Shown here: one piece after another, positions 1 through 64,000 of the stretch
Layout of the letters: the number at the start of each line of letters is the position of its first letter
Position numbering within the stretch: the stretch's first letter is position 1
Assembly: GCA_021813445.1 (NCBI GenBank)
Contig: JAKAKP010000133.1
Span: 12,937-76,936 of the forward strand
Length of the DNA: 64,000 bases
Source of the DNA: Deltaproteobacteria bacterium
GTDB taxonomy: Bacteria; Desulfobacterota; Desulfobaccia; Desulfobaccales; 0-14-0-80-60-11
Reading direction: 5' to 3'
Notes under the pieces: generated by a model
Seen by the model: the letters and a program-made list of their open reading frames with translations, nothing else
Databases searched by the model: none
What the model was told of the DNA's origin: nothing
Translations under genes and position numbers: made by a program

Positions 1-966
1 GCGGCCCAATACCAGGAACGTCCCGAGGACCAGGAAAAATCCCCCTATCTCCCCTACCTGGTGAGTTCCGCACCGGAGAGCAAAAAACCGGAAGCCATCT
101 TCACCCGGGACCCCAAGACCGGGCTCCAGGTATGGAGCGGCGAGTGGGGCTACCCCGGAGACGGCAATTATCTGGATTTTCACAAAAAACGTTTCCCCGG
201 CGGCCTGCGCTACTGGCGGGTGACCAGCGCCAAGGCCGATCTGGCGGACAAAGGCCCTTATCATCCGGAATGGGTCATGGAGCGCATCCACAACCAGGCG
301 GACCATTTTGTCGGCCTGATTCACGACATCCTGGCGGACTTCCGGACCACCCATAACCAGCCCGGCATTATCGTCTCTCCCTACGACACCGAGCTTTTCG
401 GCCACTGGTGGTTCGAAGGCCCGGAATGGCTCTACCAGGTGTTGAGCCGTCTGAAGAAAAGCACCCGGGTGGGCCTGACTTCTGCGGGCAGCTTCCTGGA
501 AGAGGCCGCGCCCTTGTCCGTCATCTCCCTGCCGGAAGGCTCCTGGGGGGAGGGCGGCTATCACTGGATCTGGCTCAACGAGATGAATGACTGGACCTGG
601 CGCCATATCTATCCTGCGGAGCAGGAGATGGAAGAGCTGGCCCAGAAGTGGGCCAACGACCCGGACCCCCGCCTCCAGGATCTCTTGAAGCAATGCGGCC
701 GCAGCCTCTTTCTCCTGGAGGCCTCGGACTGGCAGTTTCTCATCAGCACTTTTTCCGCCCGGGATTATGCGGAATTGCGGCTGGTGATGCATCATGACGA
801 TTTCCGGCGTCTGACGGCCATGGCCCGGCAGTATGCCGCAGACCGGGATCTGTCTCCGGAAGATTGGAATTTCCTGCAACTCTGCCGGGAGCGGGATGCG
901 GTCTTTCCGGATATCGACCCCCAGTGGTGGGCGCAGGTGCAGTACCCGCCGGAGGAAGGACTATAG
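1..966 (+). CDS. GH57-family 1,4-alpha-glucan branching enzyme, C-terminal part (5' end outside window)
   Basis: The frame of ORF 61..966 stays open back to position 1. Motif SPYDTELFGHWWFEGPEWL and the helical C-terminal region are typical of GH57/DUF1957 branching enzymes. Confidence 0.8.
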   Translation, partial: AAQYQERPEDQEKSPYLPYLVSSAPESKKPEAIFTRDPKTGLQVWSGEWGYPGDGNYLDFHKKRFPGGLRYWRVTSAKADLADKGPYHPEWVMERIHNQADHFVGLIHDILADFRTTHNQPGIIVSPYDTELFGHWWFEGPEWLYQVLSRLKKSTRVGLTSAGSFLEEAAPLSVISLPEGSWGEGGYHWIWLNEMNDWTWRHIYPAEQEMEELAQKWANDPDPRLQDLLKQCGRSLFLLEASDWQFLISTFSARDYAELRLVMHHDDFRRLTAMARQYAADRDLSPEDWNFLQLCRERDAVFPDIDPQWWAQVQYPPEEGL

Positions 967-1100
967 GGCTAACTCAAAGCAACCGCTGGGCCTTTGGCCA
1001 CCAGAAAAAAATGAAGGCTGGTGAAGCGGACTTGCGTGCCCGCCGGAGCCTCCGGGCAGCCCGGGACGGCCGCCCCACCGTCCAACCGTTATTGATTTTT

Positions 1101-1432
1101 CAGAACAGTTGCTCATGAGCCATTGGCCCACCCGTAAATTATGAAAAAAGTCGTAGGGGCGGGCGTCTCGCCCGCCCTGTTAATCCGCACAGGCTGGAAA
1201 GCCTGTGCTACCACAAGGACTTTTCGGAGCAGCTCCTCATGGGCCTTGGACCCACCCGTAAAGGGTGAGTAGTTTTATTCCCCCCTCACCCCACCCCTCT
1301 CCCCCCGCAAATTGTTGGTAGGAATAAGGGCGCTTTCTGGGCGGGGGGAGAGGGAGTAGGCGCCCGATATGACCCCCGTTTCCAAGGGGTGACTTCCCCC
1401 CCTTTGAAAAAGGGGGCAGGGGGGATTTTGAT
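1101..1432. repeat. Composite cluster of REP-like palindromic/direct repeats
   Basis: A ~40-bp direct repeat (1101-1143 vs 1225-1268, ...CTCATGrGCCwTTGGmCCCACCCGTAAA). Hairpins gtaggggcgggcgtctcgcccgccc and cacaggctggaaagcctgtg. Inverted ctctccccccgc/gcggggggagag. A ccccctttgaaaaagggggcagggg unit that recurs near 15040-15120. Confidence 0.7.
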
Positions 1433-1726
1433 GCGCCTCAATAGTGAGGCAGCGTGCTTCCTGAGGATAAAGCCGGTCAGAATCTGGAACGAGCAAGGTT
1501 TGCCGCCGATTTTAACCGGGACTTCAAAGGACACCATTATCTACGTGGGTTTTTTACCACAGGAACAAGGGGCTGTGGTTTTTTTGCCACAAGGCAGTAA
1601 GAACGGTCCCGACTCAGGATAAACAGAGTTTCTGAATTATCCGCGTTTCTTCAGGGCATTATCCCTCATTTGCCCCCTTCTGCGAATTTGCCGGCGCCTG
1701 GTATGAGGATTGCACCCTGGGAGGGC

Positions 1727-2644
1727 ATGTTCTGGCAAAAGACCTTGGCGCATCCTGTAGAAGTTGCCGGTATCGGCCTCCACGGGGGCCGGCCGGTGAC
1801 GGTGACCATTCATCCGGCCCAGGCTAATCAGGGGCTGCGGTTCGTGCGCGCGGACCTGCCCGGCCGCCCCCAGATCCTGGCCCATTATTCCCGGGTCGTG
1901 GACACCACCCGGGCCACTACTCTGGGGGAGAACGGCTGCACCCTGTCCACCGTGGAACACCTTCTGGCCGCGTTGCGGGGCCTGGGGGTGGACAACGCCC
2001 TGATCCACGTGGAAGGGCCGGAAGTCCCCATCATGGACGGCAGCGCCGCCCCCTTTGCCCGACTCTTGACGGAGACCGGGCTCCGTTCCCTGCCCTGGCC
2101 CCGGGCCCATATGCTCATCGAGCGGCCCGTGGAGTTGCGGCACGGGGACCAATGGATGCGGGTGAGCCCGGGAGAGGCAAAGATCACCTACAGCATCGAC
2201 TTTCCCCATCCCTTGATCCGCCGCCAGCGCTTCACCGCGGCCCTGAAACCGGGGACCTTCTCCCGGGAGATCGCACCGGCCCGGACCTTCGGGTTTTTGA
2301 AAGAAGTGGAGTACCTTAAGGCCCACGGCCTGGCCCTGGGCGGGTCCCTGGACAATGCCCTGGTCCTGGACGACACCGGGGTCTTGAATCCGGACGGCTT
2401 CCGGTTTGCCGATGAATGCGTGCGCCACAAAATTCTGGACGCGGTGGGCGACCTGGCCCTGCTGGGCCTGCCCCTGCTGGGGCGCCTGGAAGTGAGCCGG
2501 GGGAGCCACGCCCTGCACCATCAATTCCTGGAAGCCCTGCTGGCCCGGGAAGACGCCTGGAGCCTCTGGGTGCCCACCAGCCGGGAACGGGCCGCCCGGC
2601 CCCGTTGGGCCCCGGCGCCCCTGTGGGAGGGCGTACCGGCTTAA
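1727..2644 (+). CDS. lpxC: UDP-3-O-acyl-N-acetylglucosamine deacetylase
   Basis: MFWQKTLAHPVEVAGIGLHGGRPV... and HKILDAVGDLAL match LpxC. I prefer the internal ATG at 1727 over the ORF-track start 1670 because LpxC N-termini begin near this motif. Confidence 0.9.
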   Translation: MFWQKTLAHPVEVAGIGLHGGRPVTVTIHPAQANQGLRFVRADLPGRPQILAHYSRVVDTTRATTLGENGCTLSTVEHLLAALRGLGVDNALIHVEGPEVPIMDGSAAPFARLLTETGLRSLPWPRAHMLIERPVELRHGDQWMRVSPGEAKITYSIDFPHPLIRRQRFTAALKPGTFSREIAPARTFGFLKEVEYLKAHGLALGGSLDNALVLDDTGVLNPDGFRFADECVRHKILDAVGDLALLGLPLLGRLEVSRGSHALHHQFLEALLAREDAWSLWVPTSRERAARPRWAPAPLWEGVPA

Positions 2645-2673
2645 AGGACGGTTTCTCGTTTTCAGTTTTCCGC

Positions 2674-2710
2674 GGGCAGGCCATTTTGTGGCCTGCCCTT
2701 TTATTTTTTA
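2674..2710 (+). terminator. Intrinsic terminator after lpxC
   Basis: Perfect 9-bp stem gggcaggcc/ggcctgccc with a 7-nt loop, followed by ttttatttttt. Confidence 0.7.
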
Positions 2711-2731
2711 TATTCCTCGACACCTCCCCCT

Positions 2732-5194
2732 TTGTGCTACAATCTCCCCATGTCTCAGACACCTTTGAGCCGCCCTCTTGTCTCTTTCCGTAAGTATTTT
2801 TATTCATTGATAATAGTTGCTGCCGCAGTTGCCCTCGTTTTCCTCGCGGGCTGTGCGCCCAAGGTGATAGCGCCGCCTATGCCGCCGCCGGAGGTGGTGG
2901 AGGCTCCGCCGCCCCCGCCGCCGCCACCACCGGCCGGCCTGCCCAAGGTCCAGGACCCCCGGCTCTCCCGCCTGGATACCGTGGCCGCCCGGGAGCTGGC
3001 GGCCGGGAACATCCCCGGAGCCGTCATTTTTGTGGGCAACCAGGGCAAAATCGTCTACCACCGGGCCCTGGGCCTGCGGACCATGACCCCTTACCAGCAG
3101 CCCATGACCGAGGACACCATCTTTGATCTGGCTTCCCTCACCAAGGTGGTGGCCACGACCACGGCCATCATGCAGCTCCGGGACCAGGGCCGCATCCGCC
3201 TCAATGATCGCGTGGCCAAATACTGGCCGGAATTTGCGGCCAACGGCAAGGGCGGCATCACCCTGCGGCAGCTTATGACCCACACCTCCGGCCTGCGGGC
3301 CGACGTCAATTCCCGGGTGCATTGGTCGGGCTATGAAGGGGCCATGGCGGCCATCGTCGCGGATCATCCCATCAGACCCCCGGGCACCATGTTCCATTAC
3401 AGCGACGCCAATTTCATCGTCCTGGGGGAGATCGTGCACCGGGTTTCGGGCCTGCCCCTGAACGTCTATTGCGCCCGGAATATTTTCCAGCCCCTGGGCC
3501 TCAAGGATACCACCTTCCTGCCCCAAAGCAGCCAGAAAGGCCGCATCGCACCCACGGATATGCGCTGGGGCAAGGTGCATGACCCCACGGCCTTCCGCAT
3601 GGGCGGGGTGGCGGGCAATGCCGGGGTCTTTTCCACCGCGGGCGATCTAGCCATTTTCGTGCAGATGCTCCTGGACGGCGGTTCCAGCCGGGGTAAGCAG
3701 ATTCTCAGTTCCGCCGCGGTGGCGGCGATGATCAAACCCTGTGCGGTCCCGGGTAACGGCACCCGCCGGGGTCTGGGCTGGGATATTTGCTCTCCCTACA
3801 GCCGGATCTTCAACGCCTCCTTCCCCATGGGCTCCTTCGGGCACACCGGCTACACCGGCACCTCCCTCTGGATCGACCCCAAGTCCAAGACCTTCCTGAT
3901 CATCCTCACCAACCGCCTCCATCCCCACGGCCAGGGGAAGGTCAAGGCCCTGCGGGCCCGGCTCTCTGCAGCCCTGGCCCAGGCCCTCCCCCTGGGCAGA
4001 CCGGCGAGAGCTGCGGTGGGAGGCCCTGCACCCCGGATGGCGGGCCATGGTTCCAGCGAGGGCCCGGATCAGGTGCGCAGCGGCCTGGAAGTCCTGGCCG
4101 CATCGGGCTTTGCCCCCCTGAAAGGCAAGAATATCGGGGTGATCACCAATCACACGGCCGTGGATGCCGCCAAGCGCTCCATACTCCAACTGCTGCTCCG
4201 GACCCCGGGGGTCAAGGTGCGGGCCATCTTCAGTCCGGAACACGGCCTGTCCGGCCAGTTGGACGAGAAGATCGCTTCCGGCCGGGATGCCGCCTCCGGC
4301 CTGCCGGTCTACAGCCTCTATGGCAAAATAATGCGGCCCACGCCGGCCATGCTCCGGGGGCTGGACGCCCTGGTCTATGATATCCAGGACGTGGGCACCC
4401 GGTTCTATACCTATATCACCACCATGACCTATGCCATGGAGGCCGCGGCCCACGCCGGCCTGGAATTCTATGTGCTGGACCGGCCCGATCCCCTGACCGC
4501 GGCCAGCGTCCAGGGGCCGATGCTGGACCCGAGTTTATGCTCCTTCATCGGCTGCTTCCCGATGCCGGTGCGCTATGGCCTGACCGTGGGGGAACTGGCG
4601 CAGCTCTTGAACCGGGAGAAGCACATCGGCGCCAGGTTGCAGGTGGTGAAGATGGAGGGTTACCGGCGGAAGGCCTGGTTCGACGAAACTGGTTTGCCCT
4701 GGATCAATCCTTCCCCCAACCTCCGGTCGCTGACTGAGGCAATCCTCTACCCGGGCGTGGGCCTGGTGGAATCCGCTAATGTCAGCGTGGGCCGGGGCAC
4801 TGCCACTCCTTTTGAAGTCATCGGCGCGCCCTGGATTTCCGGGGTCCGGCTGGCCCAGTATTTGCGCCAGCGGCAGATCGCCGGGATTGCGTTTGAAGCG
4901 GTAACTTTTGTACCTACTGCTAATCCCTTCAGAGGGCAAAGGTGTGAAGGGGTGCGCCTGCGCCTGGAGAACCGGGCCGCCCTGGATGCGCCGGCCTTGG
5001 GGATCGAATTGGCCTCCGCCCTGCTCCATTGCTTTCCGGGGAAATTCCATATGGACGGGGCCTTAGGCATGATCGGCTCCCGGGAGGTTTTGCAGGCCCT
5101 CAAGAATGGCGAAGATCCCCGGAGCATCAAACAGAAATGGCAGTACCGATTGGCGGCCTTTGAGCGCTTGCGGGCCAAGTACCTCCTTTATTGA
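2732..5194 (+). CDS. Lipoprotein fusion: N-terminal beta-lactamase-fold serine hydrolase (AmiE/PBP4*-like) + C-terminal DUF1343/NamZ-like exo-muramidase domain
   Basis: Signal/lipobox LVFLAGC followed by a poly-Pro linker. SxxK-type motif ASLTKVV and YSDANF in the N-terminal half. FSPEHG...LVYDIQDVGTRFYTYITTM (DUF1343) in the C-terminal half. Confidence 0.75.
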   Translation: MCYNLPMSQTPLSRPLVSFRKYFYSLIIVAAAVALVFLAGCAPKVIAPPMPPPEVVEAPPPPPPPPPAGLPKVQDPRLSRLDTVAARELAAGNIPGAVIFVGNQGKIVYHRALGLRTMTPYQQPMTEDTIFDLASLTKVVATTTAIMQLRDQGRIRLNDRVAKYWPEFAANGKGGITLRQLMTHTSGLRADVNSRVHWSGYEGAMAAIVADHPIRPPGTMFHYSDANFIVLGEIVHRVSGLPLNVYCARNIFQPLGLKDTTFLPQSSQKGRIAPTDMRWGKVHDPTAFRMGGVAGNAGVFSTAGDLAIFVQMLLDGGSSRGKQILSSAAVAAMIKPCAVPGNGTRRGLGWDICSPYSRIFNASFPMGSFGHTGYTGTSLWIDPKSKTFLIILTNRLHPHGQGKVKALRARLSAALAQALPLGRPARAAVGGPAPRMAGHGSSEGPDQVRSGLEVLAASGFAPLKGKNIGVITNHTAVDAAKRSILQLLLRTPGVKVRAIFSPEHGLSGQLDEKIASGRDAASGLPVYSLYGKIMRPTPAMLRGLDALVYDIQDVGTRFYTYITTMTYAMEAAAHAGLEFYVLDRPDPLTAASVQGPMLDPSLCSFIGCFPMPVRYGLTVGELAQLLNREKHIGARLQVVKMEGYRRKAWFDETGLPWINPSPNLRSLTEAILYPGVGLVESANVSVGRGTATPFEVIGAPWISGVRLAQYLRQRQIAGIAFEAVTFVPTANPFRGQRCEGVRLRLENRAALDAPALGIELASALLHCFPGKFHMDGALGMIGSREVLQALKNGEDPRSIKQKWQYRLAAFERLRAKYLLY

Positions 5195-5253
5195 GGGATT
5201 TATCGAGGCAGAGGGTTTTCTGTCCCCTCCCCGGGATCGCTTGGCCATGATTC

Positions 5254-5282
5254 TTGACAAACAATGCTCCACTTCCTACAAT
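5254..5282 (+). promoter_or_regulatory. Near-consensus sigma-70 promoter upstream of the OMP gene
   Basis: TTGACA (5254-5259), 17-nt spacer, TACAAT (5277-5282). Lies about 120 nt upstream of the ATG at 5406. Confidence 0.6.
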
Positions 5283-5405
5283 ACGCATATTGTATAATTC
5301 AAGTCGCAGATTGGATAAATTTGTAAAAGAGGTTGGGGGTAAACGTCTAACCGGGCAGATTTTAAAACGTTAAAACTTGGCTTAGGATCAAGGGGGGGTA
5401 ATCCA

Positions 5406-6224
5406 ATGCTTAAAAAGACATATCGGGTAGTCGGTTTATTGCTGCTGCTGGCGGCACTCCTGCTCCCACCCATGGGCGCCAGGGCGGAGATGTATGTGGA
5501 AGCTTATCTTGGCGGGGTTTTTCCTTCTTCCCAGTCTTTCAGTTACAGCGCCACGCCTACTAACTTCTATACTTATAATGTCAACGCACCTGGGAAGTAC
5601 GATCCCGCGGTGATAGGAGGATTAAAGCTCGGCACCTGGTTCGTCAAAGAGGGTTTCCTGGGTTTCAATTACCCCGACTGGATGAAGTATCTGGGCTTTT
5701 TCCTGGACTTTAGCTACCACCGCCTGAATCTGCGGCGTCAGCAAGCAACCTATTCCGAGGTTTTTGCCGGACTGGCCAACACGGGGCAGTTGAATTACTC
5801 TGCCGACGGTTCAATAGCGACCCTGGCCTTTATGTTTGCCGGCCGCTACGGCTTCTTCCCGGATTCCGAGGTGCCTTTCGGCCGGCTGCAGCCCTATGTG
5901 GCCGTAGGCCCGGCCCTGTGTTTCATCAGCCAAAGGCCCAGATTTAGTTTCTCCACCTTTAGCGGTCCTTTCCTCACTGACGATGAGGATCTGTCTTCCA
6001 AGACCAACACCGCGGTGGCTCTGGCCGTGGAAGCCGGGCTGCGTTACATGGCCCTCAAGAACGTTTCCATCGACGCCTCTTTCAAATACCGCTATGCCGC
6101 GACAAGTTTTGATTACACCGTCAACCCGGGAGGCAATGGCTTCTTCGTGGCGACCCATGACATTAAGATGGACTCTACATTACAGCTCTTCAGCTTCCAG
6201 CTGGGCGCAGCTTATCACTTCTAA
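5406..6224 (+). CDS. Outer-membrane beta-barrel protein
   Basis: Signal peptide ending ARA-E, alternating amphipathic strands, and C-terminal ...QLGAAYHF with terminal Phe (OMP signature). Confidence 0.75.
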   Translation: MLKKTYRVVGLLLLLAALLLPPMGARAEMYVEAYLGGVFPSSQSFSYSATPTNFYTYNVNAPGKYDPAVIGGLKLGTWFVKEGFLGFNYPDWMKYLGFFLDFSYHRLNLRRQQATYSEVFAGLANTGQLNYSADGSIATLAFMFAGRYGFFPDSEVPFGRLQPYVAVGPALCFISQRPRFSFSTFSGPFLTDDEDLSSKTNTAVALAVEAGLRYMALKNVSIDASFKYRYAATSFDYTVNPGGNGFFVATHDIKMDSTLQLFSFQLGAAYHF

Positions 6225-6252
6225 ATCTGGTGGAATGCAGATAATGATTAAA

Positions 6253-6287
6253 GGCGGCCCTCGGGCCGCCTTTTTCCTTTTTTTGGG
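6253..6287 (+). terminator. Intrinsic terminator after the OMP gene
   Basis: Stem ggcggccc/gggccgcc followed by tttttccttttttt. Confidence 0.7.
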
Positions 6288-6310
6288 GAAAAGGGAGCGC
6301 CGCACCGGGC

Positions 6311-8023
6311 ATGACTGAACACCGCCTAAAAATAATCGCCTGCCTGGTCCTGGTGCTGGCCACTTTGGTCGTCTATGGAGAGGTTGGAAGCCACCAGTTC
6401 ATTCATTTCGACGACGAGGCTTATGTCTCCAATAATCCGGCAGTCCGGGATGGCCTGACCCTGAAAGGGGTGCATTGGGCTTTTACCACATTATACGCCG
6501 GCTATTGGATGCCCTTGACCTGGCTCTCCCATATGCTGGACTGCCAGCTCTTCGGATTGAACCCCGGGGGGCATCACTACACCAATCTGCTTTTCCATAT
6601 CGCCAATACTCTCCTCCTCTTCCTGTGGCTGCTCCGGGTCACCCGGGCCCCGGGGCCTGCGTTCCTGGTGGCCGCGCTCTTTGCCTGGCATCCGCTGCAT
6701 GTGGAGTCGGTAGCCTGGGTGGCGGAACGGAAAGATGTCCTGAGCACCTTTTTCTGGCTGCTCACCATGTGGGCCTATCTCTGGTACGCGGAGCGCCCGG
6801 CATGGAGCAGATATCTCTTCATCCTCTTGAGCTTCAGCCTGGGCCTCATGGCCAAACCCATGCTGGTAACCCTGCCATTGGTGCTACTACTGCTGGACTA
6901 CTGGCCCCTGCACCGCTGGACGCCAGGGCTTCCGGAGGAAAAAGCGGCCTCCAGGGTAAGCGGCAGGCGTCTGCTTCTGGAAAAAGTGCCCCTGCTGATC
7001 TTGTCCGGGCTCTGCAGTGCAGTGACGATTTTTGCCCAAAGAGCCTCGGGAGCCTTGGCCCCGTTCGGGGAAGTGCCGCTGACGGAGCGCCTGGCCACCG
7101 CGCTGGTGGCCTATGTCTGGAACCCCCTGAAGATGTTCTGGCCTGCCCGCCTGGCCGTACTCTACCCCTATCCCCTGGACTCCGTCCCCCTCTGGCAGGA
7201 GCTGGGAGCCGGGCTCTTCCTGGCCCTCACCTCGCTGCTGCTGGTGCGGCGGCGCCGGCGTTTTCCCTATCTGCCGGTGGGCTGGCTCTGGTACCTGGGG
7301 ACGCTGTTGCCGGTCATCGGCCTGGTGCAGGCGGGAGACCAGGCTTGGGCAGACCGTTTCACTTACGTGCCGCTGATCGGCCTGTTTATTGTCTGCGCCT
7401 GGGGAGCAAGGGATCTGACCGCGGGCTGGGCCGGGGCCAGGGTGCTTAGGCCCGCGGGGGCCGGCATCATCCTGGCGGCTTTGCTGGTCTGCACCTTCTT
7501 CCAGGTCCGCCTCTGGCGGGATTCCATCACCCTGTTCCGGCACACTCTGCGAGTGACCCAAGACAATTATATCATCCACCACAATCTGGGGGTGGCCCTG
7601 ATGGCCCGGGGCCGGAGGGAGAAGGCGGTCCCCCACTTCCTCGCGGCCCTGCGCCTCAACCCGTATAACGCCAGGGCCGAAAACAAGCGGGGCGAAGACT
7701 TGGTGGCCCAGGGGAAAATTGCCGCGGGTATCGCCAGATTTCAGAGGGCCGTCAAATTAAAGCCGGACTTCCCAGAGGCCTACAACAATCTGGGGCTGGC
7801 TTACGCCAGGCAAGGCTTATTGGACCAGGCCCTGGCCATGTTCCACCAGGCCATTGCCCTGGATCAGAATTTTGCCGCGGCCTATAAGAATTTGGGGATA
7901 ACCCTGACTTGCCAGGGGCAGACCCCAAAAGCCAGGGAAATGCTGGAGAAGGCGCTGCAGATCAACCCCAACGATACTGAGGCGCTACGAATTTTGCTGG
8001 ATTTAAAAGACCTTGGGAAATGA
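6311..8023 (+). CDS. Polytopic membrane protein with C-terminal TPR repeats (PMT/TMTC-like, DUF1736-type putative glycosyltransferase)
   Basis: Multiple TM helices. Motif HPLHVESVAWVAERKDVL. C-terminal TPR units (AYNNLGLAYARQG, AYKNLGITL). Confidence 0.65.
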   Translation: MTEHRLKIIACLVLVLATLVVYGEVGSHQFIHFDDEAYVSNNPAVRDGLTLKGVHWAFTTLYAGYWMPLTWLSHMLDCQLFGLNPGGHHYTNLLFHIANTLLLFLWLLRVTRAPGPAFLVAALFAWHPLHVESVAWVAERKDVLSTFFWLLTMWAYLWYAERPAWSRYLFILLSFSLGLMAKPMLVTLPLVLLLLDYWPLHRWTPGLPEEKAASRVSGRRLLLEKVPLLILSGLCSAVTIFAQRASGALAPFGEVPLTERLATALVAYVWNPLKMFWPARLAVLYPYPLDSVPLWQELGAGLFLALTSLLLVRRRRRFPYLPVGWLWYLGTLLPVIGLVQAGDQAWADRFTYVPLIGLFIVCAWGARDLTAGWAGARVLRPAGAGIILAALLVCTFFQVRLWRDSITLFRHTLRVTQDNYIIHHNLGVALMARGRREKAVPHFLAALRLNPYNARAENKRGEDLVAQGKIAAGIARFQRAVKLKPDFPEAYNNLGLAYARQGLLDQALAMFHQAIALDQNFAAAYKNLGITLTCQGQTPKAREMLEKALQINPNDTEALRILLDLKDLGK

Positions 8024-8034
8024 GTGATATATCT

Positions 8035-8071
8035 TTGGTGGCGCAGCCTGGAAAGGCTGCGCCACCAATTT
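8035..8071. terminator. Hairpin between convergent genes (possible bidirectional terminator, REP-like)
   Basis: ttggtggcgcagcc-tggaaa-ggctgcgccaccaa followed by ttt. Sits between the + TPR gene and the - cysK gene. Confidence 0.5.
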
Positions 8072-8128
8072 AATTCCTCTATTTTTGCATCTTCTTTGCG
8101 CCTTGGCGTCTTGGCGTGAGGCCAACCT

Positions 8129-9061
<933 letters not shown>

Positions 9062-9086
9062 GGTTTTCCTTTTTATCTTAAAAGAC

Positions 9087-9731
9087 TTAACTGGAAACGG
9101 GCATTTGCCGTTCAGTGACGGGAGCAAACAACTGTAAGGCCAGATGGACCAAGGCGATCAACACGTAGGCCCAGAAAGAGACCAATGGATTCCAAAACGC
9201 GGCCACTGCGGCTACCAGATAAGAAAAGGCCATGTCTAGGTGCAGCTTATAGATGTAAGCGCGGATGCCCGGGTCGAAAACAGGCTGGATCAACTTTCTG
9301 ATATCCCAGGCGCCTCGCCACGACAGAAAGACCATCAGGGAAGTGGCGCTGAGATTGCAGCCATAAAGCAGGGCCGCGGAGCGCATGCCGAATTTCTCCC
9401 CCAGCATGGCCGCGGAGAAGGGGATCAGGGAAATACAAAAGAGAAAGGCGAGATTAAGCCACAGTTGGTGCGTGTCCGTCTTTTCCAGGAAAGCCGCCAA
9501 GGCGTGGTGGCTGATCCAGTAAAGGCCCAAGGCCAGGAAACTGATGCCGTAACTGACGAACACCGGCCACAAGGACACCAGGGCCAAGATCACTTCATCT
9601 TCGGATTTTGCCGTCTTCAGGGCCGGACTTGCCAGTTGAAAGGCCAACAAGGTCATGGCGATGGCAAACACCCCATCGCTTAAAGCCTCCATGCGCCCCT
9701 TGGTGAGCAACGAAGTTCTTGGTTCCGCCAT
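9087..9731 (-). CDS. TMEM175/DUF1211-family membrane protein (putative K+ channel)
   Basis: N-terminal [17 protein letters not shown] signature and about 6 TM helices. Confidence 0.7.
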
Positions 9732-9779
9732 AGTTTAGTTCAAAAAAATATCGTTGTACTTTCTGGTTCCTCAGTCTTG

Positions 9780-10120
9780 CCTGGGAACCCAAATAGAAGA
9801 AAAAGCTCCTGCTTTTTCACCAGGCGAAGCAGGAGCTTCGCTCCCAAGGGCGTTCCCAAGCTGGAGCTTGGGAACGAGTAAGGCAACGTAGGGTGGGCGT
9901 CCTCGCCCGCCCCGGAAATCGCCCAGGCTTGAAAACCTGGGATAGCAGTTCATGTAGGGTGGGCACTGCCCACCATTGAGGTTTGCCGGGTGCAAGGGCG
10001 ATAAATGGTGGGCAATGCCCACCCTACATTTCTAAACCGCTAAACCGCCAAACCGCTAACCCCTGCCCCTGGCCCCTGCTCACTGCTCACTGTTTACCGC
10101 TTACTGCTCACTGCTCACTA
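9780..10120. repeat. REP-like palindrome cluster plus short tandem repeats
   Basis: Hairpins gttcccaagctggagcttgggaac, gtagggtgggcgtcctcgcccgcccc, gtagggtgggcactgcccacc and ggtgggcaatgcccaccctac. Then taaaccgc x3 and ctgctcactg-type tandem units (10027-10115). Confidence 0.7.
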
Positions 10121-10124
10121 CTAA

Positions 10125-11078
10125 TCACTCCTTCCCCTTAAAAACCAGCTCCGGCTTCTTCAAAAAGACCTTGGTGTCCGGGGGCACGGATTCGGTGATC
10201 CAGACGTTGCCGCCGATGACGGAGCGGGCGCCGATGACCGTCTCGCCCCCCAGGATGGTGGCCTGGGCGTAGATAATGACGTCGTCCTGCACCGTGGGGT
10301 GCCTTTTTTTGCGGCGCAGGGAATCCACCACCTCCTTGGGCAGGGACAGGGCCCCCAGGGTCACCCCCTGGTAGATCCGCACCCGCTCCCCGATCTCCGT
10401 GGTCTCGCCGATGACCACACCGGTGCCGTGATCGATGAAGAAGCTCTTGCCGATGTGGGCGCCCGGGTGGATATCGATCCCCGTCTGGTGGTGGGCGTAT
10501 TCGGTCATGATCCGGGGCATCAGGGGCACGCCCTGCACCAAGAGCTGGTGGGCCACCCGGTAGACGGTGATGGCCCAGAGCCCCGGATAACTGAAAATAA
10601 TCTCATCGAAACTCTTGGCCGCAGGGTCCCCCTCAAACGCGGCCCGCACATCCGTGCCCAGGATGCTGCGGATTTCGGGCAGTTGATGCATAAAGCGGAT
10701 GGCCTCTTCCTGGCCCCGCTCCTCGCAGTGGGTGCAGTCCAATTGATGCCTTAGGCATTCGTGGCGGATGGCCAGGGCGATCTGCTCCGCCAGCAACTCA
10801 AAGAAGGCCACGGCCTCCTGGCCGAAATAATAAGAGAGGTTGACCTCATCCACCCGGTGGCGGATGAAGTAGCCGGGAAACAGCAGGTGGCGGGCCCGGT
10901 GCAGCAGGTCGATGATGGCCTCCCGGGAGGGGATGGGCTCCGGGCCCACGTGGTCGAAGCAATCCTCCCGGCGGCAGGATAGCACCAATTGATTGACGAT
11001 CTCCGGGATCTCCTCCCGGTAGGCCTGGGCGCTCTTCTCTACCGCTTTGCACCGTGCCAGGTCGGATTCTTCGCCCAT
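10125..11078 (-). CDS. cysE: Serine O-acetyltransferase (long form)
   Basis: Hexapeptide-repeat core [41 protein letters not shown]. Confidence 0.85.
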
Positions 11079-11084
11079 GAGCTC

Positions 11085-12272
11085 TTAACCCTCCACTCCG
11101 GCGCAGATCGAGTCCCCCACTTCCCAATAGGGGGACAGGGCCCGGAGATTCTCGATAATGCCCGGCATGGTGTCGATGACCGCGTCGATATCCTTCTCGG
11201 TGTTATAGATGCTGAGGCTGAAGCGGATGGAGCCGTGGGCCATGGTGAAAGGCACACCCATGGCCCGGAGCACGTGGGACGGCTGCAAGGACCCGGAAGT
11301 GCAGGCGGACCCCGAAGACGCACAAATGGCGTATTCGTTTAGCCGCAGCAGGATGGCCTCCCCTTCCACAAACTCGAAGCTGATGTTGCTGGTATTGGGC
11401 AGGCGCTGAGTACGGTCGCCGTTGACCCGGCAACGGGGCACCTTGATCAGGAGAGAATTTTCTAATTTGTCCCGCAATGCCTTGACCACGGTGTTTTCCG
11501 TTTCCATTTTCTGGCCCGCCAGGTCGCAGGCCAGGCCCAGGGCAATGATGCTGGGGACGTTTTCGGTGCCGCCCCGGCGCCCCTTCTCCTGGTGGCCGCC
11601 CACCAGGAAGGGGGAAAAGCGGGTGCCTTTGCGCACATACAGCGCGCCCACGCCCTTGGGCGCGTGCAGCTTGTGGCCGGACAACGACAGCATGTCGATG
11701 CTATTCTTCCGCAGGTCGATGGGAATCTTGCCCACGGCCTGCACCGCGTCCGTATGGAAGAGAATGCCCCGGTTGTGAGCCAGGGCGGCGGCCTCCTCCA
11801 CCGGAAAGATCACCCCGGTTTCGTTGTTGGCCCACATCAGGCTGACAATGGCCGTATCCGGGGAGAGGCTTTTGGCGTATTGCTCCAGGTTCAGGCGGCC
11901 CTCGGCGTCCACCGGCAGCTCGGTGACCCGGTAGCCCTCTTGGGCCAGACGGGCCGTGAGCGACAGGACCGCGGGGTGCTCCACCCGGGTGGTGATGATA
12001 TGGCGCTTGCCGGGATTGGTGGCCAGAGCCGAGCGGATGGCGGTGTTGTCGCTCTCCGTGCCGCAACTGGTGAAGATGATTTCATCCGGCGCCGCACCCA
12101 AAAGATTGGCTACCTGCTCCCGGGCCTGGCTGACCCTGCGGCCCACCTGGCCTCCGAAGGTATGCATGCTGGAGGGGTTACCGTAAAAGTCTTGCAGAAA
12201 AGGCAGCATGGCTTCCAGGACTTCCGGGGCCACCTGGCTGGTGGCGTTGTTGTCCAGATAGATGGGTTTCAC
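11085..12272 (-). CDS. nifS: Cysteine desulfurase NifS
   Basis: MKPIYLDNNATSQVAPEVLEAM..., PLP site SLSGHKLHAPKG, and active-site loop SSGSACTSG. Confidence 0.9.
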   Translation of the reverse strand: MKPIYLDNNATSQVAPEVLEAMLPFLQDFYGNPSSMHTFGGQVGRRVSQAREQVANLLGAAPDEIIFTSCGTESDNTAIRSALATNPGKRHIITTRVEHPAVLSLTARLAQEGYRVTELPVDAEGRLNLEQYAKSLSPDTAIVSLMWANNETGVIFPVEEAAALAHNRGILFHTDAVQAVGKIPIDLRKNSIDMLSLSGHKLHAPKGVGALYVRKGTRFSPFLVGGHQEKGRRGGTENVPSIIALGLACDLAGQKMETENTVVKALRDKLENSLLIKVPRCRVNGDRTQRLPNTSNISFEFVEGEAILLRLNEYAICASSGSACTSGSLQPSHVLRAMGVPFTMAHGSIRFSLSIYNTEKDIDAVIDTMPGIIENLRALSPYWEVGDSICAGVEG

Positions 12273-13093
12273 TGGGACACCTCCTCCACTTCCAGTTCCG
12301 GCCAGACCAGTTCCCGGAGTTTGGCTTCCACCACCTGTTTCATGGTCAACTGGGACGCGGCGCAGGAGGCGCAGGCCCCCCGGGTGGCCACCAGGACCCG
12401 GTTGCCCACCACGTCGATGAGCTCCAGGTCGCCGCCGTCCTGCTGCAGCAGGGGCCGGATTTCCCGGTCGATGGTCTCTTCGATCATCTTGATCTTCTGG
12501 ATATTGGAGAGCTTGGGCCGGGTGACCGCCTTGCCTTCCCCCCGCACCCGGTCGATAATCTCCTGGATGGCTTCATGGCAGCCGCCGCAGCCGCCCCCGG
12601 CCTTGGTGTAATTGGTCACTTCCTCGATGGTCCGCAGGTTGTTTTCCCGGACCACCCGGGCGATTTCCTCTTCCGTGACCCCGAAGCACTCGCAGATGAT
12701 CTTGCCTTCTTCCGTGGGCGCAGGTTCGCCCCGGTAGTGGGCGATGGCGGCTTCCAGGGCCTCCCGGCCCATCACCGAACAATGCATCTTTTCTTCAGGG
12801 AGCCCCCCCAAAAAGTTGGCGATGTCCTGATTGGTGACCTTGGCCGCCTCCTCCACGGTCATCCCCTTGATCATCTCGGTGAGCGCGGAGGCCGAGGCAA
12901 TGGCGCTGGCGCAGCCGAAGGTCTTGAACCGGGCGTCGGTGATGCGGCCGTTTTCATCCAGTTTAAAAGTCAGCTTGAGGGCGTCGCCGCAGGCCAGAGA
13001 ACCCACGGTGGCCACGCCGTCAGGATTCTCCACCTCCCCCACGTTCCGGGGATTGAGGAAATGCTCCTTAACCTTGTCCGTATATTCCCACAT
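12269..13093 (-). CDS. nifU: Fe-S cluster assembly scaffold NifU (three-domain form)
   Basis: IscU-like N-terminus (GSLACGDALKL...FGCASAIASAS), central CxxC ferredoxin-like region, and C-terminal NifU domain (GACASCAAS). Overlaps nifS by 4 nt. Confidence 0.9.
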   Translation of the reverse strand: MWEYTDKVKEHFLNPRNVGEVENPDGVATVGSLACGDALKLTFKLDENGRITDARFKTFGCASAIASASALTEMIKGMTVEEAAKVTNQDIANFLGGLPEEKMHCSVMGREALEAAIAHYRGEPAPTEEGKIICECFGVTEEEIARVVRENNLRTIEEVTNYTKAGGGCGGCHEAIQEIIDRVRGEGKAVTRPKLSNIQKIKMIEETIDREIRPLLQQDGGDLELIDVVGNRVLVATRGACASCAASQLTMKQVVEAKLRELVWPELEVEEVSQ

Positions 13094-13157
13094 GCATACA
13101 CTCCTTTTTACGTATCACTTCCGGGTAGTTAGCCTCAGCGCCCCCGGATACTCAGCC

Positions 13158-13170
13158 TATTGTCACAATA
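13158..13170. promoter_or_regulatory. Perfect 6-1-6 palindrome upstream of nifU (candidate operator)
   Basis: TATTGT-c-ACAATA, about 65-77 nt upstream of the nifU start. No family assignment is possible from sequence alone. Confidence 0.3.
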
Positions 13171-13235
13171 TAGTGCAGGTAAGGGTAAAAAACAATATTA
13201 GCCCCCTCAATCCCTGGCTTGTAAAGCAATTGCAG

Positions 13236-13730
13236 TTAGCGGCCGGGGAGGAAGTATTCCCAGGGCGGGAGCCGGTCATCCGGGACAGTCGACGGCAGCC
13301 CCAGGGACGCGGCGGGGGTCAGCAATTCCTGGGTCTGGTATGGGTCTTTAAACTCCTGTTCCGGCTTGAAGTTCAGGTACTTGACGCCCCGGTTCTGGAG
13401 GTAATAGGCCAGATCCAGTTTGATGTCCACCGCGATGTCCACCCAAAAGCACAAAGCCTGGCGCAGCAAAGCCGCGGACCTTTCGGCCAAGACCGCGGCA
13501 TCCCACAAATGCGCGGTATTTGCTGCCAGGTGGATTTGGCTCCTTGCTTTTGAGCCAGGAATCGTATTCCAAAGGATAGGCCTTCCCCCAGACCGCGGGA
13601 TCATATTCCCCGTCCGGGACGGCCACAGTTTTTACCGGCTCCGACGGCGGCGGCGAACATCCCCCCACAGTAAGACAAACCACGCCAGAACTACGGCCCA
13701 GAGAATCGAGATCAGCGCCTTCGTTTTCAT
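13236..13730 (-). pseudogene. Decayed cytochrome c nitrite reductase (NrfA)-like relic
   Basis: Pieces in three frames: signal peptide MKTKALISILWAVVLA, then (V)VCLTVGGCSPPPSEPVKTVAVPDGEYDPAVWGKAYPLEYDSW, then ...AHLWDAAVLAERS...PWEYFLPG. No CxxCH heme motif is left, so the core appears deleted. Confidence 0.4.
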
Positions 13731-13964
13731 CAGTTCATCCACCTGAGAGATTATGGGCTCCGGACCTCCACGGTCCCGGTGTGTTTAGGCGATATACGGC
13801 GGTGGCAGTCCCAGCACGGCCGCTCTTCCTTGATGCGGTAGACCGGTTCACGATGACAGCCGCGGAGAGAAAATATTTTATCTCGCCTGGTCTTATCTGG
13901 TCCATATGCTTATAATCTCTAGCACATTATCAATCCTTCCGGTAGTCAATTTTCATCAGGGGGC

Positions 13965-13992
13965 TTGCCAAATCAGTAATCATATATAGAAT
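13965..13992 (+). promoter_or_regulatory. Candidate sigma-70 promoter
   Basis: TTGCCA, 16-nt spacer, TAGAAT. Confidence 0.4.
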
Positions 13993-13998
13993 TTAGTT

Positions 13999-14071
13999 AC
14001 GGGATAGCGGCGGGGTTATCCTCATTTCCGGGCTGTTGGCAGGCCTGCATTCCCCCCGCTCCATTTTTTTC
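13999..14071 (+). ncRNA. Candidate ~70-nt structured transcript (sRNA or leader) ending in an intrinsic terminator
   Basis: Starts downstream of the candidate promoter. agcggcgggg...ccccccgct pairs around internal hairpins and is followed by ccattttttt. No match to an RNA family I recognise. Confidence 0.25.
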
Positions 14072-14180
14072 TTTACCTTCAAACCGATTTTATTTATTAT
14101 TTAGGTCAATTAGCCCATAGGCGGTCTGAGCCCGGCGCTGGCGGCGGGCCAAGACAGACCACCCCAAGGAGTATCCCGGG

Positions 14181-14456
14181 ATGAACAAGTCGCAGCTCAT
14201 CGAGGCCCTGGCCAAAGCGGAGAATCTCACCCTGAAGAAGGCCGAAATGGTGGTCAATGCCATGTTCGAGAACATGGCGGAAGCCCTGGTGCAAAAAGAA
14301 CGCATTGAGATTCGCGGCTTTGGCAGCTTTAAAGTAAAATTCTACAACGGCTACAAAGGCCGCAACCCCAAGACCGGGGACCTCATCGAGGTGGAGGGCA
14401 AAAAATTGCCCTTCTTTAAAGTCGGCAAGGAGCTGCGCGAACGCGTCGACCGCTGA
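14181..14456 (+). CDS. ihfB: HU/IHF-family DNA-binding protein, IHF-beta-like
   Basis: ERIEIRGFGSFKV...GRNPKTGDLIEVEGKKLPFFKVGKELRERV closely parallels IHF beta. Confidence 0.85.
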   Translation: MNKSQLIEALAKAENLTLKKAEMVVNAMFENMAEALVQKERIEIRGFGSFKVKFYNGYKGRNPKTGDLIEVEGKKLPFFKVGKELRERVDR

Positions 14457-14465
14457 GCCTTTTTA

Positions 14466-14737
14466 CCTGGCCGTGCTAGACGGGGAGCTAGCGGTGCCCT
14501 GTGACCCGAAAGCCGCTTATGCGGGGTTGAAGTCCTTTCTGAGGGTTGCAGCGCATCCGGGGACGGCTGTCCCGGGCGGCGGATTGGACCCCACGCAACA
14601 GACGCTGGTGAACCCCGTCAGGTCCGGGAGGAAGCAGCGGTAAATCAGGCGGTCTGTGTCGCGGCGGCTGCTAATCCTTAAACCCCCGGGCGGTCCCTCC
14701 GGTTGAAAGCGGATTCGAAGAAGGGTGCACGGCCAGG
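14466..14737 (+). ncRNA. ffs: Signal recognition particle RNA, large (Bacillus-type, Alu-domain-containing) form
   Basis: 5' GGCCGUGCUAGACGGGGAGCUAGCGGUGCCCUGUGACC parallels the B. subtilis scRNA Alu domain. Helix-8 motif GUCAGGUCCGGGAGGAAGCAGCGG is present. The termini cctggccgtgc/gcacggccagg pair. Confidence 0.85.
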
Positions 14738-14782
14738 CTAATCTTTTCCCGCCATTTTTCCTGCAAAATCCTGACTCATGTT

Positions 14783-15125
14783 AAAAAACCCCGGGGCACA
14801 GGCGGCTCGCCTGTGCCCCGGGCCTTAACTCTGCCCGCATAAAACCTCTGCGAAAGTCCCACTCACTTGTCATTCTGAGGGAGCGCAGCGACCGAAGAAT
14901 CTATCGTTGGGACATCAAGATTCTTCACTCCGCCGCACTCCATTCTGAAAGACAAAAATATGACTTTCGCTAAAGCCCAAAACCTAAACATGGCTACAAA
15001 AATGTTACCAACCAGAAAAAGATAGGAGGAATGCTTTGAAATCCCCCTTTGGAAAAGGGGGCTTAGGGGATTTGGAGGCGCTTATAAATCCCCCCTACCC
15101 CCTTTTTCAAAGGGGGGGAATCGTT
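14783..15125. repeat. REP-like cluster, including a hairpin that reads as a minus-strand terminator
   Basis: ccggggcacaggc-ggctc-gcctgtgccccgg is preceded by aaaaaa on the + strand, which is a T-run on the - strand. Inverted gtcattctgagggagcgcagcgaccgaagaatc / gattcttcactccgccgcactccattctga. Two inverted ccccctttnnaaaggggg units. Confidence 0.65.
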
Positions 15126-15192
15126 CCTTATTAACCTTATCCTGATTTACTAAGATTGACTCCGAAAACAGGTTTTGAAATGACTTATACTA

Positions 15193-15942
15193 TCAGGCCT
15201 TCTTCTTCAGTTGGTCGGCCACCGATTGGATGGCCCGGGCCACGGCTTCCGGGTCGCCCAGGTAATAGTGGCGGATGGGGCTCAGATCATCATTGAGTTC
15301 GTAGACCAGGGGGATGCCCGTGGGGATGTTGAGGCCCACAATTTCCTCATCCGGGACGTTATCCAGGAACTTCACCAGGGCCCGCAGGCTGTTGCCGTGG
15401 GCGGCGATGAGCACCCTCTGGCCGACCCGGACAGCCGGGGCGATGGTTTCATGCCAGTAGGGCAGGAAGCGCGCCACCACATCCTTGAGACACTCGGTGA
15501 GGGGAATTTCTTCGGACCGCATACCGGCATAGCGGGGGTCGCGGCCGGGATAATAGGGATCTTCCGGAGTCAGGGCCGGGGGCGGCACGTCATAGCTGCG
15601 CCGCCAGATTTTGACCTGGTCCAGGCCGTGCTTCTCCACGGTCTCCGTCTTGTTCAGGCCCTGCAAGGCGCCGTAGTGGCGCTCATTGAGGCGCCAACTA
15701 TGATGCACCGGCAGCCACATCAGGTCCATCTCCTCCAGGGCCAGCCACAGGGTCTTGATGGCCCGCTTCAACATGGAGGTGAAGGCCACGTCAAAGACAA
15801 AACCCTCCTGGGCCAGGGTGCGGCCCGCCTGGTGGGCCTCGCCCACGCCCCGCTCCGAGAGGCTCACATCGATCCAGCCGGTGAACCGGTTCTCCTGATT
15901 CCAGATGCTTTCGCCGTGACGCAATAAGACGATCTTTTTCAT
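15193..15942 (-). CDS. gpmA: 2,3-bisphosphoglycerate-dependent phosphoglycerate mutase
   Basis: [32 protein letters not shown], with the catalytic RHGES motif. Confidence 0.92.
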
Positions 15943-16253
15943 AAGTCTTCCTCATACTTTCATGAGCTTAAAATTGCTGGCTGGGGGCCCAAAAAATGAC
16001 TACCATATTTTTGCGGCCGCGCCTCACTTGTTTCCCCAAATTATCATCTTATCTTAAAACCCTGAGGGACGTAACCGGGAAGCCCGGCATTGGCCCGGTC
16101 TCCACGCCACCGGAGCCCGCCCCGTTTACGGATGCCGGCCGGAGCCCCATCCTTTTGTGGGAAAATATGTTATATTTATACCACTTCGACACTTTCTCAA
16201 AGCCTTTCCTTGGATAAATTCCAGATCCATTCCTTACTGGAGGCAGCGGCAAG

Positions 16254-16706
16254 ATGTCCATGGACCCCGAGTTATTACTGCAACAATGCAGAATTTATCA
16301 AAATAAACATAAAGAAGAGATTAATCTTACTTATGCTGATGAAGATGGCTTTTATAAGATATTGGATAGATATGTTTACGAAGGCTATAAGGTAAGATTA
16401 AATTTCCTCAATGACAAGCTGGCCCAAGGCTCAGCCTTGATTGAAAGAATTATTTCCTGCTTAAACGGACAGATATTAATCGATGATTATATAAATATAT
16501 ACGCTGAGCTGCATGATATATTGGCATTTACTAGTCAAGATGCCTTTATTGAGGCCATAATTAAATGCCTCGAAACCAATATTAAAATTTATAATAATTA
16601 CTTTTTTGAATATATTCACACAGATAATCAAGGCGAGGGGTCTATTATCCGCTTGGCGCCAGCAAGTGAGGGTTTACCGTCCCAGTCGTTCACGGTTGAT
16701 ATTTAG
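16254..16706 (+). CDS. Hypothetical protein (AT-rich orphan)
   Basis: Clean 150-aa ORF with Asn/Ile/Tyr/Lys-rich composition in a visibly AT-rich patch. I recognise no motif. Confidence 0.45.
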   Translation: MSMDPELLLQQCRIYQNKHKEEINLTYADEDGFYKILDRYVYEGYKVRLNFLNDKLAQGSALIERIISCLNGQILIDDYINIYAELHDILAFTSQDAFIEAIIKCLETNIKIYNNYFFEYIHTDNQGEGSIIRLAPASEGLPSQSFTVDI

Positions 16707-16827
16707 GGGACTGGGCCACGGTAATTTGGGGGGAGGATGCGGATCTGGTTAGAAGGAGCCGCAATTTTCTCCTTTTAACCCAGTCTCCTCCAGCGTTATT
16801 AGGCTTTTCTCCCGGGGGAAAGAGCAA

Positions 16828-19494
16828 ATGATGGGCCATCCTTTAGATTTTCTTTTCAAACCCGCGGCCGTGGCCATCATCGGGGCCAGCGCCAAGGAAA
16901 ACAGCATCGGCCGGGCCCTGGTGGCCAATCTCATCCAGGCCGGCTTTCCTGGCCCGATTTACCCCATTAACCCCAACCACTTGGAAATATTAAGCTTGCC
17001 GGCCTATCCTTCGGTCCTGGCGGTGAACCGTCCCATCGACCTGGCCCTCATTGCCATTCCCATTAGAGACGTACCCGGGGTTTTGAGAGAATGCGGGCAA
17101 GCCGGGATCAAGGCCGCCATCATCATCTCTTCGGGAGGCAAGGAAATAGGCCCCGAGGGAGAGATCATTGAGGCAGCCATCAAAGAGGAGGCGGTCCGGC
17201 ATGGCATCCGCTATTTAGGACCGAATTCCTGGGGCGCGCTGAGCCCTCCGGCGCATTTTCACGGCACTTTCGCCCCCCGTTTCCCCCGCCAGGGGAATCT
17301 GGCCTTTATCTCCCAGAGCGGCGCCCTGAGCAGCTCCATTATCGGCTGGGCCTCCCTGAAAAACATCGGCTTCAGCCACTTTATCAGCCTGGGCTCGGGA
17401 ACCGACATCGACTTTGCCGATCTCATCGATTATCTGGGCAATGATGATAAGGCCCGGAGCCTCATCCTCTACATGGAAACCCTGACCAATCATCGCAAGT
17501 TTATGAGCGCGGCCAGGTCCGTTTCCCGGGTGAAGCCCATTATCGTCATCAAAGCCGGCCGCAGCCTGGCGGGAGCCCGGGCGGCCACCTCCCACACCGG
17601 GGTTCTGGCGGGTGTCGACGCCGCGTATAATGCCGCGTTCCGCCGGGCCGGCATTATCCGGGTGGACACCATCGGCCAGCTCTTCGACTGCGCCGAAGCC
17701 CTGGGGAAGGTGCAGCGGCCGGTGAAGGGGTCTTTGGGGATCATCACCAATGCCGGCGGCGCCGGCGTCATGGCCGCGGATGCCCTCAACCGCTGGAAGA
17801 TTGCGCCTCCGGCCCTGAGCCCTGAAACCTCCCAGAAATTGGACGAATTTTTACCGGCCAGTTGGAGCCGGGGCAATCCCATGGATATCCTGGGCGACGC
17901 CAGCCCGGAGAGATATGGCCGGGCCGTGCAGATCGGCCTGGAGGCCCCGGAATTCGCCGGCCTGGTGGTCATCCTCTCTCCCCTGGCGCTGACCGATCCC
18001 ACCGAGGTCGCCCGGGTGGTGGCCGGGGCTGCCGGGGGCCATGGCAAACCGGTCTTCGCGGTCTGGATGGGCGGCGAGGAGGTGTTGGAGGGGATCAGGA
18101 TTCTCAATGACGCCAGCATTCCCACTTTCGAGACTCCGGAAACCGCAGTGGACACCTTTATGGAGATGTATTCCTATTCCCGGAATCTGGAACTGCTCCA
18201 GGAAACTCCATCCCGCTTGCCCCACGAATTGCAGGTGAACACCTCTCAGGCCCGTTCCTTCATCGCCCAATGCCTGGAGCAAAATCAGCGCATTCTCACG
18301 GAAATCGAATCCAAGGCCATCCTTTCGGCTTACGGCATTCCCGTCAACCCCACCACTGCCGCCTCCTCCGCGGCCGAGGCGGTGGCAGCGGCCCAAGCCA
18401 TCGGCTATCCTGTGGTTCTGAAAATAAATTCCCCGGACATCACCCATAAAGCCGACGTCCAGGGAGGAATGCGTTTCTACCTCCACAACGACCAGGAAGT
18501 CCGGGCTGCGTTGGAGCAGATCATTACGGAAGCCCAGGCCCAGAAGCCCGAGGCCCGCATCTTGGGGGTCACGGTGCAGTCCCAGGAAAAGGAGCCGGAT
18601 TGCGAACTGCTTCTGGGCAGCAAACGCGATCCGGATTTCGGTCCCCTCATCCTCTTCGGTTTTGGCGGGGCCTTTACCGAAGTGATGGAAGATTGGGCCA
18701 TTGATCTGCCGCCGTTGAATCTGCACCTGGCCCGCCGTTTGATTGAAAGGACCAGGGTGAACCGTATCCTCCAGGGTTATCGCCATATCCCCCCTGCGAA
18801 CCTCGACCAGATCGGGGAGATTCTGGTGCGCCTGTCCCAACTGGTCACCGATTTCCCGGAAATCGTGGAGTTGGATATCAACCCGCTGATCCTGGTGCAC
18901 CATAGAATCGTGGCCGTTGATGCCCGGATCATCATCGAGCCCAGCCAGGTGCCGGCGCCCCGCCACCTGGCCATCTGCCCTTATCCCAACCAATATGAGA
19001 GCCATTGGCTGATGCAGGACGGCACTCCGGTGCTGTTGCGGCCCATGAAACCGGAGGATGAACCCCTGGTGGCCGACTTTCTGCACAAGTGCTCGGACGA
19101 CACCATCTACTTCCGCTACTTCAGGTTGATCCGGCATTGGACCCATGAAATGCTGATCCGCTTCACCCAGAATGATTACGACCGGGAGCTGGGATTGATG
19201 GCCGTCGGCCAGCCCCCGAGCCCGGAAGTGATGATGGGGGTGACCCGTCTGGCAATCGACCGCAGCCAGGGAACCGGAGAATTTGCAGTGATCGTGGCTG
19301 ATCCCTGGCAGGGCAAGGGTCTGGGGCCGAAATTGCTGGAACGGGTCATCGCCATTGCCCGGGATCAAGAGGTGAAGTTCCTCTATGGCGATGTCTTGGC
19401 GGAGAACCAGCCCATGCTGGAGTTGGCCAAAAAGGTGGGCTTTGCCCTGCACCGGGATTCAGCCGAAGTGGTCAAGTTGGAAATGGCCCTGTGA
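16828..19494 (+). CDS. Pat/YfiQ-type protein lysine acetyltransferase (ADP-forming acyl-CoA synthetase-like domains + C-terminal GNAT)
   Basis: CoA-binding N-terminus (KPAAVAIIGAS), succinyl-CoA-synthetase-like and ATP-grasp regions, and a C-terminal GNAT (WQGKGLGPKLLERVI). Confidence 0.85.
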   Translation: MMGHPLDFLFKPAAVAIIGASAKENSIGRALVANLIQAGFPGPIYPINPNHLEILSLPAYPSVLAVNRPIDLALIAIPIRDVPGVLRECGQAGIKAAIIISSGGKEIGPEGEIIEAAIKEEAVRHGIRYLGPNSWGALSPPAHFHGTFAPRFPRQGNLAFISQSGALSSSIIGWASLKNIGFSHFISLGSGTDIDFADLIDYLGNDDKARSLILYMETLTNHRKFMSAARSVSRVKPIIVIKAGRSLAGARAATSHTGVLAGVDAAYNAAFRRAGIIRVDTIGQLFDCAEALGKVQRPVKGSLGIITNAGGAGVMAADALNRWKIAPPALSPETSQKLDEFLPASWSRGNPMDILGDASPERYGRAVQIGLEAPEFAGLVVILSPLALTDPTEVARVVAGAAGGHGKPVFAVWMGGEEVLEGIRILNDASIPTFETPETAVDTFMEMYSYSRNLELLQETPSRLPHELQVNTSQARSFIAQCLEQNQRILTEIESKAILSAYGIPVNPTTAASSAAEAVAAAQAIGYPVVLKINSPDITHKADVQGGMRFYLHNDQEVRAALEQIITEAQAQKPEARILGVTVQSQEKEPDCELLLGSKRDPDFGPLILFGFGGAFTEVMEDWAIDLPPLNLHLARRLIERTRVNRILQGYRHIPPANLDQIGEILVRLSQLVTDFPEIVELDINPLILVHHRIVAVDARIIIEPSQVPAPRHLAICPYPNQYESHWLMQDGTPVLLRPMKPEDEPLVADFLHKCSDDTIYFRYFRLIRHWTHEMLIRFTQNDYDRELGLMAVGQPPSPEVMMGVTRLAIDRSQGTGEFAVIVADPWQGKGLGPKLLERVIAIARDQEVKFLYGDVLAENQPMLELAKKVGFALHRDSAEVVKLEMAL

Positions 19495-19959
19495 TCTTTG
19501 AGCCCTCCCTTCCTCCCCTGACCTTTTTGGTCTGGGTCATTTTTTCTTTCTTTAAAAAAACTGAGAAGAATTTCCTTTTTTAGGGAAGCGTGTGCTAAAA
19601 TACGGACCTCTGCTCCGGGAACAGGAAGTTCGGGAATTTTTTCCGGACACCAAGGTTCTGATTCGGTTACTTAGCCGCGGTGGCCAAGCCTGCCGCAAAA
19701 TCTTGGTTCTAGCCCCTTCAAACAACATCTTACTATCAGCCGCACGCGTATGCAGAGGATGCTCCATGGAGCAGCCACCGTTTCACGGATTTCATTCAAC
19801 CCAGTTCCGCAAAATTTCAATTTTCCCCCCACTGGGGGCCTTAAGAAAAATTCGGGAATTACCGATAACGCTCGAAAGAAAGGTATATTTTGGAAATCCT
19901 CCAATCCAGGATTCACCATGACCCGGCCCGGCCGCCGGGGAGGACCATAGGACCAAACC

Positions 19960-20808
19960 ATGGACTTCAACAGGATCAAAATATTTAATATCCGCTACGA
20001 AGGTTATGCTGATGGCTCGATCAAGTTCTTCAGCGATCTGATCAAAGAGCTTACCGGCTATTCCAAGGAAGAATTTGGGGAAGGAGCAGTCACCTGGACG
20101 GGCATCATGCATCCGGAGGACATACCGGGCGCCAAGCAGGCCATTAAGGCGGCCTTAAAAGGTGATAGAACTTACGAGAGAGAGTACCGGATCATTACCA
20201 AAAGCGGTGAAGTTAAATGGATTTTGGAGTTGAGCCAGATAATTTGCGACGAGGTAGGGAAAATAAAATCCATTTCCGGGATTCTTTTGGACACTACTTA
20301 TCAGAAAAGCATGGAACTGGAAGAGGCCAGATGCCAGAGACTGGAAGGAAAATATCTTAATTTCATGCTGGCCCATGAAGAATTCGGCCTGCGGGTAGAT
20401 AAGATCCGGGAAATTATTCAACTCATGGACATCACCGCGGTGCCCAACGCCCCTGAATTCGTCAAGGGAGTAATCAACCTGCGGGGCAAGGTCATCCCGG
20501 TGGTGGATCTGGGACTGAAGCTGGGCTTACCCGATGCCGAAAATGACCATCAGACCTGCATCATCATCACGGAAATGCCGGGGAATCGAGGCCTGGCCGG
20601 CATTATCGCCGATGCGGTCTCCGATATTTCCTACATCAACGGCACGGACATCGACGATGCCGTCCAGGGCCACTTGCGCGCGGAATATATTTTCGGCATG
20701 GCCAAGACCAGCCGGGGGGTGAGAATCCTCCTGGACATCGACAAAACCCTGGACCCCGCGGAACTGAGCTTCGGGGATAAGGGTTCCGTGGCCTCCCTGT
20801 CGGAATAA
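19960..20808 (+). CDS. PAS-domain / CheW-domain fusion protein
   Basis: N-terminal PAS (YSKEEFGEGAVTWTGIMHPEDI...YEREYRIITKSGEVKWI). C-terminal CheW (FGLRVDKIREIIQLMDITAVPNAPEFVKGVINLRGKVIPVVDL). Confidence 0.8.
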   Translation: MDFNRIKIFNIRYEGYADGSIKFFSDLIKELTGYSKEEFGEGAVTWTGIMHPEDIPGAKQAIKAALKGDRTYEREYRIITKSGEVKWILELSQIICDEVGKIKSISGILLDTTYQKSMELEEARCQRLEGKYLNFMLAHEEFGLRVDKIREIIQLMDITAVPNAPEFVKGVINLRGKVIPVVDLGLKLGLPDAENDHQTCIIITEMPGNRGLAGIIADAVSDISYINGTDIDDAVQGHLRAEYIFGMAKTSRGVRILLDIDKTLDPAELSFGDKGSVASLSE

Positions 20809-21429
20809 GGGCTGTTAGACTCCCGCGGCTTTTGCTCCCCACCCCTGGGGTTTCCAACCTTCCTGGGTTTCCCGCCAAGGCGGCTGCGACTTGCCCTTGC
20901 AGCCGCTTGCTTCCCTTCCGGAGCAGAGAGAAATCAAGCCTGCCTCATTGCCGCTAAAGACAGCTGTGGCCGGAGCGGACCCGGCATTGGGCCAATCCGG
21001 AGCGCAGACGCGGGTTTGTCTTTAGAAGAAACTCTTTGATTACAACTTGGCATCAGAGACTGATTTTTTTCGGGCTATCTGAAATTCATTTTGGGAACAT
21101 GGCTGATTATGATAATCCAGAAATGACCCACCTGGGGAGTCTGTGTCAGTGAAAAAATGACCCACCCTGCCCCTGACTTCTGGAGGCGCGCGCCCCCCCC
21201 GACAGGCGCTGCAATCAGGGACTGTAAAAGTTTTGGGATTAGCTGGGTTAAAAGTGCAGGTTTGATAACCATATAGAATAGCAACTATTTTATTTCAAGT
21301 GGCGAATATAGAAGCAATATCTTAACCTGAACTCTGCTGTACAAGGAATAGATTGGGAAATTGCCAACACCCCAGTTTATCCTTTATAACCGTTAGAGAC
21401 AGGCAAGGTTAGCTCCAATGCTTATTGGC

Positions 21430-23436
21430 TCAGTGACCTACGGGTCTCTCCTGATATGACGGATATTTTACTTGGGGAGAACGCTCCAGGCTGACTTCTT
21501 CCTGCTCCGGTAGATGGGTGAGAAACTCCTGTTCTTCGCTGAGCCCCCTGTCTATCTGTCTCCAGGAGGCCAGTTTCTCCTGGAGCAACTGCCCGATCCC
21601 TTTGCCATTAAAGCCATAGGTGGCCCCCGCAGCGCCGCCCCTCACCAGGGACGATAACTCCACCATCATTTGTTCCATATGTCCTGACTGGGCTTTCAGT
21701 TCTTGGGAAGCGCCGGCGCTTTCCTCGGCGCTGGCGGCCACCTCCTGAATCACCCGGTTCATTTCGTTGGCGGCCCGGTTGATTTGATCCACCCCCTGGG
21801 CCTGCTCGTTCGAGGCTGCGGCAATTTCCGCCACCAGTTCCTTGACCTTGTTGGTGCTGGCGTCTACCTGCGAGAAGGCCTCTCCGGTCTTTTCCACCAG
21901 AGTGGAGCCCGCTTTGATCTTGGTCACTGTGGAATCAATTAAGTTGGCGGTATTCTTGGCGGCCTCGGCCGCGCGCATGGCCAAGTTTCTTACCTCGTCG
22001 GCCACCACCGCAAACCCGGCCCCGGCCTCTCCCGCCCGGGCCGCCTCCACTGCGGCGTTCAAAGCCAGCAAGTTGGTCTGAAAGGCAATTTCATCGATGG
22101 TCTTAATGATTTTCGCGGTCTCATTACTGGCACTGGAGATTTCCTTCATGGATGCGGTTAGGTCGCCCATGGATTTACCGGCCAGTTCCACCACCTCTTT
22201 TGTCTCGTTCATCAGCGAATTGGCTTGGAGAGCATTTTCAGCGTTCTGCCTAGTCATCGCGGCCATCTCTTCCAAAGAGGAGGAAGTCTCTTCCAGGGAC
22301 GCGGCCTGCTGGGAGGAACCGGAAGCCAATTGCTCGCTGGCGGACAGCACCTGTCCGGAAGAAGCAGCAACCTGTTCGGAAACTCCGGAAAGCTGTTTAA
22401 TGAAAGTATTGATGGGCTTGGTAATGCCTGTGGTAATCAACACGCTGATCAGAATGCTGACCAGGATCCCAATGATCGCGCCGAATATCAGCATCTTGGC
22501 GGAGTTGGTCAATACCTGGTTGACGTTGGCCGCGCTCTTCACCGTTTCGCCGATGCCAGCATTGGCCGCGACTTTGGCTGTTTCCAAGGCTTCATTCCCC
22601 GCCAGGGTCCGCTTCTGGCCCAGATCCGTCAGGGATTGGAAGCACGTTAAAAGCTTCCGCATATGGGTTTTATAATCAGCGCCGGCGATGCGGATGTCTT
22701 CTAAAAGGGAAATGGTTTCATCTTTGCTGGTCTTCTTTTGAATTGCGGACAACTCATTTTCTACTTCCTGAAACTTTTTAGCGGCTTCCGTAATAATTTT
22801 CGGGTCCCGAAGCAACTGGCCTTTCATAGTCTCCAGCTGGATGGCGTAGCCCAGTTCCACTACGTCATTCATGCTGGTGATCTTCTCCAGGCGTTCTGCC
22901 AGTTGCTCCGCGGTGGCCCCGGATTTGAATTGATTATTAAAAGCAGCGACTTGCCCTTCCAGGAAATCCTGGCAGTTTTTCAGGAAATCCTGGGCCGCAG
23001 CCTCCAGCTTCTTGCGAATCCCTTGGATCTCTTTAGCCACCTTTTCGGTCTCATTGATCAGAGATTCATATTCTTTGATTTTAGCCGCGGCCTTGGCGGC
23101 ATTCTCTTTAAGTGTTTGCAGTTGAGGATACTTGGCGGTCAGTTCTTGGGCTTCCTGAAGATATTTTTTGACCTGCCCCAATTGTTTTCTGGATAGTGCT
23201 AAGTGAGAGTCTTCATAGGTAAGAAGATATCCCTGCATTTCGGCAATGGCCTTCAGGACGTGTCGCTCCACATCACTGGCGATCCGGGTTTGCGGCATGT
23301 ACTCGTTGGATAAGACCTGGGCATCTTTGGTCAGGCCCCTCATAATGTACAGAGAAATACCAATCAATATCAGGGCCAGAATGAGCACAATGCTGAAACC
23401 GCCAAAGATTTTGGAGCTCAATTTCATGGATTTCAT
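21430..23436 (-). CDS. Methyl-accepting chemotaxis protein with a long helical periplasmic domain
   Basis: Two TM segments flank a ~280-aa helical region. Followed by HAMP and the MA domain ([21 protein letters not shown]...[30 protein letters not shown]). Confidence 0.9.
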
Positions 23437-23497
23437 GGACTTTAATCCTCATTATCAGGGCGGCCTTTTTCCAGGCCGCCCCGACACGGGTTAATGG

Positions 23498-23962
23498 TTA
23501 TTTTTTATAAACCCCGCAGCCGACGATGAGGTCACCAACCCGCTCGATGTACATCTCTTTGGGTTCGATCTTCTTGGAGACCGGGTTCATGAATTTGTAG
23601 TCCTGCCAGGCTGTCTTGTTGGCCTTCATCAGGGCGATCCGTTCTTTCATGTACTCCTTGCCGTCCACGTCCTTGAAGTCGATCATGTCCTTGCCCACCA
23701 TGCTCTTTTTCTGACCTTGGGCCAGGCACTTGCCATTCATGTCGAAAACGACCACGTAAAGGTCCCGGTCATGAAACAATTTGTCTTTCGGGTCGCTAAA
23801 TACGGCAAAGGCCTTGTCATTGCCGTTGGTCTTCATGTATTCGATGGCCTTTTTCACCATGGCCACGGCTTCATCCTTGGTTCCCGCCTCAGCCGCATAA
23901 CTGGTGCAGTAACCCAGGACCAAAAACAGACCGATACACGCCAGTATCGTTGCCTTCTTCAT
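23498..23962 (-). CDS. Secreted stand-alone single-Cache (sCache_2-like) domain protein
   Basis: Signal peptide. Pattern DLYVVVFDMNGKCLAQG...GKDMIDFKDVDGKEYMKE...WQDYKFMNPVSKKIEPKEMYIERV...IVGCGVYK is typical of Cache sensor domains. No TM or output domain. Confidence 0.65.
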   Translation of the reverse strand: MKKATILACIGLFLVLGYCTSYAAEAGTKDEAVAMVKKAIEYMKTNGNDKAFAVFSDPKDKLFHDRDLYVVVFDMNGKCLAQGQKKSMVGKDMIDFKDVDGKEYMKERIALMKANKTAWQDYKFMNPVSKKIEPKEMYIERVGDLIVGCGVYKK

Positions 23963-24477
23963 TTTGCATTGCTCCCATAAATGGTTGAGATTTTTCCCGG
24001 AAATGCCTAATAACTTTATGGTTAGGATCTTACATGGCGTATCACCCCACTTTTTCGCGTATCATCCTGCTTTTCCGTTCCAGGAAATCGACGGCGGCGC
24101 AGGTTTTACCAACAGATCGATTGGAAAAATACTTGCTTTAATTATTTTTGCATCCCGAGGCTCATTGTCCGGGGAGATAAAAGAAAGACCTCTTTAACTA
24201 TGTGTATTTTAATATGATTTGTTTCTGGAAGCTGGCACGCGCAATCCATCCACAAAAATCAATATCCCAGAGAGAGCTTTCTTGGGTTTGTGCCTGTGAG
24301 TGTCTGCAACCGCCGACACCCATTTCAAGAAAAGTGCCAATCGGGGTTGGCTACAAGATTGGACTCAGGACCAACCAGGAATCAATTGCCAGGAAAAGCG
24401 CCGGATTACCTAGTCAAATGGCCTTAATTACCTGTGGGGTGGCAAATTTGATAAAATTGATTTAAAATTGATTATTG

Positions 24478-24493
24478 TGGCAAGAAAATTGCT
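24478..24493 (+). promoter_or_regulatory. Sigma-54 -24/-12 promoter element
   Basis: TGGCAAGAAAATTGCT matches TGGCAC-N5-TTGCW with correct GG/GC spacing. It ends 12 nt before the ATG at 24505. Confidence 0.55.
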
Positions 24494-24504
24494 TTGGATT
24501 ATAA

Positions 24505-25980
24505 ATGAAGAAAACTTCTCCAAAAAAAGTTAATGGCCTAGGCTACCGGGATAGTAGTTTTTCCTCAGATCATCATCAGACACAAAAGAATGGTGCGCAC
24601 AACATGGAAGAAATGTTGCAATCCATAAATTTTCTAAGGTTTGTTCTCGACAATGTCTATTCCGGCATCATCGTCTGCAATGAACATAGTCAAATAATTT
24701 TCATGAACAAGGTTTATGCGGAGCTGCTCAAGACAGACCCCCAGGAAGCGGTCGGTAAGAATATTAAAGAATATTTCCCCGGTTCCAGGCTTTCCCATGT
24801 CATCGCCACAGGGATTCCGGAACTGGGCCAGCGCTGTTCTCTGAAAACCGAGGCGGTGTTGCTGGTTAATCGTATTCCTCTTAAATATGACGGCAAAATC
24901 GTGGGAGTAATTTTACAGACGGTACTGCGTGATTATAAGGATTTTACCGATCTCGTGCGCAAACTCAATATGTTGGAAAAGAAAGTTAAACATCACGAGA
25001 TGGCCCTGGAAACGATATTTTCTCCTAAGTATAACTTTGATTCCATTATTGGAGAAAGCCAGCAGATTAAAGAAATAAAACTACTGGCCCAGAAATACGC
25101 CCGGGCAGATTCGCCCATCTTGATTCTTGGCCCCACTGGGACCGGCAAGGAATTATTCGCACATGCCATACATGCTGCCAGCAACCGTAACTTGGGACCG
25201 TTTGTTTGCCTCAACTGCGCCACGGTCCCCAAAGATTTGCTGGAATCGGAACTATTCGGTTATGAAGAAGGTGCCTTCACCGGCGCCAAAAAGGGGGGCA
25301 AGCCCGGTCTCATCGAGCTGGCCCACGGCGGCACGCTGTACCTTGACGAAATCGGAGAACTGCCCCTGGCTGCACAGGCCAAACTCCTAAGAATCATTGA
25401 AGATAAGGTGCTCACCAAGGTCGGCGGCATAAGATCCTCGGAGATCGATTTCCGTCTGATTGCGGCCACGAACCGTGATCTTCAAGAAATGATTCAACGG
25501 GGAGAGTTCCGGCGAGACTTATTTTACCGGCTGAACACCATGATTTTGAATATTCCTCCCCTGGGCAAGAGACCGGAAGATATTCCACTCTTGATTAATC
25601 ACTTCTTGAAAGCCGCAGGCAGACCAGAATGTCGCTTGCATAAAGAGACACAGGAGGCTTTGGGCCATTATCATTGGCCGGGGAATGTCCGAGAGCTGAA
25701 AAATATTATCGAGAGAGCCCTGAGCCTGTGTGAAAAAGATGAATTAAATTTGGAGCACCTGCCGGTGGAAATATTTAAACCGAACTTAACCATAAATATG
25801 TCCGGTAATTCGGACACTTCCCTATCTCAAAAAATGAGTAACTTTGAGAAAACCTTACTTTTGAATGCCTTTCAAGCCGCTCAGGGCAATATGTCTAAGA
25901 CCGCTAAATTACTAGGTATTTCAAGGTCCGTCTTATATGAAAAGTTTCAAAAATATAGCTTAGCTCCTTCCAAGAAATGA
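24505..25980 (+). CDS. Sigma-54-dependent transcriptional activator (PAS + AAA+ + Fis-type HTH)
   Basis: Walker A GPTGTGKE, GAFTGA motif (EEGAFTGAKKGG), and C-terminal HTH (NMSKTAKLLGISRSVLYEK). The true start may be an internal Met (24604). Confidence 0.9.
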   Translation: MKKTSPKKVNGLGYRDSSFSSDHHQTQKNGAHNMEEMLQSINFLRFVLDNVYSGIIVCNEHSQIIFMNKVYAELLKTDPQEAVGKNIKEYFPGSRLSHVIATGIPELGQRCSLKTEAVLLVNRIPLKYDGKIVGVILQTVLRDYKDFTDLVRKLNMLEKKVKHHEMALETIFSPKYNFDSIIGESQQIKEIKLLAQKYARADSPILILGPTGTGKELFAHAIHAASNRNLGPFVCLNCATVPKDLLESELFGYEEGAFTGAKKGGKPGLIELAHGGTLYLDEIGELPLAAQAKLLRIIEDKVLTKVGGIRSSEIDFRLIAATNRDLQEMIQRGEFRRDLFYRLNTMILNIPPLGKRPEDIPLLINHFLKAAGRPECRLHKETQEALGHYHWPGNVRELKNIIERALSLCEKDELNLEHLPVEIFKPNLTINMSGNSDTSLSQKMSNFEKTLLLNAFQAAQGNMSKTAKLLGISRSVLYEKFQKYSLAPSKK

Positions 25981-25991
25981 TGTTTGTCTGG

Positions 25992-26020
25992 ATTTCCTGA
26001 CATGTCCTTATTTCCTGACA
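25992..26020 (+). promoter_or_regulatory. Direct repeat ATTTCCTGACA x2 (candidate activator binding sites, UAS)
   Basis: Two identical 11-mers 18 bp apart. The first overlaps the palindrome GACATGTC. They lie about 130 bp upstream of the candidate -24/-12 element. Confidence 0.35.
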
Positions 26021-26136
26021 GTTTTTCTGCCAATCCCAGTTTGCCCAACTTCTCCAGTCACTACAGAAATAATTAATAATCTATAAAATCCATAAGTTAT
26101 TCTATTTTCCCATCCGGCCAATAAGCTTAGCGCCTT

Positions 26137-26152
26137 TGGCATTCTTCTTGAA
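26137..26152 (+). promoter_or_regulatory. Weak candidate sigma-54 promoter for the oxidoreductase operon
   Basis: TGGCATtcttcTTGAA has correct spacing, but the -12 element reads GA instead of GC. About 75 nt upstream of the ATG at 26227. Confidence 0.3.
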
Positions 26153-26226
26153 TTTTGTCCCCCCAACCAGACTGCGCGCATCGGCAACAAATTGTGCACC
26201 TGTATTTTCTGAGGAGGAAATAATTC

Positions 26227-27882
26227 ATGAGCTTTAGGGTTAGCAGAAAGGATTTCATCACGCCTCGCTGTGCCGCTGCCTGTCCGGCCGGGGTGGACGT
26301 ACCGCGCTATATCCGGGCGGTTCGCGAAGGGCGATTTGAGGAGGCGGTAGCCGTACTGAGGGAACGGTTGCCTTTGCCCACAGTCTGTGCTGACGCCTGC
26401 TTCGCCCCCTGTGAAGACGCCTGCGCCTATAAGCAGTTTGGCGAGCCCATCGCCATCCGGGCCTTAAAGCGCGCGGCCGTGGATAAGGGCAGCGACGGCT
26501 GGCGATCCAAGCAGAAAAAAGCTGCAACTTCGGGCAAAAAGGTGGCCATTATCGGCGCCGGTCCTGCTGGTCTGACTGCGGGCTACTATTTGGCTGTGCT
26601 GGGTCATCAGGTGACCCTGATCGACGCCTTCCCCCAGCCTGGGGGGACGATGCGTTACGGCATACCCAAATATCGTCTGCCTGAAGCCAGACTTGATCAA
26701 GATATCAATGCCATTCTGGAGCTGGGGATAAAATTCCAAGGCAACACCTTGGTAGGTAAGGATGTAACCCTGGAGGAACTCAAAAAGGATTACGACGCGG
26801 TGTTCCTGGCCGCGGGAGCCAGTGCCGCCGCCAAAATCCCCCTGGAGGGAGCCGAGAAAAGCGGGGTCTATTGGGGGCTGGACTTTTTGCGGGATGTGTC
26901 TCAGGGAGTTAACGGCACCACCGGGAACCAGGTTGCCGTCATCGGGGGCGGCAACGTAGCCATTGATGTAGCGCTCACCGCCCGGAGATTGGGGGCCAAG
27001 AAAGTCGACCTCTTCTGCGTGGAGAAACGGGAGGAGATGTCGGCCCATCCCTTTGAAATCGCCCTGGCCGAAGAGGAAGGCATTGCCATCCATAATCAGT
27101 GGGCCCCGGCGAAAATTTTGGGCGCCGATAAGGTGGCCGGCCTGAAGGTAAAACGCTGTCTTGCGGCCTTTGACCAGACCGGGAAATTCAATCCCACCTA
27201 TGATGAAGAAACCACCGAGAAAATTGACGCCGGCACGGTCATTCTGGCCATTGGCCAAACCGGCGCCCTTGACTTTGCCGCCCAGGCCCAGGTGAAGCTG
27301 AACGGCAGCCGGGTGATAGCTTGTGAACGGAGCCTCTGCACCAACGTTCCGGGGATTTTTGCCGGCGGCGATGCAGTCACCGGCCCGGCTTCCATCATCA
27401 GCGCCATAGCCCAGGGGCGTAAGGCGGCGGAAGCCATCGACAAATTCCTCGGAGGTCAAGGCGACATCTCCGAAACCCTGGCCGCGCCGGAGGATTTTGT
27501 CGAACTCGAAGAATTCATCCCCCTGGTGCAGCCCCGCCATGATCTCCCGCACCTCAAGGAATGGGAAAGGGTCCTGGATTTCGGACATGTGGAACTTCCC
27601 ATGACCGACCGGAACATCAAGGCTGAAGCCTCCCGGTGTTTGAATTGCGACGCCCGCAAATTCGAAGTTGTTCTCGAAAAGGAGAACTGCAAAGAGTGCG
27701 GCTATTGTGCCGAAGTTTGTGGTATCGGCACCTTTGCCCCTGCCGCCGGTTTTAATCAAAAGGGCTACCGGCCGATGGAGGTGAAATCAGCCGATCATTG
27801 TGTGGCCTGCTTCAAATGTTACTTTGTCTGCCCTGATTTTGCCATCGATGTCAAAGAAGTAATGAAAGACATTGCCTCCTAA
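26227..27882 (+). CDS. GltD-like NAD(P)H-dependent FAD oxidoreductase fused to a 2x[4Fe-4S] ferredoxin (OFOR delta-like) domain
   Basis: N-terminal Cys clusters, dinucleotide folds VAIIGAGPAGLTAG and VAVIGGGNVAID, and C-terminal CKECGYCAEVC...CVACFKCYFVCP. Confidence 0.85.
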   Translation: MSFRVSRKDFITPRCAAACPAGVDVPRYIRAVREGRFEEAVAVLRERLPLPTVCADACFAPCEDACAYKQFGEPIAIRALKRAAVDKGSDGWRSKQKKAATSGKKVAIIGAGPAGLTAGYYLAVLGHQVTLIDAFPQPGGTMRYGIPKYRLPEARLDQDINAILELGIKFQGNTLVGKDVTLEELKKDYDAVFLAAGASAAAKIPLEGAEKSGVYWGLDFLRDVSQGVNGTTGNQVAVIGGGNVAIDVALTARRLGAKKVDLFCVEKREEMSAHPFEIALAEEEGIAIHNQWAPAKILGADKVAGLKVKRCLAAFDQTGKFNPTYDEETTEKIDAGTVILAIGQTGALDFAAQAQVKLNGSRVIACERSLCTNVPGIFAGGDAVTGPASIISAIAQGRKAAEAIDKFLGGQGDISETLAAPEDFVELEEFIPLVQPRHDLPHLKEWERVLDFGHVELPMTDRNIKAEASRCLNCDARKFEVVLEKENCKECGYCAEVCGIGTFAPAAGFNQKGYRPMEVKSADHCVACFKCYFVCPDFAIDVKEVMKDIAS

Positions 27883-27900
27883 AAACCGAGGAGAAATCAT

Positions 27901-29076
27901 ATGAAACGTTTTTTGGAAACGGGGAATTTTGCCATTGCTGAAGGAGCCATACTTGCGGGCTGCCGCTTCTTTGCCGGATATCCGATTACTCCGGCCACGG
28001 AATTGGCCGAATCCATGAGCCTGCGCCTCCCCCAGGTAGGTGGGGTTTATTTGCAGGCAGAAGACGAATGTGCCGCCATGCACCTGTGTATCGGCGCTTC
28101 GTTGGGAGGCATGAAGGCCATGACTGCGACCTCCGGCCCGGGCTTCATCCTGTATGCTGACCCTTATGGTTGGGCCCTGGGATGTGAAATGCCACTGGTG
28201 GTCTTGAATTCCGGCCGGGTAGGTCCGGTATCCGGGATTACCGGAGCCCCTGGCCAAGGGGAGTTTTACAACACCCGTTATCCCACCCAGGTAGGAAACT
28301 TCGAGAGCGTCGTCCTGGCGCCGAACTCGGCTCAAGAGGCCATGGGCATGGTGGTTGAGGCCTTTTACCTCTCCGAACGGTTGCGCATGCCGGTCACGGT
28401 CCTGGCAGACCAGTTAATCACCGATGGCTGGGAGGATATTTCGATACCCGAAACCGAGGCGGAAATGAAAGAAATGGGGTTACGGGTGTGGCCCCGCAAA
28501 TACAACCCCGGCCCCGATTTTTATCCGGCCACCGATGCTCTGGATATTCCGCCGGTGCAGATGGGCAAAAACACGGGGGGACTCTGTTCCGACTGGACGC
28601 CGACTGAGCAGGGCTATGATATCGAAGAGGTGGAAGATCACCATAAACACGCCTACCGGCTTATTTTTAAGGTCCGGAATAACCGGCAACTTTTTAATCA
28701 TCATTACGAGAAAAAGTACATGGACGACGATCCGGATCTGGTCGTCGTCTCCTACGGCACCCCCTCCCGGGTGGTGAACACCGCGGTGGGCCGGGCCCGC
28801 AGCCAGGGTATGAAAGTTGGGTCTTTGCGGCTGATCAATTTGTGGCCCTTCCCGGAAGAACACTTCACCAGAAAAACCAAGTACCTGGCAGTGGAGCTTA
28901 ATTGGGATGGCCAACTGGTGCGGGAGATTCAGCGGACGGTGCCGAAGGACTCCGAAGTCCATTTTCTGGGAATCTGCGGCGACCTGCCCACCAATCAAGA
29001 CCTTCTGGAAACCTTTGACAGGATCTTAAAAGACCAGCCTCTGCAGCGGAAGGGCTGGGAATGGGAGGCCTGGTGA
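27901..29076 (+). CDS. 2-oxoacid:ferredoxin oxidoreductase alpha subunit
   Basis: GNFAIAEGAILAGCRFFAGYPITPATE is typical of KorA/VorA-type alpha subunits. Confidence 0.85.
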   Translation: MKRFLETGNFAIAEGAILAGCRFFAGYPITPATELAESMSLRLPQVGGVYLQAEDECAAMHLCIGASLGGMKAMTATSGPGFILYADPYGWALGCEMPLVVLNSGRVGPVSGITGAPGQGEFYNTRYPTQVGNFESVVLAPNSAQEAMGMVVEAFYLSERLRMPVTVLADQLITDGWEDISIPETEAEMKEMGLRVWPRKYNPGPDFYPATDALDIPPVQMGKNTGGLCSDWTPTEQGYDIEEVEDHHKHAYRLIFKVRNNRQLFNHHYEKKYMDDDPDLVVVSYGTPSRVVNTAVGRARSQGMKVGSLRLINLWPFPEEHFTRKTKYLAVELNWDGQLVREIQRTVPKDSEVHFLGICGDLPTNQDLLETFDRILKDQPLQRKGWEWEAW

Positions 29077-29927
29077 TGGAGTTATATGCCAGCAAACTGA
29101 TCGAAGAATATCTGCGCACCCGGAAAATCCCCAGCACCGCCTGTTCCGGCTGCGGCTTGGGGATGAACCACAAGGTAGTGATCCAGGCCTTTAAGGAACT
29201 GGGACTGAAAACGGCGGATGTTATCTGGGGCACGTCCATCGGTTGCGCCGGCCGGCAAACTTTTGCCACCTTCAAAGGCGACGGTTTTGCGGGCACGCAC
29301 GGCCGGGCTTACGCCATTGCCCGGGGTCTGCGCATCGCCCTGCCGCCTGAAAAGAAGATCGTCCTGAGCGTTGGTGACGGGGACGCCTTTGGCATCGGCC
29401 TGATGCACCTGATCCATGCCGCCCGGGTCAATGCCGATATCACGGTGATTGTGCATGACAACCTGGGGTACCAGTCCACCGGCGGTCAATTCGGTTTCAC
29501 CACCCCCATGGGAGTAAAAACCGATTCCAGTCCTTACGGGATGTTCGAGCACAACCTGATGAGCGAAGGCATGGATGTGATGCATATCCTCAAGGGGGCT
29601 GGCGCCACCTTCCTGGCTCGCCACGTGGTCTTGGCGGACGGCCCCCGGGCGGTGGAAAGTGTTAAGAAGGCCATCCTTAACCGCGGCTTCTCTCTGGTGC
29701 ACATGCCCCATCCCTGTGTCACCAATTTTGCCATGAAGCATCTCGGATCCCGCGTGCCGGTGGAAATTTTCCGGTGGTTTAAAGAACGCACTGCCCCCCT
29801 GGGTCAAGAGAAACCGAACACCATTTGGGCCACGGGGATCTGGCACGACGCCAGCAATTCCCGGGCAGAATTTTCTGAAGTGGTTTGGGGGGCGACCGAA
29901 AAGATCAGGAGGACCGGCACACTATGA
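29076..29927 (+). CDS. 2-oxoacid:ferredoxin oxidoreductase beta subunit (TPP-binding)
   Basis: CSGCG...GCAGR cluster ligands and the TPP motif VGDGDAFGIG. Start chosen at the ATG overlapping the alpha-subunit stop (TGATG). Confidence 0.85.
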   Translation: MELYASKLIEEYLRTRKIPSTACSGCGLGMNHKVVIQAFKELGLKTADVIWGTSIGCAGRQTFATFKGDGFAGTHGRAYAIARGLRIALPPEKKIVLSVGDGDAFGIGLMHLIHAARVNADITVIVHDNLGYQSTGGQFGFTTPMGVKTDSSPYGMFEHNLMSEGMDVMHILKGAGATFLARHVVLADGPRAVESVKKAILNRGFSLVHMPHPCVTNFAMKHLGSRVPVEIFRWFKERTAPLGQEKPNTIWATGIWHDASNSRAEFSEVVWGATEKIRRTGTL

Positions 29928-30463
29928 AAGACAGAATTGAGTTGGTGGCGAGTGGCTTTGGCGGCCAGGGGGTGGTGCGGTTGGGCCAGATCCTGGGCGA
30001 AGCCGGCGTGAAGCAGGGCCTCCGGGTCACCATGCTGAAGAGCCATGGCACAGAGATGCGGGGCGGATATGTCCGGAGCCAGGTGGTGTTGGCCAAAGAG
30101 GTGGTGGATAGCCCCATGTGTGAATGTCCCGACTATCTGGTAGCCCTGTCATCCGCGGCTTATAACCGCTTCAAGCACACCGTTCCCGATAATGGCCTGA
30201 TCATCTACGACCCGGACTTCGTGGACCAGGTCGACGATACGCTCCCCTGCGCGCAACAGGCCCTGCCGGCCAAAAAGCTGGCCATGGACAATTTCGGCAA
30301 GCCCCTGTTCAGCAATTCGGTGGTCTTAGGAGCAGTAGCCAAGCTTCTGGAAAAAGAGGGGGCCATTAAAAAAGAGGTTCTTCTGGAAAGCCTGCTGGCG
30401 ATCATTCCCAAATTCAAAGAGGAAAATAAGCAGGCCTTTGAACTCGGCTATAAATCCATTTGA
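29924..30463 (+). CDS. 2-oxoacid:ferredoxin oxidoreductase gamma subunit
   Basis: MKDRIELVASGFGGQGVV... Has an ATGA start/stop overlap with the beta subunit. Confidence 0.8.
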   Translation: MKDRIELVASGFGGQGVVRLGQILGEAGVKQGLRVTMLKSHGTEMRGGYVRSQVVLAKEVVDSPMCECPDYLVALSSAAYNRFKHTVPDNGLIIYDPDFVDQVDDTLPCAQQALPAKKLAMDNFGKPLFSNSVVLGAVAKLLEKEGAIKKEVLLESLLAIIPKFKEENKQAFELGYKSI

Positions 30464-30744
30464 AGACTTTCAAGCTCGGGCAGGGGACCGGTCTCTTTTT
30501 AGCCGAACTCGATTGGCAGGAGATGACCGGCCTCGGACCCGAGGGCAGTTTTCTCTGGTTATTCCGGCTAAAACGAACACGGTGTGCGAGGCATTCACCA
30601 TGATTTTCTGGAGTATAACTTGAAGTCCGACGTTTCTAGACCGGAAAGATTTTTTGCAGATGAAACTACGTCCTTGAGAAAAATAAGGCACTGGGAAAGC
30701 CTTCTTGGCCCTTTCCAGGTCAGACCAATTATTAGGGTGCCAAA

Positions 30745-30782
30745 AGCCAGTCTCCGAGCATCTCTGCTCAGGCTGGCTTTTT
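30745..30782 (+). terminator. Strong intrinsic terminator immediately upstream of the CoA-ligase gene
   Basis: agccag(tct)ccgagca-tctc-tgctc(a)ggctggct, about 13 bp paired, followed by ttttt. Ends about 28 nt before the ATG at 30811. Confidence 0.6.
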
Positions 30783-30810
30783 AATTCCATCAGGAAGGGG
30801 ACGGAAGCCT

Positions 30811-32331
30811 ATGCGCACGGTAAGATTTCACGTGGATCAAAAGGCCGAGTTACAGCCTGACAATGTTTTCATGTTCGCTCCAGAACCCAAGCGGCAGCTA
30901 ACCTTTGCCCAACTCAAAGATTCTTCCATCAAATTAGGGAAACAACTCTTACAGATGGGCCTGCATAAAGGGGACAAGGTCTCTTTTTTCATGGGCAACG
31001 GCTATCAGACCATGAAGATTTTTCTCGGAACCATGTATGCCGGCCTGGTCGTGGCCCCGCTCAACCTTTTGGCCCAGCCCAGCCAACTGCAATACGTTCT
31101 CGGCCACTCCGACACCAGACTGGTGTTCGTGACGGCATTGAACCGGGAGCGCCTGGAAGAGGCCTTGAAGGAGGTGCCCCGAGAGGTCAAGGTCATGGTC
31201 ATCGATAAACATGCGGAGGATATCTTTCCGCCCGCAGATCTTTCGGGATATGAATTGCCCGAAGTAATGGAGGATGATCCGGCTCTCCTGCTTTATACCT
31301 CCGGCACCACCGGACTCCCCAAGGGAGCCATTTTGACCCACAAAAATATGGTGGCCGGGGGGGAAAATGTCACCCTGGCTCACTGCCTGAAGCCAGAGGA
31401 CCGGGGGCTGGTATCCCTGGCGCTTTATCATATTAACGCCGAAATCGTCTCGGCGATGGCCCCGTTGGTGAGCGGCTCTTCCGTAGTGGTCCCGGAACGC
31501 TTTTCTGCCGGCGCGTTCTGGCCCCTCATTTCGGAATACCGGTGCACCTGGTTCTCCATCGTCCCCACTATCTGTTCCTATTTGGTGAGCGGTACCGAAA
31601 TCGAAGGCAAGGGTTACCATCTGAGCCAGATCAGGTTCGGCCGGTCGGCTTCCGCTCCCCTGCCTCCCTCCTTGCAGAAAGAGTTCGAGAAGAAATTTAA
31701 ATGCCACATTGTGGAAACCTTGGGCCTGACAGAATGCGCTGCCCCGGTATTCTCCAATCCCCTCGACCCGGCCCGGCATAAAATCGGCTCCCCCGGCCAG
31801 CCGGTGGGATGCGAAGCCAAGATCGTCGACCGCCGGGGCAATGAAGTGCCCCGCCGGACTCCCGGGGAAATTCTGATTAGAGGGGACAACGTTTTGAAGG
31901 AATACTACAAGGCTCCGGACAAAACCGCGGAGGCTCTGGAGCCGGACGGCTGGTTTCATACGGGAGACCTGGGATATATGGACGAGGATGGCTTCGTCTT
32001 TATTACCGGGCGCTTGAAGGAACTCATTATCAAAGGAGGAGAAAACATCGCCCCCCGGGAAATAGATGAGTGTTTTTATAAGCATCCCGCGATCCAGGAT
32101 GCGGCAGCGGTGGGCATACCCGACAAAAACTACGGCGAAGAGATCATGGTGTGCTTTACCACGAGACCCGGTTGCTCGGTCACCGAAGATGAGCTCAGGG
32201 AACATTGCCTGGCGCATTTGGGCAAATACAAAACTCCCAAAGTGATAGTCCAATTGGAAGAATTGCCCAAAGGCCCTTCCGGTAAGATCCAGCGGCTCAA
32301 ACTGAAGGAAATTGTGGGAATAGGCTCTTAA
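30811..32331 (+). CDS. AMP-dependent acyl/aryl-CoA ligase
   Basis: AMP-binding motif LLYTSGTTGLPKGAILTH, plus GWFHTGDLGYMDEDGFVFITGRLKELIIKGGENI and PKGPSGKIQR. Confidence 0.88.
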   Translation: MRTVRFHVDQKAELQPDNVFMFAPEPKRQLTFAQLKDSSIKLGKQLLQMGLHKGDKVSFFMGNGYQTMKIFLGTMYAGLVVAPLNLLAQPSQLQYVLGHSDTRLVFVTALNRERLEEALKEVPREVKVMVIDKHAEDIFPPADLSGYELPEVMEDDPALLLYTSGTTGLPKGAILTHKNMVAGGENVTLAHCLKPEDRGLVSLALYHINAEIVSAMAPLVSGSSVVVPERFSAGAFWPLISEYRCTWFSIVPTICSYLVSGTEIEGKGYHLSQIRFGRSASAPLPPSLQKEFEKKFKCHIVETLGLTECAAPVFSNPLDPARHKIGSPGQPVGCEAKIVDRRGNEVPRRTPGEILIRGDNVLKEYYKAPDKTAEALEPDGWFHTGDLGYMDEDGFVFITGRLKELIIKGGENIAPREIDECFYKHPAIQDAAAVGIPDKNYGEEIMVCFTTRPGCSVTEDELREHCLAHLGKYKTPKVIVQLEELPKGPSGKIQRLKLKEIVGIGS

Positions 32332-32467
32332 CATGAACGCCTGGCTGATACGAGTCCCGCCCTAACTTTGCGCCCGGCCGGGAGGCGTTCGGTCAACCTC
32401 GTTGGCAGGCAAATAAATAGAATTTCTCGGATGAACTTTACATTACGCCTGTAGTGTAGGAGGTACA

Positions 32468-33784
32468 ATGGCTAACAATCTACAAGATCCAGGTAGTGGC
32501 GCGGTTGCCAGAAGCCGGGTGATAAGCACCTCGGCGCTGACGACGATCATTTTCTGCTCTCTATATTTCCTCATGTATCTTGACCGCGTAAACATTTCCA
32601 TGGCCGCCAAAGCGATACTCAAGGATTTTAAACTGACCCACGTTGAACTTGGACTCGCGTTCTCGGCCTTTTCCTGGCCTTATCTGGTCGGACAATGGGT
32701 TGGCGGCTGGTCGGCCAATAAAATCGGGGCTAAACTCTCCCTGGCCCTTTGTGTCCTGGTGGCGGGAGTGGCAACTTTCTTCAGCGGCCTCACGGTCGGG
32801 TTGGCAACCTTATTCGCAGCCCGGTTGTTCGTGGGCATCGGTGAAGGTCCGGTCTTTTCCGCGGCGACCCAGGGGATGAAGCATTGGTATTCCGGAAAAC
32901 GGTATGGCTATATTCAGGGGATAACTCATGCCGCGGCCCGGTTTGGAGGGGCCGTAGCGCCTCTCATTGTCGCCTGGTGCATTGCCCTGTCCGGCTGGCG
33001 CCTCTCGTTTTTCGTCTGCGGTTTCATAACCCTGGTCTGGATGGTCTTCTGGTGGTTTAACTTTTACGAAGATCCCCGGGACCATCCCCATATCACCGAA
33101 GCCGAAGTGGCTGAATTAGTTCCTCCCACCGCCGGGGTCCGCCATGCCCGCACTCCCTGGTGGCCTTTGATCAAACGCATCTTTCCGGTGACCCTGGTGG
33201 ATTTTGCCTATGGTTGGATGCTCTGGGTCTTTATTTCCTGGATTCCCCTTTATTTCATGACCCGCTTTCATCTGAACATAAAATCTTCGGCCATGAATAC
33301 GGCCATCACCCTCATCGGCGGCGTTATCGGCGATACCCTGGGTGGAGTTGCCTCCGACTGGCTGCTGGAAAAAACCGGCAACAAACTCATTGCCCGCAAT
33401 GCCTTCATCGCCGTCTGCCTGGTGCTTTCCGGCGGTTTCCTGGCAGCCACCATGTTTACCAATAATATGGCCCTGGTTACCTTTTTGCTTTTTGCCACCT
33501 TCTTCTGCTCTGAGGCCGTGTGTGGACCCATCTGGGCCGTCCCCATGGACATCACCCATGAATACGCCGGTATCGGCGGCGGCATCATGAATTCCGGGTT
33601 CGCCATCGCCGGAGTGGTGTCCCCCATCGTCTTCGGCTGGGTGATCGATCGCTTTAAGAGCTTTTACGTCTCTTTCTGGGTTACAGTGGGGATTTGTGTC
33701 GTGGGCGCCCTCCTGACCATTTTCATGCGGCCCGATCGGCCTTTCATCCCCCCGAAAGAGGTCCTGGAAAGCAAGGCCTCATAA
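32468..33784 (+). CDS. MFS transporter (anion:cation symporter-like)
   Basis: 12 TM segments. LMYLDRVNISMAA and GWSANKIGAK motifs are typical of ACS-type MFS carboxylate transporters. Confidence 0.8.
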   Translation: MANNLQDPGSGAVARSRVISTSALTTIIFCSLYFLMYLDRVNISMAAKAILKDFKLTHVELGLAFSAFSWPYLVGQWVGGWSANKIGAKLSLALCVLVAGVATFFSGLTVGLATLFAARLFVGIGEGPVFSAATQGMKHWYSGKRYGYIQGITHAAARFGGAVAPLIVAWCIALSGWRLSFFVCGFITLVWMVFWWFNFYEDPRDHPHITEAEVAELVPPTAGVRHARTPWWPLIKRIFPVTLVDFAYGWMLWVFISWIPLYFMTRFHLNIKSSAMNTAITLIGGVIGDTLGGVASDWLLEKTGNKLIARNAFIAVCLVLSGGFLAATMFTNNMALVTFLLFATFFCSEAVCGPIWAVPMDITHEYAGIGGGIMNSGFAIAGVVSPIVFGWVIDRFKSFYVSFWVTVGICVVGALLTIFMRPDRPFIPPKEVLESKAS

Positions 33785-33861
33785 CATGGGGCACCTGAGC
33801 CTCGACAACCCGCCGATGGCCTGAAACTTCAGGCCATCGGCGCTAATTATAAGAGAATATA

Positions 33862-35091
33862 ATGGATAATCTTTTTCGCCAGATAGCCGCGGAGGAGTGG
33901 GTTGATGAAGAAATCTTGAGGAGCAATTTTGATCTCGGGAAAGTTGCGATCCTCAAGGCTTCTCCTGGGGGCAAAGCCATTGGGGTGGGTGAAAATCTGC
34001 GCGTCAAAGTTAACGCCAATCTGGGGACTTCGGGCGACATACACGACGAAGAGGTGGAAATCCGCAAACTCCAGGCCGCGGTTAAGGCAGGTGCGGATAC
34101 GATCATGGACCTGTCCACCGGAGGCAATCTCCGCTCCATAAGGCGCAAATTCCTGGAGAATTCTCCGGTGCCGGTCGGGTCCGTGCCGATCTACGAAGCG
34201 ATGGTGGAGGCCGGGAGAAGAAGCAAAACCGAAAAAATGCAGCCCGAGGAGATGCTCGACGCCATCCGGCTCCATGGAGAGGACGGCATCAGCTTCGTTA
34301 CCGTGCATTGCGGCGTCACCATGTCGGCGCTGGAGCACCTGGCTCAAAGACCCCGGGTCTGCGGCATTGTCAGCCGGGGCGGCAGCTTCCTGGCCCGCTG
34401 GATGCGGGTCAATAATAAGGAAAACCCCCTTTTTGAGCGCTTTGACGAAGTCCTGGCAATCTGCCAGCACTATGGCCTGGTCCTGAGTCTCGGAGATGGG
34501 CTCAGACCCGGGGCCCTGGCTGACGCCCTGGATGCGGCCCAATTAAAGGAATTGATGACCCTGGGCGATTTGGCGCGCCGGGCCAGAAGAGCGGGGGTGC
34601 AGGTGATCATCGAAGGTCCCGGCCATGTCCCCATGGATCAGATTCCGGCCCAGGTGCAATTGCAGAAAAGCATCTGCGCCGGGGCGCCGTTTTATGTCTT
34701 GGGGCCATTGGTGACGGATATTGCCCCCGGATTGGACCACATCACCGCGGCCATCGGCGGGGCCATCGCCGCGGCCGCGGGGGCGGACTTTCTCTGCTAT
34801 GTCACCCCTTCGGAGCATCTGGGCCTGCCGGATGAGCAAGACGTGCGGCTGGGGGTCCTCGCAGCCCGCATCGCCGCCCATGCGGCTGACCTGGCGCGCC
34901 GTCAGCCCGGCGCCTGGCAATGGGATGAGGAAATGAGCCGCGCCAGAAAAAAGTGCGCCTGGGGTGAGCAGATAAGGATGGCCCTGGACCCCGCCCTGGC
35001 CCGGGAAATACGCGGCCGCACCTGCCGGGTGGATCAGGAAACGTGCACCATGTGCGGGGAACTCTGCGCTTACAAAACCGACTCCGCCTGA
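33862..35091 (+). CDS. thiC: Phosphomethylpyrimidine synthase ThiC, short form (a BzaF-type paralog cannot be excluded)
   Basis: NANLGTS, DTIMDLSTGG, FVTVHCG, LSLGDGLRPG, EGPGHVP and C-terminal CTMCGELCAYK. The thiG/thiH neighbours favour ThiC. Confidence 0.8.
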   Translation: MDNLFRQIAAEEWVDEEILRSNFDLGKVAILKASPGGKAIGVGENLRVKVNANLGTSGDIHDEEVEIRKLQAAVKAGADTIMDLSTGGNLRSIRRKFLENSPVPVGSVPIYEAMVEAGRRSKTEKMQPEEMLDAIRLHGEDGISFVTVHCGVTMSALEHLAQRPRVCGIVSRGGSFLARWMRVNNKENPLFERFDEVLAICQHYGLVLSLGDGLRPGALADALDAAQLKELMTLGDLARRARRAGVQVIIEGPGHVPMDQIPAQVQLQKSICAGAPFYVLGPLVTDIAPGLDHITAAIGGAIAAAAGADFLCYVTPSEHLGLPDEQDVRLGVLAARIAAHAADLARRQPGAWQWDEEMSRARKKCAWGEQIRMALDPALAREIRGRTCRVDQETCTMCGELCAYKTDSA

Positions 35092-35270
35092 ATTAGGGTT
35101 TAAAAGTTTATTTTTGTATAATTATCTAAGGATTAACCATGGCGGCAAACTATCCACAGATCATTCGTGCTCCGCGGCCTGGGCCACCTCCAAGGCTTAC
35201 CTCCACTTTTTGTAAGTGATCTTGTGCCAATCCCGGCAAAACGGTTATTCATGGAGATAAAAGAGCGTCG

Positions 35271-36098
35271 ATGTCCCCGAATGCACCTGTGAAGAAGCAT
35301 TTTCCAGCCGGGCAAGATGAAGGGCGGGATGATCCGTTGATCATCGCCGGGCGGCGATTTGGTTCCCGTCTGATGGTGGGCACGGGGAAATTTTCCACAG
35401 CAAAAGTGTTGCACGCGGTGCTGCAAAATTCCGGAGCCGCAATAGTAACGGTGGCTTTGCGCCGCGTCGACCTGGGAAAATGGGGCAATGACAGCATCTT
35501 ATCGGTGCTGGACCCCGCGCAGCATCTCATTTTGCCAAATACCTCTGGAGCCCGCAATGCCGAGGAAGCCGTGCGCCTGGCCAGGATGGCCCGGGCCATG
35601 GGGCTTGAACCCTGGGTGAAACTGGAGCTTACCCCTGAGCCGCGCTATCTCCTGCCTGACCCCCTGGAGACCCTCAAGGCCGCCGCGAAGATGCTCCAGG
35701 AAGGGTTTGTGGTCCTGCCCTATATTCAGCCTGATCCCATCCTGGCCAAGCGCCTGGAAGAACTTGGCGCCGCCACGGTTATGCCTTTGGGGGCGCCCAT
35801 TGGCAGCAACCGCGGTCTGCGAACCCGGGACCTGATACAGATTATCATTGAGCAGGCGAAAGTCCCGGTAGTGGTTGATGCCGGCCTGGGCGCGCCCTCC
35901 CACGCGGCCGAGGCCATGGAACTGGGAGCCGACGCGGTGCTGGTGAATACCGCCCTGGCCGATGCCGCCGACCCGGCTAAGATGGCCGCGGCTTTCGCCT
36001 TGGGGGTCGAAGCCGGACGCAAAGCTTATCTTGCCGGGTTAGGACCTCTACGGCATGTCGCCGCCGCGTCCTCGCCCCTGACCGGCTTTCTGAAATAG
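35271..36098 (+). CDS. thiG: Thiazole synthase
   Basis: [28 protein letters not shown] and [14 protein letters not shown]. Confidence 0.9.
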
Positions 36099-36116
36099 CT
36101 TTATGGAGAGAATATT

Positions 36117-37298
36117 TTGTCTTTTTCCCAACGACTGGAATTATGGCCTGAAGGCCGCATACGAAACCTGATCCAGCAAGCGACCTTTGAGGATGTCACC
36201 CGCGCCCTGACCCGCGAGCGGCTGACAGGCGAAGACCTGGCGGCTCTACTATCGCCCGCCGCGAGCTCCCGCCTCGAAGAAATGGCCCAGGCGGCTCTGA
36301 GCCAAACCCGGCGTTATTTCGGACGGGTAATCGGCCTGTATGCCCCGATTTACCTCTCCAATGTCTGTACGTCCGACTGCATCTATTGCGGTTATGCCAA
36401 GCGGTCCGGGAGCCCGGGCCTGAGGCTCACTCTGAAGCCGGCCGAGATCCACACCGAGTGCAGGCTGCTTGCGGAATACGGCTTTCAAAATATCCTGCTG
36501 CTCACCGGTGACGCCCCCCATATTGCACCGCCGCGATACTTGGTTGAGGCGGTGGACCTAGCCCGGGAGTACTTCTCCTCGGTTTCAGTGGAAGTCTATG
36601 CCCTGGACCAGGAGGACTACCGGCAATTGGTGGCTGCGGGCCTGGAAGGGGTGACCCTCTATATGGAAACTTATCACCGCGACACTTACTCCCGGGTGCA
36701 TTTGTGCGGGAGGAAGAGAGACTACGAGTATCGCCTGGGAGCCATTGAACGGGCGGGCCGCGCCGGCGCCCGCCGGCTTGGCATTGGCGCCCTTTTGGGC
36801 CTCTATGATTGGCAGGTCGATGGGTTTTGGACGGCCTTGCACGCCAGATACCTGCAAAGGGAATGCTGGCAAAGCGCCATCTCGGTTTCCTTTCCCCGAC
36901 TGAAGGTTTCCACCCCGCGCTTCACGGTGCCGCACCTTCTGACCGACCGGGAGTTCGTCCAATTAATGCTGGCGACCCGCCTTTTCTTGCCCGAAGCCGG
37001 CATCAACCTGTCCACCCGGGAACCGGCTGATTTACGCAATGGCTTGATCCCGCTGGGGGTAACCATGATAAGTGCAGGCTCCTCCACGCGTCCGGGTGGC
37101 TATTCCCAAGACCGCGCCAACATCCTGGAACAATTCGCCACGGTTGACAACCGCACCCCGGCAGAGGTGACGGAAGCTATTCGCCGGGCAGGATACGAAC
37201 CGGTCTGGAAGGATTTTGACAAAGCCTTCCATGATAATGTCTTACCTATAGCCAGATCCCCGGTACATGGGGATTCGGCATGCGCCCCACACCAATGA
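36117..37298 (+). CDS. thiH: 2-iminoacetate synthase (tyrosine lyase, radical SAM)
   Basis: Radical-SAM CTSDCIYCGY motif and length match ThiH. TTG start with ggagag RBS. Confidence 0.85.
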   Translation: MSFSQRLELWPEGRIRNLIQQATFEDVTRALTRERLTGEDLAALLSPAASSRLEEMAQAALSQTRRYFGRVIGLYAPIYLSNVCTSDCIYCGYAKRSGSPGLRLTLKPAEIHTECRLLAEYGFQNILLLTGDAPHIAPPRYLVEAVDLAREYFSSVSVEVYALDQEDYRQLVAAGLEGVTLYMETYHRDTYSRVHLCGRKRDYEYRLGAIERAGRAGARRLGIGALLGLYDWQVDGFWTALHARYLQRECWQSAISVSFPRLKVSTPRFTVPHLLTDREFVQLMLATRLFLPEAGINLSTREPADLRNGLIPLGVTMISAGSSTRPGGYSQDRANILEQFATVDNRTPAEVTEAIRRAGYEPVWKDFDKAFHDNVLPIARSPVHGDSACAPHQ

Positions 37299-37362
37299 GC
37301 AATCTCACGTAGCTGGAGCAGGCGCAGTTTTTTTAATTTATTTTAAGAAACCGGGAGGGCCC

Positions 37363-38028
37363 ATGGAACTTTTAGATGGCTTGACTACTAGAAGAAGCAT
37401 ACGGGCATTTATCGGCCAGCCGTTACCCAGGGACCTGATAATAATGGTACTGGATGCCGCTCGCTGGTCTCCTTCCTGGGGGAATACCCAACCCTGGGAA
37501 CTGGTGGTGGTGGAGGGAGAAAAGGTGAAGCAGCTCACCCAGGAATTGGTGGCCGCATTTGCAGGGAAAGTGCCTCCCAATCCCGATGTGCCCATGCTCC
37601 AAACCTTTCCTGATGATTACAAAGCCCGCTACACGGCCTGTGCCGCCGGCCTGTTTGGAACCATGGGGATCGCCCGGGATGACAAGGCGAGCCGTTGGGC
37701 CCACATGGTAAAGATGACCGGAGCCTTCGGGGCGCCGGTCATCATCTATGTCATTTTCAATGCCGAACTGGGCGAACCTTACACCATGTTTGACCTGGGG
37801 GCTTTCACTTACAGCATCTGCCTGGGAGCGCACGCCCTGGGTCTGGGGACCTGCATCGAAGCCCAGTTGGCCCGCTATCCCGACTTGGTGCGGAAACACC
37901 TCAATCTCCCCGCATCCCACAAAGTCGCGGTGGGCATTGCCTTAGGGTATCCCGACCCCCTAGCCCCGGCCAACGCTTTCCGCACTGACCGGGAGCCATT
38001 GGCGAAATTTGTGCGTTGGGTGGCCTAG
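37363..38028 (+). CDS. Nitroreductase-family protein
   Basis: TTRRSIRAF...AARWSPSWGNTQPWELVVV. Start taken at the Met after RBS gggaggg (the ORF track starts at 37267). Confidence 0.8.
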   Translation: MELLDGLTTRRSIRAFIGQPLPRDLIIMVLDAARWSPSWGNTQPWELVVVEGEKVKQLTQELVAAFAGKVPPNPDVPMLQTFPDDYKARYTACAAGLFGTMGIARDDKASRWAHMVKMTGAFGAPVIIYVIFNAELGEPYTMFDLGAFTYSICLGAHALGLGTCIEAQLARYPDLVRKHLNLPASHKVAVGIALGYPDPLAPANAFRTDREPLAKFVRWVA

Positions 38029-38100
38029 CAGTCAGAAATTTTGGAGGTGAGTCTCGACCTTGGTCATCTGGTGCCAAAGTCTCAGGGCCGGGAGAATATA

Positions 38101-38529
38101 ATGTCCAAAAATAATTGTATCTTTTGTCAGATTGCGGCAGGACAGGCATCTGCGGTGCGCGTATGGGAAACGGAGCGGGTGTTGGCATTTTTAGATGTGG
38201 TTCCGGTGCATTTGGGGCATACCCTGATCATCCCGAAATCACATTATGAAAATTTCCTGGATCTTCCCGATGATCTGTGGCTGGAAATGGATCAAGTGAG
38301 CCGCAAGGTGGCTCAGGCTTTGTTGCAGGTCCTTAAGGCCCAGGGATTCAATTTAGGGATGAATAATTTTGCCGCCGCGGGGCAGATAGTGTTTCATGCC
38401 CATATCCACGTAATCCCCCGTTATCTCGGCGACGGTTTGCACCTTATTCCCCAGGAAAAGAAAAAATATCAGGGCGAGGAAATGGTCCAAGTCGGCCACA
38501 AGCTTGGGGAGGCCTTAGCCAACCTCTAA
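38101..38529 (+). CDS. HIT-family (histidine triad) protein
   Basis: CIFCQI...VPVHLGHTLIIPK...HAHIHVIPR histidine-triad motif. Confidence 0.85.
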   Translation: MSKNNCIFCQIAAGQASAVRVWETERVLAFLDVVPVHLGHTLIIPKSHYENFLDLPDDLWLEMDQVSRKVAQALLQVLKAQGFNLGMNNFAAAGQIVFHAHIHVIPRYLGDGLHLIPQEKKKYQGEEMVQVGHKLGEALANL

Positions 38530-38566
38530 TCAAAGGGGCAAAAGCCGGAAACAAGTTTTTTGTCGT

Positions 38567-39310
38567 ATGCTTCTAAATCACTTAAACAATTATTTCCTGG
38601 TCGGCCTGATCATCGCCTTCGCCGGTTTTACCCAGGGCTTTTCCGGCTTTGGTGCGGTGCTGGTCTCCCTGCCGTGCCTGGCCTTCTTGCTCCCCATCAA
38701 AACTGTAGTACCGCTGGTAAACCTCATGTCCTGCTGTATCAACCTGATACTCATTGTCCAACTGCGCCGCCACTTGCAGTGGCCGAAGATTATCCCTTTG
38801 CTGCTCGCCTCATTCCTCGGCATCCCCCTGGGGGTTTATTTCTTAAAGGCCGTGGCCCCATGGAAGTTGGAACTTCTGCTGGGAGCGGTGCTCATCAGTT
38901 TTCCCTTTTATTCCCGCTATACCAGGATGGACGACCGGTGCATCCATTCCGGGTGGGCCTATCTGGCAGGATTTTGTTCGGGTTGCCTCGGTGGCAGTCT
39001 GGGCACGAATGGCCCCCCTATCATTATCTATACCGCGTTGCAATCCTGGGATAAGGATGAGATGAAAGCCACCCTGGTAGGCTTTTTCTTCATCGCCCAC
39101 CTGGGTGCGGTCATATTTCAGACTTTCAGCGGTCTGGTCACGGCTAAGGTAGTGACGATGGTTTTCGCGTCTCTCCCCTTTCTGGCTTTAGGAGCATTGA
39201 GCGGGTCTTTTTGTTATACGAAAACCGCCTCTGAAACTTACAAAAAGGCAATCACTATCATGCTCTTTGCCATAGGCCTTTTTCTTATGGGCAAGGCGGC
39301 CCTGGAGTGA
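38567..39310 (+). CDS. TauE/SafE (DUF81) sulfite/anion exporter family membrane protein
   Basis: About 8 TM helices and the FTQGFSGFGAVLV motif. Confidence 0.75.
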   Translation: MLLNHLNNYFLVGLIIAFAGFTQGFSGFGAVLVSLPCLAFLLPIKTVVPLVNLMSCCINLILIVQLRRHLQWPKIIPLLLASFLGIPLGVYFLKAVAPWKLELLLGAVLISFPFYSRYTRMDDRCIHSGWAYLAGFCSGCLGGSLGTNGPPIIIYTALQSWDKDEMKATLVGFFFIAHLGAVIFQTFSGLVTAKVVTMVFASLPFLALGALSGSFCYTKTASETYKKAITIMLFAIGLFLMGKAALE

Positions 39311-39387
39311 GCTTGCCGTTGCCGGAGTGAGTAAATTGCCCGATAACTGCTGGTCCCTCGGGAGCCGCAAATATCTAATTTTGCGGG

Positions 39388-41001
39388 GTGAAAAACATGC
39401 GACTGATAACTGCGCCTCAGCTTAGAGAGATACTGAAAGGCGATACCGAGTTTGCACTATTGGATGTCAGGGAGCGCCACCCTTTTTCCCAAGAACATTT
39501 GCTGCTGTCTTCCTGTGTGCCCTTAAGTCGGATGGAACTCATGATCGGCGAACTCGTGCCCAGGATGGCCACCAGGATAATTCTCGTCGACGAAGGTCCG
39601 GCAGACAGATATCGCTTGGCTGAGAGAGCGGCGGTGCGCTTACAGCAGTTGGGCTACAGCGATGTCGCCATCCTTGACGGCGGCATTTCAGGATGGCGCG
39701 AGGCCGGCTTCGAGCTGTTCTCCGGGGTCGGTTCATACAGCAAAGCCTTCGGCGAGTGGATTGCCGAGAAATATCATACTCCTTATATAACCGCTCCAGA
39801 AGAGCGCCAAAAGATAGAACACCATGAAAACCAGGTTATTCTTGATTGCCGGCCAGAGAGCGAATACCGGCGCATGACCATCCCGGGGAGCGTCAACGCG
39901 CCAGGCGCCGATTTGGTTTATCGGGTGCACGACGCCGTAACCGATCCGCAGGCCCTGGTGGTAGTACATTGCGCGGGGCGCACCCGGAGCATCATCGGCA
40001 CCCAATCGCTGGTCAACGCCGGCATCCCCAACCCCGTCGTGGCGCTGGAAAACGGTACCATGGGCTGGCAGCTCGCCGGATTTGAATTGGAATACGGACA
40101 GACCCGCTCTGCACCCTCGCCCTCTCCCGCCGGGCTCGCCCGGGCCCAAGAAGCCGCCGCCAGAGTAGCTAAGCGTTTCGGAGTGAGAAAGATAACTTAT
40201 GACATCTTGAAGAGGTGGATGGCGGAAAGCCGCTCCAGAACTCTTTATGTCATTGATGTGCGGCTTCCGGAAGAATTTGCCGCCGGACACCTGGAGGGAT
40301 CGCGCAATGTCCAGGGAGGACAGTTGGTCCAGGCGACCGATGAGTATATCGGTGTTTTCAACGCCCGCATCGTGCTCCTGGATGACACGGAGGTCCGGGC
40401 CACTATGACCGCCTCCTGGCTGGTGCAGATGGGTTGGGACGAGGTTTACGTGCTGGAAAACGGGATCTCCCGCCTGCCTTTGACTCAGATCCCCTACAAG
40501 AGAAGCGTGCTTGGTTTTGAGAAAGGGAACATCATGACCATTGCAGAGCTGAGGAAACGATTGGAAAAGCAAGAAGTGGCCCTGGTGGACGTAGCGTCCA
40601 GCGCATCCTTCCAGGAAAACCATATCCCAGGGGCCTGGTGGGGCATACGCGCGAGGTTGGGAAAGGACCTGTCAAAAGTTGGGCAGATCAAGACGCTTAT
40701 TTTGACATCTGAGGATGGCACTTTGGCTCACCTGACGGCAAGAGATTTGAAGGAGCAGAAATTCGAGCCTGAAATTTTTGTTCTGGATGGCGGGACGACG
40801 GTCTGGATCAAAGCCGGGCTCCCGACCTCGAAGGGTATGGAGAAAGCCATCAGCGAGTTACATGATATGTGGTATATGCCCTATATGCACCCGGATGCCC
40901 CTGAACAGGCCAAGCGCGGGTATTTAGAATGGGAGTATGGACTGGTGGCTCAGATTGAACGCGATGGCACCGCCAAGTTTAGGATATTTCCGGATAAATA
41001 A
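39388..41001 (+). CDS. Multi-rhodanese-domain sulfurtransferase
   Basis: Four rhodanese-like repeats, at least one with an active-site loop (HCAGRTRS). GTG start; an alternative ATG is at 39397. Confidence 0.75.
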   Translation: MKNMRLITAPQLREILKGDTEFALLDVRERHPFSQEHLLLSSCVPLSRMELMIGELVPRMATRIILVDEGPADRYRLAERAAVRLQQLGYSDVAILDGGISGWREAGFELFSGVGSYSKAFGEWIAEKYHTPYITAPEERQKIEHHENQVILDCRPESEYRRMTIPGSVNAPGADLVYRVHDAVTDPQALVVVHCAGRTRSIIGTQSLVNAGIPNPVVALENGTMGWQLAGFELEYGQTRSAPSPSPAGLARAQEAAARVAKRFGVRKITYDILKRWMAESRSRTLYVIDVRLPEEFAAGHLEGSRNVQGGQLVQATDEYIGVFNARIVLLDDTEVRATMTASWLVQMGWDEVYVLENGISRLPLTQIPYKRSVLGFEKGNIMTIAELRKRLEKQEVALVDVASSASFQENHIPGAWWGIRARLGKDLSKVGQIKTLILTSEDGTLAHLTARDLKEQKFEPEIFVLDGGTTVWIKAGLPTSKGMEKAISELHDMWYMPYMHPDAPEQAKRGYLEWEYGLVAQIERDGTAKFRIFPDK

Positions 41002-41078
41002 AGATAAATCCCATGGGCCCCCGTCTTTTGAACCAGCCTGCCAGAAGGTGTGACGATTCCTGGCAAGGCCAAGTCGTT

Positions 41079-41936
41079 TTATGCAGACTCGACCTCGCCG
41101 GGCTCATGCAAAGGATGCGTCATGAAAAAATTCCATATCGCCTGACTGGCGCTCCAGGAACGAATAGTTGCGCCAATGACTTTTTTGGGCAAAAATTGAT
41201 ACCCGCCCGGCCAAGTGTGTCCTCCTCCTTCTACCCGATAAAGCATAACCATTGTCCCTTGGATGCAGGAACCGTAGGATTCGCAGATCACCCCGTCACC
41301 CAGAGCCATCACTTCCGGCGTCGCGGCGCACCTGTGCGATGCTGCCCAACCCGCGACCGTTGCCGGCACCGATTCTACGAATCCTCCCCCTCCTGTGACT
41401 CCCCCTGCCCAGGGGACAATCGGATCTGCGGTGCCATGGATTTGGAGCACGGCCACAGGTTTTTGGGGGTTGCATTTGCCTCTTATTTGGGGGGCAATGG
41501 TTCCTGCCACTGCGGCAATGGCAGCAATTTTTTCAGAGAGTTCACACGCCAGGCGGTGGACAAATGTCGCCCCATTCGAAAAGCCGGTTGCATATACCCG
41601 TTGGCGATCGATGTTGAGCGTCTGACTGAGTGTATCAATCAGCCTGGCGGTGAACCTTACATCATCCACCCCCATGGCCTCAGCCTTCCCGGTCCCATGA
41701 CCGGCGTTCCAGGAACGACCAATACCATTGGGATACGCCACGATAAATTTCTGCTCCTCCGCCAGGTCTGACAGGTTGGTGAGTTTCGCCATTTTTTTTG
41801 CAGTCCCCAAGCGGCCATGGAAAGCTAAAACCAGGGGCAGCGGCTGGCTGGAATCATAGGCGCGGGGAATATGAAGGAGATAATTTCGCTTAAGATTGGA
41901 AACCTTGATCTCCCCTGAGAGATCTTCAGCCGCCAT
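41079..41936 (-). CDS. Esterase of the PHB-depolymerase/LpqC family
   Basis: PLVLAFHG...YPNG...VDDVRF...VYATGFSNGA (GxSxG). No signal peptide in frame; a signal-like peptide sits upstream in another frame. Confidence 0.65.
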   Translation of the reverse strand: MAAEDLSGEIKVSNLKRNYLLHIPRAYDSSQPLPLVLAFHGRLGTAKKMAKLTNLSDLAEEQKFIVAYPNGIGRSWNAGHGTGKAEAMGVDDVRFTARLIDTLSQTLNIDRQRVYATGFSNGATFVHRLACELSEKIAAIAAVAGTIAPQIRGKCNPQKPVAVLQIHGTADPIVPWAGGVTGGGGFVESVPATVAGWAASHRCAATPEVMALGDGVICESYGSCIQGTMVMLYRVEGGGHTWPGGYQFLPKKVIGATIRSWSASQAIWNFFMTHPLHEPGEVESA

Positions 41937-42202
41937 CAGAAGTTCCTCCCAGGCATTCTGCCGATTGCAGGTAACAGGAAGTGAATAAGCAAGCTCATTA
42001 ATTAATTATGCCAGACAAACCCGGCAGGAGAAAGAGATTAAGAAAGTGGCCAACGTCAGCAGGCCAGACGTGACTGAGTTTTTAGAAATAGAACCCCCAA
42101 TACCGATCAAGATGGAGTTTCAGAATAATGTTCTGAAGGAAGCCTGCCAGGCGCTGGTGGCACTTAAGGGAAGAAATATCTGCGGCGCCAAGGAATGACA
42201 AA

Positions 42203-42862
42203 TTGCAGGAGTCGAGTAGCGTGGGGGAATCTCACCCCCACGCCCTCACAGATTCGTACATGAACCTCTCGGCTCATAAGGCTCCTAATGATCAGCCGTA
42301 TTTACATGGCCGTGCCTTACCAGTGGCTCCTCCCATTGCTGGTTGGCCACCAGCAATCCATGAGAAAGAGACCATCGATGAGATTATCTTCCGCACCACT
42401 AAAGTTAGAAACCGTTTGATCCTGGAACTCATGGCCCGGGGCGGCATGCGGGTGGGCGAGGTTTTGCACCTTGCTGCCAAAGATGTGGAGGATCAAAAGC
42501 TCACCATCAGAAATCCCAAAAGCGGCAAATTGTCAGAGGTGGTCTTCATCCCGAAAAAGCTGGCCGATAGGTTGAAGGATTACATCAAAGGCAGGGCCAT
42601 AGATGGTGATCAAAGGATTTTCCGCATCTCCTATACCGCGGCTCGGGTCATGGTCAGGAAGGCCGGCACCTTGGTCGGGGTCCACTTGCGGCCCCATGAC
42701 CTGAGGCGCCACGCAGCCACATATGCCTCCCGCTCTGGGGTTCCGGTGGAGATAGTCAGCAAGGTCATCTTGAGGCACGCCAACCTCTCCACCACCCAAA
42801 GATACCTGGGGAAGGTCAGCGATGTGGAAGCGGTGCGATGGATTGAGAATCTTTATGGATAA
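42203..42862 (+). pseudogene. Tyrosine recombinase/integrase, catalytic domain only (N-terminal core-binding domain missing)
   Basis: Catalytic residues ARGGMRVGE (R), HDLRRH (HxxR), LRH (H) and QRY (Y). The first ~55 aa are unrelated sequence. Confidence 0.6.
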
Positions 42863-42988
42863 TGCTTGTCGGGCGGGATCAGGGAATGGTCTCGCCCGAT
42901 AATGCGAGATTATAGGCTCGACCCTTCTCCTAGTCTTAAGAATTTCGTGTTCCTTTAAAAAAGGCTAAAGTTGTTCCTTCATCACTCC

Positions 42989-43816
42989 TCAATCCAGTAG
43001 CAGCAAGTAGGCCACCGGGGTTATGGGGCTGGTCAGGCGAATCTTGACGAGAGCCGGGGTGCTGCTCAAGCCATTATCGCTGACTACCAGTTGGGCGGTA
43101 TAGAGGCCGCGGGTGTCGGCGATAAAGGTGGGGTTGGGGGAGGCCGGGTTGCTGAGCGCGGCGGCGCTGCCGGTTGGCTTGGCAGTCAGGGTCCACTGGT
43201 AGGAGCTGATGGCCTGGCCGTTGGCATCGTGGCTCTTGGTGCCGTCCAGGGTCACCACGGCGCCGATCCTGCAGATGACCCGGTCCGGGCCGGCGTCGGC
43301 CACCGGGGGGACATCGCGCAGGCTCACCGTCATGGTCACGGCCTGGCTGACGCCCTGGGAGTCCCGCACCACCAGTTGGATGACGTAATCGCCGTAGACG
43401 TCGGCAACGAAGGTGGGGGTGGCGGAGGTGGGGTCGAGCAAGGCGGCGTGGCTGCCCGGCGGCATGGAGACAATGGTCCAGAGGTAGGTAAGGTCCAAAC
43501 CCAAGGGGTCGTAGCTGCCGGAACCGTTGAGATAGACGGTGGAGCCGCTGATCAGGATGGTCTGGTTCGAGCCCGGATCGGCGACCGGGTCACCGGAGGT
43601 GGGGGTACTGGCAATCACCTGCCGGGCGGTGCGGTTGCCCGCGGCGTCGTAAGCGTACTGGATAATGGTGCCGTCATCGTACTGCACCTGGGTAAGACGG
43701 TTCAGGGTGTCGTAAGTGTATTGGGCGGTGCCAGCCAGCCCTGGAGCCGCAAGGAGGAGGCAAAAACAGACTGCCAAGACGATTTTTCTTAAAGACAGGT
43801 TTTTCATTAGCATCAT
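42989..43816 (-). CDS. Secreted protein with two YD repeats and two PKD-like domains
   Basis: Signal peptide, YTYDTLNRLTQVQYDDGTIIQYAYDAAGNR, then two repeats of the ...DAGPD/ADPGSNQT...L(D/N)GS.S.D...Y.W... pattern. Confidence 0.7.
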   Translation of the reverse strand: MMLMKNLSLRKIVLAVCFCLLLAAPGLAGTAQYTYDTLNRLTQVQYDDGTIIQYAYDAAGNRTARQVIASTPTSGDPVADPGSNQTILISGSTVYLNGSGSYDPLGLDLTYLWTIVSMPPGSHAALLDPTSATPTFVADVYGDYVIQLVVRDSQGVSQAVTMTVSLRDVPPVADAGPDRVICRIGAVVTLDGTKSHDANGQAISSYQWTLTAKPTGSAAALSNPASPNPTFIADTRGLYTAQLVVSDNGLSSTPALVKIRLTSPITPVAYLLLLD

Positions 43817-43898
43817 CCTTTTAGGAAAGATACCTCAAATATAATGAATTTGGCCGATCCAATTAAACCCTACTATCGTTATCAGACATTTCTCCCTT

Positions 43899-43994
43899 CT
43901 ATCCGGTCAGGATAAAGGTACCTCCCGAAGCTGCTGGCGGAGTAAAAGTCTGTAACTGCCAGGCGGTGAGGTTGCCCGCGGCTTCATATGCGTA
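43899..43994 (-). pseudogene. Orphan YD-repeat fragment
   Basis: The minus strand reads YAYEAAGNLTAWQLQTFTPPAASGGTFILTG*. It has no start codon and lies between the CPBP and PKD genes. Confidence 0.45.
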
Positions 43995-44016
43995 TATTTG
44001 TTTTGTCTATAATGAC

Positions 44017-44676
44017 TTATGTATTCGCTAATAAAAGGAATGCATTGACGAGAGAATGAACTGTTATGGAGGCAACTATGCCACTTTTTGAATAAACTAC
44101 TGTGAATATGGCAGAATACAAAAAAATAAAAAAAAGGTTTATATCAAATGTCCCCCAAATTCCATGTGGGATAATAAATAATAAAGAAGACAATATAAAA
44201 GCAAATATATCGCCCCAATCCTCACGTATTATTCCAAAAAAATAACCTCTAAACAGAACTTCTTCTAATGTAGGCCCCCATAATACAACCAAAAATATAT
44301 TTAGATATAAAAAAGGCGTGGGCACATCAAGTATACTTTGTGCGAAAGGTATTTTCTTATCAGAAGTGATCATATTTAAAAAAAATGTAAGCCATGATAG
44401 AATGATTCCTACAATAATGGTCATAACCAAATCTTTTAAATGAGGACTGGCTACAGGAAGTCTCTTTGTTCTATTATAGCAATAAATTATTGCTATAATA
44501 GGAGAAAATGCAGATGAAGACAATATCTCTTTTGTTATTTGTGGAATGCTGGATGATAATTTATATAACATTGGATTTATTAATAGCCAAAGCATTAGAT
44601 GAGCTACTATTAGGCAGGCAAATCCTTCCAGTATTATGATGATATTCTTAATTCTATTATTAAAAATCATTACCAT
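44017..44676 (-). CDS. CPBP-family intramembrane glutamic endopeptidase (Abi / CAAX-protease-like)
   Basis: Motifs EEVLFRG, FIIPHG and HSLVNA in a polytopic, very AT-rich ORF. Start overlaps the Rhs stop by 7 nt. Confidence 0.8.
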   Translation of the reverse strand: MVMIFNNRIKNIIIILEGFACLIVAHLMLWLLINPMLYKLSSSIPQITKEILSSSAFSPIIAIIYCYNRTKRLPVASPHLKDLVMTIIVGIILSWLTFFLNMITSDKKIPFAQSILDVPTPFLYLNIFLVVLWGPTLEEVLFRGYFFGIIREDWGDIFAFILSSLLFIIPHGIWGTFDINLFFIFLYSAIFTVVYSKSGIVASITVHSLVNAFLLLANT

Positions 44677-46859
44677 CCGGCGCCTCCGGAAGGACCGATA
44701 GGTTCTGGAGGAAAACCAGGAGGATTAGGCAGAGAGGGACCGGGTACCGGAGGAAGAAAAGGGAACTGAGCCGGTCTTGTTGGAGGTTGTTGTGGGGGGA
44801 ATGGATTTGCGTAACAAATATCTCTTGGTGTAACATCAGCAGTAGGAGCTAACCAACCTTTTGGAGGAGGTTGAAGAGGATTTAAATTATTCATAGTTGT
44901 TGGGGTTAAACCATTAGGATCAATCATATTCAATGGATTATTCACAGCAAATCTATATAAATTAATTCCGCTTTCTTCTCCCAGCGGGTCCCTCGTCAGC
45001 CACCTTCCCAATGCTGGTACATAAAAACGATAACCATAATAACATAATCCAGTCTTTTCATCATAAGGCTTAGTGGAGAACTGAAATGGCTGTTTAATTG
45101 AATTGGCAGGAACGCGAGGTGCTCCAAATGGGTCGTATTGGTAGGTGGCGGCCACGTTGCCGTTGGGGTCCAGGAGGGCGGTGACGTTCCCCTTGCCGTC
45201 ATAGAGATAAGAGAAATGGACCGCGCCCTGGTAGAGGTCCAGCAGGCCGCCGATGCCCCCCGGCAGGCCCTGGCCCCAGGTGTATTCGCTGATGATGTTA
45301 AAGTTCCGGTCCTGTTCCTGCATGATCTGGAAGCCGTCGTACAGGTAGCGTTTCCAATCGGTAGCTTGGCCATTCAAAGAAACGATTTTCTGTACCAGAA
45401 GATTGCCGACGTAGTTATAACCGGTTCGATAGACATCGCTGCCCACCGTATAGCTGAAGGTGGTGAGGCGGTTGCTGCCGTCATAAACCGCGGTAAAGGG
45501 GTAACCTTGGGGAGTGTAGCCGTTGGTCAGGTTCCCGGAGGCGTCATAGACCAGGTCCGTCACCCCGGAGTTGGTAATGCGGGTGAGGGCATTGACGTTG
45601 TTGTATTCGTAGTTTGTGAGGCTGCTGACATAGGGCGGGGGCGAGGCGGGCTCGGTGGCGGTTTCGCCGGCCCGCAAGTCCTGATCGTTATAGGAATAGG
45701 CGTAACTGCAGACCACCGTGTCCCAAATCCTGGTGGTCATCTGCGTCAGGCGGTTGAGGATGTCATAGTCATAGGTGGTCACCGCGCCGTTGGGCCGGGT
45801 GAGGGTCCGGACCAGGGGGCTGGCCCCGGCATAGCCGTAAATATAAACCTGATCCCCGGCGGTGACGCGGGTGAGCCGGTTCAGGTGGTCATAGGCATAG
45901 GCCACGGGCTGGCCACTGCCCCGGGTCATGAGGGTCCTGCGGCCCAGGGCATCGTATTGATAAGCGACCCGGGTCTCTGGGTGGTTTCTCAGAGTAAGGG
46001 TCAATAGCTGGGAATTGGCATCGTAAGTGCGGTCGAGATACCAATAATCGGTGGAATAAGCAGATGTCTCCCGGCCGAAATTATCATAAAAATAGTAGGT
46101 CGCGGTCCCACCTTCATCCCAAAACCGGGCAAGTTTCCCGAGGTCAGAATAAAGATAATTAGTCTTGATGCCCCGGGCATTGGTCCGGGCCAACAGGTTA
46201 TTGGAAGGATTATTAGCATCGTAACTGAAGGAGTCGAAGGTGCCGTCCGCGTAGGTCTTTTTAATCAGGTTGTTATTGGCGTCGTAATCGAACCTGGTGA
46301 TGTTTCCCTTGGGGTCAGTGATGCTGGCCCGGTTGCCGTTGGCATCGTAAGTAAAGGCGGTGACCCCGCCCGCGGGGTCGGTCACCGCGGTCAGCCGGTT
46401 GGCCTGGTCATAGGCATAAAAGGTGGTCCGGCCCGAACGCTCCGTGATGCTGTCTATCTTGAAAGGACAACAGGAGGAATACTGGTAGCTCTTGTATTTA
46501 TTGTCCGGGTAAGTGATACGGGTCACCTGGTCCAGGTTATTATACTCATAAATCAGGGTCAGGCCGGAGGCGGCCTGCATGGCTTCGCCGAAAGAGGCAT
46601 TGACCATTGGATAGCTCAGATCATGGGTGGGGTAAAGCGGTCCATCCAATTGCCCGGCAGCCATCAGATCTTCGAAGTTGAGGTTCCTGGAAAGGTCTAA
46701 GGCTTTTAGCGAGTATCCTTTGGGATACCCCGGGCTGGCTTCGGCGTTGGCAGCAAACAGGGGTAAGACTATTTGCAGCAGGAAGATTAAGGAGGAGATG
46801 AGGAAAAGTCTATAAGTCCTTTTAACTAATGGAGAATGCGGAGATGAATGGTTCATCAT
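44670..46859 (-). CDS. Rhs/YD-repeat protein with Sec signal peptide and a short proline-rich C-terminal tip
   Basis: Many YD repeats (YDANGNR, YDALGRR, YDHLNRL...). Core end YGYRFYVPALGRWLTRDPLGEESGINLYRFAVNNPLNMIDPNGL. The last 78 aa (44670-44906) are Pro-rich. Confidence 0.85.
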   Translation of the reverse strand: MMNHSSPHSPLVKRTYRLFLISSLIFLLQIVLPLFAANAEASPGYPKGYSLKALDLSRNLNFEDLMAAGQLDGPLYPTHDLSYPMVNASFGEAMQAASGLTLIYEYNNLDQVTRITYPDNKYKSYQYSSCCPFKIDSITERSGRTTFYAYDQANRLTAVTDPAGGVTAFTYDANGNRASITDPKGNITRFDYDANNNLIKKTYADGTFDSFSYDANNPSNNLLARTNARGIKTNYLYSDLGKLARFWDEGGTATYYFYDNFGRETSAYSTDYWYLDRTYDANSQLLTLTLRNHPETRVAYQYDALGRRTLMTRGSGQPVAYAYDHLNRLTRVTAGDQVYIYGYAGASPLVRTLTRPNGAVTTYDYDILNRLTQMTTRIWDTVVCSYAYSYNDQDLRAGETATEPASPPPYVSSLTNYEYNNVNALTRITNSGVTDLVYDASGNLTNGYTPQGYPFTAVYDGSNRLTTFSYTVGSDVYRTGYNYVGNLLVQKIVSLNGQATDWKRYLYDGFQIMQEQDRNFNIISEYTWGQGLPGGIGGLLDLYQGAVHFSYLYDGKGNVTALLDPNGNVAATYQYDPFGAPRVPANSIKQPFQFSTKPYDEKTGLCYYGYRFYVPALGRWLTRDPLGEESGINLYRFAVNNPLNMIDPNGLTPTTMNNLNPLQPPPKGWLAPTADVTPRDICYANPFPPQQPPTRPAQFPFLPPVPGPSLPNPPGFPPEPIGPSGGAGW

Positions 46860-47509
46860 TACTCTCCAATAATTTTATTCAATTATTATGAAAACCGGTT
46901 TTTGCTAATGAAAATATGCTGTTGACCGGTTAAAGGTTGGAAACTAGAAGCTGTTGCAAACCCTTTAAAATTAGCCCCAAAAGTCATCCTTGGCGAAGCG
47001 AAGAATCCAGGTGTTTCAAATACCTATATTCTTCGAGCCGCACAGGATGGCAAAAAAATGGATCTGCAATAATGCTAACCTTTGGCGGGGTAACGAGAAT
47101 TGCCGTTTTGGACTGTTTGGACGGTGAAAATGTCGCTGATCAGTTTAACTGGCGATATTTCTTTACCAGTATATCGGAATTCATCCCTAAAAAATAAATT
47201 TCCGGGTGTTCATGCCTCTAAGCCGCACCAGTAATGATTATCCACTTCCTTCGTCACGACGTGGCCAAGAAAATTTTAGTATTTTTTAGCACCTACTAAC
47301 CAAGAAAAGAGTAAAGTTTGGGAATCGTTTCCTGTGGGCTGATGAAGCAGCATCTTTCAATGAATGGAGGGTGTTGATTTCTTGCCATCCTGGAGACTTA
47401 TCAGTGAAGTGGAGAAAATTGCGGGTATGATCCTCATCTGCGAATGAATCACATCATTAAAGAGGAAAGTTTGTTAGATAAATCTTTGATATTTAAACCC
47501 TCTATTCTA

Positions 47510-48322
47510 TTAAAGATCACCAAAAGGAAGTGCTTTCACCTCCGGCGCTAAAGGCAGCCGGACTTCGCCGGGATGAATGACGTACCCGGGGGCGGAATGG
47601 TCTTGCAGGTCTTTCTGGAAGGCCGTAAGGTGACGTGCCATGGCCGGTCGAGGGGTTGCATAGAGTTTAACCTCCAGAGGGATTAAGCGGCCGCCTGCTG
47701 CCACCACAATATCCACTTCAGCGCCGGCCGCAGTGCGCCAAAAGTACACCTGGGGTTCCTGGCCCCGGTGGACTATGGTCTTGATGATCTCCATAAGCAC
47801 CCCGGTTTTGAAGATGGCCCCGCCCATGGGCCCGGTGGCGGCATGTTCCGGGTCTCTGAGGCCGGCCAGGTGGCAAAGGATGCCCACGTCTGAAAAATAG
47901 ACCTTGGGTGACTTGACCAGGCGCTTTCCCACATTGGCGAAGTATGGACGCAGGATGATTACCTGGAAGGTAGCTTCCAATACCGTCAGCCAAGCCTTGG
48001 CGGTATTGAGAGCGACCCCGAGGTCCCTGGCCAATTCGGCCAGGTTAAGGAGTTGGGCGCTCCTGGCGGCCAGGGCTCGCAGGAAATTCTGGAACAGGGG
48101 CGCCTTTTCACTTTGGGCTTGCTGTTGAATGGCGGGATATTCCACTTCCAGCCAGTTGCTAACCTCCTGGGAGTTCTGCTCCAGTGCCCGGCGCACAGGT
48201 TTTTGTGGAGTAAAACCCCAGCGCTTTAAATATCGACCGGAGGTTGATAATGACACCCGAAGGCCAAACTTGCGCTGAATCAATTTGGCTACAGCTTCTC
48301 GGGTCCAAAGATAGAAAGGCAA
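47510..48322 (-). pseudogene. Chimeric relic: IS630-family transposase N-terminal fragment fused to a DUF4143 ATPase C-terminal fragment
   Basis: LWTREAVAKLIQRKFGLRVSLSTSGRYLKRWGFTPQKP is IS630-like wHTH. SPKVYFSDVGILCHLAG...EVDIVV...IPLEVK is DUF4143-like. Neither part is complete. Confidence 0.6.
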
Positions 48323-48366
48323 CTTCAGCTGTTCCGGGTGAGGGGGTTAGAGGTGCAATAACTTTG

Positions 48367-48498
48367 CCTAAGCACCCAAAGAGATTTCAGGAGGTTTAGA
48401 TAGGACCAAAGCGCCATCGTTACTTACCTGGCAGGCCGTATATTCCTTGGCCACCAGGTTCATTATATCTTCTGCGCGGAAAAGGATGTGAAAGGTCA
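48367..48498 (-). pseudogene. Relic of a GT20 trehalose-6-phosphate synthase (otsA) gene
   Basis: The minus strand reads MTFHILFRAEDIMNLVAKEYTACQVSNDGALVLSKPPEISLGA*. This parallels [27 protein letters not shown] in the intact OtsA domain at 57396-59642. Confidence 0.45.
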
Positions 48499-48499
48499 T

Positions 48500-49723
48500 C
48501 TATAATTCAATGATCCGACTGGGTGGATTTTCCAAGAGGGTCACCAGGGTCAGGTAGTCCCGGATATGCCGGGTTATGAGAAAGTGCTGGCGGACGAATT
48601 CCCGGGCGATCTGGCCCATGCGCCGGGCCATTTCCGGACGATGCAAAAGATAACGGATACGAAAAGCGCAGCCTTCCGGGGAATGGACCAGAAAACCGGT
48701 GTTGTAATCCTGCAATTGGAGAACAATCCCCCCGGCGGCTCCGCCGATCACCGGCTTTCCTTTCCACATGGCTTCGGTGACCGTTAGTCCGAAGCCCTCC
48801 CGGGTGGATTTTTGGACGATGATGTCCGCGGCCCGTTGCAAGGCGTTAACCTCGTGATGGGCGTCCGGCGGCAGGAGCAGGATCTGGATATCCGGCTCCC
48901 CATCGGCCGCTGCCATTACTTCGGCAAAGATCCGGGGACCTTCCGGGTCATCGGTGGCCTCGCCGCCGGCCAACACCAGCTTACAGGGAGTATGCCGCCG
49001 AACCAGGCGGAAGGCCTGGATTACCCCCAGCGGGTCCTTGAAGGAATCGAAGCGGGATACTTGCAAAATTATGGGCTTATCCCGGTCGATCCCCAGACGG
49101 TATAACACTGTCTGAATTTCTTCCGGAGTCAAGTCCCGGTTTTTTTCGCTGAAGGGGTCGATGGAAGGCCGGATAAGATATTGAGGGTGCGGCAGATTTT
49201 GGGCGAATTGGGACATGGAAAAGACCGAGGCTTCATACTGGCTCACTATTTCCCGCAGAAATCTCCATACCTGAAGATTGGGACGGGATACGTCGATGTG
49301 GCAGCGCCAGATCCAGTGGTTGGCCCGGTCCCGCATCTCCTCAATCAGGAAGGCCGGCTGGGGGTCGTGCACCAGGACAAAATCAACCTCCCAGTTGAAC
49401 CGCCGGGCGTTCTCCCGGTTGATCTCCCGGTAATGGTCCAGCATCTCCGGAGAGATGTTAACCTTAAAGCCTTGCAGAGCGTTATGAAATGCCTTGGTGA
49501 CCTCAAAGAAATCCTGGTCGCCGTGGATCACCTCCCAACTGGTGTCCATGCCCAACTGATTCAATAGGGGTACGGCCCGGGAAAGAATCTCCGCCACCCC
49601 ACCGCCGCTGCGGGTGGAATTAATATGGACAAAATGCCGGGGCCCCAATCGCTCTGCCAGACGGTGGAGCTGGCCGATTACTTCCGGACCCACCAGTGCA
49701 GCGTAATCATTCAGGCTGATCAC
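48500..49723 (-). CDS. treT: TreT-type trehalose glycosyltransferring synthase (GT4)
   Basis: FVHINSTRSGGGVAEIL, FHNALQG, VLVHDPQP, WRCHID, PSIDPFSEKN, QVSRFD and REGFGLTVTEAMWKGKPVIGG closely parallel archaeal TreT. Confidence 0.75.
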   Translation of the reverse strand: MISLNDYAALVGPEVIGQLHRLAERLGPRHFVHINSTRSGGGVAEILSRAVPLLNQLGMDTSWEVIHGDQDFFEVTKAFHNALQGFKVNISPEMLDHYREINRENARRFNWEVDFVLVHDPQPAFLIEEMRDRANHWIWRCHIDVSRPNLQVWRFLREIVSQYEASVFSMSQFAQNLPHPQYLIRPSIDPFSEKNRDLTPEEIQTVLYRLGIDRDKPIILQVSRFDSFKDPLGVIQAFRLVRRHTPCKLVLAGGEATDDPEGPRIFAEVMAAADGEPDIQILLLPPDAHHEVNALQRAADIIVQKSTREGFGLTVTEAMWKGKPVIGGAAGGIVLQLQDYNTGFLVHSPEGCAFRIRYLLHRPEMARRMGQIAREFVRQHFLITRHIRDYLTLVTLLENPPSRIIEL

Positions 49724-50399
49724 AGACTTCTCCCATATGCTGATTAATCAAGCTCACCAGGGTCTCCCGAATCTCCTTCAAGCTGTAAAAGTAAATATCC
49801 AGATCTCTAATAGCCCGCACCAAATCAGGCAGGTCAAAGTTATTTTCAATCCAGAAGGAAAAGTCATCGGCCTTCCTTACCCCCAGGCGCCAGCGGGCCT
49901 CGAAAAAGTGGTAGTACAGAGAATCCAGCCCCACTTTTCCCAGGGCCACACAGAGTTCTTCGAGGGTCTGGGCGCTGATTTCGGAACGGATCACTACCGT
50001 GGAGGCCTGGCAAAAATGGATTTCAAATCCCGATCTGGCCCAGGGAATAGTGGGCAGATCCCAGAGATACTCCTCCAAGACGTCCACTGCCGCCTGGCGA
50101 ACCTCGCCCATAGTTTCGTATTCAAACGGGTCGAAAGAACTAAGCTTTTCGGCCAGGGTGCTATCCTGCAGGGCGTTGGCGGCCCAGTGGGCCAGATCAT
50201 TAGGGTATTCCACCGCGGGAGGACTGGGGGCCAACCGCGATTGGATCAGATGGTAAAAGAGCACCGATTCATCCAGAACCCGAATGGCCTCCACCAACTC
50301 CCTGAGGTTCATCGCCTTCCTGCCGATGGGCATGGGCATCAAAAAGCACTCACGGAACCAGAAAGGATTTTCAGCCACTTGATTTAAAATATTTCCCAT
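49707..50399 (-). CDS. Conserved hypothetical protein, possibly DUF5752-like
   Basis: Clean 230-aa ORF overlapping both otsB (29 nt) and treT (17 nt). The family assignment is from memory only. Confidence 0.5.
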   Translation of the reverse strand: MGNILNQVAENPFWFRECFLMPMPIGRKAMNLRELVEAIRVLDESVLFYHLIQSRLAPSPPAVEYPNDLAHWAANALQDSTLAEKLSSFDPFEYETMGEVRQAAVDVLEEYLWDLPTIPWARSGFEIHFCQASTVVIRSEISAQTLEELCVALGKVGLDSLYYHFFEARWRLGVRKADDFSFWIENNFDLPDLVRAIRDLDIYFYSLKEIRETLVSLINQHMGEVCDQPE

Positions 50400-51189
50400 T
50401 GCGGTCCTCCAGGGGGAAAGCTAAGGCATTTAAAAAATGTCGCACCGCTTCAGGATCGGGGAGGAAGTGGGATGCCGCGGTTTTACTGCCCGGGTGCCCC
50501 ACTTTTATGGTCAGCCCCTGGCCTTGCAATATGCGAAAGGCACTTTCGTCGGTAATATCGTCGCCTAAATATATTGGAAAATATCTGGAAAATGAAGGTA
50601 ATGACAATATTTCATTTATTGCTGCACCCTTACTGATTCCTTGAGGTAACATTTCCAACACTTTTTTCCCAGCCAGGAGTTGAAAGCGTTTCTCCGAGCG
50701 CACCTGCTCCTGCCACCTGTTTAATATCGCCAAAAATTCATGTAGATACTCTTCGGGCAATTGCCGGTAGTGGAGCGCAAAACCTAAGGGCTTGTCCTCA
50801 ATCCACCAACCCGGAAAGGTCTGCAACCTCGCCTCCAGCCGGCTGCGCCAGTGCAATAGGTCGTCTTTATCTGCGGCTACCACTTGCTGTGAATGGAGGC
50901 AAGGAGATATGAATGCTTCTCCGCCGTGAGATCCAAGAAAATTCAGTCCCGGGACAGGCAGCATCTCTTGTAATTCCCATAAGGGACGGCCAGAAATCAC
51001 CATTGCCTTCAAGTCCGCCCGAACCGCCAGCCGGTTCAGCAACTCTATTAGCTCCGGAGTAGGCCGGGCCAACTCCGGACGTAAAGCGATTTCCACCAGG
51101 GTACCATCATAGTCCAAAAAGAGAAGCAAAGGCCGCCCCCGTCGCCTTGCTTGTATCGTAGACTTAAGAAGTGCGTGAAAGTCGGTCAT
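50371..51189 (-). CDS. otsB: Trehalose-6-phosphate phosphatase (HAD)
   Basis: LLLFLDYDGTLVEI (DxDGT), SGRPL and LGDDITDE motifs. Confidence 0.85.
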   Translation of the reverse strand: MTDFHALLKSTIQARRRGRPLLLFLDYDGTLVEIALRPELARPTPELIELLNRLAVRADLKAMVISGRPLWELQEMLPVPGLNFLGSHGGEAFISPCLHSQQVVAADKDDLLHWRSRLEARLQTFPGWWIEDKPLGFALHYRQLPEEYLHEFLAILNRWQEQVRSEKRFQLLAGKKVLEMLPQGISKGAAINEILSLPSFSRYFPIYLGDDITDESAFRILQGQGLTIKVGHPGSKTAASHFLPDPEAVRHFLNALAFPLEDRNGKYFKSSG

Positions 51190-51268
51190 AGCTCAATTCT
51201 GCCTTAGTTTATGGTTTAACGGTGTCAACACCGGCAGATACTTCAGGTCTAGGAAATTCAAGGGCATT

Positions 51269-52636
51269 TCACTTTTCCTCCGGCTCCGGCTCTTTTGTTT
51301 CCATCTCTTTCAGGCGACGGTACAGGGTGGCCAGGCTGATGCCCAGGAGCCGGGCCGCCAGTTCCTTGTCTCCATCCGTTTTTTTCAGGGTTTGCAGAAT
51401 GGCCAGGCGCTCGATTTCTTCCATGGAGGAGCCCACGGGGATGGTGATTTGATCATCCGCTAGGGAATGGCGCATGATGTCATCAGGCAGGTCTTCGAGC
51501 TGCACCATATTGCCTTCGCACAGGGCCACGGCCCGCTCCACCACGTTCTGCAACTCCCGCACGTTTCCCGGCCAGGAGTAGTTCTTCAGCGCGGCCAGAG
51601 CCTCCTGGCTGAAGCCCATGGCTGGCCGGTCGTTCTCCAGGCAGAACTTGTCCAGAAAGTGCAGGGCCAGGAGCGAAATGTCTTCTTTCCGCTCCCGCAG
51701 CGCGGGTATGGGCAGGTGGATGACGTTCAGGCGGTAGAAGAGGTCCTTGCGGAAACGTCCCTCGGCCACCGCGGCCTCCAAATCCATGTTGCTGGCGGCG
51801 ATGACCCGGACGTCCACCTTCAGGGTCTGGGTCCCCCCTACTCGCTCGAATTCCCCCTCCTGAAGGACCCGCAGGAATTTTACTTGGGTGGCCGGGGGCA
51901 TCTCGCTGATTTCATCCAGAAAAATGGTGCCCCCGTCCGCCAGTTCGAAGCGGCCTTTGCGCTGCTGGGTGGCCCCGGTGAAGGCCCCCTTTTCGTGGCC
52001 GAAGAGCTCGGATTCGATGAGCCCTTCCGGCAAAGCCCCGCAGTTTAGTTTCACCAGGGGCTTGTCCCGGCGGGGGCTCTGGTAGTGGATGGCTTCGGCC
52101 ACCAGTTCCTTGCCCACGCCGCTCTCCCCGGAAAGCAGCACCGTGCTCTTCAAGGGCGCCACCTGGTTCACCACGTGCAGGACCTTGAGGAGAGCGGCTC
52201 CCCGGCCGATGAGGCGGCCCGTAGGGCCCCGCTCCTGGAGGGCCTGGCGCAGCCGCTGATTTTCCACCAGGAGTTGCTGGGTCTCCAGGGCCTTGGTCAC
52301 CACCTTGCGCAGTTCGTGCATGCGGAAATCCTTGGTGATGAAGTCGTAAATCCCCTGCTTGAGCGCAGACACCGCTTCGTCCACGGTGGCGTGGCCGGAA
52401 ATCATAATGGCGATGGTCTCTGGTCTGAGGATGCGCAAGGCCCCGAAGAGTTCGGTGCCGGTCATGTCCGGGAGCTTCAAATCGATGATGGCCAGGTCCA
52501 CGGCGTGACGCCGCACCTCGTCCAGGGCCGCCACCCCGGTGCCCGCGGTGTGCAGCTCATGGCCCATCTTTTTCAGGCCGGACTCCAGGGCCTCCCGGGT
52601 GGGCGCGTCGTCGTCGACAACCAGAATGACACTCAT
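51269..52636 (-). CDS. NtrC-family sigma-54-dependent response regulator
   Basis: Receiver domain (ILVVDDD...DLAIIDLKLPDMTG), AAA+ domain (GESGVGKE, GAFTGA) and HTH (AARLLGISLATLYRRL). Start at internal Met (52636). Confidence 0.9.
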   Translation of the reverse strand: MSVILVVDDDAPTREALESGLKKMGHELHTAGTGVAALDEVRRHAVDLAIIDLKLPDMTGTELFGALRILRPETIAIMISGHATVDEAVSALKQGIYDFITKDFRMHELRKVVTKALETQQLLVENQRLRQALQERGPTGRLIGRGAALLKVLHVVNQVAPLKSTVLLSGESGVGKELVAEAIHYQSPRRDKPLVKLNCGALPEGLIESELFGHEKGAFTGATQQRKGRFELADGGTIFLDEISEMPPATQVKFLRVLQEGEFERVGGTQTLKVDVRVIAASNMDLEAAVAEGRFRKDLFYRLNVIHLPIPALRERKEDISLLALHFLDKFCLENDRPAMGFSQEALAALKNYSWPGNVRELQNVVERAVALCEGNMVQLEDLPDDIMRHSLADDQITIPVGSSMEEIERLAILQTLKKTDGDKELAARLLGISLATLYRRLKEMETKEPEPEEK

Positions 52637-52769
52637 AAGAGCAGTTTTTTTATACCGGTATTCGATTGGTATCTTAATTGAGAAGATACGATTAACGGAG
52701 AAGCGGCGCAACTACCTGATGCGGCAACCAAATAGCTGCGCCGTGGTCCTGATGTTGACAACCAGTGAG

Positions 52770-53012
52770 TTATTTCTTTTCCGGGCTGGGCTTGGCCGGC
52801 GCGGGTTGAGTAGGCGCGGCCGGAGGAGCCGCGGGTTTGGGGGCGCCAGGCTTGGCCTCCGGCTTAGCCGCGGGCGCCGCCTCTTTCTTGGCCGGGGCCG
52901 CGGTTTGAGCCGCGGGTTTTTGGGCCTTGGCGGGTTCCTCTTGCTTGCCGCAGGCCACTACCAGGAGAAGCCCCAGACAGACTATTCCCAAGAGCAAAGC
53001 TAAACGTTTCAT
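52770..53012 (-). CDS. Small Pro/Ala/Lys-rich lipoprotein
   Basis: MKRLALLLGIVCLGLLLVVAC lipobox followed by a low-complexity PAAK-rich tail. Start taken at the internal Met with RBS gaggaggg. Confidence 0.55.
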   Translation of the reverse strand: MKRLALLLGIVCLGLLLVVACGKQEEPAKAQKPAAQTAAPAKKEAAPAAKPEAKPGAPKPAAPPAAPTQPAPAKPSPEKK

Positions 53013-53128
53013 AAAACATCCCTCCTCAGGTTTTATTGGGGCCAGGTCGCCGGTGCCGCATGGACCTGGCCTTGAATCTCCGCGGGTTAATGAGCGCTCG
53101 TTTATTGGCAGTGGAGACCAGTCCAGAT
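53013..53128 (-). repeat. Conserved intergenic block downstream of an SH3b gene (copy 1)
   Basis: Shares GAATGAATC...CACTGCCAATAArCGAG...CATTA...GCGG...GGCCAGG...CTGAGGAGGGAT with 53804-53922. Confidence 0.6.
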
Positions 53129-53803
53129 TCATTCCCCCCACACCAGATCTTCCCTGACCCAGCCGATCACTTCATTTTCCCAATAGTAACCGACCTTCAC
53201 CCATCTACCTTTTTCGGCAAAAAGTTTGTAGATCTCGCCTTTGGAAGCCTGCTTGACCACCGGCCCCTTCAAACCGGGTACTTTTCTGATATTGGCGTTC
53301 TCCACCGACACCACCACGGTTTTGATCGTGGAAACCAAGGGTTTGTAGACCCAACCGGCATTATGTTTGTAGTCAGTGACATATACCCAGTCATCTTTCT
53401 GCTTTTCCACTTTGATGGGATCCCCCTGGAAGACCTGGAAAAGAATCTCGGACTTCAAGTTGGGTTTAGCCCGTACGTTAGCCCGCTCTTTGCCGATGCT
53501 CATCATGGCGACCGGCGTGTTTCTATGAGCGGCTGGCCCTTTGCCGGGACTCTTCATGGAGACTGGTTGGCTTTGAGGGGCGGCCGGCTCTTTGGTCTCG
53601 CAATTATCCAGGGGACGCGGAGTTTCCAACATGGGGGGCAGCGGCGGTGGTTCCACCTCTCGTTGGGCCCAGGCGCCTTTATGGCTGAGGAGGAAAAATC
53701 CCATAGTTGCTATAATTATTAATTTAGTCAGCCAATTCTTCCCCAGGGGGAGCGCCTGGAGCGGCAGGCGGACCATTCCCGAGAGCAGAGCTATGCATTT
53801 CAC
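53129..53803 (-). CDS. Exported protein with two SH3b-like domains (paralog 1)
   Basis: GKERANVRAKPNLKSEILFQV...DDWVYV and ENANIRKVPGLKGPVV...GRWVKVGYYWENEVIGWVREDLVWGE. GTG start with RBS. Confidence 0.7.
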   Translation of the reverse strand: MKCIALLSGMVRLPLQALPLGKNWLTKLIIIATMGFFLLSHKGAWAQREVEPPPLPPMLETPRPLDNCETKEPAAPQSQPVSMKSPGKGPAAHRNTPVAMMSIGKERANVRAKPNLKSEILFQVFQGDPIKVEKQKDDWVYVTDYKHNAGWVYKPLVSTIKTVVVSVENANIRKVPGLKGPVVKQASKGEIYKLFAEKGRWVKVGYYWENEVIGWVREDLVWGE

Positions 53804-53922
53804 AAGAGAATCCCTCCTCAGAGTTTCTATCGTAGTTCAGGTTATCGGCTGCGGGAGCCTGGCCCAGAAGCCCCGCAGCTAATGGGTACTCGCTTATTGG
53901 CAGTGCTGGCCAAGCCCGGGAT
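53804..53922 (-). repeat. Conserved intergenic block downstream of an SH3b gene (copy 2)
   Basis: See 53013-53128. Contains the 8-bp stem gctgcggg/cccgcagc. Confidence 0.6.
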
Positions 53923-54369
53923 TCATTCTCCCCACACCATGTCACTTCTGACCCAGCCGATCTCCTTGTTTTCCAGGTAAAAACCGATTTTTACCCACTG
54001 CCCCTTTTCATCAAAGAGTTTATAGATATTGCCGTGTTTGACCTGGTCCACCACTTTATAATTCAGGCCGGGGCCTTGACGGATATTCACTAGATCCTCG
54101 AGCACCAGAACGGTTTGGATATTCCTGTTGATTAGGGGCTGGTAAACCCAGCCGGTATCGCTCTCATAATCTTTGATTTCTACCCAGGAGCCCTTGGTTT
54201 GTGTCACCTCTACCGGGTATCCGAAGGGAACCTGAAAAAGGACTTCGGCTTTGAGGCTGGGAGCGTTGCGGACATTGACATTTTCCTTGCCAATGCTGGC
54301 CATGTAGGCTGAGGCGGGTTCAAGCAGAATGACCATCCAGATAATAGTTAGAGACAAGACTCTCAGCAT
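53923..54369 (-). CDS. Exported protein with two SH3b-like domains (paralog 2)
   Basis: Its C-terminus ...GQWVKIGFYLENKEIGWVRSDMVWGE is nearly the same as paralog 1. Has a signal peptide. Confidence 0.7.
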   Translation of the reverse strand: MLRVLSLTIIWMVILLEPASAYMASIGKENVNVRNAPSLKAEVLFQVPFGYPVEVTQTKGSWVEIKDYESDTGWVYQPLINRNIQTVLVLEDLVNIRQGPGLNYKVVDQVKHGNIYKLFDEKGQWVKIGFYLENKEIGWVRSDMVWGE

Positions 54370-54450
54370 AAGCGTCCTCCTTATGGGAAAATGCTAACCT
54401 CCAAGGTTGGGTAAGGCTGCCTGCCGGTTAACGATCTGTTGAAGTTGCAC
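54370..54450 (-). repeat. Promoter/leader cassette, copy A
   Basis: Minus strand: CAACAGATCGTTAACCGGCAGGCAGCCTTACCCAACCTTGGAGG...TTTTCCCATAAGGAGGACGCTTATG. The ATG is the SH3b gene start. Confidence 0.6.
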
Positions 54451-54466
54451 AAGGTCTTCTATTTAC

Positions 54467-55465
54467 CTAAAAACGGGTATAGGACCCTTCGATCTTGGGT
54501 CGTTTAATCCATCGATGGAAATGGAGACTGGTTGAGGTGACTGCAAAACCGGTTTTGAAAGTTATCCGTAAGGCAGGGTAGTTGTTCGCCAGCGTGCGCA
54601 CTCCCACGTACTGTACTCCTTGCTGGGCCATCCTCTGAAGAGCTGCTCGATTCAGACAGGCACCCAATCCCCGATTTCGATTATCGGGTCTCACTCCGAT
54701 AAAGTCGAGACTCCCCGTCTTTTTGCCCACCAGTTGGCAGAAGGTCTCGTTTGTCTTGCTGATGATGAATCCCTGGACTGCACCGTGGCCTCGAGCGACG
54801 AGCGTCGTGAATTGAGATTGATCGAAGCAATTATCCACCAGCTTCCTGTAGAGCGTGCGAGCCAGATCTGGGTCGATCAAGGGGTCGCAGGCGAACCTGT
54901 TATGCACATGAGTGGATTCGACTATTTCAAGCACCTGTTTGCGATCGGCGCGGCTGCATTCAGCGATCTCAATGTCTGCCGGCGGATCAAACGGCTCGTC
55001 CCGCCTGAGCTCCTGGCCCAGGAAAGCCTCGGTTCCCACGTATCTGAAGCCGGCAGCCTCCAGTGCCTGAGCTGCATATACGTCATCGGCCGCTATTCGG
55101 CAGTCCAGGAAATCAACCTCCTGGAGCTCTTCTATCACGTACCGTAGCAGCCGCGCTCGCACCAGAGACCCTTCGAAGCCAGCCAGCAGATGGGGAACCG
55201 CGTACATCTTCAGACCGAAATGCTCACTCATCCAAGGGAGGGATTTCAAAGCGATCAGTCCAGTGAGTTTTCCGTTCGCCTTCAGGCAGATGCTTTGCGT
55301 GTCCGGTGACTTAAGAGTGGTTTGAAGGTAGTCGGCCATGCCTTCTTTGGATACCTTCATGCTTTTGAGCTGGAAATCTTTGTGAGGGTATTCCTGGAAG
55401 AGACGGCGCACTTCTTCGTCTCGGGAACCATCGAGCGGTGAGAACATCAGCTGGCTCATCGACAT
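54467..55465 (-). CDS. Tandem-GNAT N-acetyltransferase
   Basis: Two acetyltransferase-like halves. The second carries RNRGLGACLNRAALQRMAQQG (Q/RxxGxG/A motif). Confidence 0.65.
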   Translation of the reverse strand: MSMSQLMFSPLDGSRDEEVRRLFQEYPHKDFQLKSMKVSKEGMADYLQTTLKSPDTQSICLKANGKLTGLIALKSLPWMSEHFGLKMYAVPHLLAGFEGSLVRARLLRYVIEELQEVDFLDCRIAADDVYAAQALEAAGFRYVGTEAFLGQELRRDEPFDPPADIEIAECSRADRKQVLEIVESTHVHNRFACDPLIDPDLARTLYRKLVDNCFDQSQFTTLVARGHGAVQGFIISKTNETFCQLVGKKTGSLDFIGVRPDNRNRGLGACLNRAALQRMAQQGVQYVGVRTLANNYPALRITFKTGFAVTSTSLHFHRWIKRPKIEGSYTRF

Positions 55466-55467
55466 GA

Positions 55468-56658
55468 CTAATTCTTATCCTCTATAAGGTCTATTCTCAG
55501 TTTCGCTTCCCAATGCGTTGTTTTTAAAGGTATTTTCGGCTTCCACCTCTGGTAAGGAACCAGATCCGGACCAGGAGACCTGATCAGGGGAATGCCGGTG
55601 GGCGTGACTGACGTGGACATCCACCCCGGGCCAGGGACATAGAGCACGGTGAAAAAATGGCCGAACCGCCCTGCCGTGAGGCAGGGTATGCCTCGCGCCC
55701 TCAGGAAGGCACATTCCAGGGGAGCCGTATCCGGACAGGCTCCTGAATGCCGCTTCAGGGTTTCATCCACGTCCTGATACATGAGGTCGAGATCGGAATA
55801 GACCATTTTCCCACCGAAATAAGCAGCGCGTTTGCGCTTATCATAGGCCACGTTCCTTTTGACGAATTTCGCCAAGCGCCAGTACTCTTTGCGGGCATCA
55901 GGTGGCCCAGGTTCTCCCCGGGCAGCCCAGGCTTGAGCGGCAGGGAGGTCGGGGTCGATTTTATGGCCCGGTTCCAGGAAGGGCTGCACTGCCCGCGGGA
56001 TTTCAGTACCGATGGGCTTTCCTGAGAGCCACAGGTCATGGTCCAGGATCTCAGCCATGTTCACGTCGTAGCGGAACCAAAAGGTGAACTTGATCGACTC
56101 ACCCTGGCACACATTTTCCAACCGTGCCCTGAGCCACCGGTTCCCTGCCGCATCGACCGTCATGTTCTGTGAGCACGCCGGCTTCACCACCTGATCGGAA
56201 TACACGAGTTTCTTGCCGAATCCCTCCCGCGGGGCAGTAATTTGCAGCTCCAGAGGGCCCATGTATTCCTGGGCCTCAACCTCGAATCCGACTCGATAGA
56301 CCCCGGCCAGGGCAAAATGCTCGAGTATGCTGCCGGATAAGTGTGACGGTAGAGGGCCTGCCCAGATCCACTTCCCCAGACAGCCGGCACATACCACACG
56401 CTCCAGTCCTAATACAGACTCAGGGTTTCTATCTGCAGGCACGAATCCTTTCTCCGCCAGTATCGCCAGATCCTCGAAGGTCAGGGGGCGGTCGCTTTTC
56501 ACCAGGACCAGGACCTTTAGACCGGGTCTGCGGCTGGCTATCTTCTCCCAATCAATCTGGGAAGCTGCACTGGAAGCCGGCGCAGCCGCGCCAGGGGCGG
56601 AGAAGCAGACTACAAGTGCGGCAATCAAAAGGAGGCGGTATGTCAGGGGCTTTTTCAT
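55468..56658 (-). CDS. Exported transglutaminase-like (papain-fold) domain protein
   Basis: Signal peptide. SGACPDTAPLECAFLRARGIPC...GHFFTVLYVPGPGW resembles the Cys/His transglutaminase core. Start at MKKPL (56658). Confidence 0.5.
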   Translation of the reverse strand: MKKPLTYRLLLIAALVVCFSAPGAAAPASSAASQIDWEKIASRRPGLKVLVLVKSDRPLTFEDLAILAEKGFVPADRNPESVLGLERVVCAGCLGKWIWAGPLPSHLSGSILEHFALAGVYRVGFEVEAQEYMGPLELQITAPREGFGKKLVYSDQVVKPACSQNMTVDAAGNRWLRARLENVCQGESIKFTFWFRYDVNMAEILDHDLWLSGKPIGTEIPRAVQPFLEPGHKIDPDLPAAQAWAARGEPGPPDARKEYWRLAKFVKRNVAYDKRKRAAYFGGKMVYSDLDLMYQDVDETLKRHSGACPDTAPLECAFLRARGIPCLTAGRFGHFFTVLYVPGPGWMSTSVTPTGIPLIRSPGPDLVPYQRWKPKIPLKTTHWEAKLRIDLIEDKN

Positions 56659-56683
56659 CAGATTCAACGGCAAGTTTTTCTCC

Positions 56684-56818
56684 GCATAAGTGTCCCCCTA
56701 GTGAGAAAATCCCAATCCTTCCCAGGGTTGGGTAAGACTGTCTATCGGTCTGTTAACGATGGTGCCCGGGGAAATGCAGAACTGCAGCGCCCAGCCTGGA
56801 TTGCAGACTGTTACTCAG
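56684..56818 (-). repeat. Promoter/leader cassette, copy B
   Basis: Shares the core CAGTCTTACCCAACCCTGGGAAGG...TTTTCTCACTAGGGGGACACTTATG and the distal block AACAGTCTGCAATCCAGGCTGGGC with copy C. Confidence 0.6.
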
Positions 56819-57035
56819 TATCCCTTCTAGGACCTTCTATTGATAGAAGAGACCCGGCCACAGTCCTCACATTTTCACAAATTGCATCAGCCTTCGCTAA
56901 AATGGTTCTCTAAGCCAACTACCCGATGCCTATGTCTTGCATCAACGATGACCGACTTGTTAATATGAATGATTCGTTTTGGTTCTCGACCCGAAAGTCG
57001 AAATGCGAACGGCGAGTGGAGAAACTACCGGACTG

Positions 57036-57350
57036 CTACAGGGGGATACCACCGGAACTGCTTCGAAAGTAGCATTTGATTATTGGAAGAGGACTTTCAA
57101 TCTCAACTGAGACTGATTGGGTTAGCCAGCCCTGGGGGATATCAGGCAGTCTTGCCGATGTGATCCAAACCGAGGATCCGACTTTGCCCGAGCTATCGGG
57201 AGAAAAGGTTTGATAAATTGTTCCTTGGCAAAGAAGATTCGCAGGCCTTCCCTTGGCAAGCAACCCGTCTTGGGCCAGATCGACTAGCAGAAAAATTACC
57301 CACAAGAGCATTATTATCTGCTTCAATCTGTTTCTGGCTCGCGGTGACAT
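57036..57350 (-). CDS. Small membrane-anchored hypothetical protein
   Basis: One N-terminal TM helix (IIMLLWVIFLLVDL). Lies 45 nt downstream of the OtsA fusion. No recognisable motif. Confidence 0.4.
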   Translation of the reverse strand: MSPRARNRLKQIIMLLWVIFLLVDLAQDGLLAKGRPANLLCQGTIYQTFSPDSSGKVGSSVWITSARLPDIPQGWLTQSVSVEIESPLPIIKCYFRSSSGGIPL

Positions 57351-57395
57351 CGGATATAGCCTATGTCTTAATGAAAAGGTATGTCAAGAAAATTA

Positions 57396-59642
57396 TCATT
57401 CCACTCCCTCCGCAGGACGCAGGCGGGCCAGGGCTGCTATTAAATCCCCCGCCCACCGGTAGATATTGTTCTCCCTTATCACTGTGCGCATGCGCCCCAT
57501 GCGTTCGCTTTTCTCTCGCGGTTCCATTACCAGGGAACGATGGAGAGCGTCTGCCATTTCTTCGATATCGTAGGGATTTATTATCAGGGCGTCGGTGAGT
57601 TCCCTGGAGGCGCCCGTGAACTGGCTCAAGATTAAAACGCCGTCATCGTCATCGCGGACGGAGACGAATTCCTTGGCCACCAGGTTCATCCCGTCATGCA
57701 GGGAAGTGACCATGCAGACGTCGGCCGCCTTGTAGAAAGGATAGATTTCCTCATGGCTGTGATGGGCCTTTAAAAATAGGATCGGGTTCCACTCCCTGGT
57801 CTGAAATCGCCAGTTTATGCTGTCTGCGGTCTCCTCCACTTCGGCCATGAAGTCGCGGTATTTCTTAATATGGGTGCGGCTGGGAGCCCCCAACTCCACG
57901 AAGGTGAATCGCCCGATGAATTCAGGATATTTTTCCAGAAAGCGTTCCACTGCCCGGAAGCGCTCCGGGATGCCTTTGGTGTAGTCGATACGGTCCACTC
58001 CCACGCCCAGGTACCTGGCCTGCACTCCTCTTTCCTTGAGAAGTTGTTGCCTCAGCGGCAGGCTTTCCCTCTTGGCGGCTTCCCTGTCCGTGGAATTTTC
58101 AAAGCTCACGCTGATCGGGAAGGGTTTTACCAGGGTCGTATGGCCGCTCCGGCTAACCGAAAATTGTTCCCAATCTGTCTTGGACTCCAGGAAACGGTCC
58201 ACTGTGTCCAGGAAATTATTACAGTGAAACTGTATGTGGAAACCCAAGAGGTCGGCTCCGAGCATGCCCATCAGGATCTCCTGCTGCCAGGGGCAGATGG
58301 CAAATGCTTCCGGATTGGGCCAGGGTATATGCCAGAATAGCGCCACCCGGGCATCGGGGCGCTTCTCCTTCACCAGCAGCGGCAACAGCGCCAGGTGGTA
58401 ATCCTGGATCAGCACCAGGGGGGCTTCCTCTTCGGCGATTTCTTGCAGCAGGTTTTCCGCGAACTTCTCATTTACCTTCTGGTAGTTAATCCAGTCATCT
58501 AGACGAAAAATCGGACGGTTATGGGCAATATGGCAAAGCGGCCATAGACCCTCATTTGAGAACCCGTAATAGTAGCCCTTTTCCTCCTCTTTTGAAAGCC
58601 AAACTCTCTTTAAAGTATATTCCGGCTTTTCGGGGGGCACGCGCACCTTGTCATTGGCGTCCACGGTTTCCCGGTCGGCTTCTCCGCCGCCGTGGGCGAG
58701 CCAGAGTCCGTCGCAGATGCGCATCACCGGGTCGAGGGCGGTGACTAGGCCGCCGGCGGGCACAATGCATTTCACGGTATGTCCTTCGTTGATATGCATG
58801 TAAGGCTCGCGGTTGGATGCCAAAAACAGTTTCTTGCCGCTAAGTTCGACGCTCATTTGCTCCTTCAGCCGGCGGGCGGTCCAAAGCGAAGCGGTGCTGA
58901 AACGCCGTCTGGCCTCTGCATCCGCTCTAGCGCGGGCCACGGCAAGGCTCTTGGCCATGTTCGTCGCCTCGTTTACCAGAGAGGCGAGGATGTCTCCCCG
59001 GGGAAATGGGGCTGGCTGGCCGCCCTTGCCTTTACCGGTCCTGGCCTCCCTCATCCATTGGGCGATTTGGGCGATGGGGCCGGTGATACTCCACCTGACT
59101 ACGACCACGGTGATGAGAACAATAAGAAAGGTATAAATGAGAAACCTGAGCAGGTTATACTTCCAGATCTCTCTTAATCTGACGCCGATATATGTGGCAT
59201 CAGTGAAGAGGGCCATGGCTCCGGTAATCTTCCCGTCCGTCTTGAGAGGCAGGACATAGGCGTAAATGTCTTTCCCCTGGATATCTATTAATTCGCCTAA
59301 AGGCCTATCCTTCAAAATAGCTTTGACCGCAGCCGGAAAAGGTTGGGGGGTCAGCGACTTGAGTTCCGGCGTGGCGGTTATCATCTTCCCGTCCGTGCCG
59401 AATACGGCAACACCTTCGAACCTCTCATACTTTACGACCAGCCGGTTCAGCCATTCGGGGAGCCCTACCCCCTCCAAGGAGGAAACGGATTCCTTGAGGC
59501 TGTCCGCAAGAATCGCCGCCCTACGATCCAGGTCAACAGTCATGCGGCTTTTTTCCTGGTTCACTTGGTAATATGAAAGTATTGCCGTGACGATCGCCAC
59601 TACAATTACCAGGGACAACAGCAGGCGAAAGGTGATTTTCAT
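57396..59642 (-). CDS. otsA: Membrane sensor-HAMP / trehalose-6-phosphate synthase (GT20, OtsA) fusion
   Basis: TM1, a ~140-aa periplasmic segment, TM2 and a HAMP-like linker ([17 protein letters not shown]...). Then the GT20 core ([40 protein letters not shown]). Confidence 0.8.
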
Positions 59643-59697
59643 AATTACCTCATCCTCGATTTCACTCCTGAACTCTTCCCAAAGGGGATAAAATTCT

Positions 59698-59846
59698 CAT
59701 CATAAGCAGCACCCTCTTGTGGAAAAGATATTTCCCTCCCCAGGGTTAGGTAAGACTGCCTGTCGGTTAACGGTCTGTTGATGTTGGTGGCCGTGGAAGA
59801 CAGAAAGGAAGCCGCCCCGGCCTGGATTGCAGATTGTTGATCAGTT
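59698..59846 (-). repeat. Promoter/leader cassette, copy C
   Basis: CAACAGACCGTTAACCGACAGGCAGTCTTACCTAACCCTGGGGAGGG...TTTTCCACAAGAGGGTGCTGCTTATG plus the distal block AACAATCTGCAATCCAGGCCGGGGC. Confidence 0.6.
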
Positions 59847-60101
59847 ACAGGAAAGGAAAATCAGCAAATAAAAAACGTGCTGGGAATCAATCTGGCAACA
59901 GCAAGAAGGCCTTCTGTTCGTTAACTGACTATCATCCTACAAGAAATAAAAAAGGTGTCAACCCCGGCGATGAACGAGATGGAGATAATTTATTGAATTT
60001 ATTATTTTAATTTCACTGGTTGACAATTTGGTGCGGGAATTTAAATAAGCCGAGATTATTCAATAATAGCTCAGGGTGACAGGAAAAGGTTTGCAAGAGT
60101 T

Positions 60102-61007
60102 CTAAGGTGACATTTGCATGGAACCCGGCTGACCTGCATGGTTTGAAATTGAGAAATCTTCGGAGAGGTTCTCCTGACGATTCTGGAGGCGTTGATGGCG
60201 GAGATGGAAAAGAAGCCGGGCCGACTCGGGAGAAATGAGGGTCAGGCGGATAAAACGGGCCTGGCAAAATTCAGGGTTGCCGGTGAATGCCTCGATAATT
60301 TCCTGGGCCCATCTTAATCTGGTTTCCTTTTCGCCATAAGTCCGGCATAGTTCCCTAATACCGGTGGCATAGCGCCTCAATTTCACCTGCAACGGTGACG
60401 GCGTCCGGCGCCATAGGCCCTGGCCCCGCAGGGCAAACGCCCTTTGCAACCGCCCCTGCACCCTTAGAGTCCCGGGGGCCAGAGGCTGGTCCAGCATCAC
60501 CCGGGCCGTCTGCAAAATCCCTTGATGGGCTTCGGTTAGCACCCGCCCGGCAAGACGCCGGGTAGCCAGGTATTGGTCCTCCAGGCGTCGGCGTGCGTTG
60601 GTCAGTCTATCTTCCTGGGCCTGCCATTGCAGGTAGGCTACTTTCATGGTATTCCGGGGCCAAAAGAGCAGGATCATCTTTTGATACATATTTATTTTGC
60701 CGGGCTGGTGGCGTTTTCCTGCATGATCGCGGCCACGTCGATCTTTAACACCAGGTTGACGCTGCGATACTGCCGATAAATCATCTCCGGATTCTCTCCT
60801 GGGGCCAGGGTGCGCTTCTGGCACGGCAGCGTCTTCCTGGTAGACATTGATTTGGTAGTTGCCCTTTTTCAGTTTTTTCAAACCGGTGCCTCGCAGGGCC
60901 ACCACCTGGTACTTTCCCGGGTTACGCAACAACGGTGCATATACCCGGTTTTGGGTGGGAAGGCCAAAAACGGTGCCTTTCTCTAATTTGGTAGGGGTGA
61001 GTCGCAA
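60102..61007 (-). CDS. Hypothetical protein, possibly degraded
   Basis: Only a TTG start is available. The frame stays open upstream to a stop at 61113 with no ATG. The Arg-rich helical C-terminal half has no recognisable motif. Confidence 0.3.
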   Translation of the reverse strand: MRLTPTKLEKGTVFGLPTQNRVYAPLLRNPGKYQVVALRGTGLKKLKKGNYQINVYQEDAAVPEAHPGPRRESGDDLSAVSQRQPGVKDRRGRDHAGKRHQPGKINMYQKMILLFWPRNTMKVAYLQWQAQEDRLTNARRRLEDQYLATRRLAGRVLTEAHQGILQTARVMLDQPLAPGTLRVQGRLQRAFALRGQGLWRRTPSPLQVKLRRYATGIRELCRTYGEKETRLRWAQEIIEAFTGNPEFCQARFIRLTLISPESARLLFHLRHQRLQNRQENLSEDFSISNHAGQPGSMQMSP

Positions 61008-62233
61008 GGTCTCGGCCCGGGGCGGCGGCGGGCAGCAGAGGAGGCGCAGCCGGGTCTGGGGGGCCAGCGTTACCGGCGCGGCAGAACCACGATTGGTACC
61101 CGTTGCCGCGGCCTAATCTGCAGAGAACGTGACGCCTAGATAGAAAGTTGAATGATTAGCAAACGGGTTGGGGCCCGAAAGGGTTCTTCGGGAAAGGGAT
61201 TTGTATCGCTCGCCATCTCCTTTTCACCTTATAGCCTTGAAGGCAAAAAAATATGGCTAAGAGAAAATCTAAATCCCAAATCATTGAGTGGCTCATTTTC
61301 GCCTTCTCCGGATATTTCGGGAGTGCAAGAGCCAGATAGAGGTGTTATGGCTAAGTAAGTAGTGGAGGATTGAGATAGATGGACCGGAATAATTCTGGCA
61401 CCACCTTATGATCCTGCCTATTCGATGACTGCATGACTCCGCCAAAAGAGGTATCAATTGCCAGACAATCTCTCGGAGTCCTCTCAATTAGTGTTCCACC
61501 TTGATCAATAGTGCATCCCGCATCTTGGTGGCGATTTCAGCCAAGTCGCCAAGTAACCAGCTGCTATGTTATTCTTATTTCGAGAAAGATATCAATAACC
61601 AGAGTGACCATTTTTTTATGCTCAAAATGATTATGGAATTAATATTGGATAGAATATTGGCTGGAAAGATTGTAGTTAAGTAACTAAACGGTCTCTGCCT
61701 AGTCTTTAACATAGCTCAGGCGGCTCCTTCCGTGTCTGGCGTGGCAGAGATGTTTCACTGAGCAGGCCTTCACAGGCCTTTATTTAGTGGCTGCTGTAAG
61801 CGACACTTACACAGATGGTATTTGAAAGTCCTATATTCTGCTCTCTAACTAACAGGCCCCGCCATACAGTCTTCAGAGCCGAACTGGGGTGTCAATATCT
61901 TACCATTTCTGGATGCTCCCTTATTTACCGGATATCTCTTGCCACTTGCATAACTTATTACGAAATTCAATAAGTTGAATGTTTGATCTTCATATCCTCC
62001 CAGGGGCATTGTGCGCAGGTTATTTCAAGTATCTTTACCCGGAGAAAGTCAGAATGCCTGGGATGAACTACAGGGAATAATGAAGGTCCAGAAGTGAAGC
62101 TTGGGGTTTCCTTGACCCCGGCGCCGGTGGCACGGATTTCCGAAAGTTCGAAGGAGAAAGGTAACTCTCTCAATCGGTTTTCTGACGCTGTCATACCGCC
62201 TGGTAACTTACCCCATAGAGTTAAGGCATCTTT

Positions 62234-62387
62234 CCTAATTGCCAGGACGAAAGTCACCTGCTTCGCCAAAAAACCCAATGGGAACATTACCTGATATTTA
62301 CTGTAAACTATATCTTTAAAATCACATTGTTCCTAAAGAGCCTGAACGAAAGTCACCTACTTCACCATAAAATCTAATGGGAACATT
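62234..62387. repeat. Two imperfect ~55-bp direct repeats
   Basis: cctaattgccaggacgaaagtcacctgcttcgccaaaaaacccaatgggaacatt (62234-62288) versus cctaaagagcctgaacgaaagtcacctacttcaccataaaatctaatgggaacatt (62332-62387). Confidence 0.7.
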
Positions 62388-62468
62388 TGGGGAACATCTA
62401 GGGTATGCTGTAAATTTTTATAGAAAATTAAAAAGTAAGGAAAGATAGACTATTACTGGATTTCAAGG

Positions 62469-62543
62469 TGGAGGCGGCATCCGGATTCGAACCGGAGAAT
62501 AACGGTTTTGCAGACCGTTGCCTTACCACTTGGCTATGCCGCC
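62469..62543 (-). tRNA. tRNA-Cys: tRNA-Cys (anticodon GCA), CCA encoded
   Basis: Minus strand: GGCGGCATAGCCAAGTGGTAAGGCAACGGTCTGCAAAACCGTTATTCTCCGGTTCGAATCCGGATGCCGCCTCCA. Acceptor stem pairs, T-loop GGTTCGAATCC, anticodon loop CTGCAAA. Confidence 0.9.
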
Positions 62544-62552
62544 CAAAAAATA

Positions 62553-62627
<75 letters not shown>

Positions 62628-62711
62628 TCGGCAGTAACTTTTTAATTTTTGCAAAATTCCCGCGCTTGTCAAGGGGAAAAAGTCCTTATTCGTTTCCATG
62701 AAGGCGAAAAA

Positions 62712-62835
62712 CTTCACCACAAAGGCACAAAGACACAGAGGTTCACCAAGAAATAATTTATGGCCTTGGCGCCTGGCGCCAAGGCTATAAAAATACTTTG
62801 TGCACCTTCGTGCTCTTGGCGTCTTGGTGGTGAAG
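62712..62835. repeat. REP-like inverted repeat
   Basis: cttcaccacaaaggcacaaagacacagagg versus ctttgtgcaccttcgtgctcttggcgtcttggtggtgaag, flanking the palindrome ccttggcgcctggcgccaagg. A related unit cttggcgtcttggcgtgagg is at 8100-8128. Confidence 0.6.
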
Positions 62836-62840
62836 TCTGG

Positions 62841-64000
62841 TCACTTTTCCTCGCCGGAGCTGAACAGACCCAATTGGGCCGATTCTTTCCCCGCCCGCCG
62901 CCGGGGCCGGGCCAGCCGGGGCAGGCCCGTGGGGTCCAGGGTCCCGGCCTCCAGGTTCTCCAGCACCTCCTGGGCCCGGGCGATCACCTTGGCGGGCACT
63001 CCCGCCAGTTGCGCCACCTGGATGCCGTAACTCTGGGAGGCCGCGCCCGGAGCCAGCCGGTGCAGAAAGACGATCTGCCCGCCGGATTCGGCCACCAGCA
63101 CCTGGAAATTACGCACCCGGGGCCTGAGGCGGCTGAGCGCGGTGAGTTCCTGGTAGTGGGTGGCAAACAGGGTCTTGACGCCCGTGCCCTCCAGGTCGTG
63201 GAGGTTTTCCGCCACCGCCCAGGCCAGGGCCAGCCCGTCGAAAGTGGAGGTGCCCCGGCCGATTTCATCCAGGATCACTAGGCTCCGGGGCGTGGCCTGG
63301 TGGAGGATGCGCGCGGTTTCGTGCATCTCCACCAGAAAGGTGCTCTGGCCCCGGCCGATGTCGTCCACCGCGCCCACCCGGGTGAAGATGCGGTCGGTGA
63401 GCCCCACCACCGCTTCACTCGCGGGCACAAAGCTCCCCATCTGGGCCAAAAGCACGGTCAGGGCCACCTGCCTGAGTATCGTGGACTTGCCGGACATGTT
63501 GGGGCCGGTGACAATGAGGACCTGGGACTCCTGGTCCAGGGCGATATCGTTGGGCACGAAGCTTCCCGGAGCCAGGGTGCGCTCGATCACCGGATGGCGG
63601 CTCTGGGTGAGGTGCAGCACCGGCTCCGCCACCACCCGGGGGCGGCAATAGCGGTTTAAGGCCGCCACTTCCGCCAGGGCCGCAAGCACGTCCAGCCGGG
63701 CCAAGGCCGCGGCCACCTTTTTGAGGCGGGGGGCTTCTCCCCCTAAACGGTGGCGCAGTTGCTGGAAGAGTTCCACCTCCCGTTTCAGGCGTTCGTCTTC
63801 CGCGTGCAGTACCCGGGTTTCATATTCCTTCAACTCCGAGGTGATGAAGCGCTCGGCGTTCACCAGGGTCTGCTTGCGGATGTAATCCTTAGGCACCCGG
63901 TCCAGATTGGCCCGGGAGACCTCCAGGTAATAGCCAAAGACTTTGTTATATCTGACCTTCAGGGAACTGATGCCGGTACGGGCCCGTTCCTGGCTTTCCA
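62841..64000 (-). CDS. mutS: DNA mismatch repair protein MutS, C-terminal part (5' end outside window)
   Basis: Walker A GPNMSGKST, plus STFLVEM and DEIGRGTST. The frame stays open beyond 63896 to the window edge (...GYYLEVSRANLDRVPKDYIRKQTL). Confidence 0.92.
   Translation of the reverse strand, partial: ESQERARTGISSLKVRYNKVFGYYLEVSRANLDRVPKDYIRKQTLVNAERFITSELKEYETRVLHAEDERLKREVELFQQLRHRLGGEAPRLKKVAAALARLDVLAALAEVAALNRYCRPRVVAEPVLHLTQSRHPVIERTLAPGSFVPNDIALDQESQVLIVTGPNMSGKSTILRQVALTVLLAQMGSFVPASEAVVGLTDRIFTRVGAVDDIGRGQSTFLVEMHETARILHQATPRSLVILDEIGRGTSTFDGLALAWAVAENLHDLEGTGVKTLFATHYQELTALSRLRPRVRNFQVLVAESGGQIVFLHRLAPGAASQSYGIQVAQLAGVPAKVIARAQEVLENLEAGTLDPTGLPRLARPRRRAGKESAQLGLFSSGEEK

Follow-up and report, generated by a model that had tools for sequence, protein, structure and literature searches.

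The large SRP RNA gene (ffs) of the DNA analysed here, a 64-kb stretch referred to as the window, lies directly behind a gene for an IHF-beta-like member of the HU family, and we put at about 70% the probability that the two belong to one compact conserved module. This module would consist of a promoter, a leader, the protein gene and an ffs gene with no promoter of its own, the RNA being cut from a joint transcript. The RNA and the protein each belong to a known family, of which they are standard representatives; the novelty lies in the way their genes are arranged, for which no description was found in the searchable literature. Literature searches gave no report of an SRP RNA placed behind a protein gene in this way, those on large SRP RNA in Deltaproteobacteria or taxa named Desulfo-, and on ffs with IHF or co-transcription, found nothing relevant, and a paper on Geobacter IHF makes no mention of SRP.

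Rfam cmscan of the whole window gave a sole SRP match, to RF01854 (Bacteria_large_SRP) at 14471-14732 on the + strand, with a score of 139.7 bits (E = 6e-22; gathering threshold 60 bits) and coverage of model positions 1-256 of 256. An overlapping match to the small SRP RNA family RF00169, whose form is a hairpin of about 100-130 nt without a 5' domain, scored below RF01854 and was removed by clan competition; the RNA of the window has a 5' domain, and RF00169 is not its best clan member. The sequence-only reading had proposed a large Alu-domain SRP RNA of ~270 nt and a contest between covariance models for the large and small forms as a check, and on both counts the large form prevails. The closing helix reaches 5 bp past the RF01854 model, CCUGG at 14466-14470 pairing with CCAGG at 14733-14737, so that the ffs gene extends over 14466-14737 (+) and the RNA is about 272 nt long.

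The 5' Alu domain (14466-14532, +; model positions 1 to about 65) takes in the closing helix strand, helices 2-4 and the GCUAGCGGUGCCCUGU loop and U-turn region. In the cmscan alignment it has helices 2-4, the conserved loops and a UGUNR-type turn, with the 5' and 3' ends of the RNA paired. The S domain contains the helix-8 core with a GNRA tetraloop, GUCAGGUCCGGGAGGAAGCAGC, at 14617-14638 (+), which by homology is the predicted binding site of the Ffh M domain; the helix-8 string quoted in the sequence-only reading, GTCAGGTCCGGGAGGAAGCAGC, is located at the same positions. Orthologous RNAs score 118-148 bits against RF01854, and the consensus structure computed by RNAalifold from 39 orthologues (287 columns) recovers an 11-bp closing helix, helices 3 and 4, helix 5 and helix 8. 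Compensatory double changes occur in 30 of the 64 consensus pairs, mainly in helix 5, and the match to RF01854 is therefore not due to chance. The best-conserved segment across the 39 species is the 5' Alu domain, with a mean column identity of 0.92 and 36 of 68 columns invariant, the corresponding identities being 0.85 for the S domain and about 0.5 for both strands of helix 5; the helix-8 core is invariant save for a G/A alternation in its tetraloop. Judged by its sequence, the Alu domain is clearly functional in the clade in which the two genes are linked.

The protein gene occupies 14181-14456 (+), with its stop codon TGA at 14454-14456, and encodes 91 aa that match PF00216 with 105.7 bits. 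The best NCBIfam models for the protein are two IHF-beta equivalogs (NF001222 / TIGR00988), both of which it narrowly misses (111.1 bits where the cutoff is 115, and 104.5 where it is 119.95), hence the name ‘IHF-beta-like’. The HU models lie far under their cutoffs (HU-beta 56.8 bits against 157, HU-alpha 53.6 against 162), and the protein does not class with HU of the HBsu type. Its closest solved structure in a PDB search is E. coli IHF-beta (87 bits), followed by HU (about 70) and IHF-alpha (48), and it has in common with E. coli IHF-beta the beta-arm DNA-contact motifs ERIEIRGFGSF (RIEIR) and GRNPKTGD (NPKTG). Nearer to IHF-beta than to HU or IHF-alpha and with the beta-arm motifs kept, it appears to be an ordinary IHF-beta orthologue, which bears out the earlier assignment of the gene just upstream of the RNA. 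No second HU-family gene is present in the 64-kb window. The nearest homologues come from Desulfobacca acetoxidans, other Desulfobacca spp. and MAGs labelled ‘Syntrophobacterales’ or ‘Deltaproteobacteria’; a groundwater MAG carries a copy of the protein that is 99% identical, and across 4.5 kb the window and an ENA contig have 99.96% identity. The host lineage is accordingly Desulfobacca-like, of the Desulfobaccia type within Desulfobacterota.

From the stop codon it is 14 nt to the start of the Rfam model and 9 nt to the closing helix, close to the ~10 nt first given. The 9-nt spacer, GCCTTTTTA (14457-14465, +), would contain the 5' processing site of the RNA. The module is flanked by nifS-nifU upstream and by a convergent gpmA-like gene downstream (15193-15942, -; His_Phos_1), and no dnaX is found near ffs in the window or in any linked locus. 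The open reading frames at 13236-13683 (-) have no Pfam domain; relatives carry an nrfH-nrfA cluster at the position of these frames. A perfect 15-bp hairpin at 14790-14822 (-), found by the terminator scan and as an inverted repeat, is the terminator of the gpmA-like gene and lies outside the conserved module, although it may also halt read-through on the + strand.

The promoter scan, made with the sigma-70-type consensus only, places the module promoter at 14064-14100 (+), where a T-run (14064-14070) is followed by a -35 element TTTACC (14072-14077), a 17-nt spacer and a -10 element TATTAT (14095-14100). The T-run and TTTACC-17-TATnAT are conserved in 14 Desulfobaccia loci, 73-99 nt before the ATG, and TTGACT-17-TATTTT stands upstream of many Desulfobacteraceae-type loci, including one with a small SRP RNA. 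Another promoter-like site, at 13965-13992, outscores 14072-14100 with 10 of 12 matches and was rejected as it is not conserved. The predicted 80-nt leader (14101-14180, +) contains a conserved AATTAGCC at 14108-14115 and the ribosome-binding site AAGGAG at 14166-14171. Strains with an identical protein and 93-95% DNA identity resemble the window only within 14063-14744. This block opens with the first base of the T-run and closes 7 nt beyond the RNA, and what lies to either side of it is unrelated. The evolutionary unit therefore coincides with the predicted transcription unit.

The genes are on the same strand with a promoter upstream, and the scan of the window found neither a promoter-like site nor a terminator in the gap between them, the + strand sites lying only upstream of the protein gene. 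Among 36 tight loci, only 2 have a sigma-70-like site at the right place for ffs (mean 0.19 and maximum 3 in control windows taken within the gene), and widening the search to 60 nt yields such sites in 3 of 36 loci as against 1.4 in controls. These results make it unlikely that ffs is driven by a separate promoter, whether of a non-canonical type or hidden within the 3' end of the upstream gene, and that the two genes are independent units that merely lie close together. In the Desulfobacca subgroup with 22-27-nt gaps the A/T-rich spacer does end in ATAT-like strings, but these abut the mature 5' end, so that a start 7 nt downstream would land inside the closing helix. A perfect TATAAT is present in the gap of one locus (L015), and ffs may have its own promoter in lineages with gaps of 100-570 nt or more, whereas gaps of 4-9 nt leave no room for one; no hexamer is conserved, and the synonymous sites of the last codons vary freely. 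Furthermore, the block conserved between divergent strains begins at the upstream promoter and not within the gene. An embedded -35 element was considered for the many Desulfobacteraceae in which the RVDI end of the gene can yield TTGACA, and was rejected because the Val codon varies (GTT, GTG, GTC, GTA) and no -10 element follows at the right distance.

The best-supported reading is that the protein gene and ffs share one transcript, as it appears from the tiny gap, the lack of an ffs promoter, the conserved upstream promoter and the block of homology from promoter to RNA end; the sequence-only reading had likewise noted the absence of a promoter-like gap and suggested co-transcription. Transcription would begin at the sigma-70-type promoter with its T-run (14064-14100) and pass through the 80-nt leader, and the SRP RNA, most likely with no promoter of its own, would be produced as the 3' part of the transcript of the protein gene. 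Endonucleolytic cleavage at its 5' end would then free it, as in the SRP RNAs that have been studied. The 5' end of E. coli 4.5S RNA is matured from longer precursors by RNase P (PMC1935012), and B. subtilis scRNA is made as a 354-nt precursor that is matured by RNase III, J1 and PH (PMC1935012). As excision from a longer precursor is the rule for every SRP RNA studied, release from a co-transcript of mRNA and stable RNA needs nothing new. A flanking helix for RNase III, like that of the B. subtilis precursor, was looked for by inspection and rejected, since neither in the window nor in L001, the locus of D. acetoxidans, can the 5' spacer pair with the 3' tail. Logan contigs were also considered as transcript assemblies, and they proved uninformative about transcripts because they carry unrelated flanking genes or break within the RNA.

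The 3' end would be formed at the GC-rich closing helix and U-rich tail of the RNA. A T-rich tail, CTAATCTTTTCCCGCCATTTTTCC (14738-14766, +), follows the closing helix in the window and is the putative 3' end or terminator region. In 16 of 40 loci a TTTT is present no more than 14 nt past the closing helix, as against a mean of 3.0 (maximum 9) at random positions. This enrichment suggests that the GC-rich terminal helix and U-tract may often end the unit; fewer than half of the loci show a clear U-run after the RNA. The unit may be longer in Desulfobacteraceae, where a pgeF-like gene on the same strand comes closely after it.

The conservation of the pair was surveyed in one genome per GTDB species, using the 80 closest protein homologues (64-99% identity); downstream SRP RNAs were found by nhmmer and tblastn and verified with cmscan. 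The synteny that had been put forward as a check is upheld: ffs lies directly downstream in 41 of the 80 species (36 with a large RNA, 4 with a small one and 1 cut by a contig end), and no SRP RNA is present within 3 kb downstream in the other 39. The gap is 30 nt or less in 32 of the 36 species with a large SRP RNA. RF01854 matches start 16-29 nt after the stop codon in all five of the first relatives checked, and all 10 contigs that encode a protein identical to that of the window and reach past the RNA have it 9-11 nt downstream. Among 40 non-redundant loci the gap is 4-27 nt in 36, and the sequence of the spacer is not conserved. Larger gaps of 100-567 nt are found in four loci (L020, L034, L038 and L061), with a terminator-like hairpin inside that of L020, and the gap is about 150-240 nt in loci of the Desulfarculus type. 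A shared transcript is thus not obligatory in every lineage, and independent transcription of ffs is plausible in those with large gaps.

Neighbour-joining of the protein sequences groups the linked genes into a single clade of Desulfobacca-, Desulfarculus- and Desulfobacteraceae-like lineages and a small further group, in which one member, L067, is an exception without the linkage. Unlinked Syntrophobacteraceae are sister to this clade, and unlinked Desulfuromonadia (relatives of Geobacter) fall outside. The surroundings of the pair are variable. Desulfobacteraceae-type loci have cmk and hisC upstream and a pgeF-like gene downstream, Desulfobacca-type loci are followed by pyrG, rplY or a molybdopterin oxidoreductase gene, and a chloride-channel gene is a further upstream neighbour among the linked loci. 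The D. acetoxidans locus continues with pyrG, a KDO-8-P-synthase-type (kdsA-type) gene and lptC, of which the last two fit a diderm envelope and so agree with the diderm host assumed at the outset. Even where the protein is 100% identical, nrfH-nrfA-cytochrome c or nifU may stand upstream and DUF547-MscL or gpmA downstream. The linkage evidently has a single origin, in the common ancestor of a large clade of sulfate-reducer relatives within Desulfobacterota, and it has outlasted the reshuffling of its surroundings.

This persistence makes it very improbable that the adjacency is a neutral historical accident, held by inertia and of no selective value whether or not read-through occurs. It is true that sister clades do without the linkage, that at least one species of the linked clade (L067) has no linkage, that insertions have loosened it in several species and that it occurs with large and small RNAs alike. 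Yet a neutral arrangement should erode together with the genes around it, whereas both neighbours have been replaced many times, even at 100% protein identity, and the pair with its 4-27-nt spacing persists. The most economical reason for the retention of the module would be strong constitutive expression shared by the two genes, and not a partnership between the protein and the Alu domain.

The wider distribution of large SRP RNAs bears on such a partnership. A metagenome collection was scanned with the universal helix-8 motif, and in a random sample of 120 loci the 5' Alu domain is present in 46 and absent from 68 (46 of 114 large, about 40%); 12 of the large loci were confirmed as RF01854, with 150-210 bits. 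Among loci with enough upstream sequence, an HU-family gene is near 1 of the 45 large SRP RNA genes and none of the 65 small ones. The single case, L091, belongs to the Desulfobacterota type, its protein being 72% identical. The common arrangement is ffs followed by dnaX, found at 13 of 33 large loci and at 40 of 55 small ones. The SRP RNA of L148 is, after that of L091, the most like the Desulfobacterota type; this locus, from a Thermodesulfobacteriota/‘Desulfobacterales’ MAG, has the order ffs-grpE with no HU-family gene and is the sole unlinked Desulfobacterota-like locus that was placed taxonomically. L110 has ffs-grpE-dnaK, again with no HU-family gene, and one large-SRP locus belongs to Candidatus Dormibacterota. 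The survey thus indicates that a single clade has the linkage, as a derived trait, and that large SRP RNAs have a far wider distribution than is given in the literature. According to Kempf et al. 2014 (PMC4231752), Gram-negatives are without the Alu domain except for Thermotogae, and Cavalier-Smith 2006 describes its distribution in much the same way. The premise of the sequence-only reading, that large SRP RNAs are best known from Firmicutes and Thermotogae, proves too narrow; on these sequences the large form is the norm in several Desulfobacterota classes and is found in Dormibacterota too.

The sequence-only reading had also suggested that the protein may be the partner of the Alu domain. 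In its full form this would make the IHF-beta-like protein a functional equivalent of HBsu and the operon a reflection of ribonucleoprotein co-assembly, which we consider improbable. HBsu is reported to bind the B. subtilis Alu domain in work cited in PMC4231752, but that paper describes the prokaryotic Alu domain as protein-free and states that a specific role for HU could not be established. The pair is conserved over class-level distances while its flanks change, and the 5' Alu domain is very strongly constrained in the linked clade; the protein, however, is IHF-beta-like and not HU-like, retains the RIEIR and NPKTG contacts to DNA, and groups without a long branch with unlinked orthologues from Syntrophobacteraceae and Desulfuromonadia (64-76% identity). 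The 44 other large-SRP loci in the metagenome sample, including L148, have no such gene nearby.

The linkage also outlives the Alu domain. Four species of the survey have a small SRP RNA at the linked locus (L057, L021, L022 and L025). In L057 a 129-nt hairpin (RF00169, 61.7 bits) starts 24 nt after the stop codon, between flanks of the Desulfobacteraceae type with hisC upstream and pgeF downstream; here the Alu domain has evidently been deleted in place and the tight linkage kept. The Desulfarculus/Dethiosulfatarculus group has likewise lost the Alu domain and kept the linkage, while a relative in the Desulfarculaceae still has the large form. From these sequences the Alu domain appears to have been lost in place repeatedly, and the comparative evidence leans against a role of the protein as its partner. 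It is similarly improbable that the protein acts by binding to the SRP RNA, or to the joint transcript before processing, be it as an HBsu-like component of SRP or by coupling the synthesis of a nucleoid protein to SRP RNA maturation. RNA binding as such, by an abundant nucleic-acid-binding protein, is compatible with all of this evidence.

The scRNA gene of B. subtilis adjoins dnaX, and hbs lies elsewhere in the genome. Its RNA belongs to the same family, RF01854, is of nearly the same length (about 271 nt, compared with about 272 nt here), and likewise has a 5' Alu domain and a helix-8 S domain with no helix 6 and an HU-family protein, HBsu, linked to it. It is matured from a longer precursor, as is proposed for the RNA of the window, but that 354-nt precursor is its own (PMC1935012), whereas the RNA of the window stands 9 nt behind an IHF-beta-like gene with no dnaX nearby. 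E. coli ffs (4.5S RNA, RF00169) lacks the Alu domain, while its S domain is homologous to that of the window and the helix-8 core practically the same; its 5' leader is cut off by an endonuclease, RNase P, and a comparable step is proposed here. Small SRP genes in the metagenome sample differ from the locus of the window in having dnaX downstream and no HU-family gene upstream, in the proportions given above.

Enterobacterial ihfB shares a transcript with rpsA, a gene of the translation apparatus. That locus has cmk nearby, as do loci of the Desulfobacteraceae type, but its partner is a ribosomal-protein gene upstream and here it is a non-coding RNA downstream. Mixed operons of RNA and protein genes or of two RNAs are known from E. 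coli tRNA-tufB and from the archaeal co-transcript of tRNA-Ser and 7S RNA. In these, too, a stable RNA and another gene have one promoter and the RNA is excised; in the module described here the mRNA would come first and the stable RNA second, and the partner is a nucleoid protein.

Our results mean that the textbook rule that assigns large SRP RNA to Gram-positives and Thermotogae and 4.5S RNA to all others is wrong in practice. The module offers a clear case of a housekeeping stable RNA that seemingly depends on the promoter of a protein gene, and this dependence predicts a specific processing event at a defined junction. Were the protein after all to bind the SRP RNA or the joint transcript, the operon would be the genomic trace of a partnership between the HU family and SRP in a diderm phylum, and the few species with a small SRP RNA would have lost the Alu domain only recently, with the gene order still kept. 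The comparative evidence presented here leans against the 25-year-old claim of an association between HU-family proteins and the bacterial Alu domain, for which Desulfobacca acetoxidans provides a cultivable test system.

Large SRP RNA extends far beyond the 'Firmicutes and Thermotogae' for which the sequence-only reading calls it best known: among the metagenome SRP loci retrieved with the universal helix-8 motif (L090-L209), 46 of the 114 that could be classified are of the large type. Many of these large-type loci sit on contigs with 63-73% G+C, and one (L124), from Candidatus Dormibacterota, has the arrangement ffs-dnaX. At three of the metagenome loci, one or two tRNAs of 83-85 nt lie directly 5' of the large SRP RNA on the same strand (L140, 11035-11703; L171, 838-1372; L190, 578-1254), an order that we take to be reminiscent of the archaeal tRNA-Ser-7S RNA arrangement; L140 also carries a complete rRNA operon ~3 kb downstream. 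Another conserved context, different from that of the IHF-beta-like gene and ffs, places grpE after the large SRP RNA on the same strand (L148, 1699-2830; L110, 3620-6629). The source of L148 is a Thermodesulfobacteriota/'Desulfobacterales' MAG, and in L110 dnaK, as well as grpE, is found 3' of the RNA.

Upstream of the IHF-beta-like gene, five contigs from close relatives (L210, L213, L214, L215 and L219) carry nrfH-nrfA and a cytochrome c gene, placed in L210 between nifU and the IHF-beta-like gene. These genes are absent from this position in the window and in L211, L212 and L216. The window has here a gene-poor stretch of 640 nt (13094-13733) that looks like a deletion scar. Within it, an ORF on the minus strand (13348-13683) gave no Pfam match and contains the string EYDPAVWGKAYPLEYDSW, which we presume to be NrfA-like.

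The REP-like palindrome CCCCCTTTGRAAAAGGGGG occurs three times in the window (1398-1416, 15043-15061 and 15098-15116) versus 0.13 chance matches expected. In the interval that separates ffs from the convergent gpmA-like gene, two of the copies make up an imperfect inverted repeat of 31 nt. A long imperfect inverted repeat that begins with GTCATTCTGAGGGAGCGCAGCGACCGAAGAATC (14869-14960) occurs once within the window. Other RNA features, all on the minus strand, are a group II intron match (RF00029; 42211-42286; 43.1 bits versus 40), closely preceded on that strand by an ORF of 275 aa (42989-43816), and two adjoining tRNA genes (62472-62627).

Linkage of the IHF-beta-like gene and ffs is loosened at two loci of related species. 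A 567-nt insertion sets them apart in L061 (3280-3846), and in L020 the 100-nt gap between them (322-421) contains a GC-rich, terminator-like hairpin; in these lineages the two genes may have turned into independent units. A full Desulfobacteraceae-type cmk/hisC-ihfB-like-ffs-pgeF locus is also found on a contig binned as Acidobacteriota (L041). As its ihfB-like protein groups within the Desulfobacteraceae-type clade, this contig is probably mis-binned.

At four otherwise orthologous loci (L057, 3303-3431; L021; L022; L025), the SRP RNA is a hairpin of 97-130 nt (RF00169), the Alu domain having been lost in place, and near relatives, such as L020, retain the large form. The occurrence of the small hairpin at orthologous loci, together with the large form in near relatives, implies that, within Desulfobacterota, the large SRP RNA has been converted to the small type repeatedly and recently.

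Follow-up and report, generated by a model that had tools for sequence, protein, structure and literature searches.

Several unrelated trehalose and envelope genes of one minus-strand cluster appear to have been placed behind copies of the same promoter-plus-leader region, and these copies then decayed unequally. We consider this history fairly probable, including its final element, in which hairpins in the last 60 nt or so of the leader limit translation initiation. Comparison between genomes establishes the extent, distribution and decay states of the copied unit, the derivation of its end from the 5' end of an SH3b gene, and the selective constraint on it.

The original prediction described three colinear repeats of about 90-150 nt, here called copies A, B and C. 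In the window, by which we mean the whole 64,000-nt stretch that was analysed, exact matches to the 19-nt core CAGYCTTACCYAACCYTGG lie at 54401-54419, 56722-56740 and 59740-59758, always on the minus strand, and allowing up to 3 mismatches adds no others. These three matches stand against a chance expectation of 0.12, and 0 of 100 shuffles reached three. A three-copy profile recovered each copy with an E-value of 1e-22 or better and matched nothing in the rest of the window, so the repeats are real. The distal block AACARTCTGCAATCCAGGC, said to be common to B and C, occurs in the window only in those copies (56794-56812 and 59820-59838), which are 83% identical over 130 nt. The size of the repeat needed revision. 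In alignments of 7-8 units taken from 5 genomes, the homology of copy C to the paralogous units of relatives continues about 185 nt past the upstream boundary first drawn, to about 60032. The three blocks are thus 3' parts of a single paralogous regulatory unit that measures about 340 nt, and they correspond to the promoter-distal 80-150 nt of its leader of about 225 nt. The predicted order of the unit is an AT-rich upstream box, a sigma-70-type promoter, the leader, a Shine-Dalgarno sequence (SD), an ATG and about 18 nt of an SH3b 5' end. A full-unit profile (nhmmer) matched the window at 60032-59698 (copy C, E = 3e-107), at 56819-56685 (copy B, E = 9e-25, profile positions 191-335) and at 54447-54364 (copy A, E = 1e-18, profile positions 250-338). 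Only copy C is complete in the window, and A and B are partial remnants.

The repeats had been proposed to be a promoter and leader module, to which neither a sigma-54 nor a clean sigma-70 consensus could be fitted. The full unit has both parts, but the blocks as first delimited do not contain the promoter. A sigma-54-like site is indeed absent from all three copies, but a predicted sigma-70-type promoter (TTGACA-16-TAGGAT) lies upstream of the region considered earlier. Its hexamers agree with the consensus at 10 of 12 positions and are nearly invariant across 7 units, with a spacer of variable sequence and length (16-18 nt). The AT-rich box has a homologous stretch in 6 other units, with invariant TTC and TTA columns. 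Unit C would drive otsA. The suggested link to an adjacent NtrC-type regulator is unsupported, as the relatives L115 and L120 have units without such a gene in the cluster and no sigma-54-like site is present. The features of the three copies are listed in the table.

Table. Features of the three unit copies and of the genes behind them
Feature	Position	Strand	Basis or remark
Unit C AT-rich upstream box, consensus nTAAATTCAAnAAnTTAT	59990..60032	-	~25-65 nt upstream of -35 hexamer
Unit C sigma-70-type promoter (predicted)	59934..59961	-	TTGACA 59961-59956, 16-nt spacer, TAGGAT 59939-59934
Unit C leader, ~225 nt	59704..59930	-	candidate helices and motifs; alignments of full units
Leader C candidate helix P1	UCAGUUA 59928-59922 with UAACUGA 59847-59841	-	pair counts
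Leader C candidate helix H1	59918-59897	-	pair counts
Leader C distal block	59838-59820	-	alignment
Leader C candidate helix Px	59822-59816 with 59796-59789	-	pair counts
Leader C CGTTAAC motif	59772-59766	-	alignment
Unit C core as candidate hairpin HpA (UCUUACCUA / UGGGGAGG)	59735..59755	-	local folds, 9 copies
Unit C UUUUCC 59726-59721 and SD GAGGG 59716-59712	59712..59726	-	local folds
Unit C 13-codon mini-ORF MMRILSPLGRVQE*	59662..59703	-	relic of SH3b 5' end
otsA, trehalose-6-phosphate synthase (GT20), membrane/sensor N-terminus	57396..59642	-	Pfam PF00982, E = 1e-119
ORF104, small gene inside former unit B	57036..57350	-	open in 5 lineages
Unit B remnant, 3' half only	56685..56822	-	nhmmer match, E = 9e-25
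Unit B distal block	56812-56794	-	match to AACARTCTGCAATCCAGGC
Unit B HpA	56737-56729 / 56724-56717	-	local fold
Unit B UUUUCUC; SD; ATG	56709-56703; 56698-56693; 56687-56685	-	local fold
Unit B 7-codon mini-ORF MRRKTCR*	56664..56687	-	sequence
Transglutaminase-like gene	55468..56658	-	Pfam; homologue series
GNAT gene, after transglutaminase-like gene	54467-55465	-	Pfam
Unit A remnant, last ~80 nt only	54364..54448	-	nhmmer match, E = 1e-18
Unit A core; HpB GCAUUUUCC / GGAGGACGC	54419-54401; 54394-54386 / 54380-54372	-	exact match; fold
SH3b gene, start ATG 54369-54367	53923..54369	-	Pfam SH3_3, E = 4e-26

Pfam assignments (GT20 OtsA, transglutaminase-like, SH3b) confirm that unrelated genes stand behind the copied module. 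The copies have been lost to different degrees in different lineages. At position A, L115 has a full unit, L119 an intermediate truncation and the window genome the shortest form. At position B, neither the promoter nor the 5' half of the leader is left in the window genome. In L116 and L121, the promoter-bearing 5' half of unit B is retained upstream of ORF104, which separates it from the 3' half. In L115, a 220-nt deletion bounded by TGAAAA repeats has removed the 3' half of copy B, copy B of L121 is interrupted by an IS21 fragment, and in a more distant relative the transglutaminase-like/GNAT operon is preceded by a full unit. Co-regulation by three duplicated promoters is therefore a fitting description of L115, L116 and L121, but it fails in the window strain because A and B are truncated and only C has kept its promoter. 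In this strain, read-through from the otsA promoter is the more likely source of transcription for the A and B genes.

The conserved ATG plays the roles first ascribed to it: it is the start of the SH3b gene in copy A and opens a 7-codon ORF in B and a 13-codon ORF in C. The SD/ATG module of the unit can be traced to the 5' end of the SH3b gene. The SH3b genes of L110 and L121 that have no upstream unit start in the context (T)TTTAC-AAGGAGG-AGCTTATGCTGAGA, and the native start of L110 shares this context with the copy C mini-ORF, in agreement with the earlier suggestion that the mini-ORFs are relics. The other suggestion, that they act as leader peptides, is unlikely because all codon differences between orthologues of the copy C mini-ORF (5/5) are nonsynonymous, with its length kept, and because L122 lacks the ATG. 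The mini-ORF of copy B stops 5 nt ahead of the transglutaminase-like ATG (56658), a start codon that in the window lacks its own SD, and that of copy C ends 19 nt ahead of the otsA ATG (59642), so translation may pass on by reinitiation. The spacing in copy B, and the overlap of stop and start in L118 (TGATG), resemble uORF coupling of the UGA-N-AUG or UGAUG type. Unlike such uORFs, the mini-ORF is a by-product of the duplication of the SH3b start, its peptide is not conserved, and neither L115 nor L122 has it. In L115, the transglutaminase-like gene is without an SD even though the 3' half of copy B is absent, and the coupling is therefore not essential.

Copies A and B of the window genome could also be functionless leftovers of duplication, whose last 30 nt or so provide a ribosome binding site in A and merely precede the gene in B. 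The stepwise and different truncation of unit A in three lineages, the deletion in L115, the IS21 fragment in L121 and the uniformly nonsynonymous mini-ORF differences all fit such decay. However, paralogous and orthologous 3' halves share 78-90% identity, no less than the intact C orthologues do, and HpA and HpB can be folded in most copies. We regard this reading as possible, if somewhat unlikely.

The unit as a whole is under selection. Its identity between the window and L115 is 0.87, against 0.79 at fourfold-degenerate sites of otsA; for L116 the values are 0.89 and 0.79. At the largest distance, to L122, the unit is 0.79 identical and fourfold-degenerate sites of the transglutaminase-like gene 0.60, so substitutions are fewer in the unit than at synonymous sites. 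The L122 unit (profile match E = 1.7e-52) has kept the promoter, the first 200 nt or so of the leader and the distal block, but its core, SD and ATG are gone. The core is the least conserved part of the unit at greater distance, and the two 3' hairpins are not its most constrained part.

Conservation above synonymous sites over a long leader raises the possibility that the leader is a new structured cis-regulatory RNA responding to a ligand, protein or temperature. The RNA function and not the promoter would then have been propagated and conserved, with the three blocks as its expression platform. The most conserved stretches, TTCTTGCTGTT and GATCAACAATCTGCAWTCCAGGCC, are downstream of the promoter. 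Pairing in the putative helices P1, H1 and Px reaches 89%, as compared to 25-52% with slid partners; all 3 L122 substitutions in P1 preserve pairing as G-U, and one Px position shows C-G, U-G and A-U. The segments YCUUACCC, GGGRAGG, UUUUCC and GGAGGA (1 to 4) allow pairing of 1:2 together with 3:4, or else of 2:3. Of 9 copies, 6 have HpA in their minimum-energy fold and 8 could form it, and every core variant still pairs because the variable (G/A)(G/A) purines face two U residues. The SD is mostly paired, with a mean unpaired probability of 0.17-0.35 in 8 of 10 folds and an opening cost of 2-7 kcal/mol. On the other hand, shuffled sequences fold as stably as the single cassette sequences (z = +0.9 to -1.4). 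For five full leaders, the consensus fold gives a borderline result, with a structure conservation index (SCI) of 0.52 and a column-shuffle z (alifold) of -1.8, 10 of 300 shuffles being equally good. In the covariation check proposed earlier, the variation in the helices is almost all one-sided, with one compensatory pair in Px, and the 7-unit alignment, drawn from a narrow clade, yielded no compensatory pairs in P1, H1 or Px. Covariation is thus without statistical support among about 5 independent lineages, all close relatives. No Rfam family matches the unit or leader, and copies A and B persist without most of the leader. Structure in the leader or cassette is suggestive only, and a new regulatory RNA is unlikely. 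The long conserved leader from promoter to SD, with alternative pairings possible at the SD, recalls riboswitches and other long structured leaders; the missing Rfam match, the unsupported covariation and the very narrow distribution set it apart. HpB, in which UUUUCC pairs with the SD GGAGGA, is similar to fourU-type RNA thermometers of the Salmonella agsA type, where four Us pair with the SD AGGA (PMC3185406, PMC10586365). In copy A it is likewise a short hairpin just ahead of the start codon, with a 5-nt loop and another hairpin before it. In contrast to fourU elements, the unit does not match the Rfam FourU model, its hairpin ends a leader of about 225 nt and not a short UTR, and in copies B and C it would govern only the relic mini-ORF, being weak in copy C of the window.

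It is about equally doubtful that the conserved blocks are DNA operators for a transcription factor around the promoter (AT-rich box; GTTAAC / TAACTGA / TGATCA), and that duplication spread a regulon. Conservation is more at the level of sequence than of structure, GTTAAC (present twice), TGATCA and TAACTGA are conserved and palindromic or repeated, and the upstream box is kept in 7/7 promoter-bearing units. However, the motifs are found between 10 and 165 nt past the likely start of transcription, at intervals of about 75-80 nt, an arrangement unusual for operators, and the L122 substitutions render the palindromes G-U-compatible and not DNA-symmetric. There is no syntenic candidate regulator, with the NtrC-type gene absent in L115/L120 and L110.

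In the searches made, the unit was found only at one locus in one narrow lineage of uncultivated bacteria. Across 596 Gb of genomes, the 19-nt core gave scattered single matches in unrelated taxa, as chance predicts, and never more than one per contig. The distal-block-plus-core pattern gave two real matches in metagenomes, both at the orthologous locus; relatives with OtsA 80-88% identical have no units, and no copies were found in the viral contigs searched. A miniature mobile element (MITE, REP or Correia-like) with an outward promoter, spread by transposition, is very improbable: TGAAAA flanks the 3' half of copy B in the window, which is absent from L115, and TAACTGA lies on either side of the ORF104 segment in L116, but these repeats fit microhomology deletion equally well, terminal inverted repeats are absent, every copy has the same orientation and ends at the SD-ATG, and there are only three copies within 6 kb and none elsewhere in the genomes, metagenome collection or viral contigs searched.

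In the preferred explanation, duplication followed by unequal decay, the unit would have been copied in an ancestor of the lineage by local segmental duplication. One copy each would have come to lie before otsA, the SH3b gene and the operon of ORF104, transglutaminase-like and GNAT genes, giving these unrelated trehalose and envelope genes the same control region. Later decay would have left C intact, B without promoter and 5' leader half, and A with its last 80 nt or so. Promoter activity, RNA folds and translational control are predictions here, the promoter being recognised by its consensus match only. The otsA promoter would fire and the long leader be transcribed; its last 60 nt or so would form HpA (YCUUACCCA / UGGGRRGG) and HpB, and HpB would limit initiation at the conserved ATG, directly at the SH3b start in copy A and by way of the relic ORFs in B and C. 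On a read-through transcript of the window strain, A and B are probably no more than modules for translation initiation between cistrons.

The closest known parallel is promoter reuse through putative mobile promoters in prokaryotes (Matus-Garcia, Nijveen & van Passel 2012; summarised in PMC3575422); most of the families in that work lie outside known mobile elements and lack an Rfam match. The unit is similar in both respects, and in having highly similar upstream regions before non-paralogous genes, as in B and C. It differs in that all its copies are within one 6-kb cluster, the copied piece carries the first codons of the donor gene, and two of the three copies in the window strain have lost the promoter. 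It is clearly an example of promoter reuse and not a new type of element.

The regions upstream of an SH3b gene, a transglutaminase-like gene and otsA share a repeated block (copies A, B and C, respectively). The original prediction of a threefold repeat proved correct. The 19-nt core CAGYCTTACCYAACCYTGG matches exactly in all three copies, while shuffled sequences contained a mean of 0.12 matches and none of 100 shuffles reached three. No fourth match was found in the window at up to three mismatches. A profile built from the three copies recovered each of them at E <= 1e-22 and matched nowhere else in the window. A distal block, AACARTCTGCAATCCAGGC, is present in the window in B and C only, and a repeat search of the window recovered both blocks (families D5 and D19). 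Pairwise identity is 83% over 130 nt for C and B, and 79.5% over 78 nt for C and A as well as for B and A. The three copies in 64 kb are all inside one gene cluster and in a single orientation. As had been proposed, the downstream genes are unrelated: they encode a GT20 OtsA, a transglutaminase-like protein and an SH3b protein, which are not paralogous, and the only coding sequence common to them is ~18 nt of the SH3b 5' end. The different roles described for the conserved ATG in each copy also agree with the coordinates obtained here.

The repeated block is part of a larger unit. Orthologous loci were obtained by exact-protein look-ups and one DNA-pattern scan of metagenomes, and an alignment of the relatives' copies showed that the cassette first described is the 3' part of a unit of ~340 nt. 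The unit consists of an AT-rich box (nTAAATTCAAnAAnTTAT); GGGGTTGACA and TAGGAT separated by a 16-18-nt spacer of variable sequence; a leader of ~225 nt; and a Shine-Dalgarno (SD) sequence with an ATG. The promoter consensus is present in the relatives' full units and upstream of copy C in the window, and it is absent from window copies A and B. Judged by this consensus match, the unit carries a predicted sigma-70-type promoter. The original interpretation is borne out in part: the repeat is a copied regulatory region, but the predicted promoter lies upstream of the original boundary of copy C and not inside the described blocks. The extent of the full-unit profile matches indicates that copy C alone is complete in this genome. 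In copy B the promoter is gone along with ~115 nt at the 5' end of the leader, and copy A consists of the last ~80 nt only. The sequence GGTTGACA, 54 nt upstream of the unit C -35 region, is an inverted copy of 59956-59963; it belongs to the window copy only and is not conserved in other units.

Features of the unit copies, the gene cluster and the rest of the window
Feature	Position	Strand	Remark
Unit C, full-unit profile match	60032-59698	minus	profile positions 3-338, E = 3e-107
Unit B, full-unit profile match	56819-56685	minus	profile positions 191-335, E = 9e-25
Unit A, full-unit profile match	54447-54364	minus	profile positions 250-338, E = 1e-18
Core, copy C	59740-59758	minus	exact match
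Core, copy B	56722-56740	minus	exact match
Core, copy A	54401-54419	minus	exact match
Consensus promoter, unit C	59961-59934	minus	10/12 consensus positions
Candidate helix P1	59928-59922 with 59847-59841	minus	UCAGUUA with UAACUGA
Copy C ATG	59703-59662	minus	13-codon ORF; stop 19 nt before otsA ATG at 59642
Copy B ATG	56687-56664	minus	7-codon ORF; stop 5 nt before real ATG at 56658
Copy A ATG	54369-54367	minus	start of SH3b gene
GGTTGACA	60018-60025	plus	
GT20 trehalose-6-phosphate synthase (otsA)	57396-59642	minus	membrane/sensor N-terminus
Lone TTGACA	57382-57387	minus	between otsA stop and ORF104 ATG
ORF104	57036-57350	minus	without Pfam match
Flanks of segment missing in L115/L120	56878-56872 and 56658-56652		GTGAAAA / ATGAAAA
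Transglutaminase-like protein	55468-56658	minus	
GNAT acetyltransferase	54467-55465	minus	
First SH3b protein	53923-54369	minus	
Second SH3b protein	53129-53803	minus	
SH3b duplicate repeats	53088-53260 / 53880-54054		
Lipoprotein-like gene	52770-53141	minus	downstream of second SH3b gene
NtrC-type sigma-54 activator	51269-52711	minus	between lipoprotein-like gene and otsB
OtsB	50371-51189	minus	
DUF5752 protein	49707-50399	minus	
tRNA genes	62472-62627	minus	two, adjacent
48-nt direct repeat	62241-62288 and 62340-62387		85% identical; beside the tRNAs
~40-nt repeats (families D1, D3)	43600-46550		at least 7 occurrences
Group II intron	42211-42286	minus	Rfam match, 43.1 bits, gathering score 40
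Bacterial large SRP RNA	14471-14732	plus	139.7 bits

Related loci preserve the copies in different states. L115/L120 (OtsA 92% identical) have full C and A copies, and the 3' half of B is missing. L116 (90%) has a full C and a B copy in two pieces, a 5' half that carries the promoter and a 3' half. The metagenome pattern scan supplied L118 and L119, with B (3' half) and A (intermediate truncation). In L121 (transglutaminase-like protein 76% identical) copy B is split and further broken by an IS21 fragment, and L122-L125 (~72%) have one full unit. Unit A is full and promoter-bearing before SH3b in L115, has lost its promoter in L119 and is still shorter in the window; in each of the three loci the unit is truncated differently behind one and the same GNAT stop codon. 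In L116 and L121, otsA is directly followed by the promoter and first leader half of unit B; next comes the ORF104 segment, bracketed by TAACTGA, and after it the distal block and core. The promoter half of unit B has been deleted in the window. The lone TTGACA, ~27 nt upstream of the ORF104 ATG and with TAGGCT 18 nt downstream, looks like a -35 remnant from the deletion of the unit B promoter and 5' leader; L116 and L121 retain a full promoter there. L115/L120 lack a 220-nt segment containing the copy B 3' half, and their transglutaminase-like gene begins at the left-hand GTG of the deletion flank (L115 5230-5250). A microhomology deletion likely removed this half. In L121, the fragment that further breaks unit B matches IstB_IS21 (1565-1900) and lies between the candidate leader helix Px and the SD-ATG module. 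The L122 unit occupies a different neighbourhood, with a divergent ychF gene on one side and the transglutaminase-like/GNAT genes on the other; beyond the latter lie glycogen and trehalose genes, and otsA is not nearby.

The origin of the 3' end can be traced through SH3b genes without a unit. In L110 an SH3b gene begins 27 nt after otsA in the context TTTTACAAGGAGGAGCTTATGCTGAGA, and a 148-aa SH3b gene of L121 has the context GGAGGTATTGCTTATGAGAAAA. These unit-free contexts indicate that the unit's SD and ATG, with the first ~18 nt, derive from the native SH3b 5' end.

The second SH3b gene is the product of a tandem segmental duplication. It is a chimera whose N-terminus (VKCIALLSGMV...) resembles that of the 80-aa lipoprotein-like gene downstream (MKRLALLLGIV...) and whose C-terminus and 3' flank are copies of the corresponding parts of the first SH3b gene. 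L110 has SH3b followed by the lipoprotein gene and no second SH3b. ORF104, which has a hydrophobic N-terminus, is open in five lineages, its one indel being 6 nt long and in frame (positions in relatives: L116 3941, L121 968, L115 4773, L118 2312), and its synonymous to nonsynonymous counts of ~9:14 and 6:11 point to a fast-evolving small gene. Two TPA genome bins (GCA_027404785.1 and GCA_027404805.1) encode an identical OtsA, whose closest relatives have source names that include Nitrospirota, Nitrospiraceae and Thermodesulfovibrionales. In L106, a bin with identical OtsA, the NtrC-type gene is followed by arginase and deoxyhypusine-synthase genes and not by otsB, indicating that gene order varies even among near-identical strains. 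Elsewhere in the window, the ~40-nt repeats ending ...GTCATAGGCATA would fit a long minus-strand gene for a repeat-containing protein, perhaps of the RHS/YD type.

The unit is under selection, since its identity exceeds that of fourfold-degenerate sites in every comparison. The window and L115 units are 0.87 identical against 0.79 at fourfold-degenerate sites of otsA, the corresponding values for L116 are 0.89 and 0.79, and those for L122 are 0.79 and 0.60 (transglutaminase-like gene). At the greatest distance, conservation is best in the upstream box, both promoter hexamers, TTCTTGCTGTT, GATCAACAATCTGCAWTCCAGGCC and CCCGGCCACCAAC. The core is missing in L122, and a different hairpin, GACAAGA/UCUUGUC with a perfect 7-bp stem, occupies its place.

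Promoter reuse is the closest described phenomenon. Putative mobile promoters are highly similar upstream regions before non-paralogous genes of one genome, and they are described as mostly without ties to known mobile elements or Rfam families (PMC3575422). We used a threshold of at least 80% identity over at least 50 nt within one genome, with non-paralogous downstream genes. Like putative mobile promoters, copies C and B exceed this similarity and precede non-paralogous genes. Unlike them, the unit is restricted to one gene cluster, it includes the start codon of the donor gene, and two of the three window copies are without a promoter. The unit is a duplicated, lineage-restricted promoter-leader region seen in several stages of decay.

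The restriction to one lineage is evident from wider searches. A search for core copies with the pattern CAGNCTTACCNAACCNTGG over 185,579 species-representative genomes (596 Gb) yielded 103 matches, all single and in unrelated taxa, which places them at chance level. A distal-block plus core pattern gave two real matches in the metagenome collection, both at the orthologous locus, and one chance match within a coding region. Viral contigs had no match to the unit. Across the genome and metagenome scans, copies outside the window were found at the orthologous locus only. The unit was not found in L110, L111 and L113 (OtsA 88, 82 and 80% identical) or in L126 (transglutaminase-like homologue, 65% identity), and the last of these marks the outer limit of the distribution seen.

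The leader, conserved and long, is the sole part of the unit that could hold something new. A leader RNA structure is plausible but unproven. Three candidate helices were considered: P1, H1 (AACAGAAGG/CUUGCUGUU) and Px (GGCNGGG/CCCNGCC). All three L122 substitutions in P1 convert pairs to G-U, and the N of Px pairs as C-G in four copies, U-G in three and A-U in one. Together, P1, H1 and Px have 88.7% of cells paired versus 25-52% in slid controls. In the suggested covariation analysis, Px has one compensatory pair, and no double-sided change occurs in P1, H1 or Px in the 7-unit alignment, for which the shuffle control is powerless. A consensus fold of five full leaders had an SCI of 0.52 and a column-shuffle z of -1.8, with 10 of 300 shuffles as good. 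Folded singly, the three cassettes and the full copy C leader did not outdo their shuffles and had weak z-scores. Three long-range pairings were rejected as evidence: CAGAUUG/CAAUCUG is broken in L122 and L115_A, GUUAACG/CGUUAAC is not maintained in L115_A, and an apparent CAG/CUG covariation in L122 spans three bases, too few to be considered.

In predicted folds, the four conserved blocks of the original prediction fall onto two local hairpins in the 3' end of the unit, HpA and HpB. HpA is formed by YCUU-A-CCCA, a loop and UGGG-RRGG; its Y is opposite G, and its variable (G/A)(G/A) is opposite two U, so that every variant pairs. HpB (GCAUUUUCC, a 4-5-nt loop and GGAGGAYGC) is predicted to pair four U with AGGA of the SD. 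The UUUUCC/GGAGGA stem is predicted for L116 copy B, the A-type copies and the C copies of L115 and L116, whereas window copy C has a weak form of it. In the folds the SD is largely paired, with a mean unpaired probability of 0.17-0.35 in eight of ten and an opening cost of 2-7 kcal/mol. An alternative GGGRAGG/UUUUCC pairing, which is the minimum-energy fold in window copy C, suggests a possible 1:2 / 2:3 / 3:4 switch. The stability of the HpA and HpB folds is not above that of shuffles. Such pairing of four U with the AGGA of an SD defines fourU thermometers (PMC3185406, PMC10586365). As predicted, the SD hairpin would act as a fourU element, but it fails the Rfam FourU model, and neither FourU nor ROSE matched at E up to 10. 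No known riboswitch or cis-regulatory family was matched: Rfam 15 returned nothing relevant to the unit, whether the whole window was scanned at gathering thresholds or, with E allowed up to 10, the region, units C and A and the L122 unit. On a rather improbable reading, the ~225-nt leader, with P1, H1, the conserved GATCAACAAUCUGCAAUCCAGGCC stretch, Px and an SD platform of two hairpins, would be an undescribed cis-regulatory RNA of an uncultivated Nitrospirota-like lineage, acting as a thermosensor or as a ligand- or protein-responsive switch for genes of trehalose synthesis and envelope remodelling. The leader does not read as coding sequence: neither strand has a conserved ORF, and its frames are shifted by indels.

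The mini-ORFs opened by the conserved ATG had been read either as relics or as leader peptides. The SH3b 5' context shared with the unit-free genes of L110 and L121 shows them to be relics: the mini-ORFs in B and C are scars of copying the SH3b 5' end. The copy C mini-ORF keeps its 13 codons in all three orthologues, and its five codon differences all alter the amino acid. In L122, the ATG is AGG and the SD is AAGGATGA. Leader-peptide attenuation is rejected on these grounds and because no conserved terminator was found after the mini-ORF.

The proposed tie to the adjacent NtrC-type regulator did not hold either. None of the copies has a sigma-54 site (GG-N10-GC; TGGCAC-N5-TTGC) at up to two mismatches, and the whole window has 38 sigma-54-like sites versus 33 expected, a total at chance level. 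The NtrC-type gene is not syntenic with the units, being absent at the same position from the L110 and L115/L120 clusters. A sigma-54 or ECF-sigma reading of the conserved blocks also fails because, in the alignment, a 7-nt indel in copy B rules out any constant spacing between CGTTAAC and the core. A MITE or REP element, which would have been expected to be dispersed at random, is dismissed: no terminal inverted repeats were found in three full units, and the three local copies are clustered in one orientation, with all others found in the scanned genomes and metagenomes lying at the orthologous locus.

The narrow distribution of the leader restricts its general importance. If the proposed RNA function is true, the spread of the leader by duplication would represent the assembly of a regulon through copying of an RNA switch, and an RNA sensor in the leader would be a new regulatory RNA with a link to trehalose metabolism, from a phylum that has been little studied. 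For annotation, the lesson is that repeats conserved upstream of genes may be the tails of longer units and that mini-ORFs within such repeats may be duplication scars. The sister lineages preserve different stages of decay, in which the unit is full, promoter-less, interrupted by a gene or fully deleted. The genes reached by the unit are those for a trehalose synthase, for a secreted transglutaminase-like protein accompanied by a GNAT acetyltransferase, and for SH3b proteins of the envelope. The unit provides a datable case of promoter reuse, in which unrelated genes of a stress cluster received copies of one control region together with the start codon of its donor.

Follow-up and report, generated by a model that had tools for sequence, protein, structure and literature searches.

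A two-TM sensor and HAMP module fused to an OtsA-type enzyme suggests direct switching of stress-sugar synthesis by an outside signal

The fusion gene and its domains

The window, that is, the whole stretch of 64,000 nucleotides analysed here, harbors on its minus strand, where the other features placed by coordinates below are also located, a complete coding sequence with an ATG start (57396..59642, from the list of open reading frames). Its 748-aa product was read, in order, as TM1, a Cache (PDC-fold) domain, TM2, HAMP, a short coiled coil with a linker helix, and a complete GT20/OtsA domain. The identical fusion protein was found in 10 public contigs, where it is called as one gene, and nothing was found in the literature on a Cache/HAMP-OtsA architecture or on DUF5752, which is encoded nearby. 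The original prediction that a two-TM extracytoplasmic sensor and a HAMP segment share one reading frame with a complete GT20 of the OtsA type was borne out by the sequence checks. The domain search proposed with it succeeded in part: GT20 (PF00982) was detected in the window protein itself, whereas HAMP (PF00672) and Cache were detected in orthologues, the window protein giving no Pfam match to either even at E <= 1 and its N-terminus alone none at E <= 0.1. Family-level tests were therefore used, and both domains are predicted in the window protein from its orthologues, from profiles and from structure prediction. With the AF2 monomer model of aa 1-272 (pLDDT 85.6) as query, Foldseek matched the model 9a5d_A of full-length WalK (TM-Cache-TM-HAMP) at E = 1.3e-9 and TMq 0.71 over 268 columns. 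NCBIfam revealed a weak resemblance of the N-terminus to HK sensor regions (E = 0.03-0.05); neither DHp (HisKA) nor HATPase_c was detected after HAMP with Pfam and NCBIfam, and GT20 is situated there instead.

Kyte-Doolittle peaks delimited exactly two TM segments, which contain the strings quoted in the original prediction and are separated by about 138 aa. TM1 (aa 3-25; 59568..59636; KD 2.62 over 19 residues), whose N-terminus is assigned to the cytoplasm (K2, R6), lies inside a continuous model helix of aa 2-55. TM2 (aa 164-183; 59094..59153; KD 2.73) ends in a near-invariant VVRW motif, R183 and W184 being near-invariant across the family, and one model helix of aa 150-202 runs from the C-terminus of Cache through TM2 into AS1 of HAMP.

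The segment between both TMs (aa 26-163; 59154..59567) was assigned as a single Cache/PDC-fold extracytoplasmic sensor from profile, Pfam orthologue and Foldseek matches, a fold which frequently binds small ligands. The family profile retrieved from the PDB the extracellular Cache of WalK (5is1, 4ywz and 7dud; E = 2e-4 to 2e-3), and Pfam detected sCache_3_2 in 21 of 61 family members (best 9.3e-7), dCache_3 in 10 and Cache_WalK in six, with the orthologue P0191 exceeding the curated sCache_3_2 cut-off (29.7 vs 28.4 bits). Foldseek matched the region to the sensor domains of WalK, KinD, DctB, CitA and PctC (E = 2e-6 to 1e-3). The PDC fold was modelled as a long N-terminal helix and a central antiparallel sheet with flanking helices, the core reaching a pLDDT of about 90-95. 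Cache is the least conserved part of the fusion, with a mean pairwise identity of 0.49, and its dN/dS amounts to 0.15-0.24. The conserved residues R74, G77, G85, Y129, P132, G141 and D148 are mainly structural in appearance, and a search of the domain for conserved ligand-binding residues identified none. The sensor part varies in a modular manner, P0019 carrying a tandem Cache and P0121 a larger domain, while the HAMP-GT20 part is constant in both.

The putative HAMP domain (aa 184-240; 58923..59093) comprises AS1 (184-202), a connector (203-216) and AS2 (217 to about 240), and its assignment derives from the family profile, an orthologue Pfam match and the model, which after TM2 gives a helix to aa 202, a 14-residue loop (203-216) and a helix from 217. 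When the family profile of the post-TM2 segment was searched against the PDB, the top 12 matches were all Af1503 HAMP entries aligned end-to-end, at marginal E values of 0.008-0.12. Of the HAMP hallmarks, the Pro is represented by P189 (invariant), the Gly by G203 (35/43) and the acidic residue by D217 (33/43), and the heptad a/d positions fall at 186, 190, 193, 197 and 200 and at 219, 222, 226, 229, 233, 236 and 240. In the orthologue P0133, HAMP (aa 188-236; profile 5-52 of 53; 26.5 bits vs a cut-off of 25) and GT20 were detected in one chain, HAMP being at the position homologous to that in the window protein; at E <= 0.1 Pfam HAMP was found in 12 of 61 family members. The HAMP region of the monomer model (aa 200-250) has a low pLDDT of 44-58. 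Between HAMP and the enzyme (58830..58922), the model places an Ala-rich coiled-coil extension of AS2 (aa 241-250), a break and a helix reading SLWTAxRLKEHM (aa 254-267), the model helices near the junction spanning 218-250 and 256-267. W254, T255 and L259 of the linker helix are invariant, and the spacing from TM2 to SNREP is fixed at 89-94 aa across 44 loci. Since the soluble sister OtsA of L086 and related loci starts with the same W..ERLK helix, the fusion joint was placed near aa 250-254.

The remainder of the protein (aa 272-740; 57423..58829) is an OtsA-type trehalose-6-phosphate synthase domain of family GT20, as indicated by Pfam, the PDB and active-site residues. PF00982 covers aa 286-739 (E = 1.4e-119; 400.4 bits vs a gathering score of 32.5; profile 20-472 of 473), and solved TPS structures were matched at E = 1e-80 to 1e-71. 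The substrate-binding and catalytic residues R278, G298, Y358, W367, D414, H438, R551, K556, R589, D650 and E658 are kept, R278 having been assigned by eye from the SNR motif; their counterparts in E. coli OtsA are Arg9, Gly22, Tyr76, Trp85, Asp130, His154, Arg262, Lys267, Arg300, Asp361 and Glu369. The NCBIfam OtsA equivalog TIGR02400 scored 428.7 bits, which is under its cut-off of 564.85; no monofunctional model matched better, and GgpS scored far lower with 304.2 bits. With a score under the equivalog cut-off, the substrate specificity of a trehalose-6-phosphate synthase is putative. Four cysteines are invariant in the GT20 domain; they were rejected as a fusion-specific trait, because three of them also occur in the soluble sister OtsA.

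Spread of the fusion and the neighboring trehalose operon

About 198 genome loci from at least seven phyla carry the fusion, which is common among uncultured members of the Nitrospirota, Desulfobacterota, Ignavibacteriota, Elusimicrobiota and Acidobacteriota; the N-terminal module is represented by 1,873 cluster representatives. Complete genomes with the fusion include OY762209.1, L040, and a single cultured carrier was encountered, Syntrophorhabdus aromaticivorans UI, whose copy is a deletion variant. In all 70 complete genomic loci the fusion is one ORF of 741-803 aa, which answers the concern that the N-terminal region might be a mis-joined or frameshifted separate gene. Every domain is under purifying selection, with dN/dS of 0.05-0.33 across sensor and HAMP. 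In an NJ tree the fusions form a monophyletic clade, whose sister clade consists of soluble OtsA; the fusion is ancient and probably of single origin. An otsB gene directly follows the fusion in 62 of the 70 complete loci, and DUF5752-treT adjoins it in 45 of 80 loci.

In the window, the nearest otsB lies 6.2 kb downstream of the fusion on the same strand and is of a different lineage. It belongs to a separate conventional trehalose operon, in which otsB (trehalose-phosphatase; 50371..51189; Trehalose_PPase E = 6.6e-35) is accompanied by a DUF5752 gene (49707..50399; Pfam E = 3.3e-64) and treT, the trehalose glycosyltransferring synthase (48500..49723; TreT_GT1 E = 6.8e-58 plus Glycos_transf_1). 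Wherever the upstream DNA is present in related loci, treT is immediately preceded by DUF5752. The window otsB is 27-34% identical to the fusion-linked otsB genes of relatives, which share 44-59% among themselves. A sigma-54 response regulator is encoded between the window fusion and otsB; a sigma-54 promoter was also considered and dropped, its matches being at chance level (38 vs 33 +/- 6). An apparent GT20-like N-terminus on the OtsB of L037 was likewise dismissed as an artefact, arising where homologous DNA happens to be open in an alternative frame.

Next to treT, a relic of about 25 codons of a conventional, sensor-less otsA (48395..48469) reads DIMNLVAKEYTACQVSNDGALVLSK. It corresponds to positions 382-405 of Pfam GT20 (E = 8.6e-5, under the gathering score) and shows 52% identity over 25 aa in tblastn with the GT20 domain. 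Typing by peptide similarity alone failed, the relic being equally like fusion-type GT20s and E. coli OtsA; its assignment to the conventional type is resolved by synteny and DNA alignment. An otsA without the sensor module follows treT in L086, L087, L091, L095, L099, L101, L102, L104 and L106, and the relic DNA aligns with the post-treT otsA of L086 (87% over 38 nt), L095 (79% over 62 nt) and L087 (76% over 62 nt). The predicted relic beside otsB-treT is real; close relatives of the otsB-DUF5752-treT cluster keep an intact sensor-less otsA at exactly this place. A chimeric ORF beyond it (47510..48322), in which Pfam recognized a transposase-type HTH_33 fragment and DUF4143, marks the rearrangement by which the conventional otsA was largely lost; the DUF4143 part (47435-47854) shares 84% identity with positions 9563-9991 of L086 but is inverted relative to treT.

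The original prediction further suggested that the fusion replaced the conventional gene, which stands only loosely: the fusion belongs to an old family that normally has its own otsB, and it arose elsewhere than in this genome. A search of the 720-bp gap on the downstream side of the fusion gave no relic of its native otsB. As the fusion lacks its own otsB and the neighboring operon lacks otsA, the two loci complement each other within the window, and the fusion presumably relies on the otsB of the conventional operon 6 kb away.

A putative receptor-enzyme and its alternatives

The presence of a sensor and HAMP on OtsA suggests that signals from outside act as a direct switch of stress-sugar synthesis. 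The reading we favor, held with somewhat better than even confidence, is that the fusion acts as a dimeric inner-membrane receptor-enzyme in which the sensor/HAMP signal would switch trehalose-6-phosphate synthesis; judged from the predicted anatomy, the likeliest mechanism is that the signal controls enzyme activity directly. The HAMP bundle would be shifted, as in sensor kinases, by a stimulus acting on Cache or the membrane; candidates are a small ligand in the periplasm and an osmotic or envelope disturbance. The TM2 helix is predicted to pass unbroken into HAMP, whose AS2 would extend as the short Ala-rich coiled coil, followed after a break of four to five residues by the native N-terminal helix of the OtsA-type GT20 and, four residues further, by strand beta-1 with the SNR arginine, the putative binder of the acceptor phosphate as in OtsA. 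Through this rigid linker the HAMP shift may be passed on to the two GT-B catalytic domains, altering their geometry or domain closure, so that trehalose-6-phosphate synthesis would be switched on or off without transcription and OtsB would then convert the product to trehalose.

It is also conceivable, although we consider it unlikely, that the N-terminal module serves only as a membrane anchor and dimerisation scaffold, which would relay no signal but keep the synthesis of trehalose 6-phosphate close to the inner membrane, where a transporter or an envelope process might be nearby. No ligand or stimulus can be named, Cache is the most divergent part of the protein, and HAMP could be decoupled from the enzyme by the break that the model predicts at aa 251-255, where AS2 gives way to the catalytic part, all of which would suit such a scaffold. 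A simple anchor, however, would find a folded Cache under purifying selection superfluous, and it would need neither the HAMP hallmark residues and heptads nor the length-locked linker nor the almost invariant juxtamembrane motif of 11 residues. Furthermore, the duplication or expansion of the sensor with a constant HAMP-GT20 part, observed in P0019 and P0121, is typical of signalling receptors.

That the locus yields two products, either from mis-joined genes or from an internal start at M263 giving a soluble OtsA that does the work, appears highly improbable. M263 (ATG) of the window protein is indeed preceded by CTGAAGGAGCAA, a Shine-Dalgarno look-alike (AAGGAG), but the spacing is only 3 nt, such a sequence occurs in only 21 of 45 loci and there is no codon preference; in 18 of the 45 loci the position, which is a hydrophobic helix position, is occupied by Val, Leu or Ile, often with non-start codons. 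The database entries P0012 and P0013 resemble stand-alone N-terminal proteins of 218 aa; they were rejected as such, since the split in L005, a long-read contig, is attributable to homopolymer frameshifts, which split DUF5752 there too. The uninterrupted frame in every complete locus and the purifying selection on the N-terminus also speak against two products. A different product of the enzyme, such as glucosylglycerol phosphate, or a role of trehalose 6-phosphate mainly as a regulatory metabolite instead of a bulk osmolyte precursor, is quite improbable as well: the OtsA score below the equivalog cut-off, the additional match to GgpS and the independent trehalose route offered by TreT in the same neighborhoods leave some room for it, but OtsA far outscores GgpS, the glucose-6-phosphate and UDP-glucose binding residues of E. 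coli OtsA are all conserved, and the gene that directly follows most of the fusions encodes a Trehalose_PPase.

The known control of trehalose synthesis in bacteria is largely transcriptional, as exemplified by the rpoS- and osmotically induced otsBA of E. coli, and what is known of the HAMP relay comes almost exclusively from work on kinases, chemoreceptors and cyclases. If the receptor-enzyme reading is true, an external sensor would be wired directly to a stress-protectant enzyme, and the HAMP relay would gain as an output a GT-B glycosyltransferase, whose mode of action is domain closure. This would provide a new HAMP output class together with a new logic of osmolyte control that dispenses with a kinase, a second messenger and a transcription step, and such control would occur in many phyla of anaerobic sediments and groundwater. 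The chances seem evenly balanced that the family is the first recognised HAMP-coupled transmembrane receptor directly gating a GT-B glycosyltransferase of primary metabolism, which would turn an extracytoplasmic cue into trehalose synthesis within seconds. Being abundant in uncultured members of several phyla, the family may influence how subsurface communities survive stress. Several hundred database proteins are named only 'trehalose-6-phosphate synthase', with the sensor half unannotated. The fusion would offer structural biologists a simple new HAMP read-out, either UDP release or trehalose, and synthetic biologists a modular sensor-to-metabolite switch.

Comparison with known systems

Membrane sensors composed of Cache and HAMP are the usual drivers of signalling kinases, and the N-terminal 270 aa of the fusion share order, size and predicted fold with sensor histidine kinases of the WalK (YycG) type, Cache crystal structures of WalK ranking in Foldseek next after the WalK model. 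In contrast to WalK, the fusion lacks cytoplasmic PAS, DHp and ATPase domains as well as a partner response regulator, and its HAMP output helix enters a GT-B glycosyltransferase instead.

The complete GT20 domain is shared with the soluble OtsA/Tps1 enzymes of E. coli (1GZ5/1UQT), M. thermoresistibile (5JIJ) and fungi (Tps1, 5HUT). It is 35% identical to E. coli OtsA, with which it has all substrate-binding and catalytic residues and the operon linkage to otsB in common. To our knowledge, the OtsA-type enzymes solved or characterised so far are all soluble and about 455-500 aa long, whereas the fusion has 270 extra N-terminal residues that are predicted to cross the membrane twice. Further counterparts are the soluble sister OtsA proteins from otsB-DUF5752-treT-otsA operons (L086, L087, L091, L095 and others), whose catalytic domain is about 50% identical to that of the fusion and which share the SNREPY motif and the N-terminal W..(E/D)(R/S)LK helix; they start about 25 residues before strand beta-1 and have no TM, Cache or HAMP.

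Post-translational control of GT20 compatible-solute enzymes has precedents in GgpS, the glucosylglycerol-phosphate synthase of Synechocystis, which is activated by salt via ionic release from nucleic acid, and in plant TPS1, where control is exerted by an auto-inhibitory N-terminal extension, a soluble domain. Unlike the fusion, both mechanisms are cytoplasmic and involve neither a membrane receptor nor HAMP. HAMP-coupled receptor enzymes include the mycobacterial HAMP adenylyl cyclases (Rv3645), HAMP-GGDEF/EAL proteins and HAMP-PP2C phosphatases, and by analogy the fusion would likewise unite in one polypeptide a catalytic domain with the transmembrane sensor and HAMP that control it directly. 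The outputs of these enzymes make second messengers or act on phosphoproteins, whereas that of the fusion is a glycosyltransferase of primary metabolism, whose predicted product is the precursor of a stress protectant. The fusion would represent a known kind of protein, the HAMP receptor-enzyme, in which the metabolic glycosyltransferase as output is new.

Architecture of the fusion protein

The fusion is encoded by one ORF with an ATG start (57396..59642, minus strand; 748 aa), in which a Kyte-Doolittle scan over 19 residues revealed exactly two peaks of transmembrane grade, at aa 3-25 (2.62) and aa 164-183 (2.73), separated by about 138 residues. Both peaks contain the hydrophobic strings quoted in the original prediction, and a complete Glyco_transf_20 domain (aa 286-739, Pfam E = 1.4e-119) shares the ORF with them, so that the observation behind that prediction was correct. 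K2 and R6 precede TM1 and R183 follows TM2, charges that fit an N-in topology, which would place the GT20 domain in the cytoplasm, on the same side as its nucleotide-sugar substrates.

The N-terminal 270 residues of the window protein gave no Pfam HAMP or Cache match even at E <= 1, and their identity was therefore tested by other routes. Homologues found with aa 1-272 as query run in frame into GT20 and have in common a near-invariant juxtamembrane motif of 11 residues, and, at a threshold of E <= 1e-3, an exhaustive search with a profile of the N-terminal module returned 1,873 cluster representatives, 215 of them reaching E <= 1e-30. The family profile matched WalK, a histidine kinase, in its extracellular Cache/PAS domain (5is1, 4ywz, 7dud; E = 2e-4 to 2e-3) and, weakly, KinD. 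When 61 members were scanned singly against Pfam, sCache_3_2 was detected in 21, dCache_3 in 10 and Cache_WalK in 6; the Cache assignment that the window protein itself did not yield was thus obtained from its orthologues, among which P0191 scores above the curated cut-off (sCache_3_2, 29.7 versus 28.4 bits) with GT20 in the same chain. Moreover, the sensor is modular, comprising tandem Cache domains in the homologue P0019 (913 aa) and an enlarged extracytoplasmic domain in the homologue P0121 (693 aa, partial), while the HAMP-GT20 part is constant, a pattern characteristic of signalling receptors.

The AlphaFold model of aa 1-272 (mean pLDDT 85.6) predicts one long helix including TM1 (aa 2-55), an alpha/beta core (aa 61-148), a helix running unbroken through TM2 into the first HAMP helix, AS1 (aa 150-202), a 14-residue connector and a further helix (217-250). 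Among PDB entries, it is most similar to the full-length WalK model 9a5d_A (E = 1.3e-9, TMq 0.71, 268 columns), and next to crystal structures of the WalK, KinD, DctB, CitA and PctC sensor domains.

As to the HAMP-like linker of the original prediction, the window protein's own Pfam match failed to appear, and the assignment stands on orthologues and hallmark residues. Pfam HAMP was matched in 12 of the 61 members, in one of which, P0133, it reaches 26.5 bits against a curated cut-off of 25 (aa 188-236, GT20 in the same chain). For a profile of the post-TM2 segment built from 43 diverse members, the top 12 PDB matches are all Af1503 HAMP (E = 0.008-0.12), aligned across the whole AS1-connector-AS2 unit; these matches are marginal, yet point to HAMP alone. 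The hallmarks comprise an invariant P189, G203 (35/43), D217 of an RGD motif at the acidic position of DExG (33/43), and hydrophobic residues in 3-4 heptad spacing in AS1 (186, 190, 193, 197, 200) and AS2 (219, 222, 226, 229, 233, 236, 240).

An Ala-rich coiled coil prolongs AS2 to about aa 250 and is followed, after a short break, by a conserved helix, SLWTAxRLKEHM, with W254, T255 and L259 invariant, and, four residues beyond it, by strand beta-1 with the SNR motif. Since soluble sister OtsA proteins start with the same W..ERLK helix, this N-terminal helix is native to the enzyme, and the sensor was joined to it at about aa 250-254. In each of the 44 loci measured, which belong to different phyla, 89-94 residues separate the end of TM2 from SNREP; such a constant length is a requirement of rigid mechanical coupling, not of a passive tether.

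The protein is a member of GT20, and its catalytic domain, judged from sequence, is very probably an OtsA. Solved TPS enzymes were matched at E = 1e-80 to 1e-71, and the best monofunctional NCBIfam match is OtsA (TIGR02400, 428.7 bits, below the equivalog cut-off of 564.85), with GgpS at 304.2. R278, G298, Y358, W367, D414, H438, R551, K556, R589, D650 and E658 are kept, which we take to be the E. coli OtsA positions for glucose-6-phosphate or UDP-glucose binding or catalysis. In addition, C370, C450, C474 and C643 are invariant throughout the fusion family and have no counterpart in E. coli OtsA; the soluble sister OtsA of locus L086 shares three, indicating a trait of the wider clade rather than of the fusion.

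Distribution and integrity of the gene

The identical protein is annotated as a single gene on 10 public contigs. The phylogenetic distribution of the fusion, proposed earlier as a check, was determined by a pattern scan with one genome per species, which confirmed 198 loci with labels including Nitrospirota/Thermodesulfovibrionia, Zixibacteria, Ignavibacteriota, Bacteroidota, Elusimicrobiota, Acidobacteriota and Desulfobacterota (Syntrophorhabdus, Syntrophus, Deferrimicrobium). Eighty loci were kept, 70 of them complete. All 70 hold a single ORF of 741-803 aa, otsB lies directly downstream in 62 of the 70, and a DUF5752-treT pair adjoins the fusion, on its upstream or its downstream side, in 45/80. 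Against four relatives, dN/dS is 0.15-0.24 for Cache, 0.05-0.33 for HAMP and 0.05-0.09 for GT20.

Apparent stand-alone N-terminal proteins were rejected as products of homopolymer frameshifts in a long-read contig. M263, in frame and preceded by AAGGAG, was likewise rejected as a conserved start: of 45 loci, 18 have Val, Leu or Ile in its place, and sequence resembling a Shine-Dalgarno site is not enriched ahead of it. The concern that the fusion might be a mis-joined gene is thereby answered.

Syntrophorhabdus aromaticivorans UI is the sole cultured carrier found (locus L046, 7902-9794, NZ_KI867150.1). In its variant, TM1-Cache-TM2-HAMP-linker plus ~35 aa from the start of GT20 are joined in frame and directly to an OtsB (trehalose-phosphatase) domain, and the ~430-aa GT20 body is missing. 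The variant may be a naturally formed chimera of sensor, HAMP and phosphatase, a pseudogene left by a deletion, or the result of a collapsed assembly.

The conventional operon and its relic

Past the end of treT, the minus strand carries ...EDIMNLVAKEYTACQVSNDGALVLSK..., a relic (48395..48469) that aligns to positions 382-405 of the Pfam GT20 model (E = 8.6e-5) and, in a stretch of 25 aa, shows 52% identity to the fusion. Relatives of the conventional operon, sought by a metagenome scan with the window TreT, include L086 (TreT 93%, DUF5752 88%, OtsB 76% identical); the close ones have the order otsB-DUF5752-treT-GT20, the GT20 gene starting 125-430 bp past treT, lacking the sensor module and being ~50% identical to the fusion catalytic domain. 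The relic DNA aligns with this gene in L086 (87%/38 nt) and in two further loci, L095 (79%/62 nt) and L087 (76%/62 nt). The adjacent DUF4143 segment is 84% identical to L086 and inverted relative to treT; it belongs to a chimeric ORF (47510-48322, minus strand) with a transposase-type winged-helix fragment (HTH_33), and this chimera marks the rearrangement by which the conventional otsA was lost. Synteny with L086-type loci, the DNA alignment of 76-87% to a sensor-less GT20 and the rearranged neighbour together uphold the earlier reading of the relic as a remnant of a conventional soluble otsA beside otsB-treT.

Across the MNLVAKE motif, the relic (48402-48463) and the fusion (57668-57689, CDS nt 1954-1975) have a 22-nt exact match, despite peptides only 52% identical. 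The match could have arisen through common codon usage at this invariant motif or through gene conversion over a short tract.

A neighbour-joining tree that carries no support values groups all 47 GT20 domains of the fusion type in a single clade, with the soluble clade as its sister; this fits a fusion that arose once and long ago. The window OtsB is 27-34% identical to the fusion-following otsB of relatives, which are 44-59% identical among themselves, indicating a separate trehalose locus. The usual adjacent otsB is missing from the fusion in the window and in L006, its closest relative (92% identical); a relic of the fusion's native otsB was sought in the 720-bp gap downstream of the fusion and not found. 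About 6 kb of unrelated genes (51269-57350, minus strand: transglutaminase-like with signal peptide, GNAT acetyltransferase, two SH3-domain proteins, sigma-54 response regulator) part the fusion from the conventional otsB (50371..51189, minus strand). L006 has a similar gap, whereas in L007 (82% identical) otsB directly follows the fusion. Within the window, the fusion and the conventional locus are complementary.

DUF5752 (49707-50399 in the window, minus strand) stands immediately upstream of treT (48500-49723, minus strand), usually with a few-base overlap, in every related locus with upstream DNA (L005-L165), and is probably an obligate TreT partner. The product of 44670-46859 (minus strand), near the decayed operon, is 729 aa long and has a signal peptide, numerous repeats of YD/RHS type and a tail rich in proline. 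By tblastn, a second sigma-54-type activator was detected at 25045-25953 (plus strand), a paralogue of the response regulator at 51269-52711 with 42% identity over 307 aa.

Probable signal-dependent control and known systems

We regard signal-dependent control of the fusion's enzyme activity as rather probable. As in sensor kinases, a signal acting on the Cache domain or in the membrane would shift TM2, whose movement would switch the dimeric HAMP bundle; through the coiled-coil extension and the native N-terminal helix, the switch would reach the N-terminal Rossmann domain in both GT-B protomers, altering acceptor binding or domain closure and hence the rate of trehalose-6-phosphate synthesis, after which OtsB would finish the pathway to trehalose. 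An osmotic or envelope stimulus is a guess from the role of trehalose, and a small ligand fits the Cache fold equally well.

The module might instead be a pure membrane anchor or scaffold, which seems unlikely, as a passive tether would have no need of the fixed TM2-SNREP spacing. It is more doubtful still that the GT20 domain has another product or role, a reading compatible with the others: the score falls short of the equivalog cut-off, but it lies well above that for GgpS and the E. coli OtsA binding and catalytic residues are kept. That sensor and enzyme are made as separate products from an internal start is scarcely credible, given the replaced M263 and the unenriched SD-like sequence.

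Sequences of the family are common in databases under the sole name 'trehalose-6-phosphate synthase', and the architecture is unannotated and unstudied; full-text searches of about 8 million papers and preprints retrieved no description of Cache/HAMP-OtsA or of DUF5752. The output domain would surprise a signalling specialist, and the hypothesis is open to direct testing. Among TPS enzymes, the known N-terminal extensions, an auto-inhibitory domain in plant TPS1 and a secretion signal in RipTPS, are unrelated to this module. A histidine kinase was rejected, no DHp or ATPase domain being present. With an input module like that of WalK and an output domain like that of OtsA, the fusion may work as a HAMP receptor-enzyme, in the manner of HAMP adenylyl cyclases and HAMP-GGDEF proteins.
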